DNA from: Heteronotia binoei
Lineage: Eukaryota
Assembly: GCF_032191835.1 (NCBI RefSeq)
Contig: NC_083237.1
Span: 12,152,001 to 12,216,000 of the forward strand
DNA: 64,000 nucleotides
Direction: 5' to 3'
A program made the translations under genes and the position numbers. The first letter of the stretch is position 1; each line of letters starts with the position of its first letter. Positions 1 to 64,000 of the stretch are shown in pieces. The notes beneath the pieces were generated by a model. That model ran no database searches. It was given only the letters and a program-made list of their open reading frames with translations, and was not told the DNA's origin.

Positions 1-10
1 GGTATGTGTC

Positions 11-330
11 TATAATATAGTGGGTTCCACACAGTGATGAGGTGAGGTGGTAGTGATCATAGCTCTTTTATTAGATACAGCATAGTATAGCACTGCACTC
101 AAAGACTGAAGACTGGGCCAATGGGGCCAACTATATGTACACTCAAGGTTCCCATGCTAGCATGCTATTGGACCATTCAAACCAACAGGGGGCTCGTGAC
201 TGGAGTAAGGCAGAAGGGATTTGGATCCTACTTCCTATTGTTCCTGAGCCCCCAAGCTCAGTCCTACAGGCTCCAATGAGCCAGGCAAGAACTCCATATA
301 TTAATCACAATTCTGATCACATATACAAGA
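11..330 (-). mobile_element. Solo LTR, second family (320 bp)
   Basis: TSD gtgtc at 6-10 and 331-335; AATAAA on the minus strand; absent from paralogous modules near 8180 and 50990. Confidence 0.75.
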
Positions 331-491
331 GTGTCAAAATGTTGCCAGATTGGTGTAACTCGGGCATTGGAAATAAGGGCAAATTCAAGGCTTAGAACCT
401 CCCACACACACCCGTTGCTTTAAGCAATATATAACTATTCATTACAAAAGGGGATATACAATAAGGCACACTGGGTAGTGTGCTCCCCACC

Positions 492-1693
492 TAGGCTTGC
501 CAATCCCCAAATCCCAACGGGGGCTCTCCCGCTTTCTCAGGCTCCTTCCCTCCCCCAGTCAGCCCCGCCCCCACAGCCATAATGTGACTTTCCACCTTCG
601 GAGGCTTCAGTCTCTATTGGAAAGCCTTCCTCTTTGGATGGTGTATCTTTGTCTTTAAGGCTGAAGGGGAGAGGGGGGGAGGAGGCAGAACAACATGGCT
701 GTGAAAGGAGCCCAGACCCTTCATTTGTTGCTGTAAAGTACTGGGGTCAGCGCAGTAAGAGACCAGAGTCTGATAGTGATTTCAGCAAGCTTTACTTCAG
801 GAACACACACAACAACAACAACCCTGTTCAAACTTCCCGCTCCTTTATACAATTCTTGCCCCCTTCTGATTGGTCCTTAACTATCTACACGGATTGGCTA
901 TTTACAGGGCCCTAAGGGCCTATCAGGGTACAGTATGAGCCTGGATGTTGATTGGCTACTTATGTTTCAATCCTTCCCCTGATTGGGCATGCTTAGGACT
1001 TCTCTGGAACCCTGGTGTGGAATTCAAGCTCTGGCTTGTTCGGCTTCCCTCCAAAAGTAACAGTTCTCCCATTTGAACCTAGGACACAACAGTTGCGCAA
1101 TCTTTGAAGAGGTTATTTGCATAGTGTGAAGGTAAACTTGAACCTTTGGTTGCCCTGTGTTACTGTGAAAAACTTGGAAGTTCAGCAACTCATGAGTAGA
1201 GGTGCCAATTTCTAGTTGCAGGGAGGGGATCCTTGGTTTGGAGGCTCTCTGGAGCTTCAGGGTCACCAGAACCAGGAGGGAGGGTCGGAAATGTCTGTTG
1301 AGCCATAGGGTATAATGGAGAACTAATCCCAGGGTATCTGGGGCTCTGGAGGGGCGGTTTTTTGAGGTAGAGGTACCAAATGTTCTGCGTAGCATCTGAT
1401 GGGTATCCTCAAAATGCTCTCCAAGTTTCAAAAAGATTGGACTACGGGGTCCAATTCTATGAGCCCCCCAAAAAGGTGCCCCTATCCTTCATTATTTCTA
1501 ATGTAGGGAAGGCATTAAAAAGGTATGTGGTCCCCTTAAATGTGATGGCTAGAACTCCCTTTGGAGTTCAGTTGTGCTTGACACAACTTTGCTTATGGCT
1601 CCATCTCCAGTGTCTCCTGGCTCCACCCGCAAAGTCTCTTGGCTCCACACCCAAAGTCCCCAGATATTTCTTGAATTGGACTTGGCAATCCTA
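492..1693 (-). mobile_element. Non-autonomous hAT-like element (TAGGGTTGCCA-type TIR)
   Basis: taggcttgcca..tggcaatccta ends; imperfect TSD tccccacc/tccacaca; partial copy at about 53310-53978. Confidence 0.65.
732..1091 (-). mobile_element. Solo LTR, third family (360 bp), nested in a hAT element
   Basis: TG..CA ends; TSD gttgc; four CCAAT boxes and a TATAAA on the minus strand; empty site in the paralog near 53740. Confidence 0.8.
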
Positions 1694-1946
1694 TCCACAC
1701 ACCCCAAACTCTTTCCCTTCTAAACCCAACAGTCTAGTTGTCAGTGTCCTGGAATTGCTGTTTTCTTGTTGAACCCGGAATTGCTGTTTTCTTGTTGAAC
1801 CTTAGAAGGAAGCCTCAAGTGGGAAGGTAAGTTTTCAGGGCCTCCTTCCTCAATATTTGAGAGGGGAAATCAGCTCCAGTTCATAGGCGGGAGGTCTGGG
1901 AGCTAACTCCTTCAAAATAAATGATTTCTAAAAAGGGAGGACCCTC

Positions 1947-2710
1947 TAGGGTTGCCAAGTCCAATTAAAGAAAAATCTGGGGACTTTGGGGGTGGAGCCA
2001 GGAGACATTGGGGGTGGAGCCAAGAACAAGGATGTGACAAGCATAATTGAACTCCAAGGGAGTTCTTGCCATCACATTTAAAGAGACAGCAAACCTTTTA
2101 AAATGCCTTTCTTCCATAGGACATAATTAAGGATAGGGGCACCATATTTGGGGGCTCATAGAATTGAACCCTCTGGTCCAATCGTTCTGAAACTTGGGGG
2201 GTATTTTGGGGAGCGGCACTAGATGCTATACTAAAAATTTGGTGCCTCTACCTCAAAAAATAGCCCCCCCAGAGCCCCCAATACCCACGGATCAATTTCC
2301 TATTATTCCCTATGGGAATCGTTCTCCATAGGGAATAATAGAGTGCCTAGTAGACATTCCCCCCCCCGCTTTCTAAAGGGGGGGAGGGCCTCCAAACTAG
2401 GGAATCCCCTGCCCCCTCCCTCTCTCACACACACACACACTTACCAGATCTTCCTCCGGACAACTCTACTTCCTGTGAAAACCAAAGCAAAGAAAGGGAG
2501 GGGCCCTTCTCAGAAGCCCTTTCTGCTTCCTGCCCAGCCTTAAAGGGGCAGACATTTTGCAAATGGCTCAGGAGCTCTACAACATGAAGCCTAAAGGTAT
2601 GTTCTCCCCCCCCCTCCACCCCCCATCACCGCTTCCAGAGTTTTGAAGAGCGGGAGATGAGGCTGCGAACCCAGAAGTCTCCCGCCAGAGCGGGAGGTTT
2701 GGGAAGCCTA
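1947..2710 (+). mobile_element. Non-autonomous hAT-like element (764 bp)
   Basis: tagggttgcc..gggaagccta ends; perfect 8-bp TSD ggaccctc; absent in the paralog near 53095. Confidence 0.85.
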
Positions 2711-2894
2711 GGACCCTCACCGATCAAAACTTCTTCTGCTGAGGCCTTTCAGCAATCCAGTCCTTTGAGAGACAAAATAGCTAGGCCTCATGCTACACAC
2801 TCTACTTCCTCTTTGTTTTTCTTCCAGTCCTCCTACACACACTCCTCCTAATATACAAATTGAGTAGTTTAATTGCTCAGCCCAACAGCATATA

Positions 2895-3110
2895 TCCCCA
2901 CAGCTCTACACTGATGTTCCGCCAACTAAGCCAGATTGGGCAACCAGCCTCCTTCCTGTCTTGCCCTGACCTACCTCCAGAAATCCATAGTCACCTCCAG
3001 GTTAGAGTACTGTAATTTGCTCTATGTAGGGCTACCCAAGACTGACCTGGAAATTACAACTGGTCCAAAAGGTAGTGGCTGGGTCCTTATAGGGACCTAG
3101 GGTTGCCAGC
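2895..3110 (+). mobile_element. L2 RT C-terminal fragment, part of the duplicated cassette
   Basis: SRLEYCNLLYVGLP/LQLVQ-like motif; copies at about 37080-37380, 45150-45390 and 52700-52930 (minus). Confidence 0.7.
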
Positions 3111-4877
3111 CTTCAATTGCAATTGCCACTGGAACTGGAAATAGTAGCGTGCTTGTAACTTCTTGTGGCAAACTTGCAGAAGAAGTAACTTCAAGTTTGG
3201 CTGTGTGTGTTTGTAGGGGGGGGGCGGGCTGTGGAAATAAACCATTTTTATCAGAAACACAAATCTACCTTAAACCAAAACACCATTATCAAAAAATAGT
3301 TCAAAGCACCCCCAAAAAAACAGCTTAGCCCCAACTGTTCCTGCCCCAGCTGGATGGTTTTCCATGTTAAATTACTCAAATCACTGGCTGTGTAACTTAG
3401 CCAAAGCTGAAGAGATTATAAAAGGATGTAGCTAACCATTCAGAAGGGGGGTTTTTTCTCCGCAGCAAACAAAAATATATAATTCCTCCAAACACTGTAT
3501 TTAACAACACTCGCTAGAATTAGTGGAAAGGGTTTGTCATAAACAGCATAATTGTCACCGGTGGACATATCTGGAAGACTTTGGGGAAATAACCAAAGTG
3601 GAAGCTTGTGACTCACAGATGATAAAACTATATAAAGGCATACGAGAAAGTAGAACATCTTCTTGCTGGTGGAGGACATTCATCCAAAACTTTATTTGAA
3701 GCAGCAGATGAACTGAATTGAAGATGACATCTCATCTAGATTCATCGTTCTGCCGGGGTTGTCTGTGCACAACAGCCTGCCATGTACAAATTCTCCTTCT
3801 TAACAGACAATAGGATGGAAGTATTTTCATTGCATGACGACTGAAGCAGTTTTAGAAGGAGCTCTACAGAAGGTAAACGAGAGAAAGCAGTAGAAGAATC
3901 AAGAAAGAAGAGATGGGAAAGACTTTGGTCAAGTTGGTTGTGGTTTACTTGCCATGATATGTAAGTGTTTTTTGAACTGGACTTGGCAACCCTATTCCCA
4001 CCCCCTAAAGATATGTAAGTCATTGTTTTGACTGCAACCCACAATCATCAGCACTCTTCGGGAAGGAAATCTTGGCTCCACCATCATCACCCGTGCTCAG
4101 GATGCTGAGGCTGATGCATTTGCAGAAGCTTGACTTACATCACTGAGCCAGATATTCCATCTCTATAACCTTTATAAATGTATAAGTGAAACAAACTGAT
4201 AGGTAGCCAGCAAGTAACAAGGAAGCTGTGGTAGTTTGAGGTTATCTTTGTACCTAAATTAAGGAGAAGATCATTCCTTTAGTTGGGAAGGATCTAGTGG
4301 TGTGTCTGACTCTATATTCCAAGATCAATTCCAGATTATGGGAGAACTGTGATCTCTAATGGGAAAGTGCCATCAAGCTGATTTAAGGCAACCTCAAAGA
4401 ATATCCAAGCCAAGAGACAAACATAGTTGTCATCCCATTGCCTGCCACTGTATAAAAACCCTGGACTTTCTTGGAAGTCTCCCCTCTAAGTACCAACTGC
4501 AGCTGACTCTACATAGCTTCAAAGATCTGACGAGAGAGGCTATCCTGGGTCCTCCAGGTCAGAGAGGACAGTCAGAATAAGGAATCAGTTTATCGTTTGA
4601 TTTATCAGCATATTTAGCACTGATTCACTTACTTTAAACTCAGTGTGTCTCCAACATTCTCAAACATAATGAATTCTAGCTCTTTGAAAATACACTATTG
4701 AGTTCTGGGGGTCTTCAGCCTAGAAGGTAATCCCTTTCACCTAAGAGCATTCAGGTATCCTTGTGTGGATAGCCTGTTGTTATGTGAAAGGAACTGTAAT
4801 CCTCCACTTGCTTTGGAAAAGGAACAAGAAAGCCTTCCTGATCCTGCTGCAAGGACCCTGATATAAATGTTCTGCTA

Positions 4878-5804
4878 ATGGAGTGTCCAAATCAAACACA
4901 GCCAACTATGTTCATAGTCTCTGGCTTCTCATTCCCCAAAGAACTGAAAGCGCCATTGTTACTCTTCTTCTTGCTCATGTACATTCTGACTCTCTGGGGA
5001 AATTCTCTGATCGTCTGGGTGGTGGCAACTGACGTCCGGTTGCACAAGCCCATGTACTGGTTCCTCTGCTATTTGTCCATCCTGGATATGGCTTTCTCCT
5101 CCATTGTGGTCCCCAGACTGATTGCAGGGTTCTTCCCTGGTGGGAAAATCATCTCTTTTGGAGAATGTGTATGTCAGGTATTCTTTTTCCATTTCCTCGG
5201 GTGTGCTGAATGTCTCCTTTACACCGTTATGGCTTATGACCGCTTCATTGCTATCTGCAAGCCCCTCCACTACAGCCACATCATGCATTGGAGAGTCTTC
5301 CTCAACTTCTGTTTGGGTACCATGATCGGAGGCTGCCTGAACTCAGTGTTAGAGACGACCCTCACCTTTAAATTGCCCTTTGGATGGAACAACAAGATTG
5401 ACTATGTCTTTTGTGATATCCCTGCCCTGCTAAAGCTGGCTTGTGCAGACACAACACTCTATGAGATGGTGACCGCGGTGGTCATCGGCTTTGTGACCTT
5501 GACCTGCTTCATCCTTATCCTGACCTCCTATGTGTATATTGTCTCTGCCATTTTGAGGATCAGCAGCAGTGAAGGGCGTCGCCAGGCCTTCTCCACATGC
5601 TCAGCTCACATCACCGTGGTATTTATCTATTATGTCCCGCTCGTTTTCCATTACCTGAGGCCCACATCTCAGGACTCTGTGGATGGTGTGGTGAGCGTGT
5701 TCTACACCACAGTAACCCCATTTCTGAATCCTGTCATCTACACATTCAGGAATAAAGAGATGAAGGCCGCTCTGTCGAAACTGTGGGTTGGGAACCCCAA
5801 TTAA
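4878..5804 (+). CDS. Olfactory receptor, class II, OR10G/10S-like, intact (308 aa)
   Basis: Single-exon ORF with GN, LHKPMYWFL, MAYDRFIAICKPLHY, FCD..KLAC, RQAFSTCSAH and PFLNPVIYTFRNKE motifs; N-glycosylation sequon NQT. Confidence 0.95.
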   Translation: MECPNQTQPTMFIVSGFSFPKELKAPLLLFFLLMYILTLWGNSLIVWVVATDVRLHKPMYWFLCYLSILDMAFSSIVVPRLIAGFFPGGKIISFGECVCQVFFFHFLGCAECLLYTVMAYDRFIAICKPLHYSHIMHWRVFLNFCLGTMIGGCLNSVLETTLTFKLPFGWNNKIDYVFCDIPALLKLACADTTLYEMVTAVVIGFVTLTCFILILTSYVYIVSAILRISSSEGRRQAFSTCSAHITVVFIYYVPLVFHYLRPTSQDSVDGVVSVFYTTVTPFLNPVIYTFRNKEMKAALSKLWVGNPN

Positions 5805-6134
5805 ACAGCAGCATGCTTGTATCGCTACATTCGGCCCTAAGCTCTCATCACCAATCAACTCAGCTTGATTTCACCAAATGTTGATTGGGCTGATTATCAG
5901 AGTGGAGCTGGGGAGGGGGTCACCGTGGCTTTAGATAGCCATCTGGTTCACTTCAAAATGGAGCATGTGAATTAAAGAGAAATGCATGGCATATATAAAA
6001 TAAACAAGATAGACATTAAAGTTGTTTTTTTTAAATACCTCTTGGCATCCACAATACCACAGTTCAGCCCAAATGTTCCCGACCCATGGTCATTTTACCT
6101 TGTTGAACTGACTCTGTGGAGCCTGAAGTACATA

Positions 6135-6688
6135 GACTGGTGTCACACTGTGAAACTGACACGAATTTATCCTATTCTGGAAAAAAAAATCTACTTAAGT
6201 TTGACCTGTTTCTGGGCTATCAGACAGTTGCTGTTGAAGTGGCAAGATCCTGGCATCAGTCAGCGGTTGCCCATTTACACTACAAGCCCGGCTCAATCAC
6301 AGACCCGCTGCTGAAAGGGTTGTCTTTTCCAAAAAGCCTCCTGTGTGCGCGCTCAATCAGAGAAGCGCACAAGCGCACCTTAGAGAGGGCTTGAGGCGAG
6401 GGGGGGAACCTGACCTTGCCAGAAAGGGCTTGGTGCGATCACGCAGCTTTTCCGCTTATAATTCACCCCAAGGCCTTCAGACAGCAGCCGATTATGCGAC
6501 CTACATCCGATTCAGGGAGATGCTACCGGGAAAATCCAGGTAGCATTTTTAAGAGGATAGCAGGCGTCTGGAGTCGGGGTGAGAAATGGGTGCAGCTCGG
6601 AGAGCAGATGTGCTTGTGCGATCGTGTACTTTTAATCCAAATGGGAGGCAGGGCTAGGTCAGGGCAAATCTCTTGTGTGAAACCGCCC
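6135..6688. mobile_element. PIF/Harbinger-like non-autonomous element
   Basis: TIR-like g..ggtttcacac ends flanked by TA; copy at about 61598-62121 at the homologous site; empty site near 60958. Confidence 0.55.
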
Positions 6689-7331
6689 ATACACTCTCTT
6701 CTGTCTCCTGTGCAGCCAGCATGGTGGAGTGGAGCAGTTTTTAATCAGACTAAAACCACTCAGAGTAAAATTTGGAAAGTTTAGGATGAGGCTTCAGATG
6801 CCTACTCAGCCATGAAGTTTACTGTAGAGAGAAATGCATGGCATAAATAAAATAAACAAAATAGAGAAGGAAGTGGTTGTTGTTTTTTCTTAAATTATAA
6901 CTTAAGGCAAAAAGAATTCCAGAGTTTAATCCAAATGTTGCCAGCCCATGGTTATTTTATTTTGTTGAACTGGCTCTGTGGAACCTGTGTAGACTTTTTC
7001 ATCTCCTATTCAGTCAGTGTGGTGGAGTGGAGGGGTTTCTCGTCAGACTACAACCACACTTTTCTGGTGGAATGGTTCTTTGTCAGACTAAAACTTGGAG
7101 TGTCAGTTTAGGATGACGGTTCTGATGCCAACTCTGCCATAAAGTTCATTGTATGACCTCAGGACACTTGCTAAATCTCAGCGTAGCCCACCTCATAGTG
7201 GAGATAAAACAGGGGAATACAATCATATGTAACCTTGAGTTCCATTGAAAAGTTGCTGGCAAATTATGCTAGTTGACTGTCAAAATGAGATGGTTTAACT
7301 TGTAATTTATGAGTCTTCTATGACTGGAAGG

Positions 7332-7455
7332 TAGGGTTGCCAACTCTAACCCTAAAATAAATAGATAAAAAATACAGCAGTACCATTCCCCTGAATACAG
7401 TCTTCATTTCCTCATCCTCCAGGATCTGGCTGTGCTTTCTCTCCCTCCCTCCCTC

Positions 7456-7497
<42 letters not shown>

Positions 7498-8112
7498 AAA
7501 GCAGCCAAAATAAACAAAGGTTGGACGCACACATTTTGTGGCCTCACTGGGGCAATTTACTCACCATGGGAGTTGTTGAATGCTGTATACTCAACCAAGT
7601 TCTTCAGACTAACACAGGGAAACCAGAGGCTCTACTTTACTCTTTACCAGGAGACATTTTGGAGGGGGAAAAGTGCAGGGATTTCTGTGCAGTGGGCAGA
7701 GAACTTCCCACTGCATGCAGATCCTGGTTGGAGGTTCAGGAGCAGTGCTCCTGTGAGCTTCTGCTGAATTGAAGCCCTGCTCTTTACTCTCTATTTTACT
7801 GTGCAAACCACTTCTGAAGGGACTGTAAAACAAACGGAGGGGCTGAGATCCTTCCCTTTCCTTTCTTACAACAGCCACATTGTTCTGCAGGATCACCCCA
7901 CCCCCATTCAGCCTGGCTCCAGAGACTTAAAGGCACACACACCTTTCAAAAAGCAAGCCACTCCCCAAGAGTCTTCAAAGCCTTCCAAGGTTGAAAGGCA
8001 TATGGTGGCTGTTGAGGCAGGGCTTCCCCACACCAGCCAGCTGGCTGGGGGCAGGAAGGAGCCTGCAAAACCGGGGGAATCCCCCACTGGGACTTGGGGA
8101 TTGGCAAGCCTA
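7332..8112 (+). mobile_element. Non-autonomous hAT-like element
   Basis: TAGGGTTGCC-type ends; TSD ctggaagg/gtggaagg; duplicate at about 51060-52064. Confidence 0.7.
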
Positions 8113-9668
8113 GTGGAAGGGCACCTCTGGTTCCAATCCCATGGCTGAATACATACAAGATATAACTTGTTATTTGTCAGTGTGTCAGAATGTTCCCAGA
8201 CTTGTGTAACCCAGGCATTGGAAATAAGGGCAAATTCAAGGCTTAGGGCCTCCTTTCTTAAAGCCCCCCTCCCACTCACACACCTTGGCTGAATACAATA
8301 TGGCACACTGGGCAGTGTGCTCCCCACCCCCAAACTCTTTTCCTTCTGAACCCAACAGTCTAGTAGTCAGTGTCCCAGAAGTGTTGTTTTCTTGTTGAAG
8401 CTGATTCAGATGCATCCCCTCAGAACCAGGCTTTGAATGGGAAGGAAAGTTTTCAGGGTCTTTCTCCTCACCATTCACGAGGAGAAATCAGTTCCAGTTC
8501 ATAGGCAGGCAATCTGTGGGCTAATTCCTCCAAAAGAACTAATTTCCGAAAAGGAAGGGCTCACTCCAGACAAAATTTCTTCAGCGGAGGCCTTTCAGCA
8601 ATTCAGTCATTGTGGGACCCAGGGGGCCGGCGCGGCGGCCCGCCAAAGCAGCCTGTCACTAATAACACAGGTCAAGATGCAGGACAGGAACCCGGAAGTG
8701 ACTGACAGGCTGCTTCAGCGGGCCGCTGCACCGGCCCCCTGGGTCCCACAATGATGGGACCGATGCCACAGGGACGGGCTCGAAACACTCTATAACCCCT
8801 CAAAAGAACAGCAGTCTAGCTCACTTCCCCCGAGCCCTGCCGCCATAAGCCTCAAGGGGGCTCATTTTGCGGCATCTCCCGGCAGGAGGGTGGCACCCGC
8901 ACGGGACACATATCAAATGAAAGAGGGGTCACAGGGCTATCAGAAACACCTGGCGGAGGGAGTCGGGAGCCCACCCCACTGGGGGATCCACACCCCGAAA
9001 GTGATGAAGGTGGCGCAAAAACACAGTGGCCCAAAAACTAGGGGCTATCAGGAGGTCCAGTAGTGGGGCCAGTTTTATTTAACTTTATTTCCCCCTTTCC
9101 CTCTCTATAAATAATCTTGGTGTTTCCGGCGGTGATATTTGGGGGATTTTTGGGGACGTCAAAGGAAGTGCTGTGAAGTCACTTCCTGTTTCCGGCAGTG
9201 GCATTTGGGGGAAATGATGTCATTTGGGGGAAATGATGTCACAGGAAGTGATGTCACTTCCTGCTTCCGGCAGGTGGCCCGGGGAAAATGATGTCACAGA
9301 AAGTGATGTCACTTCCTGTTTCCGGCGGTGGCATGCCGTCACCGAAAGTAACGTCACTTCCTGTTTCCGGCGGCGCACGCCCGCTGCGCACACGCGCACA
9401 CACATCATTCCCCCCCTCAAGGTGTCCCTGGCTGGCCTGCAGATATTATGGCCACCCTAGCATCTGGTTAACTTCAAAATGGAAGGCCAGAATTTTAGAG
9501 AAATGAATGTCATAAATAAAGTAAACAAAATAGAGATTTAAATGCTTTTTTTAAAAAAAAAAATAATAAGTCAAGACATTCACAATACCTGTGTGTAGAT
9601 CAAATGTTGTCAACCCATGGTTATTTTGTCTTGTCGATCTGGGTCTGTGGAGCCTGAGATACATAGAG

Positions 9669-10410
9669 GGTATGGAGGGTCTACTCATTAAATTTGCAGT
9701 TGACACCAAATTGGGAGGAGCAGCAAATACACTGGAAGATAGAGTTAGAATTCAACCAGATCTGAACATGCTAGAAAAGTGGGTGGAAGTGAATATGATG
9801 CAATTCAACAAGGATAAGTGCCGAGTTCTACATCTCAGTAACAAAAAATGAGAAACACACATGCTGGATGGGGGATACATTTCTAGGTAGCAGTGTGTGT
9901 GAACGAGATCTTGGGGTATGAGTGGACCATAAGTTAACTATGAGCAGCCAGCGTGGTGCAACTACAAAAAAGGCAAATGCCATTTTGGGATGTCTTGACA
10001 GAGGCATAACTTCCAGATCGCAAGACGTCATGGTTCCACTGTAGACTGCATTGGTTAGGCCACACGTGGATTGTTGTGTGCAGTTCTGGAGGCCTCACTT
10101 CAACAAAGATGTGGGCAGAATGGAGTGGGTGCAGAGGAGAGTGACAAGGATGATCACGGGCCTGGAGTCCTAGCTCTATGAGGAAAGGCTGAGAGACTTG
10201 GGGGTGTTCAGTCTGGAGAAGAGGAGGCTGAGGGGGGACTTGATGGCTCTCTTGAAGTATCTGAAGGGCTGTCACTTTGAGGAGGGCAGGGAGCTGTTCC
10301 TTTTGGCAGCAAAGGATAATAATAATGGATTTAAATTAAGGATGGGAAGATATCGACTGGGTATAAGGGAAAGGTTTTTTGCAAAAAAGTTGTTCGACAG
10401 TGAAATCAGC
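9669..10410 (+). mobile_element. CR1 LINE fragment (RT C-terminal part)
   Basis: KFAVDTKLGG and FSLEKRRLRGD motifs; 3' end replaced by OR sequence. Confidence 0.88.
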
Positions 10411-11089
10411 AGGGTTCATTCCTGGTGGGAAAATCATCTCTTTTAGAGAATGTATGTGCCAGGTATTTTTTTTACAGTTCTTGGGATGCACCGAAAGTCT
10501 CCTTGACATTGTGATGGCTTACGACCGCTTCATTACCATCTGCAAGCCCCTCCATTACAGCCACATCATGCATTGGAGGGTCTGCCTCACCCTCTGTTTG
10601 GGCATAATGGTTGCAGGTTGCCTGAACTCAAGCTTGCAGACGACGGTCACCTTACGACTGCCCTACGGATGGAGCAACCGTATTGACTATGTCTTCTGTG
10701 ACAATCCTGCCCTGCTGAAGCTGGCTTGCGCGGACAAAACTCTCAACGAGATGGTGATCTTGGTGGACGTTGGCCTGGTGGCCATGGCCTGTTTCTTCCT
10801 CATCCTGACATCCTACGTGTACATTGTCTCCGCCATTTTGAGGATCAACAGCAGCGAAGGGCGTCGCCGGGCCTTCTCCACTTGCACAGCCCACATCACT
10901 TTGGTGATTGTATTTTATGTGCCAGTCGTTTTCCATTACATAAGGCCGGGGTCACAGGACTACATGGATAGTGTGGTGAGCATGTTCTACACCACCATCA
11001 CCCCATTTCTGAACCCTGCCATATACACCCTCAGGAATAAAGAAATGAAGGCCATTCTCTTACAACTGTGGAGTGGGAATCCTAAGTAA
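10409..11089 (+). pseudogene. 5'-truncated OR pseudogene fused to a CR1 fragment; near copy of the OR at 25030-25956
   Basis: OR homology begins at AGFIPGGK; upstream sequence is CR1; TM1-TM2 missing. Confidence 0.9.
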
Positions 11090-11221
11090 AGGCAAGTTCA
11101 TCCATCCATGCTGCCTGTCACCCTAGCCAGGGGCACCAATCAACTGAAATATATTTTCCTATGTGGTGAGCTTACCGTGTGAAGGGTTGATGCAGTGGTT
11201 GCAGTCCTAGTATTGGCTATA

Positions 11222-11497
11222 AGATGAAGACGAAGATTGTAGATTTATACTCTGCCCTTATCTCTGAATCAGAGGCTCAGAGCGGCTTACAATCTCCTTT
11301 ATTTTCTTCCCTCACAACAGACACCCTGTGAGGTAGGTGGGGCTGAGAGAGCTCTCCCAGAAGCTGCCCTTTCAAGGACAGCTCTGCAAGAGCTATGGCT
11401 GAGCTAAGGCCATTCCAGCAACTGCAAGTGGAGGAGATGGAGGTTCAAACCCGGTTCTCCCATATAAGAGTCCTTACACTTAACCACTACACCAAAC
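11222..11497 (-). mobile_element. tRNA-derived SINE (Squam3-like, L2-type tail)
   Basis: A box tggtgtagtgg, B box ggtttgaacc; duplicate at 24625-24900. Confidence 0.8.
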
Positions 11498-12023
11498 ATT
11501 TACATCCTGTTCAATTCACAGTGTCAAGCATGACCTGTAATCAGCTTTCACACAGGCTTCTCTGCTCCATCTAGAAAACGCCTGTGTTAAGGTTTTGAGA
11601 CAGCTGCTAGAATGTGGGATGATAGTAAAAACTGGGGGGGAAATAATAGAATTGCATAAGATATAAATAATGCAGGACAAGCAATTGGTCTAATGTAGTT
11701 ATTTGAACATTTATTTGATAGCTAACTATTATATTGTGTGTAATTTGCTTTTTTTTTTTTTACAAGATGTACCTAATTAACTTTCCCCGATATTTTTATG
11801 TGTGTTACTGTCTTTCTATTTTCCTGGAATAATATAATTCTTTTCTAAATAAAGTATTCTTTTCTAAATAAAGTAATGCAGGGGTATTCGCTTGCAGTAA
11901 AAGAAGCTACATTTCTTCAGTGCAAGCAGCTGTGTGACTAGTTTTATCATATTATATGGTATTGTATGATAGACAAAACATAGTTTCATATGAAGGCAGG
12001 ATTATGCAAGAGAAGTCAGAGGA

Positions 12024-12222
12024 GCAGTGTTCCCTCTAAACTGAGTCAGTTTAGGTTTTTACCCTCCCAGGTTTTTACCCTCCAGCTCACACATTTTTGT
12101 CTTAGGTCAGGAAAAATAGCCCCAGAGCAAACTAATCTATGCAGTAGTTCACAACTTTAATGTCAGTAGCTCACAAAGTAGAATTTTTGCTCACAAGACT
12201 CCACAGCTTAGAGGAATTATTG
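12024..12222. mobile_element. hAT-like MITE (duplicate at about 23920-24123)
   Basis: cagtgttccctctaa..ttagagg ends. Confidence 0.55.
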
Positions 12223-13269
12223 TTTAAGATATAGTGTAGCAAATCTATGCAGAGTTACTTCATGTACACTGCATGATTGGTGGCCAGGAGGGTCAATGGG
12301 ACCGCATGGGTTAGAGGTTTTGGGCTTTGAATGTTGTTTGCAAGGGCCCCCTATCTTCTGAGGAGGCATTGCAGTGACATGGAGAAGAAGGGGAGTTGCG
12401 CTTCATGGACAGAAACTCGTTCCATCAATGGAAACCTTCAGATGATGCAATGAAAGTGTCTGGGCTCTTCCCAGTCTCAGAAGGATAATTTAACCTTCAG
12501 TTCTGCTTTCCAACCTTGTGAAGTGGGGGTGGGGGGAGCCTTTTATCCACTGTTTGGCTCCTCCCTTGGCCAGTCCTTTCTTCTTACTGCAATCCCCTAC
12601 TTGATCTTTGAGGTTTAGTTTGTGATTCATAGTTAAACCATGAATTGAACCATGACCCAACAGGCCAGTTCATGAACTGAACCAGTTTGTATTGGTTTGT
12701 GAGCCATTTAAGCTTAAAAACAGCAGGGAGCAAAAAGCAAGGGTTGAAATGGCTACAAGCCATATAAACCAAACAGATGAGCTGCCACCCAAGTGTTTGG
12801 CTTAAATGGCTCCATTTCATTCCTGCTTTCTGCTGACCACAGTTTTTCACAGTGAGCAGAAAGCAAGGGGTGAAATGCCTCCCAGCCATTTTATCCCCTG
12901 CTTTCTGCTCACTATGAAAAGTCACAGCCAGCAGGGGGTGAAATGGCCATTTCAGTCACAGAGAGCAGAAAGCCGCAAGGAAAAGCCATGAGAAGCAGAA
13001 AGCAAGGGGTTAAATGGCCCAGAGCCATTTAAACCAAAAACTGAGTGCAGGGAGCTTCCCTTCATGAAGCGCAACCAGGGGCTTAAACTCCCTGTTTTCT
13101 GCTCTTTATTAACCATCATGGAAATTTGTGGTGGCTCTTCAGTTCACAAATATTGCTTCGCAAACTGCAAACCAGTCCCAATTCACAATGAATTTTCATT
13201 CATCAATCAATTCACACCCATCCCTACATCTGAATACCTTGATGTGGCGATACCATCATGAGCCAATGT

Positions 13270-14560
13270 TAATATCTCTTGCCACAGTGAACAGAACTTG
13301 ACCCATGCTGGAAAATATTCACATGTGCCAGCGTATAATGGCATATGTCCACACCTCACGAAAACTGACCTTGGTTCAAACAATGGCAACTCGTGGCGAC
13401 CTCACCATGTCAAAATGGCTGTGCCAGTCTTCTAGATGGGCATTTTTCCAGCTCTCATGGAATGTACTGGTTAGATGATCTTGCCTTGCTGAAATGCTTG
13501 AAAAGATTTTAGTATACATTAATTGACAGATGTGACCACCGGCATAAAAAAAGAATTTCATCCAAGTAAGCAATATTCTCATCATCACTGTTTGGAATCT
13601 GACAAAAGGATGAAACCATAAACACTTTAATTCTCACCTGAGTGCATGCCTGGGACTCTAGGGAAGACAAGCAAGAGGGAGTCTCAAGACTCAAAAACTA
13701 CGCAACATTATAAAGACATCCTGAAAATGGAAAAGAGTGCCTGTCGGCTGATAGTATTCAGCCAATGTAGTATCCAAAGCAGCAGGCTAAAAATGAACAT
13801 TCACCTAGATGGATCCATCTGACTGGACTACTCCCACCAAAGAGACATCCCTATCTCTCCTATTTGGCTGGCAGAACAATAGAGACATCAATAAATGCCA
13901 AGAGAAAGAAGTAACAACAGAAAGACATCATCTGACTAAGGGTGTTCTCTGGCCCACGAAAGCATCTGCCATGAAATATCTCTTCATCTTGATTGACAAA
14001 GACCTGTGAATTTTGCTCCAAGTCTAATCCCTCTAGAAGAACATCCTCATCTCAGAATATTATGAAAAACTCCACTTGTAAATGTTGGGTCTAGGTGAAG
14101 TTACGTTTGGGGTAGCCCAGGTTATTTTACTCTCATTAAGCTGCCATTGGTTAAACATCCAGTGAGTTCATTGAAATGAAATCATCTGCAATTATAACAA
14201 GCTTCTATGTGTTTCTGCTAATGTTTGATACTCCGAACTCTTCTTTCTAACATCTCTCAGTAGTTTGTATCGACTCTTCCAGGAAAACTATTAGAAATTC
14301 TGCAGCAGACATACCAGTGTGCCAAACCTATTGCCACTCAGAAAGACTTTGAATGCCGGTCCTAAATGAGGTGGGGAAAGTAGTTCTATAACTTCTCCTA
14401 AGGTGAGTCAACAAAGCTGGAAAGGACTTCAAAAAGTCACATGATGTCAAAACTGTTATGCGAGTCTGGTGTCAGTTATGATGTTCTCCTAAAATGACGA
14501 TTTGTCAGTGTTCTAGATTATTTCCCCCCAGCTGTTGTAAATGACTGACGTCTAGTGATC
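13270..14560 (-). mobile_element. Highly decayed LINE (L1-like) ORF2 fragment
   Basis: Broken GGHI..MY, RE.W....RWHM and ADD-like segments in shifting frames. Confidence 0.35.
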
Positions 14561-15152
14561 CTATGCAAAAGGTCTGCTAATTAGGATTTCTAGATTCTCC
14601 AGTTCATTGTTGCAGATTTCTTTTGGGGGTAAGCATAAGTGGAGGAAAAAGGAGACAAGGATCCCATTATTTCAGAGCATGGTGTTTTTCTGGAAATCTG
14701 GGCAAGTCTTTTTGAATTCTAGTGGCCTCATTATCCATTTATTCTACCTTCCACTCCCTCCCTCAGTCAGCACCAATCAATTTTTTTAGTGACTAGACAG
14801 AAATCCTCACATGCGGTCATGTAGATCTGAAGATGGGGGGGAAATAATCCTGCACTGGAATTAGAAGTTCTGTCTGATATCTTCCTCCAGCCACATGCAG
14901 AAACCAATGAATCACTCCTCCTGCATTTAATTCTTCTCATATGATAGTGGGAAGGTGGGGGGATGACAATAAATTACAACATGGATCAGTGAGGGTCTTC
15001 TACCAAGGTACATTCAGTTTATTCAGGACAAAAACAAGTAAGCTGGCGGGGGAAGAGGAAAGGACCAAAATTCATACCATCCCCTGATAGTGTCACATCT
15101 CTGCCCAAGGCACATCCTACCCACCAAACCGGTCGATGCCTTTCTTTTTTTC

Positions 15153-15608
15153 TTCTTCGTAGAAAAAATTTTTTATTATAAGGAAAGTAGATATACATAA
15201 CAAGAAATAAACACAACACAACAAGAAGAGACAAGAATAGTAAGAACATATACATATACCAGCACACAATCTAACCACAAATAACAGTAATACAACACAT
15301 TTACCCACACCTACACACTGGGAGATGGAAAGGATAGAAATACTAGTAAGTTTTTATTGCTCCAAATCAAAACCTCTGCTTTTTGCCCAATTATACACGG
15401 GTTCCCATTCCTCCTGACATTTTTGCAAATTACCATCCCTTAGTCTTGTGGACATTAAATCAGATTCGGCGGTATCTAACAGCTTGTTAGTAAATTCCTC
15501 CCTATTAGGAGTATTGTTCGTCTTCCAATATTTAGCGTACAAAATTCTGGCGATAGTGACTATATACAATATCAGCTTCAGTTTTGGTATAGGTAGGTTT
15601 TGTCTACA
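15153..15608 (-). mobile_element. 5'-truncated L1 (ORF2 C-terminus and 3' UTR)
   Basis: IARILYAKYWK..EEW..VYNW motif; 18-bp direct repeat gatgcctttctttttttc at 15135 and 15609. Confidence 0.8.
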
Positions 15609-15700
15609 GATGCCTTTCTTTTTTTCATTCATTCAATTTCTAACCCAAAGAATAACTGCATTTCTCTTCCTGGGGGGAAAAAGGGGGGGGGGTTCCAGTT

Positions 15701-16624
15701 ATGGAGTGTTCAAATCAAACAGTACCAACTGAGTTTATCCTCGCTGGGTTGCAATATCCAAAAGAAGTGGAGCTCCCCTTGTTCCTCTTCTTCTTGATTA
15801 TGTACAGTTTGATCCTTTTGGGGAACTCACTGATTCTCTGGGTGGTGGCGTCGAACCTGCAGCTGCACAAGCCCATGTACTGGTTCCTCTGCCATTTGTC
15901 CATCCTGGATATGGCTTTCTCCTCTGTTGTCGTTCCCAAAGTGATTGCAGGATTCTTCCCCGGTGGGAAAGTCATTTCTTTGGGGGAATGTATAAGTCAG
16001 CTATTCCTTTTCCACTTCCTCGGCTGTGCGGAAAGTCTCCTTTACACCCTGATGGCTTACGACCGCTTCTTGGCTATTTGTAAGCCCCTCCATTATAGCA
16101 CCCTCATGAACTGGAAAGCCTGCCTCATCCTCTCCTTGGGGACAGTGATTGGAGGCTGCCTGAACTCAATGGGAGAGACAATGCTCACTTTTCGACTGCC
16201 CTTTGGCCAACAAAACCTGGTGGACTACATCTTTTGTGACATCCCCGCGGTACTGAAGTTGGCTTGTGCTGACACGAGACTCAATGAGATGGTGATCATG
16301 GTTGACATTGGGCTTGTGGCCATGACTTGCTTCCTCCTCATCCTTACCTCCTACGCGTATATTCTGGTGGCCATTTTGAGGATCAAAAGCAGCGAAGGGC
16401 GTCGCCGGGCCTTCTCCACTTGCTCAGCCCATGTTATAGTGGTGGGCATATATTATATCCCTGTGGTTTTCCATTACCTGAGACCAGCGTCTCAGGACTC
16501 AATGGATGCCGTGATATGTGTGTTGTATACTGCAGTAACTCCATTTTTGAATCCTGTCATATACACACTTAGGAACAAGGACATTAAGCTTGCAATAATG
16601 AAACATTGGGGTAAGAGTCCCTAG
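15701..16624 (+). CDS. Olfactory receptor, OR10G-like, intact (307 aa); most divergent paralog
   Basis: All OR motifs present (LHKPMYWFL, MAYDRFLAIC, RAFSTCSAH, PFLNPVIYTLRNKD). Confidence 0.95.
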   Translation: MECSNQTVPTEFILAGLQYPKEVELPLFLFFLIMYSLILLGNSLILWVVASNLQLHKPMYWFLCHLSILDMAFSSVVVPKVIAGFFPGGKVISLGECISQLFLFHFLGCAESLLYTLMAYDRFLAICKPLHYSTLMNWKACLILSLGTVIGGCLNSMGETMLTFRLPFGQQNLVDYIFCDIPAVLKLACADTRLNEMVIMVDIGLVAMTCFLLILTSYAYILVAILRIKSSEGRRRAFSTCSAHVIVVGIYYIPVVFHYLRPASQDSMDAVICVLYTAVTPFLNPVIYTLRNKDIKLAIMKHWGKSP

Positions 16625-16843
16625 CAGAGGTAAGAAACATTGGAATAAGAATTCCTGATGCTGCTGATACTACTGATATTATTCAGGTATCACTCACTAC
16701 CGTATGTAGAGATCAATTAAGTCTAGCTGGAAATGCCTATATTAAATTATTGTCTACTGCTTTAGCAAAGTGAATTGTTATTTATATTGATTGATTTTAT
16801 ATGTTTATTTTATGTTGTGATCTACCCTGAGCCCGCTTGCGGG

Positions 16844-17124
16844 NNNNNNNNNNNNNNNNNNNNNNNNNNNNNNNNNNNNNNNNNNNNNNNNNNNNNNNNN
16901 NNNNNNNNNNNNNNNNNNNNNNNNNNNNNNNNNNNNNNNNNNNNNNNNNNNNNNNNNNNNNNNNNNNNNNNNNNNNNNNNNNNNNNNNNNNNNNNNNNNN
17001 NNNNNNNNNNNNNNNNNNNNNNNNNNNNNNNNNNNNNNNNNNNNNNNNNNNNNNNNNNNNNNNNNNNNNNNNNNNNNNNNNNNNNNNNNNNNNNNNNNNN
17101 NNNNNNNNNNNNNNNNNNNNNNNN
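16844..17124. other. Assembly gap (N run)
   Basis: 281 N. Confidence 0.99.
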
Positions 17125-17142
17125 GAGCCAACCTTATGTAAT

Positions 17143-17401
17143 AGGAGCCATTTTGGTGTAGTGGTTAAGTGCAATGGACTCTTATCTGGGAGAACCGGGT
17201 CTTAATCCCTACTCTTCCATATGGAACTGCCAGCGTGACCTTGGGTCAGCCACAAGTTCTCTCAGAGCTGTTCTGCTCAAGAGTAGCTTCTGCCAGAGCT
17301 CTCTCAGTCCCACCTATCTCACCAGGTGTCCATTGTGGGGAGAGGAAGGGAAGGAGATTTTAAACCACTGAGACTCCGAGTGAAGGGTGGGCTATAAATC
17401 C

Positions 17402-17432
<31 letters not shown>

Positions 17433-17445
17433 CTTCTTCTTCTTC
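17143..17445 (+). mobile_element. tRNA-derived SINE with (CTT)n tail
   Basis: A and B boxes; shared body; microsatellite tail. Confidence 0.78.
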
Positions 17446-17614
17446 ACAGTTGTCTCGCTGAAAATTTATTCTTAATTTAACATGGTCTTAAATTAAATGA
17501 AATGGATTTGGGATTTCTCCAAGTAGCTCTCTAGGAATAGGAAATCTGGAAGAAATCCCCACCAGTGCTGTGCAAGATAACTTCAGAGGTTCTCCATGTT
17601 GGTTTGCAGTGGTA

Positions 17615-17780
17615 CAATCAATTTGAGTCCCATAGCACCTGAGGGACCAACAAGATTTTCAGGGTAGTAGCTTTCAAGAGTCTAAACTCCCTTCAGATCT
17701 GGTATCTGACAAAGGAAGCTTAAGATTTTCAAATGTTCATGCCTTGAAAATCTTGGTCTCCAGGGTGCTGTTGGACTTTT
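17615..17780. mobile_element. Palindromic Penelope-like terminal-repeat remnant
   Basis: gagtcc..gcacct..ctttc..cagat|atctgac..ggtgct..ggact inverted arms; related pieces at 56620-56880. Confidence 0.45.
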
Positions 17781-17870
17781 ACTGCAGAAAAAGCCCAGCA
17801 GGAACTCATTTGCATATTTGGCCACACCCCCTGATACCAAGCCAGCTGGAACTGTGTTCCTGCTCAAACT

Positions 17871-18052
17871 CAGGGCTCTTTTTCTAGCAGGAGCTCCTCT
17901 GCATATTAGGCCATGCCCCCCTGATGTAGCCAATCCTCCAAGAGCTTAGAGAGCTCTTAGTACAGGGCCTACTATAAGCTCCAGGAGGATTGGCTACATC
18001 AGGGGGCATGGCCTAATATGCAGAGGAGCTCCTGCTAGAAAAAGAGCCCTGC
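17871..18052. mobile_element. Palindromic hAT-like MITE, related to 37484-37632
   Basis: cagggctctttttctagcagg..cctgctagaaaaaagagccctg long inverted arms. Confidence 0.7.
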
Positions 18053-18715
18053 CCGAACCCATTGTTGAGTCACTTGCTTTGACTCAGTTCAGGGTGTTGG
18101 CATTTAAATCTCTTCACAGCCTGCAACCTGAATTCCTATGAAAAGACTTCTCTCTGGCGGGCTCCTTTGTTCAAAGCAGTGGAAGAACCTTACTCAGAGT
18201 AGCTTCGAGTAGACACAACTACAGAGTAGACCCACTTAGAAAGTGTGGATAGCTGGCAGGCAGAAAGGAACAGGATCTTTTCTTCAGTAGCCTGGGAACT
18301 CTAGAATGAAATTCTGGGTAAACCCCAGAAGTGTGTCTTCTTCTTGAGGTTCAGGACATTCCTTATCCATTAAGCAAAAAAAAATTGGGAAGCACTCCGC
18401 CTTTTATATGCTCTCTGCCAATTACATTTCTGATTATTTAAATATTTTGGCTTTATGAATGTTGATATATGAAATTTACACTTTATGCTTCCTACAGCTG
18501 GTTTTGTTAAGTTTAAAAATCATGTGGCGTAGCCTCAAACCACGAGAATGGCAAAAGAGAAATGCTGTAAAGAAGTATGTACACGAGTTAGGGCAATTCC
18601 TTAGCCATCACCTCCCCACCTTGGAAATCCATTTGTTTGTAGCACACATCTTTCTTGTTGCTCAGATCAATATTTTGAGTCACCTTACTAATAAAATAAT
18701 ATTGTACAGTTCCCT

Positions 18716-18985
18716 GGAGAGCCAGTTTGGTGTAGTGGTTAAGTGTGTGGACTCTTATCTGAGAGAACCAGGTTTGTTTCCCCACTCCTCCACATGCAGC
18801 TGCTAGCATGGCCTTGGGTCAACCATAGCTCTGGCAGAGGTTGTCCTTGAAAGGGAGAGCCCTCTCTAGCCCCACCCACCTCACAGGGTGTCTGTTGTGG
18901 GGGAGGAAGGTAAAGGAGATTGTGAGCCGCTCTGAGACTCTTCGGAGTGGAGGGTGGGATATAAATCCAATGTCTTCTTCTTCCT
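18716..18985 (+). mobile_element. tRNA-derived SINE (Squam3-like)
   Basis: Full head ggagagccagtttggtgtagtgg. Confidence 0.85.
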
Positions 18986-18996
18986 CTAACAAAAAG

Positions 18997-19375
18997 GAAG
19001 AAGAAGATATTGGATTTATATCCCGCCCTCCTCTCCAAAGAGTCTCAGAGCGGCTCACAATCTCCTTTACCTTCCTCCCCCACAACAGACACCTGTGAGG
19101 CAGATGAAGATATTGGATTTATATCCCACCCTCCACTCCAGAGAGTCTCAGAGTGGCTCAAAATCTCCTTTACCTTCCTCCCCCACAACAAACACCCTGT
19201 GAGGTGGGTGGGGCTGGAGAGGGCTCTCACAGCAGCTGCCCTTTCAAGGACAACCTCTGCCAGAGCTATGGCTGACCCAAGGCCATTCCAGCAGGTGCAA
19301 GTGGAGGAGTGGGGAATCAAACCCGGTTCTCCCAGATAAGAGTCTGCGCACTTAACCACTACACCAAACTGGCTC
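18997..19375 (-). mobile_element. tRNA-derived SINE with duplicated 3' segment
   Basis: Tail-to-tail with the previous SINE; about 100-bp internal repeat. Confidence 0.85.
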
Positions 19376-19476
19376 AAATATATACCACAAAAGGGTCAAA
19401 TATATACCACAAAACTGTTCATAAATGTATATGTTAATGAACGAGATAAAGTTTTCCAAATAATAATAATAAGTCA

Positions 19477-20075
19477 TAGAAGTAGTGACAGACTTCACAT
19501 TTCTGGGATCCAAGATCACCGCAGATGGTGACTGTAGCCATGAAATTAAAAGACGTTTGCTCCTTGGGAAGACAGCTACAGCGAACCTGGGCAGTATAAT
19601 AAAAAGTAGAGACATCACCCTGCCAACAAAAGTCCGTATAGTCAAAGCGATGGTATTCCCAGTAGTAATGTATGGCTGCGAGAGCTGGTCCATAAGGAAG
19701 GCCAAGCGCAGAAGAATAGATGCTTTTGAGCTGTGGTGCTGGAGAAGAATCTTGAGAGTCCCTTGGGCTGCAAGAAGTTCAAATTAGTCAGTCCTAAGGG
19801 AAATCAACCCAGACTGTTCCCTGAAAGGTCAGATGCTGAAGATGAAGCTCCAATACTTTGGCCACCAAATGAGAAGGGAGATCCTGATGCTGGGAAAGAC
19901 AGAAGGCAAAAGTAGAAGGGGACGGCAAAAGATGAGATGGCTGGACAGCGTTACTGATGTAACAAACACAAATTTGAGCAGAAGTCAGAGGATGGTGGAA
20001 GACAGGAGGGCCTGGCGTGACTTTGTCCATGGGGTCGCAAAGAGTCGGACTTGACTGTGTGACTGAACACCAAAC
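19477..20075 (+). mobile_element. BovB (RTE-clade) LINE 3' fragment
   Basis: FTFLGSKITADGDCSHEIKRRLLLG..VMYGCESW..IDAFELWCWRR; ggggtcgcaaagagtcggac 3' end. Confidence 0.9.
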
Positions 20076-20233
20076 TGATTGACTGTTTCTCTGTTTTACT
20101 GTTTTAATTTTTGTAAATTATTTAATGTATTCTACTATTTATTAAGCCGATTGTTTGAATTTTATGTTGTGAGCCGCCCTGAGCCCGCCTCGGTGGGGAG
20201 GGCGGGATATAAATCGAATAAATAAATAAATAA
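20076..20233 (+). mobile_element. L2 LINE 3' end
   Basis: gtgagccgccctgagcc..ggagggcgggatataaat with (aata)n tail; similar pieces at 16775-16843, 55010-55120 and 55424-55480. Confidence 0.7.
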
Positions 20234-21341
20234 ACAACAACAACAACAACAACGATGCTTATTTTCCCCAGTTGTTGATTTGGAAGAGCTGATTTTTAAA
20301 AAGTTCATTTGGGGTGGAGCAGACTGAGCAATGTATGTTATAAAATAAAACAAAGATTTGCACAAATGTTTTATGCTGACTTAACACCTTTTCCCCCCAT
20401 GTTGTTCTTCTGTAATTTTTTTCGGGGTGGGGGCAAAGCCTCCAACTGTGAACATTAGAACCACCTAGCCTGATAAGATGCTGCTAATGAAGAGAGGTGT
20501 TCTAAGCAGATCTATTCTGAATCCTACTCAGATCTGTTCCCTGGGGCTTATTCTAGGAAAGTGGTTTTAGCAGGGGTCGCTTTGTAGAAAAATAGGTGGC
20601 GGAGCTCATCCAGGGTTTGTTATGCAGCTGCACCTATTATTCAATGGACAAGGTAGGTGGAGAAGAGGAGGGGGAACCCTTAGAAAGGTTCAGGAGCTGC
20701 GCTTCTGTGAGCTCCTGCTGAATCCAAGGTGATCTTAGGATCACACTATGTTTAATTCTCAAAGGTTTGTTTAATTCTCAAAGGTTTCTTCAGTTCAGCA
20801 AGGAGAGGAACAGGGATATCCATCCATGCCAACTAGGCTTTCCAGTTTCCCAGTTGAGACAAGGCATCCCCCATAGCAAATCAAGTATCAGAACGGACAC
20901 CGAAAATTCATGCACGAATTTGAATTAAGATGTTGAAAAGTCTTCCAGTTGTCAATAAATGGTGGGGGGACCCAAAAGCTTCCCAGGCTCACTCCCACAA
21001 CTTCTAAGGTATCTTGGAGAGGCACAGCTTCCCAGACCTAAGGCTAGGTCTCTTGTGCCTAGAGTTGCCAGCCTCCGGGTGGGCACAAACAATGAGAACA
21101 CAACCGTGAATAAATGAACGAATCAATATCTATCAGACTTATACAAAACTATAATTTTTACCCAATGTAAAATTGCATGTGCGTTACAATATATCATTCA
21201 AAATGTCCACAAGGGTGACAGCTATCAATTGCCACAGCTCACTAGTAAATGCAAACAGACTGCTCTCGAGTAAGCAGCTTGTACAAATGTAACATGTATT
21301 GACTTGTATGATACAACAAGACTTGAAGGATTGCCTACATC

Positions 21342-21798
21342 CAGGGGTCCTTTTGTAGAAAAAGAGGTGCTAGAGCTCATTAGCGCAACTCATTTGCATA
21401 TGCCACACACCTCTGGCATCACTGGAAGGGATACTAAATTATACCAGCTCAGCATCTATCTTAAACTGCTTCCTGAATTATAATTGTCCTAATAAAACCT
21501 GACTCCCATCATACTTTTGAAATTACTTTCTCCTCTGTGGCCACAGTGGCATGAGGAAGATTTCCATTTGTCTGCTGTATAGGTTTTGGTTATTTCCCCA
21601 TTTTTTGTGAGGGAGAAATATGAGAAAGTTTGTCAAATCTTAGAGTTCAGTGAAATTCTCCCTGGGGGGTTTGAACAATGGAGCCCAGAAGCAAGTACTT
21701 TTTTTTTGGGGGGGGGGGGGTTAAGAAAGAAAGAGCACCATAAAATTTAGAGGTTCTGGAGCTCCTCTCCTGTGAGCTCCTGCCCAAAATGAGGCCTG
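21342..21798. mobile_element. Non-autonomous hAT-like element
   Basis: caggggtcctttt / caaaatgaggcctg ends; TSD cctacatc/cctatacc; shorter relative at about 20571-20731. Confidence 0.55.
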
Positions 21799-21929
21799 CC
21801 TATACCCCTCTCCAAGGAAGGGATCAGAGATGGGCTTTCCATTTTAGCTGGCTGGGCTCCATCAGAGGTAGAGGAGGAGGAGTCCAATACATTTGAGAGA
21901 ACAGCATTCTGTCATCGCACAAACACATT

Positions 21930-22193
21930 GGGCGTTTTCCCACAGAGCTTACCGCGGAGCGACGTCCCTCTTCACCACACAGCGTCTGCGCAGATTTCCC
22001 ACCAACTGCTCCACATAACCAGGAAGAGCCTGGCTTTTGTGTCGCTAATGTAAACTGGTTTTTAGCGGTTTACATCTGCGACGCAAAAGGTCCGGCTCTT
22101 CCTGGTTCTGTAGAGCAGTTGGTGGGAAATCCGCGCAGATGCTGCGCGGTGAAGAGGGACGTCGCTCCGCGGTAAGCTCTGTCGAAAACGCCC
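21930..22193. mobile_element. Fold-back MITE, PIF/Harbinger-like
   Basis: Near-perfect 264-bp palindrome gggcgtttt..aaaacgccc; CpG-rich. Confidence 0.75.
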
Positions 22194-22321
22194 TTTAATT
22201 CCACACAGAAAGTATTTTGGAAATGAACTGTGAAGCTATTTGCCAATTATGGTGATTTATTGTGACTTCTGGAGGAACTGCAATAATTTCAACTGTCTTT
22301 GGAATATGTGAGTGGAGACCC

Positions 22322-22547
22322 NNNNNNNNNNNNNNNNNNNNNNNNNNNNNNNNNNNNNNNNNNNNNNNNNNNNNNNNNNNNNNNNNNNNNNNNNNNNNNN
22401 NNNNNNNNNNNNNNNNNNNNNNNNNNNNNNNNNNNNNNNNNNNNNNNNNNNNNNNNNNNNNNNNNNNNNNNNNNNNNNNNNNNNNNNNNNNNNNNNNNNN
22501 NNNNNNNNNNNNNNNNNNNNNNNNNNNNNNNNNNNNNNNNNNNNNNN
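22322..22547. other. Assembly gap (N run)
   Basis: 226 N. Confidence 0.99.
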
Positions 22548-22900
22548 CCTCCACTCCAAAGAGTCTCAGAGCGGCTCACAATCTCCTTTACCTTCCTCCC
22601 CCACAACAGACACCTGTGAGGCAGATGAAGATATTGGATTTATATCCCACCCTCCACTCCAGAGAGTCTCAGAGCGGCTCAAAATCTCCTTTACCTTCCT
22701 CCCCCACAACAGACACCCTGTGAGGTGGGGGGGGCTGGAGAGGGCTCTCACAGCAGCTGCCCTTTCAAGGACAACCTCTGCCAGAGCTATGGCTGACCCA
22801 AGGCCATTCCAGCAGGTGCAAGTGGAGGAGTGGGGAATCAAACCTGGTTCTCCCAGATAAGAGTCAGCACACTTAACCACTAAACCAAACTGGCTCTCCA
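22548..22900 (-). mobile_element. tRNA-derived SINE with the same 3' duplication
   Basis: Near identical to 19030-19375; abuts an N gap. Confidence 0.8.
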
Positions 22901-23224
22901 GAACATAAGAGAAGCCATGTTGGATTCGGCCAATGGCCCATCCAGTCCAACGCTCTGTGTCACACAGTGGCCAATATATGTGTGTGTGCATATATACACA
23001 CACACACACACACATACATATATACACACTGTGGCTAATAGCCAGTAATGGACCTCTGCTCCATATTTTTATCCAACCCCCTCTTTAAGCTGTCTATGCT
23101 TGTAGCCGCCACCACCTCCTGTTGCAGTGAATTCCACATGTTAATCACCCTTTGGGTGAAAAATTACTTCCTTTTATCCGTTTTAACCTGACTGCTCAGC
23201 AATTTCATTGAATGCCCACGAGAA
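22901..23224 (-). mobile_element. CR1 3' end
   Basis: (agaacata)n tail and 3' UTR with a (CA/TA) tract. Confidence 0.8.
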
Positions 23225-24624
23225 GTCCGTTTGCTTTTACTAGTAAGTTATGGAAATTTATATTTGTCACCTTTGTGGCCATTTTGAATGATACGTTGTA
23301 ATGCACATGCAGTCTTACATTGTGTAAAAAATTGTAGTTTTGTATAAATCTGATAGATATCGATTGGCTAATTTATTCACGGTTGAAATACATAAGAACA
23401 TAAGAGAAGCCATGTTGGATCAGGCTAATTTATTTCAACCCTTGCTTTTTGCTCCCTGCTGTTTTTAACCTTAAATGGCTCACAAACCAATACAAACTGG
23501 TCCAGTTCATGAACTGGCCTCTTGGGTCATGGTTCAATTCATGGTTTAACTATGAATCACAAACGAAACCTCAAAGATCAAGTAGGGGGTTGCAGTAAGA
23601 AGAAAGGACTGGCCAAGGGAAGAGCCAAACAGTGGATAAAAGGCTCCCCTCCTCCCTTCACAAGGTTGGAGACTGGGAAGAGCCCAGAAACTGTCATTGC
23701 ATCACCTGAAGGTTTCCATTGATGGACCGAGTTTCCGTCCATGAAGCGCAACTCCCCTTCTTCTCCATGTCACTGCAATGGCTCCTCAGAAGATAGGGTG
23801 CCCTTGCAAACAACATTCAAAGCCCAAAACCTCTAACCCGTGCGGTCCCATTGACCCTACCGGCCACCAATCATACAGTCTACATGAAATAACTCTGCAT
23901 AGATTTGCTACACTATATCTTAAACAATAATTCCTCTAAGCTGTGGAGTCTTGTGAGCAAAAATTCTACTTTGTGAGCTACTGACATTAAAGTTGTGAAC
24001 TACTGCATAGATTAGTTTGCTCTGGGGCTATTTTTCCTGACCTGAGACAAAAATGTGTGAGCTGGAGGATAAAAACCTGGGAGGGTAAAAACCTAAACTG
24101 ACTCAGTTTAGAGGGAACACTGCTCCTCCGACATCTCTTGCATAATCCTGCCTTCATATGAAACTATATTTTGTCTATCATACAATACCATATAATATGA
24201 TAAAACTAGTCACACAGCTGCTTGCACTGAAGAAATGTAGCTTCTTTTACTGCAAGCTAATACCCCTGTATTACTTTATTTAGAAAAGAATACTTTATTT
24301 AGAAAAGAATTATATTATTCCAGGTAAATAGAAAGACAGTAACACATATAAAAATATCGGGGAAAGTTAATTAGGTACATCTTGCAAAAAAAAAAACCCA
24401 AATTACACACAATATAATAGTTAGCTATCAAATAAATGTTCAAATAACTACATTAGACCAATTGCTTGTCCTGCATTATTTATATCTTATGCAATTCTAT
24501 TTTCCCCCCAGTTTTTACTATCATCCCACATTCTAGCAGCTGTCTCAAAACCTTAACACAGGTGTTTTCTAGATGGAGCAGAGAAGCCTGTATGAAAGCT
24601 GATTACAGGTCATGCTTGACACTT

Positions 24625-24900
24625 TGGTGTAGTGGTTAAGTGTGCAGACTCTTATATGGGAGAACCGGGTTTGAACCTCCATCTCCTCCACTTGCAGCTG
24701 CTGGAATGGCCTTAGGTCAGCCATAGCTCTTGCAGAGCTGTCCTTGAAAGGGCAGCTTCTGGGAGAGCTCTCTCAGCCCCACCTACCTCACAGGGTGTCT
24801 GTTGTGGGGGAAGAAAATAAAAAAGATTGTAAGCCACTCTGAGACTCTGATTCAGAGATAAGGGCAGAGTATAAATCTACAATCTTCGTCTTCATCTTAT
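24625..24900 (+). mobile_element. tRNA-derived SINE (duplicate of 11222-11497)
   Basis: Inside the inverted duplication. Confidence 0.8.
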
Positions 24901-25029
24901 AGACAACACTAGGACTGCAACCACCGCATCAACCCTTCACACGGTAAGCTCACCACATAGGAAAATACATTTCAGTTGATTGGTGCCCCTGGCCAGAGTG
25001 ACAGGCAGCATGGGTGGATGAACTTTCCT

Positions 25030-25956
25030 TTACTTAGGATTCCCATGCCACAGTTTTAAGAGAATGGCCTTCATTTCTTTATTCCTGAGGGTGTATATGG
25101 CAGGGTTCAGAAATGGGGTGATGGTGGTGTAGAACATGCTCACCACACTATCCATGTAGTCCTGTGACCCCGGCCTCATGTAATGGAAAACGACTGGCAC
25201 ATAAAATATAATCACCAAAGTGATGTGGGCCGTGCAAGTGGAGAAGGCCCGGCGACGCCCTTCGCTGCTGTTGATCCTCAAAATGGCGGAGACAATGTAC
25301 ACGTAGGAAGTCAGGATGAGGAAGAAACAGGCCATGGCCACCAGGCCAACGTCCACCAAGATCACCATCTCGTTGAGAGTTTTGTCCGCGCAAGCCAGCT
25401 TCAGCAGGGCAGGATTGTCACAGAAGACATAGTCAATACGGTTGCTCCATCCATAGGGCAGTCGTAAGGTGACTGTCGTCTGCAAGCTTGAGTTCAGGCA
25501 ACCTGCAACCATTATGCCCAAACAGAGGGTGAGGCAGACCCTCCAATGCATGATGTGGCTGTAATGGAGGGGCTTGCAGATAGCAATGAAGCGGTCGTAA
25601 GCCATCACGATGTAAAGGAGACTTTCGGTGCATCCCAAGAACTGTAAAAAAAATACCTGGCACATGCATTCTCTAAAAGAGATGATTTTCCCACCAGGAA
25701 TGAACCCTGCAATCACTTTAGGAACAACGACGGAGGAGAAAGCCATATCCAGGATGGACAGATGGCAAAGGAACCAATACATGGGCTTGTGCAGCTGGGG
25801 ATGAGATGCCACCACCCAGACAATCAAGGAATTCCCAGAAAGAGTCAGAATATACATGAAGAAAAAGAAGAGTAACAACGGCACCTTCAGTTCATTGGGG
25901 AATGGGAAGCCGGAAAGGACAAACACATCAGGTGCTGTCCGATTTGGGCACTCCAT
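25030..25956 (-). CDS. Olfactory receptor, OR10G-like, intact (308 aa)
   Basis: Full ORF with canonical OR motifs. Confidence 0.95.
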   Translation of the reverse strand: MECPNRTAPDVFVLSGFPFPNELKVPLLLFFFFMYILTLSGNSLIVWVVASHPQLHKPMYWFLCHLSILDMAFSSVVVPKVIAGFIPGGKIISFRECMCQVFFLQFLGCTESLLYIVMAYDRFIAICKPLHYSHIMHWRVCLTLCLGIMVAGCLNSSLQTTVTLRLPYGWSNRIDYVFCDNPALLKLACADKTLNEMVILVDVGLVAMACFFLILTSYVYIVSAILRINSSEGRRRAFSTCTAHITLVIIFYVPVVFHYMRPGSQDYMDSVVSMFYTTITPFLNPAIYTLRNKEMKAILLKLWHGNPK

Positions 25957-27655
25957 TCATGGAGAACACATCTTAGGAAGATGCCCACAATCTTTTTCTC
26001 TGTCTCTTCCAGTACAAATGTAGGATTACAGATCCTATTTCAGATCCTAGGATTACAATTCCTATTTGCACATTCTTGCATGCAAAGGTGGGTTATCTTC
26101 ACAACCATTCACAAGGCATTTCACAATCAGTTTGTGAAACTGGTGGCCATGCTAGCCTGGAGTCCTCCAGAACCTAACATATATTTAAAAGGTGCTTGGT
26201 TAGAAATAAAATTGAGAAACACCAAGTTTAAAGGAAGTGGATGAGTGACAGATTTAGTGAGAGTAGTCAGATTATTGAGCACTGAGACATTCTCATATAG
26301 TCAAGAATATGATTGTCGATTCTAGATTCAAAGTAGACCCTGCTAGAACCCTTTCTCCTAAAGCAACAAATTCCCATCCTCATGTAATGTAGACACACTC
26401 TCAAAATAACGAGAGAGCACCCAAAGTTTTAAGGTTCCCTCTTCACACATTTAGAGTTGGTGTACTGTTGATCTCTAATGACTGGCAATAGAATTATGAC
26501 TTGGGGGGCCTGTTCTGAAGCTTGCTGGACTTCAGGAGTCTGCAAGAGGAACCGGATATTGTCCAGCACAGTGCCAAAACCTGCATTTCACCCCCTCCCC
26601 CACAACAAGTCTACTTACATTTGTAAGTATAAGTTTGAAAGGGTCTTCATAACCTATCTCCCCACTTCAGCAAGGACATGAACCCAACTTTAATTGGCCC
26701 CTCTTGTTGTCTTGTTGCTCTGTCCTAGAAGAATTGATAGAAACTATCAATGGATTTTTTTTTTGAGCAAGCTTAACAGTTTTGTGAGATACCACAGGCT
26801 ACAAGTTCTTACATGTTACTTGCTGACTTCTTAACATTTCCGTTAGTTCCACCAATAAACTTATCTGAGATGTTTATCAATGGAAGATCTGCTTCTCACT
26901 AATTAAAATGAGTTAAGCGCCTGCAAACAAATCTTCCTCAGGATCAATATCTGAAAGTGAAGCATTTTGGACATGAGACTCTGAAGTGAAGATTTCCTTC
27001 TAGAAAGGCAACAATGCCTTTTGTTGCCTCCCTCCCCCCCCCCCCAAGAACAAAGAATCTTGTGGCTTCTCAAAGACTGTCACATATTACGGTAACTGGT
27101 CCAGAGTCTGTTTGGCCAAAATGTTGTCTTGTTTCTTCTGCTGTTTAATTTCTTTGATCTTCAGGCCAGAAGTTGCTTCACTCTTTCAAATCCATGTCTT
27201 CCAAATGTTTTAATTAGATGATGATACTTTTGCTTGCTACACACTTTCACTTAAGGAGAGATAACCTGAATAGGAGGAAGCATTCTGGATGGAGGTTCTT
27301 CTTCAATTCAGGTGTATCTTTTGCTAGAGATCATTCAGGCGCATCTTCTGGGAGATGCATCTACTGGTAAAGATAATGCCGGCTGTTCTCCACCACCAGA
27401 AACACAGACTACTTTCTCCTAAGTCTTACATTATTTTATCATCTGCATGTCCCAAGCATCCACTGTACTCCTCCCACGTGTCTCACAGTCATGTTCCTAT
27501 TGAGAGTTAAGATGTTTCCTCTAATCCCAGTGAGTGTTATTAAATGATTTATTTGGAGGTAGTATAGATTTATTTTGTTTGCTGGGGTAATTTTTTTTTT
27601 TTGGTCTGACTGGACTTCTGCAGTAGTTCTCAGACTTTTTGAAGGGGTCCCTCTT

Positions 27656-27870
27656 TAGGTTTGCCAACCTCCAGGTGGAGCCTGGAGATCTCCTGAATTA
27701 CAATTGATCTCCAGACAACAGAGATCAGTTCTCCAGAGTAAACGGCAGTTTGGAGAGAGAACTCTATAGCATTACATCCTGTTGTGCTCCATCCCCTCCC
27801 CAAAACCTACCTTCCTTCAGCTCCATCCCCAAATCTCCAGGAATTTTTCATCCTGGGGTTGGCAACCTTC
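27656..27870. mobile_element. TAGGGTTGCC-type MITE
   Basis: taggtttgccaac..gttggcaacc inverted ends. Confidence 0.6.
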
Positions 27871-27959
27871 TCCCGCTTATTACTGTATTTTGGGCCCCCC
27901 TTGTACAGCAACTCTATTCTCTGTCCCACACTCAGCAACCTAAAACAAGGAATCTCACA

Positions 27960-28278
27960 GTAATAATATTATTGTTGTTGTTGTTATCATTATTATTATT
28001 ATTATTATTTTGTATTTATTTCCCACATTCCACTCCGAAACTCAAGAGTCTCAGAGCAGCTCACAATCTCCTTTTCCTTCCTTCCCCACAACAGACACCC
28101 TGTGAGGTGGGTGGGGCTGAGAGAGCTCCCCCAGAAGCTTCCCTTTCAAGAACAATTCTGTAAGAGCTATGGCTGACCAAGGCCAATCCAGCAGCTGCAA
28201 GTGGAGGAGTGGGGAATCAAACCCAGTTCTCCCAGATAAGAGTCCGCACACTTAACCATTACACCAAACTGGCTCTCC
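27960..28278 (-). mobile_element. tRNA-derived SINE with (ATT/GTT)n tail
   Basis: A and B boxes; shared body. Confidence 0.82.
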
Positions 28279-28282
28279 ATTT

Positions 28283-28370
<88 letters not shown>

Positions 28371-28397
28371 TTTCACTCTCTATCTCTCTCCCTTTCT

Positions 28398-28532
28398 NNN
28401 NNNNNNNNNNNNNNNNNNNNNNNNNNNNNNNNNNNNNNNNNNNNNNNNNNNNNNNNNNNNNNNNNNNNNNNNNNNNNNNNNNNNNNNNNNNNNNNNNNNN
28501 NNNNNNNNNNNNNNNNNNNNNNNNNNNNNNNN
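28398..28532. other. Assembly gap (N run)
   Basis: 135 N. Confidence 0.99.
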
Positions 28533-28744
28533 TTCATGGCTATTTCATACATGTCTCCCAAAATTTACCCTGTTCCTTCTATTTAGGGCTGGCATTATTG
28601 GCATGGATCGGCAGCCTACTTTTCAGTCCCGGTCCACAATTTGAGAACTGTAAGCCCTCAGAGCATCTCTCATGCTCCCCAGCAATGGCACAATATTTTA
28701 TCCAGTGATTTTAATGGTTTTTGTCTATAATTTATTTGCCCTGA

Positions 28745-28925
28745 TGTGGACGGCCCAGGCTAGCCCAATCTCATCAGATCTCAGAAGCTAAGCAGGGTCA
28801 GTCATGATGGGACACCACCAAGGAATTCTGGGACATTCCACAGAGATGGGCAATGGGAAACCACCTCTCAACGTCTCTTGTCTTGAAAACCATGTGGGAT
28901 TTCAGTAAGCTGGCTGTGACTAGAC
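28745..28925 (+). mobile_element. 5S rRNA-derived SINE with RTE-like tail (5S-Sauria-like)
   Basis: cccaatctcatcagatctcagaagctaagcagggtca resembles 5S rRNA; related copies at 4420-4560 (-), 30890-31030 and 43520-43680. Confidence 0.65.
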
Positions 28926-28939
28926 AGGACTTTTCAACA

Positions 28940-29172
28940 CCATTTAGCTTATTTACTTCCTTTATTCTCCGCCTTTCTCTCCAATGGGGACCCAAATCGG
29001 CTTGCATTACTTTCCTCTCATCCATTTTTTCCCTCAGAAGAATCCTCAGAGGGAGCTGAAACTGAGACTCAATGGCCCAGGGTCCTCCAGCAAGCTTCCA
29101 TGGCCGAGTGTGGATTTGAACCTGGCAACTCCCAGATCCTAGTCTGACACTCTAACCACTCCTCCACACTGG
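28940..29172 (-). mobile_element. Older tRNA-derived SINE (MIR/Squam3A-like)
   Basis: Head ccagtgtggaggagtggttagagtgtcagactaggatctggg; core ccctgggccattg. Confidence 0.65.
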
Positions 29173-29481
29173 GTGAATAGGAGACAGAAGAGAATCTACT
29201 GTACCTCAGGCTCCACAGAGCCGGTTTGAAAAGGCGTAGTTGGGATAAACTCGGGTATCGAGGATGCCCCGAGTTATTTTTTTTAAATTAATCTATATTT
29301 TATTTATGCCACACATTTCTCTCCAATTCAAGTCCTTCATTTGGAAGTGAACCAGATGCAAATCTACAGACATTGAGACCACCTTCATAGCTCCACTCTG
29401 ATAATCCACCCAAACACCATTTCGTGAAATCAAACGGAGTTGACTGGTGATAACAACTTAGGGCAGAACGTAGCCATACAA

Positions 29482-30420
29482 CTATGCTGCTGTTTCCTTG
29501 GGATTCCCAACCCATAGTTTCAACAGAGCAGCCTTCATCTCTGTATTCCTGATTGTGTAGATGACAGGATTCAGAAATGGAGTTATTGTGGTGTAGAACA
29601 TGCTCACCACACTATCCATGTAGTCCTGAGACCCTGGCCTCATGTAATGGAAAATAGCTGGCACATAAAATACCATCACCAAAGTGATGTGAGCCGAGCA
29701 TGTGGAGAAGGCCCGGCGACGCCCTTCACTGCTGTTGATCTTCAAAATGGCGGAAACGATATAGAAATAGGAGGCCAGGATAAGCATGAAGCAGGCTACG
29801 GCCACCAGGCCGACATCCACAAAGATCACCATCTCATTGAGAGTTGTGTCTGCACATGCCAGCTTCAGCAGGGCAGGGACGTCACAAAAGACGTAGTCAA
29901 CCTGGTTGCTCCTTCCATAGGGCAATTGAAAGGTGAGGGTCGTCTCTAACACTGAGTTCAGGCAGCCTCCGATCATGGAACCCAAACAGAGGGTGAGGCA
30001 GACTCTCCAATGCATGATGTGGCTGTAGTGGAGGGGCTTGCAGATAGCAATGAACCGGTCGTAAGCCATAACGGTGTAAAGGAGACTTTCAGCACATCCA
30101 AGAAACTGCAAAAAGAATACCTGACATAAACATTCCTCAAAAGTGATGATGTTCCCACCAGGGAAGAACCCTGCGATCACTCTAGGGATCACAGTGGAGG
30201 AGAAAGCCATATCCAGGATGGACAAATGGCAGAGGAACCAGTACATGGGCTTGTGCAACTGGACATCAGATGCCACCACCCAGAGACTCAGGGAATTTCC
30301 ACAAAGAGCCAGAATGTACATGATCAAGAAGAAAAGTAACAGTGGCACCTTCAGTTCATTGGGGAATGAGAAACCAGAGATGATGAACACAGTTGGCGCT
30401 GTTTGATTTGGACACTCCAT
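29482..30420 (-). CDS. Olfactory receptor, OR10G-like, intact (312 aa)
   Basis: Full ORF with canonical OR motifs. Confidence 0.95.
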   Translation of the reverse strand: MECPNQTAPTVFIISGFSFPNELKVPLLLFFLIMYILALCGNSLSLWVVASDVQLHKPMYWFLCHLSILDMAFSSTVIPRVIAGFFPGGNIITFEECLCQVFFLQFLGCAESLLYTVMAYDRFIAICKPLHYSHIMHWRVCLTLCLGSMIGGCLNSVLETTLTFQLPYGRSNQVDYVFCDVPALLKLACADTTLNEMVIFVDVGLVAVACFMLILASYFYIVSAILKINSSEGRRRAFSTCSAHITLVMVFYVPAIFHYMRPGSQDYMDSVVSMFYTTITPFLNPVIYTIRNTEMKAALLKLWVGNPKETAA

Positions 30421-31210
30421 TAGCTGAACATTTATATCAGGGTCATTGAAGCAGTGTCAGGGAGACTTTTTTGTTCCTTTTCCAAAGCAAGTGCTGGATT
30501 ACAGTTCCTGTCCCAACATCCTTTCACACAACAGCAGGCTATCCACACTCGTATTCCTGAATAGTCTTATGTGAAAGAGATGACCTAGTCTGAAGAACCT
30601 GATAACACCATATTTAGAAGGTTCTAGAATTTTATAAGTTTGAGAAAGCTGGGGACACACTGAGTTTAAAGTAGGTGGATTGGTGCTGCTTGTACAGATA
30701 ACACTTAAACCATTAGGAAAGGAATGGTGCCCTGGGCAAGCACCAGTCGTTTCTGACTCTGGGGGACATTGCTTTCACAACGTTTTCATGGTAGACTTTT
30801 TATGGGGTGGTTTGCCATTGCCTTCCCCAGTCTTTTACATTTTCCCCCCAGCAAGACTGACTACTTAATCAGACTGCCCGCACTGACCTGGATGACCCAG
30901 GATAGCTTCTCTTGTCAAGGTCAGCTGGGGTTAGTACTTAGATGAGATACCTCCAAGGAAGTCCAGGGTTGTTATGCAGGGGCAGGCAATGGCAAGCCAC
31001 CTTTGTTTGTCTTTTGCCTTGAAAACTCTTTGAGGTTAGCACTTTTCTGTTAGATATCACGGTCCTCAGATAATCTGGAACTGATCTTGGAATATAGAGT
31101 CAAAGCATGCTAGATCCTTCACAACTAAAGGAATGGTCTCTTCCTCTTCAGATTAGGTACAAAGATATCCTAAAAATAAAGGAACAACACACGTTTTAAG
31201 ATATCATCTT

Positions 31211-33728
31211 GTTTCCGGTAACGACATGGTGCTAACAGATGTGTTTGTCGGAGCTCCGGCTCTGCAGCGTCTGTGCTGGTCTTTTTGGGGGGGTTCTTCA
31301 GCTGGCAAGAACTCGGTGGTGCCCCTGTTGGAGGGGCACTCGTGCGGAGGAGTGCTGGGTGCTCTGTGCCGGTTTTTCTGAGCATAGAGCCCATTCAACA
31401 TACTACTTCAAGCCCGGATAGACCAGACGCCTTAATGGCGAATTAGCTGTGACCACTGGAGAAGGGGAATAGGCGAAGTGGCATTTGGAGGACAGAATAA
31501 ATGGTAAAGAAGGGGAAAAGAAAGTATATCTGACTCTAAAACTGGAGATATAAACGAAGGAAAGAACTTACTAAGTGAGTTGTTTTGCCCCTACTTTCGA
31601 GTGGAGTCTGAAGCTGGGGGGAAGAGACTTGGTTTGGCGAATACACAAAGGCAGAAAGTGGAGGAGTGGTGGAGGACTACCTTGGCAGCAACGGCGGAGC
31701 TTGGGAGTCGCAGACTGGCTGTGATTGTCAAAGTTTGTGAAGAGCACTGAGACAGAGGAGGTGAAGAAAGGGGGAAAAGAGGAAAGAAGCAGGAGATTTC
31801 TGATGATTTAAGGGGAGCCTTCATGAACTTCTTTTCCTCTCCCTTTTCCCATATGCTCGTGCATGGCGATTTTCTTAAAGAGACAAGGAGCTAAAGATGG
31901 GAGGCTTTTGATGTAGTATAGAGTTTCCAGGAATGCAAGGGCGGAGGTGAGGTGGAGAGGCTGGAATTTTGTTGGCAGAGATGTGGAAGAACAGGAATGG
32001 ATTTACTGAACTGGCTTTTTGAACTTGTAGCAGAAAAGAGGAGCAGAGATTGAGATTAAGAAGAGGAAGAAAAGGGAGAAGAAGAAGTGGAAGACAGAAG
32101 GATAAGCGGTTGGGAAACATTAAGGATTCAAAAGAGACAGTTAACAAATAATTAATGGATTGAATAATTAACTATTGTTAATTTGATTACTGCTGATTTT
32201 CTATATGATTTTCTATATGTAATGAGTTAATGTGAATGTTCGGGTGAAGGGTGTTTGGTGGTAAAGAACAGTAATTTAAGGATATAAAAACCAACTGGCA
32301 TGTGAGAGTGTTAAAGGAAGGTGATGTATGAATTTTGAGTGAAGTAAGGCGAAGTAGTAGTATATGAATTGGAATTGGGGCGGCAGGAAGACCTTGGACA
32401 ATAGAAAAATGAGTACGACATACAAGAAAGACAAAACAGATAGGTTAGTCCCGCTATCGGCAACTTTAAAACTGATGGAGGTAATGTCCTCACAGGAAGT
32501 TATAAAGGAATTGCAGAATTCTATGCAACTGTATTTTATGAATGCATTGAGTCAGGTGCAGGCAAATCTGACAGAACAATTAGATGGAGTAAATAAGAAA
32601 TTAGATGGCCTGCAAAAGCAACTGACGGAAGTAAAGGAAGAGATTCATGGCTTGACACAATCTACAAAATATGTGGAAGGAAAGTTGGAAGTAGTGAATG
32701 AAAAGTCGGAGGAGATTGAAAAAGTTCAAAAATACGAAGGGGACAGATTAGTGAGAATAGAAACGGCACAGGTAGTGCATATTTCAGGAATGCAGAATAT
32801 TCCAGAGGATAGGTATGACGATATAAAGGAGGTGATAGTAGAGATCTTGACACCAGTTGTTGGTATGAAGAAAAAGGAATTGGAGAAAGATATAGAAAAT
32901 GGCTACAGAGCTTGCCTTATTTATTTCAAGGAACACCTCCTGCTGAGAGAAGTTTATATAAGTGTATATAGAGGAAAATGAAAGAATGAGAGACAATGAC
33001 GATGAGAGACAAATCATTAAAGTTATATCGTTGGCATATTACACCAATAAAACTGAAGAAAGTGTATTCCGAAATTGCTGGTTGCTTTGTTGCAGGGAAA
33101 CAAATTGATACCATGCAATTCATAAACAAAGTAAGATGATTTGAAATGCCAATGTTTTTTTTTTCTTCTTTTTTGGACCACAGTGTAGAAGAAAGAAAGT
33201 TTTTTTTCCCCCGTTAGTTCTAGACTTAGCTGAGCTAGATACTTTGATGGAGATATTAAGAGAAGAAATTAACAAATAGACAAACAGATAGAAGGAAAAT
33301 GGAATTTATTGTATGAAAGTGTATTCCGAACTTGCTGGGTTTTTTGTTGTTGTTGCAGGGAATTAAATTGATACTATGTAATTTATAAACAAAGTAAGAT
33401 GACTTGAAATGCCAAATGTTCTTTTGGATCATAGCGCAGAAGAAAGAAAGTATTTTTGGTTGGTTCTAGACTGAGCTGAGGTAGATGCTCTGATGGAGAT
33501 ATTAAGAGAAGAAATTAACAAATAGACAAATAGATAGAAGGGAAATGGAACTTATTGTATGAATGGTTATGGGGAAAAGATAATAAGAATAACAAAGGAT
33601 TTGTATTCTAATGATATAAGTATATAATGCATCCCGCGGTCTACATCCCTAAGTTTATGTTTTGTATATATATATATATTGTTGTTGTTGTTGTTAAATG
33701 TAATAAAAAGTTAAAACCAAAAAAAAAA
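31211..33728 (+). mobile_element. Internally deleted L1 derivative: 5' UTR, partial ORF1, ORF2 C-terminal remnant, polyA
   Basis: 13-bp TSD aagatatcatctt (31198-31210, 33729-33741); TT/AAGA endonuclease site; AATAAA and A-tail; RWHITPIKL motif of the ORF2 C-terminus. Confidence 0.8.
32364..32981 (+). pseudogene. L1 ORF1p-like fragment (coiled coil plus start of RRM-like region)
   Basis: Heptad-rich coiled coil followed by NIPE..DIKEVI and REVYI segments resembling squamate L1 ORF1; truncated. Confidence 0.6.
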
Positions 33729-34780
33729 AAGATATCATCTTACCTATTTAAGCTCCATGAACTGCTTTCTAGTAACATCCTGGAATGAGATGCAGAGATC
33801 CTGGTGTTTTGGCCTTTCTTTTAGCTGACTGGATTACTTCAGACTTCAGGAGGACTCATACCATTGTACAGGAGAACACCAAAACTAGCTTCTGACATCC
33901 ATACGAATTTTGCATGCTTTTCCAAAGATTTAACACCGACTTCACACCTCCTCAAGGCCACAGACCTAATTTAATCAGTGCTGGTGAAATGGTTATTTTA
34001 GTGAGCTGTTATGGCTCTAATAGAATTTCTAACTGGTAGAAAATAAAGGGTCATATTTTAATAAGACACTATTAGCTACCAAAGCTTACTTGTTACTTGT
34101 TGGCTTCCTGTCATTTCAGTTTGTTTCACTGCTGATGGAATATCTGGCTCTGAATTGTAATTCAAGCTTTTGTAAATGCATCTTCCTCAGCCTCAGCATT
34201 CTGAGTATACATGTTGGTGGAGGCAGGATTTCCATTCCATGGTCATGGCTTGCAGTCAGAACAACAAAGTACCTTACGGCTTCTTAAACACAGTTCCATA
34301 TCATGGCATTTAAACCAGCACCTATTTGTCTTTCCCATCTCTTCTCACTTGATACTTCCACTGTTTTCTTCCCTCTACAATCTGTAGGGTCGTTCCTTTA
34401 CACTTTTACATCTATGTCTTCCCACTGTTTCAATCACTGTGCGATGAAAGTGCTTCCATCATATCATCTGTCAAGAAGGAGAACTTGTCCATGGAAGACT
34501 GTTGTGGACAGAGAACCCAGGCAGAATGATGTACCTAGACGAGAGGTCATCTTTAATTCAGGTTCACCTACTGCTAGGAAGGACGTGTGGGATGAATCTT
34601 CTTCACCAGCAGGAACATGTTCTGCTTTGTCATATTCCTTTATACCATTTCATAATTTGGGAGACACAAGCTTCCCCTTTGGTCATTTCCCCAAAGCGTT
34701 GCAGACATGTTCACTGGTGACAATTAGGATGTTTATGATGAATCCTTTCCACTAATTCCAGGGAGTGTTGTTAACTCCAG

Positions 34781-35065
34781 GGAGAGCCAGTTTGGTGTAG
34801 TGGTTAAGTGTGCGGACTCGAATCTGGGAGAACCGGGTGTGATTCCTCCTCCACCTGGACCTGCTGGAATGGCCCTTGGGTCAGCCATAGCTCTTGCAAG
34901 AGTTGTCCTTGAAAGGGCAGCTGCTGTGAGTGCCCTCTCAGCCCCACCCACCTCACAGAGTGTCTGTTGTGGGGGGAGAAGATATCGGAGATTGTCAGCT
35001 GCTTTGAGACTCTGATTCAGAGAGAAGGGCAGGGTATAAGTCCGCAGTCTTCTTCTTCTTCTTGA
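34781..35065 (+). mobile_element. tRNA-derived SINE (Squam3-like)
   Basis: Full head; (ctt)n tail; absent in the paralog near 44575. Confidence 0.85.
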
Positions 35066-35681
35066 CACTTTGGAGGAATGTTATATTTCTGTTTGCTACA
35101 GAGGGAAAAAACCTGCTGAATGATTAGCTACAACATTTTGTGAGCTTGCCAGTTTTGGCAAAGTTACTCGGCCAGTGGTTTAAGTAACTGACATGGAGAA
35201 ACATCAAAAACATATACCCAGTTCAGCATGGTGAAGTTACTGGGGAGGGACCATGGTTGGGGCTAAGCCCTGGTTTTGGGGTGCTTTGAAATATTTTTAG
35301 GTAATGGTGTTCTGGTTTAAGGTCAATGTGTGGTTCTGTTAAAAAATGGTTGATTTGGTCCCCCCACCCCGCCTTCTTCCGTAAGTTTTCCAGAGGAAGT
35401 TACAACCACACTACTACTGCAAGTCCCAATGGCAATTGCTGTGTATAAAGTGGGGCATGGGCTCCATTGAAATTGTAACCATGATGCACAGAGGGGAGGG
35501 GCTGTTACTTCCACCTATGGGCTGCAGGGGCGGGTGTTATTTGCAAAAATTCAGTGCACGCACAACCTCCTGGCAGAGTGAACTACGCCCTCTGCAGCTC
35601 CCCAGTTGTTTCAACTGCCAAAAATGTCATGGGGAGGGCACGCAGGAACCCCCCTCCCATGGTGTCCCGATCAGAAGTACA

Positions 35682-36360
35682 TAAGAACATCAGAGAAGCC
35701 ATGTTGGATCAGGCCAATGGCCCATCCAGTCCAACACTCTGTGTCACATAAGAACATAAGAGAAGCCATGTTGGATCAGGCCAGACTGGCCCATCCAGTC
35801 CAGCACTTTGTGTCACATAAGAACATAAGAGAAGCCATGTTGGATCAAGCCAATGGCCCATCCAGTCCAGCACTTCGTGTCACATAAGAACATAAGAGAA
35901 GCCATGTTGGATCAGGCCAATGGCCCATCCAGTCCAGCACTTTGTGTCACATAAGAACATGAGAGAAGCCATGTTGGATCAAGCCAATGGCCCATCCAGT
36001 CCAGCACTCTGTGTCACATAAGAACAAAAGAGAAGCCATGTTGGATCAGGCCAGTGGACCATCCATTCCAGCACTCTGTGTCACATAAGAACATCAGAGA
36101 AGCCATGTTGGATCAGGCCAATGGCCCATCCAGTCCAACACTCTGTGTCACATAAGAACAACAGAGAAGCCATATTGGATCAGGCCAATGGCCCATCCAG
36201 TCCAACACTCTGTGTCACATAAGAACAACAGAGAAGCCATATTGGATCAGGCCAATGGCCCATCCAGTCCAACACTCTGCGTCACATAAGAACATAAGAG
36301 AAGCCATGTTGGATCAGGCCAATGGCCCAACCAGTCCAACACTCTGTGTCACACAGTGGC
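35682..36360 (-). repeat. Tandem array of 10 x 67-bp CR1 3' termini
   Basis: Unit taagaacataagagaagccatgttggatcaggccaatggcccatccagtccaacactctgtgtcaca; followed by (TA)n. Confidence 0.92.

Positions 36361-36362
<2 letters not shown>

Positions 36363-36447
<85 letters not shown>
36363..36447. repeat. (TA)n microsatellite
   Basis: Direct read; other microsatellites: (TTTC)n at 28281-28370 and (CA)n(TA)n at 36701-36777. Confidence 0.95.
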
Positions 36448-36450
<3 letters not shown>

Positions 36451-36695
36451 TCTGTCTCTGCTTTTTAACACAGAAGTCAACAATGCTGTTGAGAAGTTTT
36501 GAGACTGGGCTTTCTCCTGCTTTCTGGCAAGTCAGTTTCTCTGTACCTTAGCCGTTGACTGTCTGCTCTCATATAGTTTTTGCTAAAATCTTGTCGAGTC
36601 AAGTCTAGATTTATACCTCTTGAGGTTTTTTTAAATTTATCTCCTCAAAGAGTTGTTTTGATCTCTCTTGGAGAGGATAATTTATAACTAACTGG

Positions 36696-36779
<84 letters not shown>

Positions 36780-36833
36780 CAATGAATCAAGTTTACAGGA
36801 TATAGAGTTTAGTTTTTGAAAAACTGCTTAGAG

Positions 36834-36925
36834 CAGGGGTGGCCAACAGTAGCTCTCCAGCCAGCCCCAGCCAGCATGGGAGTTGTAGGCAAAAACATCT
36901 GGAGAGCTACCCTTGGCCACCCCTG
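36834..36925. mobile_element. hAT MITE (internally deleted)
   Basis: caggggtggccaac TIR; TSD gcttagag. Confidence 0.85.
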
Positions 36926-37483
36926 GCTTAGAGTGTTTGTCCTGTGTGGAGACAGCAACCTTTAATGAAGTCCACTGGTCAAGAACAACCAGAGATCACC
37001 AGAAGGATTTGCTCTCCAGAGTATAATGCTCTTTGGGAGGCATACCAGGAAAGATGGTCCCATACGTACATTACCCTCAGGCCACAGGGCCTTAAAGGTT
37101 AATACCAGAACCTTGAACCTGATCCAGTATTCAACCTGGAGCTAGTGCAGCTGGCAAACAACTGGTCTGAATATGTGCTATCAAAGGGGTCCCCATAAGG
37201 ACATGGGTCTCTGCATTCTGGACCAGTTGCAATTCCCAGTTCAGTCTCAGGGGTAACCCTATGTAGAGTGAGTTACAGTAGTCTGACCTGGAGATGACCA
37301 TTGCAGGGATTTCTGTAGGCAGGTCAGAGCAAAACAGGAAAGCAGTCAGTTGCCTGATCTATAGTTGGAGGAACACCAGTCTGACAACATTTTGACTAAT
37401 TGAGAAATATCAAGTAATAGGTTCAGTTCAGCCATGGGATTGGAACCAGAGGAGCCCTTCCACTCATGGAAGATTTAGAAATT

Positions 37484-37632
37484 CAGGGGTGGAATTCTAG
37501 CAGGCGCTCCTTTGCCTATTAGGCCACACACCCCTGACGTAGCCAATCCTCCAAGAGCTTACCAAAAAGAGCCTTGTAAGCTCTTGTGGAATGGCTACAT
37601 CAGGGGTGTGTGGCTTAATATGCAAAAGAGCT
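37484..37632. mobile_element. Palindromic hAT-like MITE
   Basis: caggggtggaattctagcagg..cctgctagaattccacccctg; degenerate TSD cataaatt; empty site near 39968. Confidence 0.75.
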
Positions 37633-37988
37633 CCTGCTAGAATTCCACCCCTGCATAAATTACAAGCGAAACCATTGTCACAATCAACATAGCATATTTT
37701 GCCAGCAACTCTTCAAAGGAATTCAAGGTGGTTTACATATGATTGTCTTCCCCCATTTTATCTCCACTATGACGTGGATTAGGCTGAGACTTTGTAAGTA
37801 TCCTAAGGTCATATGGTGAACTTCATGGTTAAGTAAGTATCTGAACCTTCATCATGAACTGACACCTAGTTTTAGTCTGACATGGACCCATTCCAACAAA
37901 AAAGAAAAGAGTGGAGTGGTTCTTCACCAGGTTCTAGTCTGGTGAAGAACCACTCCACTCCACCACCATGGCTGAATAGGAGATGAAT

Positions 37989-38887
37989 GAGAATAGAATC
38001 ATACACTTGGAAGGGGCCATACAGGACGTGTAGTTCAACTCCCTGCTCAGTGAGAGATCAGCCTAGAGCGTCCCTGACCCGTGTTCATCCAGCTGCTGCT
38101 TAAAGATTTCCAGCAAGAGGGAGTTCACCACCTCCCTTGGAAGCTGATTTCACTGTCGAACAACTCTTACTGCAAAAAAGGTTTCCCTTATACCCAGTCG
38201 ATACCTTCCCATCCTTAATTTAAATCCATTATTATGAGTCCTCTCCTTTGCTGCCAAAAGGAACAGCTCCCTGCCCTCCTCAAAGTGACAGCCCTTCAGA
38301 TACTTCAAGAGATCCATCAAGTCCCCCCTCAGCCTCCTCTTCTCCATACTGAACACCCCCAAGTCCCTCAGTCTTTCCTCATAGAGCTAGGACTCCAGGC
38401 CCGTGATCATCCTTGTCACTCTCCTCTGCACCCACTCCATTCTGCCCACATCTTTCTTGAAGTGAGGCCTCCAGAACTGCACACAACACTCCACGTGTGG
38501 CCTAACCAAAGCAGTCTACAGTAGAACCATGACGTCTTGCAATCTGGAAGTTATGCCTCTGTCGAGACATCCCAAGATGGCATTTGCCTTTTTTGTAGTT
38601 GCACCACGCCGGCCGCTCATAGTTAACTTATGGTCCACCCGTACCCTAAGATCTCGTTCACACACACTGCTACCTAGAAATGTATCCCCCATCCAGCATG
38701 TGTGTTTCTCATTTTTTGTTACTGAGATGTCGAACTCGGCACTTATCCTTGTTGAATTGCATCATATTCACTTCCACCCACTTTTCTAGCATGTTCAGAT
38801 CTGGTTGAATTCTATCTTCCAGTGTATTTGCTGCTCCTCCCAATTTGGTGTCAACTGCAAATTTAATGAGTAGACCCTCCATACCCT
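37989..38887 (-). mobile_element. CR1 LINE 3' portion with tail
   Basis: Paralog of 9669-10410 that keeps its 3' UTR and (attct)-like tail. Confidence 0.88.
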
Positions 38888-39226
38888 CTATGTACCTCAG
38901 GCTCCACAGACCCAGATCGACAAGACAAAAGAACCATGGGTTGGCAACATTTGATCTACACACGGGTATTGTGGATGTCTTGACTTATTATTTTTTTAAA
39001 AAACAACAACATTTAAATCTCTATTTTGTTTACTTTATTTATGACATGCATTTCTCTAAAATTCTTGCCTTCCATTTTGAAGTTAACCAGATGCATATCT
39101 ACTGCCACTGTGACCCCCTCCCCAGTTCCAATCTGATAATCAGCCCAAACAACATTTGGTGAAATCAAACTGAGTATTTGTGAGGACAGCTTAGGGCAGA
39201 ACGTAGCCATATGAGCATGCTGCTGT

Positions 39227-39936
39227 TTACTTGGGGTTCCCAACCCACAGTTTCAACAAAGCAGCTTTCATCTCTGTATTTCTGAATGTGTAGATGACAG
39301 GATTCAGAAACGGGGTTACTGTGGTGTAGAACGTGCTCACCACACCATCCATGTAGCCCTGAGATGCTGGCCTCAAGTAATGGAAAATCACCGGGACATA
39401 ATAGATAACGACCACTGCGATGTGGGCTGAGCACGTGGAGAAGGCCCGGCGACGCCCTTCACGGCTGCTGATCCTCAAAATGGCGGAGACAATATAGACA
39501 TAGGAGGTCAGGATAAGGATGAAGCAGGTCACCAGGCCGATGTCCACTACAGCCACCATCTCATTGAAAGTTGTGTCCGCACAAGCCAGCTTCAGCAAAG
39601 CAGGGATGTCACAAAAGACATAGTCAATCTGATTGCTCCATCCAAAGTGCAATTGAAAGGTGAGGGTCGTCTCTAACACTGAGTTCAGGCAGCCTCCGAT
39701 CATGGTACCCAAACAGAGGGTGAGGCAGACCCTCCAATGCATGATGTGGCTGTAGTGGAGGGGCTTGCAGATAGCAATGAAGCGGTCGTAAGCCATAACT
39801 GTGTAAAGGAGACTTTCAGTACATCCGAGGAAATGCGAAAAGAATACCTGACATACACATTCTCCAAAAGAGATGATCTTCCCACCAGGGAAGAACCCTC
39901 CAGTCAATCTGGGGACCACAATGGAGGAGAAAGCCG
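39227..39936 (-). pseudogene. 5'-truncated OR pseudogene
   Basis: OR homology begins at AFSSIVVP; N-terminus replaced by intergenic module; small in-frame deletion in TM5 (GLVTCFIL). Confidence 0.9.
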
Positions 39937-40213
39937 TTGGAACCAGAGGTGCCCTTCCGCTCATAGAAGACTCATAAATTACAAGTTAAACCATCGCCTT
40001 GTGACAGACAGCCTAGCATATTTTCCCAGCAGCTCTTCAATGGAACTCAAGCCGGCTTACATATGATTGTCATCCTCCGTTTCATCTCCACTATGAGGTG
40101 GGTTAGGCTGAGACTTAGCAACTGTCCTAAGGTCATACAGTGATCTTCATGGCTGAGTATCCATCTGAACCCCCATCCTAAACTAGCGTTCCAAGTTTTA
40201 GTTTGACAAAGAA

Positions 40214-40912
40214 CCACTCCACCAAAAAAGAAAAGAGTGGTTTTAGTCTGATGAAGACCTATACAGCATGCTGGCTGTATAGGAGATGGATGAGAGTTAT
40301 GTACCAGAGAGCCACTCCACCAAAAAAGGAAAGAGTGGTTTAGTCTGATGAAGACCTATACAGCATGCTGGCTGTATAGGAGATGGATGAGAGTTATGTA
40401 CCAGAGAGCCACTCCACCAAAAAAGGAAAGAGTGGTTTAGTCTGATGAAGACCTATACTGTCAGGACTTGGATGAACATCAGTCGAGTCCAATACTTGTT
40501 ACAAGTTAGGATCTTTATTGATGAACTACAGTGCTAGAGTAACGAAATAACAGTAATGGCGATTCTTGGCAGTTGGTTACATTTTATGCCAGCAGCAAAG
40601 CACAATAAAACAATTATTCACACGGTCTCAAACAGTTGTCTCGTCTTCCCAGCTTTCGTTATCAGAAGGGAGGATGCTCCCCTGTTGTGAAGGCCAAACG
40701 GTTTGCCTTCAAAGGGCACCTGTGGATGCTAAGCAGAGACTATCTGCCGCCTGCCCTACTGCCCTAAATATTTGGCATAGCAGAGGGGCCAGGGTTAATG
40801 ACCGGTGTCAGGCACTCTAAATTACAGCATGGAGTCAGTTTGGTCAATGCAAGCAAAGTAAAAGTTACAAGTTCTGACATATACAGCATGCTGGCTGTAT
40901 AGGAGATGGATG
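40214..40912 (+). repeat. 3 x 97-98-bp tandem repeat; the third unit is split by the solo LTR
   Basis: Units start at 40214, 40312 and 40409; the third resumes after 40879. Confidence 0.9.
40459..40879 (-). mobile_element. Solo LTR (421 bp) of the same Gypsy family
   Basis: TG..CA ends; homologous to 50179-50484 with about 115 bp extra; 5-bp TSD tatac on both sides. Confidence 0.9.
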
Positions 40913-41420
40913 AGAGTTATGTACCAGAGAGCCAGTTGAACAAAGAGAGCCATAGCCAGGATTTCATATTTGGTGGGGCCCACAGGAGGATTTGTTGTTT
41001 GGGGGAGTTGGGGGGCCACCCATTCTGGGAGCCCAGGGCTCTCGGAACCGTAAGCTGCCTTGAGTTCCACAAGCTAGCCCCCCTTTGCCTGGGTAGTCAC
41101 AGCAGCTCTGGCCCCCCACCCCTTTCTTACGTGCCCCTCCCTCAGGGAGACAGAGACTTCTTGACTCTTCCCACCACCCTTTGCTCTCCCTGTGTTAGGG
41201 AAGGGGAGAGAAAAAAGTAAAAAAGACCTGTAGCAATCCTACTACTTGTTCATTGTGGCAGTCAGCAAAGGGGACTGACTGAGGGCCCTCCATTGGAAGG
41301 GTCATATAGCTGTAAGAGGAATTTTGAAAGGATGGGTCTGGCCCCTCCCAGGCCCCACTGTAGCTGTGGGCTTGCTGACAAAGGTAAAATAACTGTGGGT
41401 TGGCAACGTATGAGCTAAAC

Positions 41421-42010
41421 CAGGGGTGTCAAACTCATTTGTTATGAGGGCTGGATCTGACATAAATGAGACCTTGCTGGGCTGGGCCATGTTGGGCTGG
41501 GCCATGTATATAGCTATTATATAAACTTTATAAAGGATACAGACAAACACAATTAAATATATATATTTTTAAAAACATAAAACATGCTTAAAACACTAGT
41601 ACTTGTTGGTCTTAAAGGTGCTGTCTTTGTATTTCACCCATGGGATCCAGGGAACTGGGCAAAGGAAGGTATGGATCTTTCCTTCCTTCCCCAGGGTACA
41701 GGAGGAAGGAGCCTCAGCCAATAGAAGGGAGGCTTGGCTCAGTAGCTCTGCTGTGCAATTGAGAGAGCCTGGCAAAGCAAGCTGTACCTCCCCCCTTCCT
41801 CACCAAGGGAGGAGGCTCAGCCAATGGAGAAAATAGAGGTTTTTCTCTGTAGCTCCTGTGCGACTGAGCAATCCTGGCAAAGCAAGATGTAATGCAAAAG
41901 GAAGCAAGAGAGAGGGAGAAGGAAGCAGATGACAGTCAGTTGCCTGGGAGCCTGATAGGAGCCATCTTGGGGCCTGATGGGGTCCCCAGGCTCCATGTTT
42001 GACACCTTTG
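41421..42010. mobile_element. Non-autonomous hAT element (about 590 bp)
   Basis: caggggtgtcaaac..gtttgacacctttg ends; TSD agctaaac/ggctaaat. Confidence 0.7.
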
Positions 42011-42270
42011 GGCTAAATGCTGCTATTGTGGATGCCTTGAGTTATTTTAAAAAACACACACACTTTAATCTCTACCTTGTTTTTTTTATTTATGCCATGC
42101 ATTTATTTCTAATTCATGTCCTCCATTTTGAAAGGGAACCAGATGCAATTCTACAGCTACTGTTACCCTCACCACAGATCTACTCAGATAAACAGCCAAA
42201 TCAACATTTGGTGCAATCAAACTTAGTTGATTTGCAATGACAGCTTAGGGCAATAGAAGCAAGCTGATGT

Positions 42271-43197
42271 TTACTTGCGATTCCCAACCCACAGTTTTGA
42301 CAGAGCAGCCTTCATCTCTGTATTCCTGAATGTGTAGATGACAGGATTCAGAAATGGGGTTATTGTGGTGTAGAACATGCTCACCACACCATCCACAGAG
42401 TCCTGAGAAGCTGGCCTCAAGTAATGGAAAACGACCGGGACGTAAAAGATAATGACCACAGTGATGTGGGCCGTGCAAGTGGAGAAGGCCCGGCGACGCC
42501 CTTCACTGCTTCTGATCCTCAAAATGGCAGAGACAATATACACATAGGAGGTCAGGATAAGGATGAAGCAGGCCGTGGCCAAAAGCCCAACATCCACTAT
42601 GGTCATCATCTCATTGAGAGCTGTGTCTGCACAAGCCAGCTTCAGTAGGGCAGGGATGTCACAAAAGACGTAGTCAATCTGGTTGCTCCGTCCAAAGGGC
42701 AATTGAAAGGCGAGGGTCGTCTCTAACACGGAGTTCAGGCAGCCTCCGATCATGGAACCCAAACAGAGGGTGAGGCAGACTCTCCAATGCATGATGTGGC
42801 TGTAGTGGAGGGGCTTGCAGATAGCAATGAACCGGTCATAAGCCATAACTGTGTAAAGGAGACTTTCGGTACATCCGAGGAAATAAAAAAAGAATACTTG
42901 ACATGCACATTCTCCAAAAGAGATGCTGTTCCCACCAGGGAAGAACCCTGCGATCACTCTAGGGACCACAATGGAGGAGAAAGCCATATCCAGGAAGGAC
43001 AAATGGCAGAGGAACCAGTACATGGGCTTGTGCAACTGGATGTCAGTTGTCACCACCCAGACAATCAGGGAATTTCCACAGAGAGTCAGAATGTACATGA
43101 GCAAGAAGAAGAGAAACAGTGGCGCCTTCAATTCTTTGGAGAAAGAGAAACCAGAGATAATGAACACAGTTGGCACCGTTTGATTTGGACACTCCAT
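42271..43197 (-). CDS. Olfactory receptor, OR10G-like, intact (308 aa)
   Basis: Full ORF with canonical OR motifs. Confidence 0.95.
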   Translation of the reverse strand: MECPNQTVPTVFIISGFSFSKELKAPLFLFFLLMYILTLCGNSLIVWVVTTDIQLHKPMYWFLCHLSFLDMAFSSIVVPRVIAGFFPGGNSISFGECACQVFFFYFLGCTESLLYTVMAYDRFIAICKPLHYSHIMHWRVCLTLCLGSMIGGCLNSVLETTLAFQLPFGRSNQIDYVFCDIPALLKLACADTALNEMMTIVDVGLLATACFILILTSYVYIVSAILRIRSSEGRRRAFSTCTAHITVVIIFYVPVVFHYLRPASQDSVDGVVSMFYTTITPFLNPVIYTFRNTEMKAALSKLWVGNRK

Positions 43198-44741
43198 TAA
43201 CAGAACATTTATATCAGGGTCATTGAAACAAGATCAGGAAGGCTTTCTTGTTCCTTTTCCAAAGCAAGTGGAGGATTGCAGTTCCTGCCCCACCAACCTT
43301 TCACATAACAAAAGGATATCCACACTTGAATACCTGAATAGTCTTACGTGAAAGGGATGACCTTCTAGGCTGAAGACCCCCAGAACTCAACAGTGTACTT
43401 AGAAAGAGCTAGCATTCAATATGTCTGTGAAAGTTAGATACACACTGAGTTTAAAGTAAGTGGATCAGTGCTAAATGTACTGATAACAAATAGAATGATA
43501 ACAAATGGAATGATTGCCCTCCTTGAACTGGAAGACCCAGGATATCCTCTCTCATCAGATCTCTGAAGTCACGCAGGGTCAGTTGCAGTTGATACTTAGA
43601 TGGGAGGCCTCCAAGTAAGTCCAGGGTTGTCATGCCGGGGCAGGTAATAGCAAGCCAATTTGTTTGACTCTTACCTTGAACGCTGTACACGGTTGCCTTA
43701 AATCAGCTTGATGACACTTTCCCGTTTGACATCACACTCCTCACATAATTTGGAATTGATTTTGGAATATGGAGTCAGACACACCCCCAGATCCTTCCCA
43801 ACTAAAGGAATGGTCTCCCCCTTGATTTAAGTACAAAGATAACCTAAATCCTAGCACAGCTTACTTGTAACTTGCCGGCTACCTATCATTTCAGTTTGTT
43901 TCACTTATAAAGGTTATAGAGATGGAATATCTGGCTCAGTGATGTAAGTCAAGCTTCTGCAAATGCATCAGCCTCAGCATCCTGAGCACAGGTGATGATG
44001 GTGGAGCCAAGATTTCCTTCCCGAAGAGTGCCGATGATTGTGAGTTGCAGTCAAAACAATGAAGAGTCTTGTGGCTTCCAAAAAACATTTACATGCCACG
44101 GCATGTAAACCAGAACCTACTTGATCAAAGTCTTTCCCATCTCTTCTTACTTGATTCTTCTGCTGCTTTCTTTCTTCCATCTTCTGTAGAGTTGTCGCTT
44201 TACCCTTTTTTATCTATTTCTTCCAACTGCTTCAAACATCACACAACAAAAATGCTTCCATCCTATTGTCTGTTAAGAAGGAGAATTTGTACAGGGCAAG
44301 CTGTCGCGCTCAGACAACCCAAGCAGAGCTATCTATCTAGATGGGAAGTCGTCTTTAATTTAGGTTCAGCTGCTGCTAGAAATGAAGTTTTGGATGAATG
44401 TTCTCCATCTGCAAAAAGACGTTCTATGGTCTCATATGTCTTTATACAGTTGTATCGTCTGTGAGTCACTAGCTGCCACTTTGGTCATTTCCCCAAAGTC
44501 TTGTAGACATGTCCGCTGGTGACAATTATGATGTTTACGATGAACCCTTTGCAGTAACTCCAGTGAGTGTTGTTAAATATACTCTTTGGAGGAATTATGT
44601 ATTTGTAGCAAACAGAAGGGGGAAAGCCCTGCTGAATGATTAGCTACATCCTTTTATAATCTCTCTGGCTTTTGCTAAATTACGCAGCCAATGATCTGAG
44701 TAACTTACATTGAAAACCATCTCTGGAAGGTTCATATAGCC

Positions 44742-44878
44742 CAGGGGTGGCCAACGGTAGCTCTCCAGATATTTTTTTGCCTACAACTCCCATCAGCCCC
44801 AGCCAGCATGGCTGATGGCTGAGGCTGATGTGAGTTGTAGGCAAAAAACATCTGGAGAGCTACCGTTGGACACCCCTG
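44742..44878. mobile_element. hAT MITE (137 bp)
   Basis: caggggtggccaac TIR; TSD atatagcc. Confidence 0.88.
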
Positions 44879-45390
44879 ATATAGCCAGTTGCACATGGTG
44901 AAGTCACTGGGGTAGGACCATTGTTGGGGCTAAGCTCTGTTTATTGGGTGCTTTGAACGGTTTTCTGATAACGGTGTTTTGGTTGAAGGTAGAGTTGTGT
45001 TTCTAATAAAAATGGTTTCTTTTCAACCCTCCCCCCTCCCCAACAAACACACTCTTACAGCCAAACTTGAAGTTACTTATTCTGCAAGTTTGCCACAGGA
45101 AGTTACAACCGCACTACAACTCCCAGTCCCAGTAGCGATTGCACTTGGAGGCTGGCAACTCGAAGTCCCTATAAGGACCCAGGTCGCTGCTTTCTGGACC
45201 AGTTGTAATTTCCAGGTCAGCCTCAAGGGTAGCCCTGTGTAGAGCAAGTTACAGTAGTCTAACCTGGATTTGGCTGTGGCATGGATTTCTGTAAATAGAT
45301 TAGGGTGAGACAGGAAGGGGATTCGTTGCTTGATCTGGCATAGGCCCTTCCTGCTTTTGTGTTTACTGTGGCTCTCACCTCCCACTTCCG

Positions 45391-48300
45391 TCAGTTTATT
45401 GATCACCCTTTTGATTTTGAATGGACCTAGATATTTCAGCGCAAGCTTTCGACACCCTTGCGGGAGGGGCAGGTTTTTGGTGGATAGAAACACCGTTTCC
45501 CCTTCTTTCAGCTCCCACTGGAGGGCATGCTTTTTGTCAAAGTGCCGTTTGTACTCCCTCTTTGCCTCCTCCAGATTCTCTTGAATTACTTTCCACCCCT
45601 CCCTCAGTCCTTCCCACCATTGTTGACATGAAGTGGCCCCCTGAGGACCGGATGGTAAGGGGAGGTTGGGGAAAGGCTTCCCTTCATACCCATTGACAAT
45701 TTGGAAGGGGGAGGTCTTGGTAGAGCTATGAAAGCTGTTATTGTACCCATACTCCGCAAAGGGCAAAAGCTCTACCCAATTTGTCTGTTGGTAGTTGATG
45801 TAGCACCGCAAGTATTGTTCCAGAAGCCTGTTCACCCTCTCCGTCTGTCCGTCCGTTTGCGGGTGGTACGCGGAGCTAAGTCCCTGCTCGATGCCGGCCA
45901 ATTTGCAAAACTCCCGCCAGAAGTTGGCAACGAACTGCGGTCCGCGGTCACTAATGACCTTTTCAGGGAATGAGTGTAGTCGGACCACGTGATTAAAGAA
46001 TAATTGGGCCAACTTCTTGGCTGTGGGGAGTTTTTTGCAGGGAATGAAATGGGCTTGTTTAGAGAAGGTGTCGACCACCACCAGTATCACTGTCTTCCCT
46101 TGGGAAGGGGGTAGTTCTACTATAAAGTCCATTGACACCACGGCCCATGGGCGACTAGCCGTGGGGAGAGGGACGAGGTGGCCCGGTGGCTTCCCCCCAC
46201 CCCCGCCGTTTGGACATAATGCAAGTGGGGCATGTGAACACGAATTCGGAGACATCTTTTTTTAATCGGGGCTACCAGAACTGCCGAATGATTAGATTAA
46301 GGGTTTTCACATACCCAAAGTGGCCCGCTAGGTGGTTAGAGTGGCATTGTTCCAAAACTTCCTTTCTCAAGGATTTCGGCACGTAGATTTTCCCTTTGTG
46401 AAGCCAGACCCCCCCCTCGCCCTTCTCGAGCCCTTCTGGGCGTTCGCCTCCTTCTAGTTCTGCTTCTGTGGCGAAATGCTCTTTTCTGGGTAGTTCAGGG
46501 GTCCCAGTCTGTTTCCCTGAGCGGGTGGTGACCCCTCCTGCGACTGCAGAGGGGGGGATGAGAGAATCGACTACCTCCTCTCTCTGGCTTTCGTGCTGAG
46601 GCAGGCGCGATAGCGCATCGGCCAAAAAGTTTTTGGTGCCGGGGATGTATTTTAACACGAAGTCAAACTTAGCAAAGAACCCCGCCCATCAGATCTGCTT
46701 GGCCGTCAGTTTACGGCGGCCGGTGAGGGCCTCTAGATTTTTGTGGTCAGTCCAGATTTCGAAGGGGACTCGGGCTCCCTCTAGCCAAGATCTCCAGGTT
46801 TTTAAGGCAAACATTACTGCAAAGGCTTCCTTGTCCCAGACTGACCAGTTCCTTTGTTCATTGGAAAATTTGTGGGAGATATATGCACAGGGGCGTAGTT
46901 CCCCCCCTTCATTCTTCTGCATCAATATGGCTCCTACGGCGACGTCGGAAGCGTCACATTGCACCACGAAGGGTTTTAATTCATTGGGGTGAGCCAATAT
47001 TGGTTCAGAAGTGAAGAGTTGTTTGAGCTCTTGGAAGGCGCGGTGGCATTCTGGTGTCTAAGTTAAGCGCGCGCCGGGCTTTTTTGCTTCATCCCCTTTT
47101 CCCTTCGTTTTGAGGAGCTCCGTGAGGGGGAGCATCACCCGGGCGAACCCCTTTATGAATCCGCGGTAGAAATTTGCGAACCCGAGGAAGGATTGTAGCT
47201 GCCGTCGGGTTCTGGGGGGTTCCCAGTCTAGAACCGCTTGAATTTTGGCGGGGTCCATGGCTAGTCCCTCCCCTGACACTCGGAAACCCAAGTAGTCTAG
47301 TTCTGTTTTGTGAAACTCACATTTAGACAATTTGGCATACAATTTGTTTTTACACAGGGTTGTCAACACTTTTCTCACCAGGGGTACATGCGATTCTAGA
47401 TCTTTCGAATAGATAATGATGTCATCAAGGTACACCACCACCCCCTTGTACAAAAATTCCCTTAACACCTCATTTATGAAGTTCATGAAAACCCCTGGTG
47501 CCCCCTGAAGCCCGAAGGGCATCACTAAGTACTCAAATTGTCCCATGGGAGTGTTGAATGCTGTTTTCCACTCGTCTCCCTCTTTAATCCTCACGCGGAA
47601 GTACGCATCTTGGAGATCGAGCTTGGTGAAAATCTTTCCCTCGGCCACAGTGTTCAATAGGTCCCTTATCAGCGGGATCGGGTAAGCATTGGAACTTGAA
47701 ATCCCGTTTATCCCGTGAAAATCTGTGCAAAGTCTAAGCCCCCCATCCTTTTTCTTGCGGAACAGGACCGGGGCCGCATGGGGGGCCGTCGCTGGTCGGA
47801 TGAACCCCCGTTTCAAGTTTTTATCAATGAATTTTCTCAGTTCCGCTTTCTCTGCCCACCCCATCGAGTACAGCTTTGCCTTTGGTAGCGCCTGCCCTGG
47901 GATTAGTTCGATAGCGCAGTCCGTCGGGCAGTGCGGGGGGAGCTCGTCGGCCTCCCGTTCGCTAAAGGCTTTCTTCAAGTCCCTGTATTCTTTGGGTATC
48001 GACCTCACTTCCTCAAGTGTGAGGCAAAGTCTCTCGTTCTGGGGGGGTGCTTTCGGGCCCCACTCGGCCCTCCAGTGGTGGTGTTCACACCGCCAGTCCG
48101 GGAACTGCACAATCTGCTCGGCCCATCGAATGTCTGGTTGGTGCCTGGCCAGCCACCCGGCTCCCATCACTACATCGAAGGAGGAGGATGGGGCTATGAC
48201 AAAAGTCTCTACTCCCCAATGTTCCTCCGTTCCCATGGGGGTGGCCTGGGTTTCTAGTGTGCAAGGCTCTCCCCTCATAATTGATCCATCCATTTGTTCG

Positions 48301-48545
48301 AATTGGATGGGGTGGGGAAGGGGGGTTGTGGCTAGCCCCAGCGCCTCCACCAGGCGCGGGGTGATGATGTCTCGGGTGCACCCGGAGTCGATCAGGGCCC
48401 TGGCGTGCATGAATCTTTTGAGATTGGGGTTCAAGAGGGTGACTGCCATAAATAATAGCCCCCCGGTAATTCTCACCGTTAGTAGTGCCGGCGTTTGGTC
48501 GACCTGCCTCGCGGCACCAATTAAAGCAGGTCGCTGTCGTTTCCC
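45391..48545 (-). pseudogene. pol: Pol (protease, RT, RNase H, integrase) in the -1 frame, inactivated
   Basis: ALIDSG, YLDD, CDASD..TDHKNL, HHCC and D-D-E motifs; stops at 47058 (TAG), 46689 (TGA) and 46272 (TAG); +1 frameshift in a G-run near 46199. Confidence 0.92.
48485..48545 (-). promoter_or_regulatory. -1 programmed ribosomal frameshift signal: G GGA AAC followed by a predicted H-type pseudoknot
   Basis: Heptamer at 48545-48539 in the short gag/pol overlap; 5-nt spacer; stem 1 cgacctgc/gcaggtcg; stem 2 gtgccg/cggcac. Confidence 0.8.
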
Positions 48546-50125
48546 GCCGACTCTTGCTCCCAGGACTCCTCACTGGATTCTTCTATGGTGGTAATATCCT
48601 CGTCAATCGCCAAGGAGGTGGCGACAGCGCCCCGACTGGGCTCCTTCAAGCGGCTACCTTTCTTCTTTTGTGCCGTGGATGCTGGCTTTGGCGGCGTCGG
48701 GGTTGGTGTTGGTTTCACCGGGCAGTTGGCGGCCAGGTGGTTGGGGTCCCCACATCGGAAGCATTTCCGCGCAGTGGCCGAGGGGGTCGAAGTCATGGGG
48801 CCTCGCTTTTCCTCGGCTTTGCTGGGGGAGGGGGTTGGCTTCCCTCCCTTCTTACTTTGCTGCTGCCGCCGCATTCCGACGTGCTGGAGGTCCGTTTCCA
48901 CCTCTCCTGCCAGCTGGATCCAGCCCACCAGGGTGTCTGGCCTTCCTTGGTGGTAACACCGATCGAGGATGTTCGCGTTCAGGCCGTTCTTGAATGCGGT
49001 ATATTTCATAACTTCGTTCCAACCCCGGGCCGCCGCGCAGAGCCCCATGAACTCGGTAGCGTACTCGCGGGTGGTGCGGTTGCCTTGTTCTATCCTTTGT
49101 AGGGCCACGATGGCTTTCTCCTCTCGTAGGGGGTCTCCGTACTGTCGGAGCATCGCCTGTAGGAAATCGGCCACCGTGGCTAGCTCGGGCTTCCTCCCCG
49201 TGTAGAGCCCTACGTACCATTTCCGAGCCGGCCCTCGTAGTTTGGAGGCGATGTGGTCGACCCGGCTCGCCTCTGTGGGGTAGCCCACTCCCCAGTGCGT
49301 GAAGAACGTGTTGCACTGGATTGTGAAATACTCCACTTCGTCCCCGTCTCCATCGAACGTGATTTTCAGTTCCCTGGTTCCTCCCCCGTCGCCCCCGGCC
49401 GGGGCGATCGGGGCCGGCAGCGCCGGGGCAATCGGCCCGCCGGGTGGCGGGGCCGGGGGGCCCACCGGCGGTCCAGCCGGTGGACCGGCGGGCGGCCCGG
49501 CCGGCGGACCTGCGGGTGGCCCGGTCGGGGGACCGGCGGGCGGTCCGGCTGGTGGTCCTGCCGGCGGTCCTGCGGGGGGACCCGCGGGAGGTCCTGCCGG
49601 GGGCCCCGCTGGTGGTCCGGCTGGTGGTACTCCCCCGCCCGGGGGGCCTGCGGGAGGTCCAGCCGGGGGCCCCGCGGGCGCCCCTCCGCCCGGGATCGGG
49701 CCCACGGGTCCTGCTCCCTGGAGTGCGCGTATCTGGTCGTGTATCGCCCCCAGGTTCTGCTGCATCTCCTCGGCCATCAGGGTTCGAGATGCGTGGACCT
49801 CGTCGTGGATCTCCTTCACCCAATCGAACAGTTCGTTGCATAGTGTTCGGATTGGGTCCCCTCCGCCGTAGGTGCCGAGCCCTTCGTCCCTGGGCTCGTC
49901 CCCCTCGTCCTCTCCGCCGCCTGTGGCGAGGATCCGGTAACGTTGCTCCGCGGCCTCCATTGCGGCCGTCGACTTCCTCGGGCTCCAGGTTCGGGGAGGG
50001 AAGGCATCCACAGAGAAAGGCGCTGGGACTTTCAGCTTTCTCCTCGCCCCCGTTACCTTCGGGTCGAGGGGTTCCTCATCGGGTGGAATGTTGGGCTCTC
50101 CGTTGTCTGGAGCCTTTGCCGCCAT
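48521..50125 (-). CDS. gag: Gag with coiled-coil N-terminus, (PPAG)n linker, capsid-like domain and CCHC zinc knuckle; intact ORF
   Basis: Probable ATG at 50125 (MAAKAP), since the upstream ATG lies in the LTR; retrotransposon gag-like FDGD..YATEF..A..GWNE region; CFRCGDPNHLAANC knuckle. Confidence 0.88.
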   Translation of the reverse strand: MAAKAPDNGEPNIPPDEEPLDPKVTGARRKLKVPAPFSVDAFPPRTWSPRKSTAAMEAAEQRYRILATGGGEDEGDEPRDEGLGTYGGGDPIRTLCNELFDWVKEIHDEVHASRTLMAEEMQQNLGAIHDQIRALQGAGPVGPIPGGGAPAGPPAGPPAGPPGGGVPPAGPPAGPPAGPPAGPPAGPPAGPPAGPPAGPPTGPPAGPPAGPPAGPPAGPPVGPPAPPPGGPIAPALPAPIAPAGGDGGGTRELKITFDGDGDEVEYFTIQCNTFFTHWGVGYPTEASRVDHIASKLRGPARKWYVGLYTGRKPELATVADFLQAMLRQYGDPLREEKAIVALQRIEQGNRTTREYATEFMGLCAAARGWNEVMKYTAFKNGLNANILDRCYHQGRPDTLVGWIQLAGEVETDLQHVGMRRQQQSKKGGKPTPSPSKAEEKRGPMTSTPSATARKCFRCGDPNHLAANCPVKPTPTPTPPKPASTAQKKKGSRLKEPSRGAVATSLAIDEDITTIEESSEESWEQESAGNDSDLL

Positions 50126-50178
50126 CGGGCCAGGTTGCCAGTACAGATAAGTCCAAGACAAAGGGATTACTGTTATAA

Positions 50179-50484
50179 TGTCAGGACTTGGAGGAACTTC
50201 AGTCGAGTCCAATACTTGTTACAAGTTAAGACTTTTATTGAAGAACTATAGTACCAGAGTAACGAAATAACAGTAATGGCGACTCCTGGCCGTTGGTTAC
50301 ATTTTATGCTAGCCGCAAAGCACAATAAAGCAATTATTCACACGGTCTCAACTATTTTATGTGTGCCCTAAATAGTTGGCATAGCAGTGGGGCCAGGGTT
50401 AATGACCGTTGTCAAGCACTCTAAATTACAACATGGAGTCAGTATGGCTAAAGCAAACAAGCAGAAAGGTTACAAGTCCTGACA
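50179..50484 (-). mobile_element. 5' LTR of the Gypsy element (306 bp)
   Basis: tgtcaggacttg...caagtcctgaca ends; minus-strand CATAAAA at 50302-50308 and AATAAA at 50234-50239. Confidence 0.9.
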
Positions 50485-51382
50485 GCAGGAAGAAAAGGGT
50501 GTGGAACATGAGGCCTAGTCATTTCTTTCTCTCAAAGGACTGAATTGCTGAAAGGCCTCCGCTGAAGAAATTTTGTCTGGAGTGGACCCTTCCTTTTCAG
50601 AAATCAGTTCTTTTGGAGGAATTAGCCCACAGGCTGCCTGCCTAGGAACTGGAATTGATTTCTCCTCTTGAATGGTGAGGAGAAAGGCCCTGAAAACTTT
50701 CCTTCCCATTCAAAGCCTGGTTCTGAGGGGATGCAGCTGGATCAGCTTCAACAAGAAAACAACACTTCTGGGACACTGACTACCGGACTGTTGGGTTCAG
50801 AAGGAAAAGAGTTTGGGGGCAGGGAGCACACTGCCCAGTGTGCCATATTGTATTCCCCATGTTGTAATGAATAGTTACTTTGCTTAAGCCAAGGTGGGTG
50901 AGTGGGAGAGGGGCTTTAAGAAAGGAGGCCCTATGCCTTGAATTTGCCCTTATTTCCAATGCTTGGGTTACACCAGTCTGGCAACATTCTGACACACTGA
51001 CAAATAACAAGTTATATCTTTTATATATTCAGCCATGGGAACCAGAGGTGCCCTTCCACTAGGCTTGCCAATCCCCAAGTCCCAGTGGGGGATTCCCTCG
51101 GTTTTGCAGGCTCCTTCCTGCCCCCAGCCAGCTGGCTGGTGGGAGGAAGCCCTGCCTCAACAGCCCCCACGTGCTTTTCAACCTTGGAAGGCTTTGAAGA
51201 TTCTTGGGAATGGCTTGCTTTTTGAAAGGTGTGTGTGCCTTTAAGTCTCTGGAGCCAGGCAGAATGGGGGTGGGGTGATCCTGCAGAACAATGTGGCTGT
51301 TGTGAGAAAGGAAAGGGAAGGATCTCAGCCCCTCCGTTTGTTTTACAGTCCCTTCAGAAGTGGTTTACACAGTAAAATAGAG

Positions 51383-51518
51383 CAGGAGTGGCCAACAGTA
51401 GCTCTCCAGTTGTTTTTTGCCTACAATTCCCATCAGCCCCAGCCATCAGCCATGCTGGCTGGGGCTAATGGGAGTTGTAGGCAAAAAACATCTGGAGAGC
51501 TACCGTTGGCCACCCCTG
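51383..51518. mobile_element. hAT MITE (136 bp)
   Basis: TIR; TSD aaatagag; empty site in the paralog near 7790. Confidence 0.88.
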
Positions 51519-51852
51519 AAATAGAGAATAAAGAGCAGGGCTTCAATTCAGCAGAAGCTCACAGGAGCACTGCTCCTGAACCTCCAGCCAGGGTCTGCAT
51601 GCAGTGGGGAGTTTTCTGCCCACTGCACACAAATCCCGGGGCATATGCAAATGAGATATGCCGCTGAGCTCCTGCACCTTTCCCCCTACAAAACGACCCC
51701 TGGTAAAGAGTAAAGTAGAACCTCTGGTTTCCCTGCGTTATCTGAAGAACTTGGCTGAGTATGCAGCATTCAACAACTCCCATGGTGAGTAAATTGCCCC
51801 AGTGAGGCCACAAAATGTGTGCTTCCAACAGTGTTTATTTTGGCTGCTTTGT

Positions 51853-51885
<33 letters not shown>

Positions 51886-54138
51886 GAAGCACAGCCAGAT
51901 CCTGAAGGATGAGGAAATGAAGACTGTATTCAGGGGAATGGTACTGCTGTATTTTTATGTGTTTATTTTAGGGAATGGGAAAGTCTCCTGGCTCTACCTC
52001 CAAAGTCTCCCAGCCACACCTTCAAAGTCCCCAGGTATTTTCTGAGTTAGACTTGGCAACCCTACTTTCCAATCATAGAAGACTCATAAATTACAAGTTA
52101 AACCATCACATTTTGACAGTCAACTAGCATATTTCACCAGCAATTCTTCAATGGAACTCAAGGTTACATATGATTGTATTCCCCTGTTTTATCTCCACTA
52201 TGAGGTGGGCTAGGCTGAGACTTAGCAAGTGTCCTGAGGTCATACAGTGAACTTTATGGCAGAGTTGGCATCAGAACCGTCATCCTAAACTGACACTCCA
52301 AGTTTTGGTCTGACAAAGAACCATTCCACCAGAAAAGCATGGTTGTAGTCTGACAAGAAGCCCCTCCACTCTACCACACTGGCTGAATAGGAGATGGAAG
52401 AGTCTACACTCAGGCTCCACAGAGCCAGTTCAACAAGGTAAAATAACCATGGGTTGGCAACATTTGGATTAAACTCCGGAATTGTTTTTGCCTTAAGTTA
52501 CTATTTAAAAAACAAACAACCATTTCCTTCTCTATTTTGTTTATTTTATTTATGCCATGCATTTCTCTCTACAGTAAACTTCATGGCTGAGTAGGCATCT
52601 GGACCCTCATCCTAAACTTTCCAAATTTCACTCTGACAAAGAAACAAGAAGTTACAAGCACGCTGCTATTTCCAGTTCCAGTAGCAATTGCAATTGAAGG
52701 CTGGCAAATCTAGGTCCCTATAAGGACCCGGCCACTACTTTCTGGATCAGTTGTAATTTCCAGGTCAATCTCAAATGTAGCCCTACGTAGAGCAAGTTAC
52801 AGTACTCTAACCTGGAGGAGACTATGGATTTCTGGAGGTAGGTCAGGGCAAGACAGGAAGGAGGCTGGTTGCCCAATCTGGCTTAGTTGGCAGAACACCA
52901 GTGTAGAGCTGTGGAGATATATGCTGTTGGGCTGAGCAATTAAACTACTCAATTTGTATATTAGAAGGAGTGTGTGTAGGAGGACTGGAAGAAAAACAAA
53001 GAGGAAGCAGAATGTGTAGCATGAGGCCTAGTTATTTTGTCTCTCAAAGGACTGGATTGCTGAAAGGCCTCAGCTGAAGACGTTTTGTCCATTGTGGGTC
53101 CTCCCTTTTTAGAAATCATTTATTTTGGAGGAGTTAGCTCCCAGACCTCCCGCCTATGAACTGGAGCTGATTTCCCCTCTCAAATATTGAGGAAGGAGGC
53201 CCTGAAAACTTACCTTCCCTCTTGAGGCTTCCTTCTAAGGGACTGTTACTGGACCAGCTTCAACAAGAAAACAGCAATTCTGGGACACTGACAACTAGAC
53301 TGTTGGGTTTGCCTTCCCTACATTAGAAATAATGAAGGATAGGAGCACCTTCTTTTGGGGCTCAAAGAATTGGACCCCATAGTTCAATCTTTTTTAAACT
53401 TGGAGAGCATTTTGAGGAGACCCATCAGATGCTATGCTGAAAATTTGGTACCTCTACCTCAAAAAACCGCCCCTCCAGAGCCCCAGATACTCTGAGATTA
53501 ATACTCCATTATACCCTATGGCTCAGCAGACATTTCCGTCCCTCCCACCCTTGGTTCTGATGACCCTGAAGCTCCGGAGAGCCTCCAAACCAGGGACCCC
53601 CTGCCCCAACCTGGGAATTGGCACCTCTACCACGAGTAGCTGAATTTCCAAGTTTTTCACAGTAACACAGGGCAACCAAAGGTTCACGTTTACCTTCACA
53701 CTATGCAAATAACCTCTGCAAAGATTGTGCAACAAACGAAGGGTCTGGGCTCCTTTCACAGCCATGTTGTTCTGCCTCCTCCCCCCCTGCTCCCCTTCAG
53801 CCTCAAAGACGCAGACACACCATCCAAAGAGGAAGGCTTTCTAATAGAGACAAGCCTCCGAAGGTGGAAAGTCACATGATGGTTGTGGGGGCGGGGCTTC
53901 CCCCCGCCAGCCAGCTGACTGGGGGCGGAAAGGAGCCTAGAAGAACCCCCGCTGGGACCTGGGGATTGGCAAGCCTAGGTGGGGAGCACACTACCCAGTG
54001 TGCCATATTGTATTTCCCCTTTTGTAATGAATAGTTATATATTGCTTAAAGCAAGGGGTGTGTGTGGGAGGTTCTAAGCCTTGAATTTGCCCTTATTTCC
54101 AATGCCCGGGTTACACCAGTCTGGCAACATTTTGACAC

Positions 54139-54458
54139 TGTTGTATATGTGATCAGAATTGTGACTAATGTATGGAGTTGTTGCCTGGCTCATTGGAGCC
54201 TGTAGGACTAAGCTTGGGGGCTCAGGAACAATAGGAAGTAGGATCCAAATCCCTTCTGCCTTACTCCAGTCACGAACCCCCTGCTGGTTTGAATGGTCCA
54301 ATAGCATGCTAGCGCGGGAACCTTGAGTGTACATATAGTTGGCCCCGTTGGCCCAGTCTTCAGTCTTTGAGTGCAGTGCTATACTATGCTGTATCTAATA
54401 AAAGAGCTATGATCACTACCACCTCACCTCATCACTGTGTGGAACCCACTATATTACA
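54139..54458 (+). mobile_element. Duplicated copy of solo LTR 11-330
   Basis: TG..CA ends, TSD gacac, same insertion site in the inverted duplicate. Confidence 0.8.
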
Positions 54459-55705
54459 GACACACGGACAAATACCAAGTTATAGGTTGTATTCAGCCAT
54501 GGGATTGGAACCAGAGGTGCCCTTCCACTCACAGAAGACTCATGTGTTACAAGTTAAACTATCACATTATGACAGTCGCCCTAGCACATTTTGCCAGCAA
54601 CTCTTCCATGGAACTCAAGTTGGTTTACATATGATTGTATCCTCCTGTTTTACCTCCACTCTGAGATGGGTTAGGCTGAGACTTAGAAAGTGAACTTCAT
54701 GGCTGAGTAAGCATCTGAACCCTCATCCCCAACTGACATTCCAAGTTTTAGCCAGACAAAGAACCACTCCACCAAAAAAGAAAAAAATTGTTTTAGTCTG
54801 GCCAAAAAACAAAACAAAAACATCACACTTGCTGAATACAAGATGGAAGAGTCTATTCTCAGGCTCCACAGACAAGGTGAAATACTCATGGGTTGGCAAC
54901 ATTTGGGTTAAATGCTGGAATAGTTTTTGTCTTAAAGCTATTTAAAAGAAAAACAGTTCAATCTCTATTTTGTTTCTTTTATTTATGTCATGCATTTCTC
55001 TTTTTTATTTATTTATTTACTTTGGATTTAGATCCCGCCCCCTCCATGAATGGGCTCAGGGGGGCTAACAATGAACCAGAATAACAGTATTAAATTACAG
55101 TATTAAAAACAGTAAACTTGCCAATATTAGAATCAATTCAAACAACATTGTGGCGCTTGTAATTGATGTCCTCCATTTTGAAGTGAAACAGATCTAAATC
55201 TAAAGCCGCTGTGACCCCCTCTCCAGCTCCACTCCGATAATCACTTCTTTTGGAGGAGTTAGCCCCCAGACCGCTTGTCTATGAACTGGAGCTGATTTCT
55301 CCACTCAAATGGTGAGGAAGGAGGCCCTGAGAACTTTCGTTCCCTCTTGAGGCCTGATTCTGAGGGACTGCGACTGGACCAGCTTCAACAAGAAAACAGA
55401 ACTTCTGGGACACTGACTACTGAGCCTTTTTCGGCGGGGAGGGCAAGATATAAATTAAATTAAATTTAATTTTAAAAATAAAAATACTGGACTGTTGGGT
55501 TGGAAGGGAAAGAGTTTGGGGAGTGGGGCGCACACTACCCGATGTGCCATATTTCCCCTGTTATAATGAATAGTTTCTTAACCCAAGGTGTGTGAGTGGG
55601 CGGCCCTAAGCTTTGAATATGTCCTTATTTCCAATGCCCGGGTTACACCAGTCTGACAACATTTTGACACAATGAGAAATACCAAGTTATAGGTTGTATT
55701 CAGCC

Positions 55706-56350
55706 CAATGGCGTTGGGAGGGGGGGCGGGCGGGGCGGGCCGCCCCAGGTCCGTGGGGTCCCCGCATTGCCAAGGGGGCTCCCAAACAATAGCCATGTTG
55801 CTGCGCTGCGAGGGGGAGCGCGCGCGCACGGCGGGGCTCCTCGTTCCCTTCCCTTCCCCCTCTCCCCTTTTTCCCCCCTCTCTCTCATGCAATCGGGCTG
55901 AAAGCGCGGGAAAGGCGCGTCGCTTTTTCTCCACCCCCCTCCCTCGTTCCCTCGCCTCAGAATGCGCGCGTGCGGCCTTATCCCAGGTTCCATGAGTTGC
56001 CAGACCAACGCGAAGTCCCAACTGGTCATGATTATCTCCCTTCCTTGCCCCAATCGGTCCCGAGGCGTTTCTCTCGGCGAGAGCAAGTCTCTTTTCTGAC
56101 CTCTTGAGGCCGGTTCTTTGCGGGAAAGAAGGCCGGCGTTGGCGCGCCTTTTCAGCCGAGGGGAGGCGCCAGTCCGAGGAGAGCCGTGCGCGGGCCTGTG
56201 CTCCGACTTGGGCATGTCTGCAGAAGCGGCAGCCAGACAGCAGCTGCCGCTATCCTCCGTGGGGCCAGGTAAGAGGGCATGGGATAGCATCGTGGCTGGT
56301 TTCTGCCCTTTTCCAGTCCCTGCCGCTGTCAAGGGCGCTTGCGAGTTGGA
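55706..56350 (+). promoter_or_regulatory. CpG island with GC boxes and a putative first coding exon (ATG 56214, donor CAG|GTAAGA at 56268/56269)
   Basis: Dense CpG; ggggcggg box; ATG followed by 18 codons and a strong 5' splice site; no downstream exon recognised. Confidence 0.5.
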
Positions 56351-56892
56351 GCCAGGGCCCATCATTAGGGAAAGGGATTCTTCAAATGTTCCCTCCCCTG
56401 GGCGGAAACCTTGTCGCCTGGACATGTCCGGGCAAGCTGGGAACAGTCTCAAGTATTCTGCATTTGCCTCCAAGATGTCACTTGAGCATATGTGATGCTC
56501 TTCACATACAGCATAAGCCTTGTTATTAATGGCCTGACTTTAAACTGCCTACCAGCTATGAATGGCTCTGCTCAGCTATATATGGCTTTGCTCACTGTGC
56601 TGGATTCCTCGTCTGATAAAGTGTGCTTAAGAGCACACGAAAGCTTACGTTCTAAATGAGAATTGGTTGGTCTTAAAGGTGCAACTTGACTCCTGCTTTG
56701 TTTAAAATGCTCGGAACACTTGGGCGCCTGACTTAAAGGAATTTTGTCAACTCCTGATAATGTATCTGAGGAAGTGTGCGTACACCCAGAATGTAAGGAA
56801 GTGTGCATACACCCAGAATTAAACTTTCTTTAGCCTTAAAGGTGCCTCTGGACTCAAACTTCCTACTATTGCTTCTAAAGCTTATACCCCAA

Positions 56893-56929
<37 letters not shown>

Positions 56930-57519
56930 GTTCTTTGATACATTGCTTCATGACTAGACATACCGTTCACCAGTGGAACCAGAAACTTGCATCTTTCCCC
57001 CCTCTAAATGTGACTTTGGAACCTTCTTTCCTAACAATTAGAAATCCAATTTTCACGAAGGAGAAAAATAGCTTAGAGTCCCCTTCTTCTCGTTTTCAAT
57101 ATGCTAACCATCTGGGGCTGTGGTGACTAATTTTGAATGGATTTAGAAATATCCTAGTGTGTGGATCCCCAAAGAATTCTTTGAGCCTCTCCAAAGCAAT
57201 GGTATTTTTATCCCCCCCCCCCCCGAAAGGACAGCATTTAAATTAAAATTCCAACATTGGCGACAATGTGCCTTTTCACATTGGATAGCTTTGTGTCATT
57301 GTGAAACTGAATTAGCAATTCAGTCTCAAAATGGAGGGCCTGTAAGTTGTCCGAGGGAGGGCAGGGGTGGGATCTGGAGTAGAGACAGTCTTCTGTGGGC
57401 TGAGAATGCATTAGACATATTTCAAGAGGACTGCATCCTGGCAACTTTGCTGTATGTATTTAGCATGTTTTTACTTACATCGAATTGCTCTTTCATTTGG
57501 ATAAGAGGCCAAGGTCTGG

Positions 57520-58392
57520 CTCTGCTGGTGGACTTTCTGATGGCACCTGGGTTTTGGCCACTGTGTGACACAGAGTGTTGGACCAGATGGGCCATTGGCC
57601 TGAACCAACATGGATTCTCTTACATTCTTATGTCTGAGGCAGTGGTGCCGGGTATTCTTGGTGCTTGGGGGGCAAGAGTGGGAGGGCTTCTGGAGTTCTG
57701 GCCCCACTGGTGGACCTCCTGATGGCACCTGGGTTTTTTGGCCACTCTGTGATACAGTGTGTTGAACTGTGTTGAACTGGATGGGCCATTGGCCTGATCC
57801 AACATGGCTTCTCTTATGTTCTTAGGTCTGAGGCAGTGATGCTCCATATTCTTGGTGCTTGGAGGGGCACAGTGGGAGGGCTTCTAGTGTACTGGCTCCT
57901 CTGATGGACCTCCTGATGGCACCTGGGTTTTGGCCACTGTGTGACACAGAGTGTTGGACCAGATGGGTCATTGGCCTGATCCAATGTAGCTTCTGTTATG
58001 TTCTTATGTCTAGGGCAGTGATGCTCTGCATTCTTAGAGCTTGGGGGGCAACAGTGGTCGGGGGAGGCTTCTGGAGTTCTGGCCCTGCTTGTGGTAGACT
58101 TCCTGATAACCCCTGGGCTTTGCCCACTGTGTGGCACAGAGTGTTGAACTGGATGGGCCGTTGGTCCGTTGGTCTGATCCAACATGGCTTCTGTTACGTT
58201 GTTATGTCTAGGGCAGTGATGCTCTGCATTTTTAGTGCTTGGGGGGCAACAGTGTGGGGGAGCTTCTGGAGCTCTGGCCCAACTGGAGGACCTTTTGATG
58301 GCACCTGGGTCTTTTTGGCCACTGTATGACACAGAGTGTGTTAGACTGGATGAGCCACTGGTCTGACTCAACATGGCTTCTCTTATGCTCTT
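57520..58392 (+). repeat. Tandem array of about 4.5 diverged 180-200-bp CR1 3' UTR units
   Basis: Repeated ggcagtgatgct...ggccactgtgtgacacagagtgttgg...ttatgttcttatgtct. Confidence 0.82.
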
Positions 58393-58644
58393 AGGGACAC
58401 TGACTTGAAATGTACAGACACCAGTCACCTAGCTCTTGTAAGCAAGGGTTTTTTTATACAGAGAAAATGTCATGCATTACCAGAGCTTTTTGAGTAGAAA
58501 AAGCCCAGCAGGAACTCATCTGCATATTAGGCCACACCTCCTGACATCACTATTGTTTTTGCAGGGCATTTTTGGTAGAAGAAGCCCAGCAGGAAGTCAT
58601 TTGCATATGAGACCACACCCCCTGACACCAAGCTAGTAAGCAGT

Positions 58645-59956
58645 GGGGTGCCGCAGGGCTCAGTACTGGGTCCCATGCTCTTTAACTTGTTCATAAATGA
58701 TTTGGAGTTGGGAGTGAGCAGTGAAGTGGCCAAGTCTGCAGATGACGCTAAATTGTTCAGGGTGGTGAGAACCAGAGAGGATTGTGAGGCACTCCAAAGG
58801 GATCTGTTGAGGCTGGGTGAGTGGGCAGATGAGGTTCAGTGTGGCCAAGTGCAAACTGCAAAGCAATGCACATTGGGGCCAAGAATCCCAGCTACAAATA
58901 CAAGTTGATGGGTTGTGAACGGCAGAGACTGACCAAGAGAAAGATCTTGGGGTCATGGTAGATAACTCACTGAAAATGTCAAGACAGTGTGCGTTTGCAA
59001 TAAAAAAGGCCAACGCCATGCTGGGAATTATTAGGAAGGGAATTGAAAACAAATCAACCAGTATCATAAACCCCTGTATAAATCGATGGTGCAGTCTCAT
59101 TTGGAATACTGTGTGCAATTCTGGTCACCGCACCTCAAAAAGGATATTATAGCATTGGAAAAAGTCCAGAAAAGGGCAACTAGAATGATTAAAGGGCTGG
59201 AACACTTTCCCTATGAAGAAAGGTTGAAACTCTTGGGACTCTTTAGCTTGGAGAAACGTCAACTGCGGGGTGACATGATTAGGGTTGCCAAGTCCAATTT
59301 AAGAAATATCTGGGGACTTTGGGGGTGGAGCCAGGAGTCTTTGGGGGTGGAGCCAGGAGACATTGGGGGCGGAGCCAAGAGCAAGGGTGTGACAAGCATA
59401 ATTGAACTTCAAGAGAGTTCTGGCCATCACATTTAAAGGGACTGCACAAATTTTTAAATGCCTTCCATAGGAAATAATGAAGGATAGGGGCACCTTCTTT
59501 TGGGGCTCATAGAATTGGACCCCCTGGTCCAATCCTTTTGAAACTTGGGAGGTATTTTGGGGAGAGGCACTAGATGCTATACTGAAAATTTGGTGCCTCT
59601 ATCTCAAAAAACAGCCCCCCCAGAGCCCCCGATACCCGCGGATCAATTCCCCATCATTCCCTATGGGAATCGTTCATAGAGGTGCATGATGGCTCTGGGG
59701 GCGGGGCTTCCCCCGCCGGCCAGCTGGCTGGGGGAGGGGGGAAGCCTGTAAAACCAGGAGATCCCCCTCTGGGACCTGGGGATTGGGAAGCCTAGACATG
59801 ATATAGGTTTACAAGATAATGCATGGGATGGAGAAAGTAGAGAAAGAAGTACTTTTCTCCCTTTCTCACAATACAAGAACTTGTGGGCATTCAATGAAAT
59901 TGCTGAGCAGTCAGGTTAAAACGGATAAAAGGAAGTACTTCTTCACCCAAAGGGTG
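58645..59956 (+). mobile_element. CR1 LINE fragment interrupted by a hAT element
   Basis: [24 protein letters not shown] and FSLEKR motifs. Confidence 0.9.
59280..59794 (+). mobile_element. Non-autonomous hAT-like element nested in CR1
   Basis: Perfect TSD gacatgat interrupting the CR1 GDMI codons; same family as 1947-2710. Confidence 0.88.
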
Positions 59957-61282
59957 GAATAGATAAAGAACTGCTTTTAACAAATAGCTGACTGGCTTAT
60001 TCTTACTTATGGGACATCCAGGGATCCCTGGAAAGATCTGATAGTAGCAACTAGCATAAAGGCAAGGGAAATCCTAGCTTGGGAGAAAATCTAAGTGATT
60101 AGACGTTCCATGGGGACCTCCTTATAGCTTTGCTTGTTGAAAACCACATCAGTATGCCTGTTTTTGTTTTCCTTGTTTTTCTTGTAAGCTTGCTTAATAT
60201 AGAAGTCCCACAAGTTCAGGGCACAAGGGGAACAGCTGGGCCAGCAGGCTGCTTGTGGCATTTCCCCCTGTCACATGGTGTGGTGGGGTAATCAGGTTAT
60301 CAATCACATGACCTAGATCGCACCAGCAGTGCCATCTTGGGGGGGGGGGTGCCGCCCGCAAAGTGACACCACTTCCTGTTTCCCCCCCACAAGTGGTGGC
60401 CATTTTGGGGAAGTTACATCACTTCCTGTTTCCAGCAGGGCTCCCTCGCAAGTGGTGGCCATCTTGCGGAAGTGACATCACCGGAAGTGACATCATATCC
60501 TGTTTCTGGCGGCGTGCACACACATAGGGGGGCCCACATAAATCTTGGGCCCCGGGCCCCCAAAGCCCTAGCTACGCCCCTGATTCAGCCTTGGACCTGG
60601 AACCAGTTCCACGCAAAGAAGACTCATAAATTACAAGTTAAACCATCACATTATGATAGATAACCTAGCATATCTTGCCAGCAACTCTTCAATGGAACTC
60701 AAGGTGGTTTACATATGATTATATCCACCCATTTTATATCCACTTTGAGGTGGGCTACGCTGAGACTTAGCAAATGTCCTAAGGTCATACAGTGAACTTC
60801 ATGTCTGAGTAGGCATCTGAACCCTCATCCTAAATTGACATTCCAAGTTTTACTCTTACAAAATACCAATCCACCAGAAAAAGAAAAGAATGGTTTTAGT
60901 CTGATTAAGAACCACTCCACTCCACCCTGCTGGCTGAATAGGAGACAGAAGAGAGTCTATGTACCTCAGTCTCCACAGAGCTAGTTCAACAAGGTAAAAT
61001 AATCATGGATTAGCAACATCTGTGCTAAATTGCAGTATTGTGGATGCCTAGAATTATTAAAGAACACTTTAATCTCTATCTTGTTTATATTATATATACC
61101 ATGCATATCTCTCTAATTCCCAGCCTCCATTTTGAAGTAAACCAGATGCATATCTTCAGCCACTTTGACCCCCTCCCCAGCTCCACTCTTATAATCAGCC
61201 CAAGTAACATTAGTCAAATCAAGTTGAGGTGATTGGTGATGATAGCTTAGAGTGGAACATAGCCATTCAAGCATGGTACTGT

Positions 61283-61500
61283 TTAACTGGGGTTCCCAAC
61301 CCACAGTTTTAACAGAGCGGCCTTCATCTCTTTATTCCTGAATGTGTAGATGACATCCACGGAGTCCTGAGATGCTGGCCTCAAGTAATGGAAAACGACC
61401 AGGACATAATAGATAACGACCACAGTGATGTGGGCTGAGCACGTGGAGAAGGCCCGGTGACGCCCTTCACTGCTGCTGATCCTCAAAATGGCGGAGACAA
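61283..61500 (-). pseudogene. OR 3' fragment with 48-nt in-frame deletion of TM7
   Basis: RAFSTCSAH present; DSVD joined directly to VIYTFRNKE (GVVSVFYTTVTPFLNP missing); 5' two-thirds absent. Confidence 0.88.
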
Positions 61501-62455
61501 AGAACTAATCCACCAAAAAAGAAAAGAGTGGATTTAGTCTGCAGAAAAACCACTCCATTCCACCACGCTGGATGAACAGGAGATGGATGAGAGTCTAGGG
61601 GTAGTTTCACACAGGAGATTTGCCCCGACCTAGCCCTACCTCCCATTCGGATTAAAAGTGCACAATCACACCAGCACATCTGCCCTCTGAGCCGCACCCA
61701 TATGCACCCCGTCTCCAGATGCCTCCTATCCGCATCAAGAAGCTGCCTGGATTTTCCCCTCAACCCTCCCCCTGAATCAGATGTAGAATGCATAATCGGC
61801 TGCTGTCTGAATGCCCTGGAGCGACTCATAAGCCGAAGAGCTGTGTGATCATGTCAAGTCATTTCCGGCAAGGTTGGGATTTTTTTTCCCCTCACCCCTC
61901 TCTGAGGTGCTCTTGTCCGCTTCTCTGATTGAAGTGGACATGTGCACCTCAGGGGCCCTTTTTAGAAAAAATGACCCTTTCTGCAGTGGTCCGTGGTTGA
62001 GCTGGGCTAGCAGTGCAAATGGGCAACCACAGACAGCTGCTGGGATCCTGTCACTGAAACTGAAGTGGATTTTTTCAGAACAGGATAAAATCATGTTAGT
62101 TTCACAGCGTGAAACCAGCCTAGGTACCTCAGGCTCCACAGAGCCAGTTCAACAAGGTTAAATAACCATGGGCTGGCAACATTTGAGTTAAACTCTGAAA
62201 TTGCTTTTGCCTTAAAATACGTAAAACAAAAACACTTTAATCTCGACTTTGTTTTTGTTTTGTTTTTATGCCATGCATATCTCTCTAATTCACAGCCTCC
62301 ATTTTGTAGTGAACCAGATGCAAATCTACAGCCACTGTGACCCCTTCCCCAGCTCCACTCTGATATTCCGCCCAACCAACATTTGGTGAGACCAAACTGA
62401 GTTGATTAATGATGACAGCTTAGGGCAGAACACAGCAATATAAGCATGCTGTGGT

Positions 62456-63381
62456 TTACTTGGGATTCCCAACCCACAGTTTTGACAGAGTGGCCTTCAT
62501 CTCTTTATTCCTGAATGTGTAGATGACAGGATTCAGAAATGGGGTTACTGTGGTGTAGAACACGCTCAACACAGCATCCATGTAGTCCTGAGATGCTGGC
62601 CTCAGGTAACAGAAAACAATGGGGACATAATAGATTACTACCACAGTGATGTGGGCTGAGCATGTGGAGAAGGCCCGGCGATGCCCTTCACTGCTGCTGA
62701 TCCTCAAAATGGCAGAGACAATATAGACATAGGAGGGGAGGATAAGGATGAAGCAGGTTACAGCCACCAAGCTGACATCCACAAAGATCACTATCTCATT
62801 GAGAGTTGTGTCCATACAAGGCAGCTTCAGCAGGGCAGGGATGTCACAAAAGATGTAGTCGATCTGGTTGTTCCATCCATAGGGCAATTGAAAGGTGAGG
62901 GTCGTCTTTAACACTGAGTTCACGCAGCCTCCGATGATGGAACCCAAACAGAGAGTGAGGCAGGCTCTCCAATGCATGATGTGGCTGTAGTGGGGGGCCT
63001 TGCAGATCGCAATGAAGTGGTCGCAAGACATAATGGTGTAAAGGAGACATTCAGCACATCCGATGGAATTCAGAGAGAATACTTGACATATACATTCTCC
63101 AAAAGAGATGATTTTCCCACCAGGGAATAAACCTGCAATCAATCTGGGGAACAGAACAGAGGAAAAACCCATATCCAGGAAGGACAACTGACAGAGGAAC
63201 CAGTACATGGGCTTGTGCAACTGAACATCAGATGCCACCACCCAGACAATCAGGGAATTTCACAGAGAGTCAGAATGTACATGATCAAGAAGAAGAGTAA
63301 CAGTAGCACCTTCAGTTCTTTGGGGAATGAGAAGCCTGAGATGATGAACACAGCCGGTGCTTTTTGATTTGGACACTCCGT
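62456..63381 (-). pseudogene. Full-length OR pseudogene
   Basis: Start codon reads ACG (cgt at 63379-63381); 1-nt deletion near 63260 (aatttcaca versus aatttccaca in paralogs) shifts the frame; MAYDRF altered to MSCDHF. Confidence 0.9.
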
Positions 63382-64000
63382 TAGCAGAACATTTACATCA
63401 GGGTTGCTGAAACAGGTTCAGGAAGAGTCCCCCCTCCCCTTTTCCACAGCAAGTGCAAGATTACAGTTCCTGTCCCAACATCAATTCACATAACAGAAGA
63501 CTATCCACTCATGGGTATCTGAGTGGTCTTATTTGCAAAGGAAAGCTTTGATAGACCGAAGACCTCAAGGACTTAACAGCAAATTTATTTATAAGTTGCT
63601 AGAATTCAATATGTTTGTGAAAGTTGGAGAGACACACTGAGTTTAAAGTAAGTGGATCAGTACTAAATGTACTGATAACAAACAAATCATTGGATTGATT
63701 CTTTAAAAACACTGCCCTCCCATAAGAGATCAAAGTCCTCCCATAATCTGGAATTGATCTTGGAATACAGAGTCAGACACACCACTAGATCCTTCCCAAC
63801 TAAAGGAATGGTCTCCCCCTTTATGTAGGTACAAAGAGAACTTAAAAGCTACTACAGTTTATGTAGTGTATCGCCATGGCGAGACAACGTAACAACGCAA
63901 GTACACTCAACCAAGCCAGACGCGCCCATGCGCAGAGGCGACTGGGCTGTCCCCAGGCGCCCCAACACAGGGCGCGTAAACCCCGCCAATCACCAACTGC

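Follow-up and report, generated by a model that had tools for sequence, protein, structure and literature searches.

Introduction

Lizard hAT (hobo) elements take in stretches of genomic DNA as filler, old repeats included (Novick et al. 2011, PMC3014272). The closest described counterparts of the family that we report here from the gecko Heteronotia binoei are hobo_AC and hobo-N of Anolis carolinensis (PMC3014272), and both sets are young lizard hAT elements with 8-bp target site duplications (TSDs) and short terminal inverted repeats (TIRs). Hobo-N and the gecko family alike combine common ends with drastically different insides, carry signs of inter-element recombination and have incorporated genomic DNA with old repeats, which in the hobo-N filler are old CR1, SINE and Penelope fragments. 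They differ in their termini (TAGGCTTG... in hobo-N versus CAGTGGCGTAGG / CAGGGGCGTAGC in the gecko) and in what is carried. The Anolis paper (PMC3014272) names no CpG islands, promoters or exons in the filler, the terms "exon", "CpG" and "host gene" being absent from it, whereas the gecko cargo opens with a CpG island in three of three copies.

A second comparison is with plants. By definition, Pack-TYPE elements belong to plants (PMC8903248). The plant Pack-MULE, Pack-CACTA and Pack-hAT elements (PMC8903248, PMC5861414) and, in maize, Ds elements that carry gene fragments (PMC3260210) are, like the gecko family, non-autonomous TIR elements in which conserved ends enclose captured chromosomal DNA specific to each copy. 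Plant Pack-TYPE elements and the gecko family also share a bias to GC-rich gene 5' sequence, the gene origin being putative in the gecko, and a raised local GC content at the landing site. However, the plant phenomenon is defined by cargo that matches parental genes, while the gecko cargo is known from its own sequence; and it looks like a promoter and first exon, whereas Pack-TYPE cargo consists of internal coding exons. Among vertebrate DNA transposons, the Helitrons of vespertilionid bats (PMC4224331) resemble the gecko family in that they acquire host promoters and exons and disperse them, the host origin being putative in the gecko. Helitrons, as rolling-circle elements, lack TIRs and 8-bp TSDs, and their capture occurs by read-through at the element ends, whereas the gecko family would capture internally. 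A passage in PMC2572040 states that protein-coding genes were not known to be transduplicated in animals. Our literature search found no report of gecko or squamate Pack-hAT elements among the papers it covered.

Results

The sequence analysed is a window of 64,000 nucleotides, and positions below refer to it unless stated otherwise. Element A is a discrete 4.9-kb (4877-bp) insertion at 55706-60582, in an olfactory-receptor gene cluster of H. binoei. Its sites are as follows:

55698..55705: left copy of the 8-bp TSD, ATTCAGCC, a single copy in the paralogous empty sites
60583..60590: right copy of the 8-bp TSD, ATTCAGCC, an exact match to the left copy
54491..54498: paralogous empty site for A within the window, from alignment of the joined flanks
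60706..60713: single GGTTTACA, which serves as the empty site for copy B; in the duplicate of this module, to the left of the window, B sits at this position

Fused with one ATTCAGCC, the flanks of A give an unbroken alignment to the paralogous modules at 54433-54570, 50965-51100, 8075-8210 (reverse) and 37340-37480. A closer duplicate of the flanks lies directly left of the window (L011 7447-7012; 92-96% identity) and is also empty, and in all the empty site was seen in five paralogous modules. The first-pass annotation had described an exact 8-bp duplication around the block, a receptor-cassette module that continues across it with one copy of the 8-mer in paralogous modules, and an olfactory-receptor setting. 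The duplication and the five unbroken alignments bear this out, and the cluster around A is recognised by 7tm_4 domain matches. A is thus a real mobile element that was inserted by transposition.

The two ends of A were delimited by comparison with its relatives:

55706..55812, plus strand: family 5' terminal region, G-rich and CpG-rich, including a 17-bp imperfect TIR (55706-55722); 85-89% identical to copies B and C over the columns that align
59959..60582, plus strand: family 3' module; carries subterminal repeats (60331-60510) and ends with the 3' TIR (60566-60582); seen in copies B and C and in contigs of public runs X1 and X3

The imperfect inverted repeats noted in the first pass agree at 12/17 positions (CAATGGCGTTGGGAGGG versus the reverse complement CAGGGGCGTAGCTAGGG; p ~0.001 in composition-preserving shuffles), and no other register up to 600 bp from either end reaches 12. 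Copy C has 10/12 matches between CAGTGGCGTAGG and CAGGGGCGTAGC; as written, the family termini are 5' CAGTGGCGTAGG... and 3' ...CTACGCCCCTG. The hAT YARNG start fits A and its relatives, with CAATG / CAGTG at the 5' end and CAGGG at the 3' end (reverse complement). The TSDs of A, B and C have no clear fit to the hAT target preference nTnnnnAn: among these three sites, a small number, that of A agrees only in the T of position 2 and that of C only in the A of position 7, and that of B agrees in neither. Also in agreement with the first-pass annotation, Pfam found no transposase domain in any open frame of A of at least 45 aa; none was found in the open frames of B and C either, nor a hAT transposase in the other scanned frames of the window. 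Judged by its 8-bp TSD and YARNG-type short TIRs, A can be assigned to the non-autonomous hAT-type elements. Its ends, CAATGGCG / CAGGGGCG, depart from the hobo-N TIR TAGGCTTG(M/A)(T/G)C, and A works like the Anolis hobo-N families but does not belong to them.

Contigs of independent public runs respect the same borders. One DNA contig of run X2 begins exactly at 55706, with 30 dissimilar letters beyond, and one contig of the RNA-library run X1 ends exactly at 60582 before passing into other sequence. Adaptor or graph artefacts were considered for these 30-letter overhangs and rejected, given the precise ends at both termini and the copies B and C with other flanks that were found directly. 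Contigs of X1 and X3 match A from 59959 onward and diverge to the left of it. Summed contig depth in the RNA-library runs, which is not a copy number, climbs in X1 toward the 3' tip of A (32, 46, 269), as nested retention would give. A carries locus-specific variants against its relatives, for example at 55754 and 55780.

Neighbouring DNA contains two further members of the family, B with a length of 1972 bp and the TSD GGTTTACA and C with 1864 bp and the TSD TGTAGGAG, which gives three copies in about 130 kb sampled. All three TSDs are perfect 8-bp repeats. A and B are reciprocal: of two duplicated modules with 92-96% identity, each is filled by one element and provides the empty site of the other. 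What A, B and C share is only about 100 bp at the 5' end, where the similarity of A to B and C fades at about 100-107 bp, and 66-624 bp at the 3' end. Here A is 98.1-98.9% identical to B over 369 bp (60214-60582) and 98.5% identical to C over the last 66 bp. The 5' termini diverge by 11-15% and the 3' termini by 1-2%, a disparity that pure capture does not explain. The cargo of A as a whole (55813-59958) corresponds to about 12207813-12211958 of CM063339.1 in assembly GCA_032191835.1. The cargos are:

L011 5406-6903: cargo of copy B
L014 17306-19003: cargo of copy C
55813..56300, plus strand: cargo of A, part 1, CpG-island promoter-like DNA (GC 0.63, CpG o/e 0.87, 43 CpG; element positions 108-600), without similarity to the cargo of B or C
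56301..59958, plus strand: cargo of A, part 2, CpG-poor intron-like DNA with old repeat fragments

Setting the internal cargo of copies with the same termini side by side, as had been proposed in the first pass, found the interiors of B and C wholly unrelated to A, and BLAST gave no similarity of the three interiors to one another. The 3' ends are 98-99% alike, yet at the 5' end nothing is common after about 100 bp, so in at least two of the three copies foreign DNA has taken the place of the interior. Same ends with unrelated interiors mean that the cargo is variable, which is the Pack-type design; the interior of this family is copy-specific cargo and not family sequence. A, B and C have in common the structure that marks Pack-TYPE elements, namely TIRs with a TSD, no transposase and interiors that differ despite the same ends.

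CpG-island-grade DNA opens the cargo of every copy, with a CpG o/e over the first 500-700 bp of 0.87 in A, 0.67 in B and 0.75 in C, compared to 0.27-0.31 in the family 3' module. Over 55700-56300 the GC content is 0.59-0.70 and the CpG o/e 0.69-1.08, versus 0.33 for the whole window. The CpG island reported in the first pass at the 5' end of A is therefore genuine (o/e 0.7-1.1), but its first ~107 bp (55706-55812) are family terminal sequence and not cargo. The GC skew switches from negative to positive at about 56055-56105, some 110-160 bp upstream of an ATG that would open a short coding exon:

56214..56268, plus strand: putative first coding exon that opens with the ATG and comprises 18 codons and 1 nt, predicted from sequence

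The ATG at 56214 and the CAG|GTAAGA donor described earlier are present, although 56268 is the last exon base and the GT occupies 56269-56270. With its 18 codons the putative exon is too short to identify; it has no Pfam match, and a protein search with a 257-aa open frame across the CpG island gave no homologue. Copy B likewise combines an ATG with a GTGAGG donor, oriented as in A, and has CCAAT and TATA-like words upstream of the ATG. Splicing from 56268, which the first-pass annotation had proposed to look for in RNA data, was not seen among the joints listed. Near-identical RNA-library contigs extend over 55772-57073, with none on the left flank or at 57074-57445 and a depth of only 1.1-2.3 on the right flank; they cover the putative intron (56402-57018) at a depth of about 3, equal to the exon bin. 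In a small DNA data set the 5' 370 bp of A, 263 bp of cargo included, reach a depth of 13-17 without the rest of the cargo, so this stretch may represent a subfamily module that is repeated, not one capture.

The remainder of the interior does hold repeats, as the first pass had noted, among them a LINE fragment, a tandem array and high-copy segments:

56516-56701: high-copy piece
56896-56928: (AC)n
57515-58393: tandem array, 4.6 x 194 bp
58481-58636: two units of about 80 bp
58637-59279 and 59795-59958: LINE fragment in two parts, with a reverse transcriptase (RVT_1) match
59280..59794, plus strand: nested 515-bp hAT MITE of another family within the LINE fragment, TSD GACATGAT at 59272-59279 and 59795-59802

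The nested MITE has other copies in the window, and LINE copies without it appear as a joint 59271->59795; its ends, TAGGGTTG / TAGGCTTC, are closer to the Anolis hobo-N type than those of A. The LINE fragment is cut at 59958, the exact point where other copies of the 3' module diverge. Entry of the repeats after transposition was considered and rejected, the LINE being cut at both ends with its right cut at the start of the family 3' module. Pfam on the open frames of A, B and C returned the RVT_1 fragment in A and nothing else, and Rfam and tRNA scans of A gave nothing relevant. A protein search with the 69-aa frame of the 3' module had no match in assembled public runs. Metagenome scans with the 3' terminus had no match, and with the 5' terminus nine matches, all G-rich chance of at most 31 nt.

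Discussion

We propose, with a probability of roughly 55%, that A belongs to a young, multi-copy, non-autonomous hAT-type family and that its cargo of about 4.1 kb is most simply the 5' region of a host gene copied in one piece, obtained by template switching during repair. In this model a transposase encoded elsewhere would move A by cut-and-paste and leave the 8-bp duplication, and family members would retain only what is required in cis, which amounts to about 100 bp of the 5' end and 66-624 bp of the 3' end. After excision, gap repair would copy a sister element inward from both ends. Synthesis may stall within the G-rich 5' terminal region, jump to an ectopic GC-rich template in open chromatin, that is a CpG island, continue there for 1-4 kb and return to the 3' module at a variable point. 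The cargo of A would accordingly consist of promoter-like CpG-island DNA, then a possible first exon with its donor, and 3.7 kb of intron-like sequence. The host-gene origin, exon status and promoter activity of this cargo, like the repair mechanism, are what we infer from it.

The CpG island and exon could also be the promoter and transposase leader of the element lineage itself, A, B and C descending from three diverged autonomous hAT lineages with fast-evolving leaders and 3' ends homogenised by inter-element recombination. Some hAT elements, such as maize Ac, do have long GC-rich leaders. The contrast between 5' and 3' divergence is what recombinant elements would show, end-swapping is documented in lizard hobo-N families (PMC3014272), and an A-type terminus travels together with the next 263 bp in another data set. 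Such an origin requires three separate lineages plus recombination, though, and three leaders with short ATG exons that have no mutual similarity; none of the copies has a transposase remnant after the leader, and the putative leaders keep a CpG o/e of 0.67-0.87 while the 3' module of the family has decayed. We consider it unlikely. The first-pass annotation had named it as its alternative, and it is weakened by the loss of all similarity past about 100 bp at the 5' end in copies whose 3' ends match at 98-99%.

If instead the cargo were captured GC-rich genomic filler and not a gene 5' end, with the ATG...GT exon arising by chance, it would match the Anolis filler-carrying hAT elements without promoter content. 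The exon call concerns 55 nt, and a donor-like GT word is expected by chance about once per 600 bp; neither splicing, among the joints listed, nor coding similarity was found, and the remaining cargo is ordinary repeat-rich DNA. CpG-island-grade DNA, however, makes up a small fraction of any vertebrate genome and yet opens the cargo in all three copies. The promoter-like skew switch in A, the CCAAT and TATA-like words in B and the confinement of the RNA-library contigs also speak against filler, which we likewise regard as unlikely. It is hardly credible that A stems from misassembly or was inserted between duplicated modules by something other than transposition: the flanks do lie in a repeated module with 92-96% duplicates that is prone to mis-joins, and no read or contig was seen across either junction of A, but the exact duplication adjoins TIRs, B and C have the same ends with perfect TSDs of their own, and outside contigs end precisely at both termini.

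Returning to capture of a host-gene 5' region, the gene-capturing habit is well known in plants and rarely described in vertebrates; likewise, TIR transposons are considered to capture host DNA internally often in plants and rarely in animals. For the gecko the element is real and the claim of capture is partly supported: the non-autonomous hAT-type structure of the Pack-hAT proposed in the first pass and its differing interiors stand, while splicing from 56268 was not seen among the joints listed. More tentatively, at slightly less than even odds, a recently active gecko hAT family would prefer host CpG-island promoters with the first exon and part of intron 1 as cargo and scatter them at high density, seeding start sites and donors also in CpG-poor olfactory-receptor clusters, as a promoter-biased vertebrate counterpart of plant Pack-TYPE elements. 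If this is true, the family would be a tractable system for how repair-coupled template switching picks its templates. It would also be a mechanism that disperses promoters and first exons, giving rise to new start sites, chimeric transcripts and antisense RNAs, and a source of CpG islands for regions normally without them, such as olfactory-receptor clusters.

Results

Element A is a transposed unit

Here, we show that A, the hAT-type insertion in the window, has transposed and belongs to a young, multi-copy hAT-type family. It lies in an olfactory receptor (OR) cluster, between two copies of an exact 8-bp target-site duplication (TSD):

55698-55705 and 60583-60590: TSD of A, ATTCAGCC, flanking the block 55706-60582

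The flanks are part of a repeated module and, when joined with one 8-mer, align continuously to four paralogs in the window, in each of which (A/G)TTCAGCC occurs once. The ends, CAATGGCGTTGGGAGGG and the reverse complement CAGGGGCGTAGCTAGGG, agree at 12 of 17 positions (p ~0.001 in composition-preserving shuffles), a score unmatched in any other register, and both open with the hAT-typical YARNG. No transposase was found among 61 open frames of at least 45 aa, nor did the 10 longest and most unique of these match one in Pfam. The first-pass annotation had described just such a block, duplicated at its flanks, with imperfect inverted repeats and without a visible transposase, and this observation is confirmed.

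The boundaries recur in independent public runs, all four available as contigs only, so that their depths are qualitative. In X2, a small DNA data set, one contig corresponds to 55706-55862 with 2 differences and begins at precisely 55706, the 30 letters outside being unlike; another matches 55895-56075 perfectly. A contig of the RNA library X1 covers 60410-60582 and ends exactly at 60582, beyond which it has 30 letters unlike the window. From 59959 rightward, matches were also found in contigs of X1 and of a second RNA library, X3, preceded by 224 and 100 unlike letters, respectively, and this divergence point is the exact cut-off of the LINE fragment in A. Independent data thus bear out three boundaries as real, namely the two termini and the inner edge of the 3' module, and that A is an assembly artefact is very unlikely.

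Compared with the 7tm_4 profile, an OR frame 1.9 kb from A (62456-63241, minus strand) is missing about 45 residues at its N-terminus; it has no exact protein on record and is probably a pseudogene. The window also holds a Ty3/gypsy-type retroelement (45077-50212, minus strand) with long open gag, protease-RT and integrase frames (Pfam Retrotrans_gag, RVT_1 and rve).

Sister copies share only their ends

A protein search with a neighbouring receptor frame placed the OR genes of the window on the 68-Mb chromosome CM063339.1 of Heteronotia binoei (assembly GCA_032191835.1). About 66 kb of additional cluster DNA around neighbouring receptor genes was examined, including the stretches L011 and L014; window 1-9125 is identical to L011 11803-20927. 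Two sister copies were found:

L011 7011-5040 (CM063339.1 12145238-12147209): copy B, 1972 bp, perfect TSD GGTTTACA
L014 17206-19069 (CM063339.1 12268050-12269913): copy C, 1864 bp, perfect TSD TGTAGGAG

The host module of B and the module holding A are close duplicates, with 92-96% identity. The former is empty at the site of A, and the site of B is empty in the window, where GGTTTACA occurs once, at 60706-60713. The insertion in either duplicate is thus documented by the other, and both insertions postdate the duplication. Three copies in ~130 kb of this receptor cluster suggest that the family is very abundant.

Identity at the 3' end is 98.1% over 369 bp between A and B (98.9% if only aligned columns count) and 98.5% over the terminal 66 bp between A and C. 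The 5' ends of the three copies are alignable over ~85-107 bp only, with 85-89% identity, CpG-to-TpG changes in B accounting for many of the differences. This gap in divergence between the 5' modules (85-89% alike) and the 3' modules (98-99% alike) possibly reflects recombination between lineages, as in Anolis, or mutagenic repair. Comparing the cargo of copies with these termini, as had been proposed, revealed unrelated rather than identical interiors: no similarity was detected in the DNA that the terminal modules of A, B and C enclose. None of the three encodes a transposase. Since the copies are 98-99% alike at their 3' ends, the DNA adjacent to their 5' ends cannot have diverged past recognition, and two or more of the three interiors must be acquisitions.

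In the 3' module of A, subterminal repeats at 60331-60510 contain words that we take to read like ETS (CCGGAAGTG / ACTTCCTG), YY1 (GCCATCTTG) and CpG-decayed CRE (TGACATCA) sites; they may serve in transposase binding, as promoter elements, or in both roles. A more remote relative of the family has its 3' terminus at 9120-9430 (plus strand), ending at 9430, with five subterminal repeats CCGGAAACAGGAAGTGAC(A/G)TCAC; a matching TSD and 5' end were searched for and not found.

The cargo starts with CpG-island-grade DNA in all three copies

Directly after the 5' terminal module, the cargo begins with 500-700 bp of CpG-island-grade DNA in all three copies, despite their unrelated interiors.

Cargo start in the three copies
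A: GC 0.63, CpG o/e 0.87, 43 CpG
B: GC 0.64, CpG o/e 0.67, 47 CpG
C: GC 0.60, CpG o/e 0.75, 34 CpG

CpG-poor DNA follows in each, and CpG o/e of the family 3' module is just 0.27-0.31. In A, the island that had been noted at first pass is confirmed at 55700-56300 (GC 0.59-0.70, CpG o/e 0.69-1.08, against 0.33 for the whole window). CpG-island promoters switch from negative to positive GC skew at their start sites, as published work on R-loops and GC skew describes; in A the skew makes this change ~110-160 bp upstream of an ATG. From this ATG at 56214, 18 codons lead to CAG|GTAAGA, with the GT at 56269. The B cargo has CCAAT and TATA-like words, an ATG and a GTGAGG donor, oriented as in A, and the C cargo a GAG|GTGAGC word ~50 bp in.

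Beyond the island, the interior of A is rich in repeats:

56516-56701: high-copy piece
56896-56928: (AC)n
57515-58393: tandem array, 4.6 x 194 bp
58481-58636: two ~80-bp units
59280-59794: 515-bp hAT MITE of a family other than that of A, nested in the LINE fragment
to 59958, where it is cut off: LINE reverse-transcriptase fragment (Pfam RVT_1), split by the MITE

The 194-bp array shares a SINE-like core with a 67-bp tandem array at 35679-36364. The MITE has its own TSD (GACATGAT, 59272-59279 and 59795-59802) and the ends TAGGGTTGCC... and, as reverse complement, TAGGCTTCCC...; it is abundant in the public runs, and the window has several further copies (1303-1693, 1947-2324, 53310-53521).

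RNA-library depth, read qualitatively, climbs toward the 3' tip of A (X1: 32, 46, 269; X3: 268, 419, 715), which fits the nested retention of this end in copies (624, 369 and 66 bp). The stretch 55772-57073, putative intron included, is matched by near-identical contigs (~99%) at a low depth of ~1-4. Weak transcription from the island could account for them, as could RNA of another copy, or of a donor, that is nearly identical. No such RNA-library contigs fall in the left flank or in 57074-57445; right-flank bins at 60608-60950 reach 1.1-2.3. Of the proposed first exon, the ATG and the GTAAGA donor are present, but no splice joint from 56268 was seen among the joints listed for the public-run contigs.

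Discussion

We infer that the cargo of A is a contiguous copy of a host gene promoter, first exon and ~3.7 kb of intron 1. This reading fits the truncated old repeats inside A and the LINE cut at 59958; that the cargo stems from a host gene and has a function is plausible. Lizard hobo elements have taken up genomic filler with old repeats (PMC3014272); this offers a precedent for A and supports the plausibility of cargo uptake. Acquisition would likely occur by template switching in gap repair following excision, where repair may stall at the 5' terminal module, which is rich in G, and would favour open, GC-rich promoters as ectopic templates.

Less probably, the CpG island and exon descend from a leader of the element lineage itself, or the cargo is anonymous GC-rich filler. 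Three observations keep both alternatives alive. The entire exon call depends on 55 nt. In the small X2 set, the 5' 370 bp of A, 263 bp of which we count as cargo, reach a depth of 13-17 while the remaining cargo is absent, and these 370 bp may be a repeated subfamily module. The third is the gap in divergence between the 5' and 3' modules.

The family has a Pack-type architecture: it keeps only its ends, and the interiors are replaceable cargo that starts CpG-island-like in all three copies.
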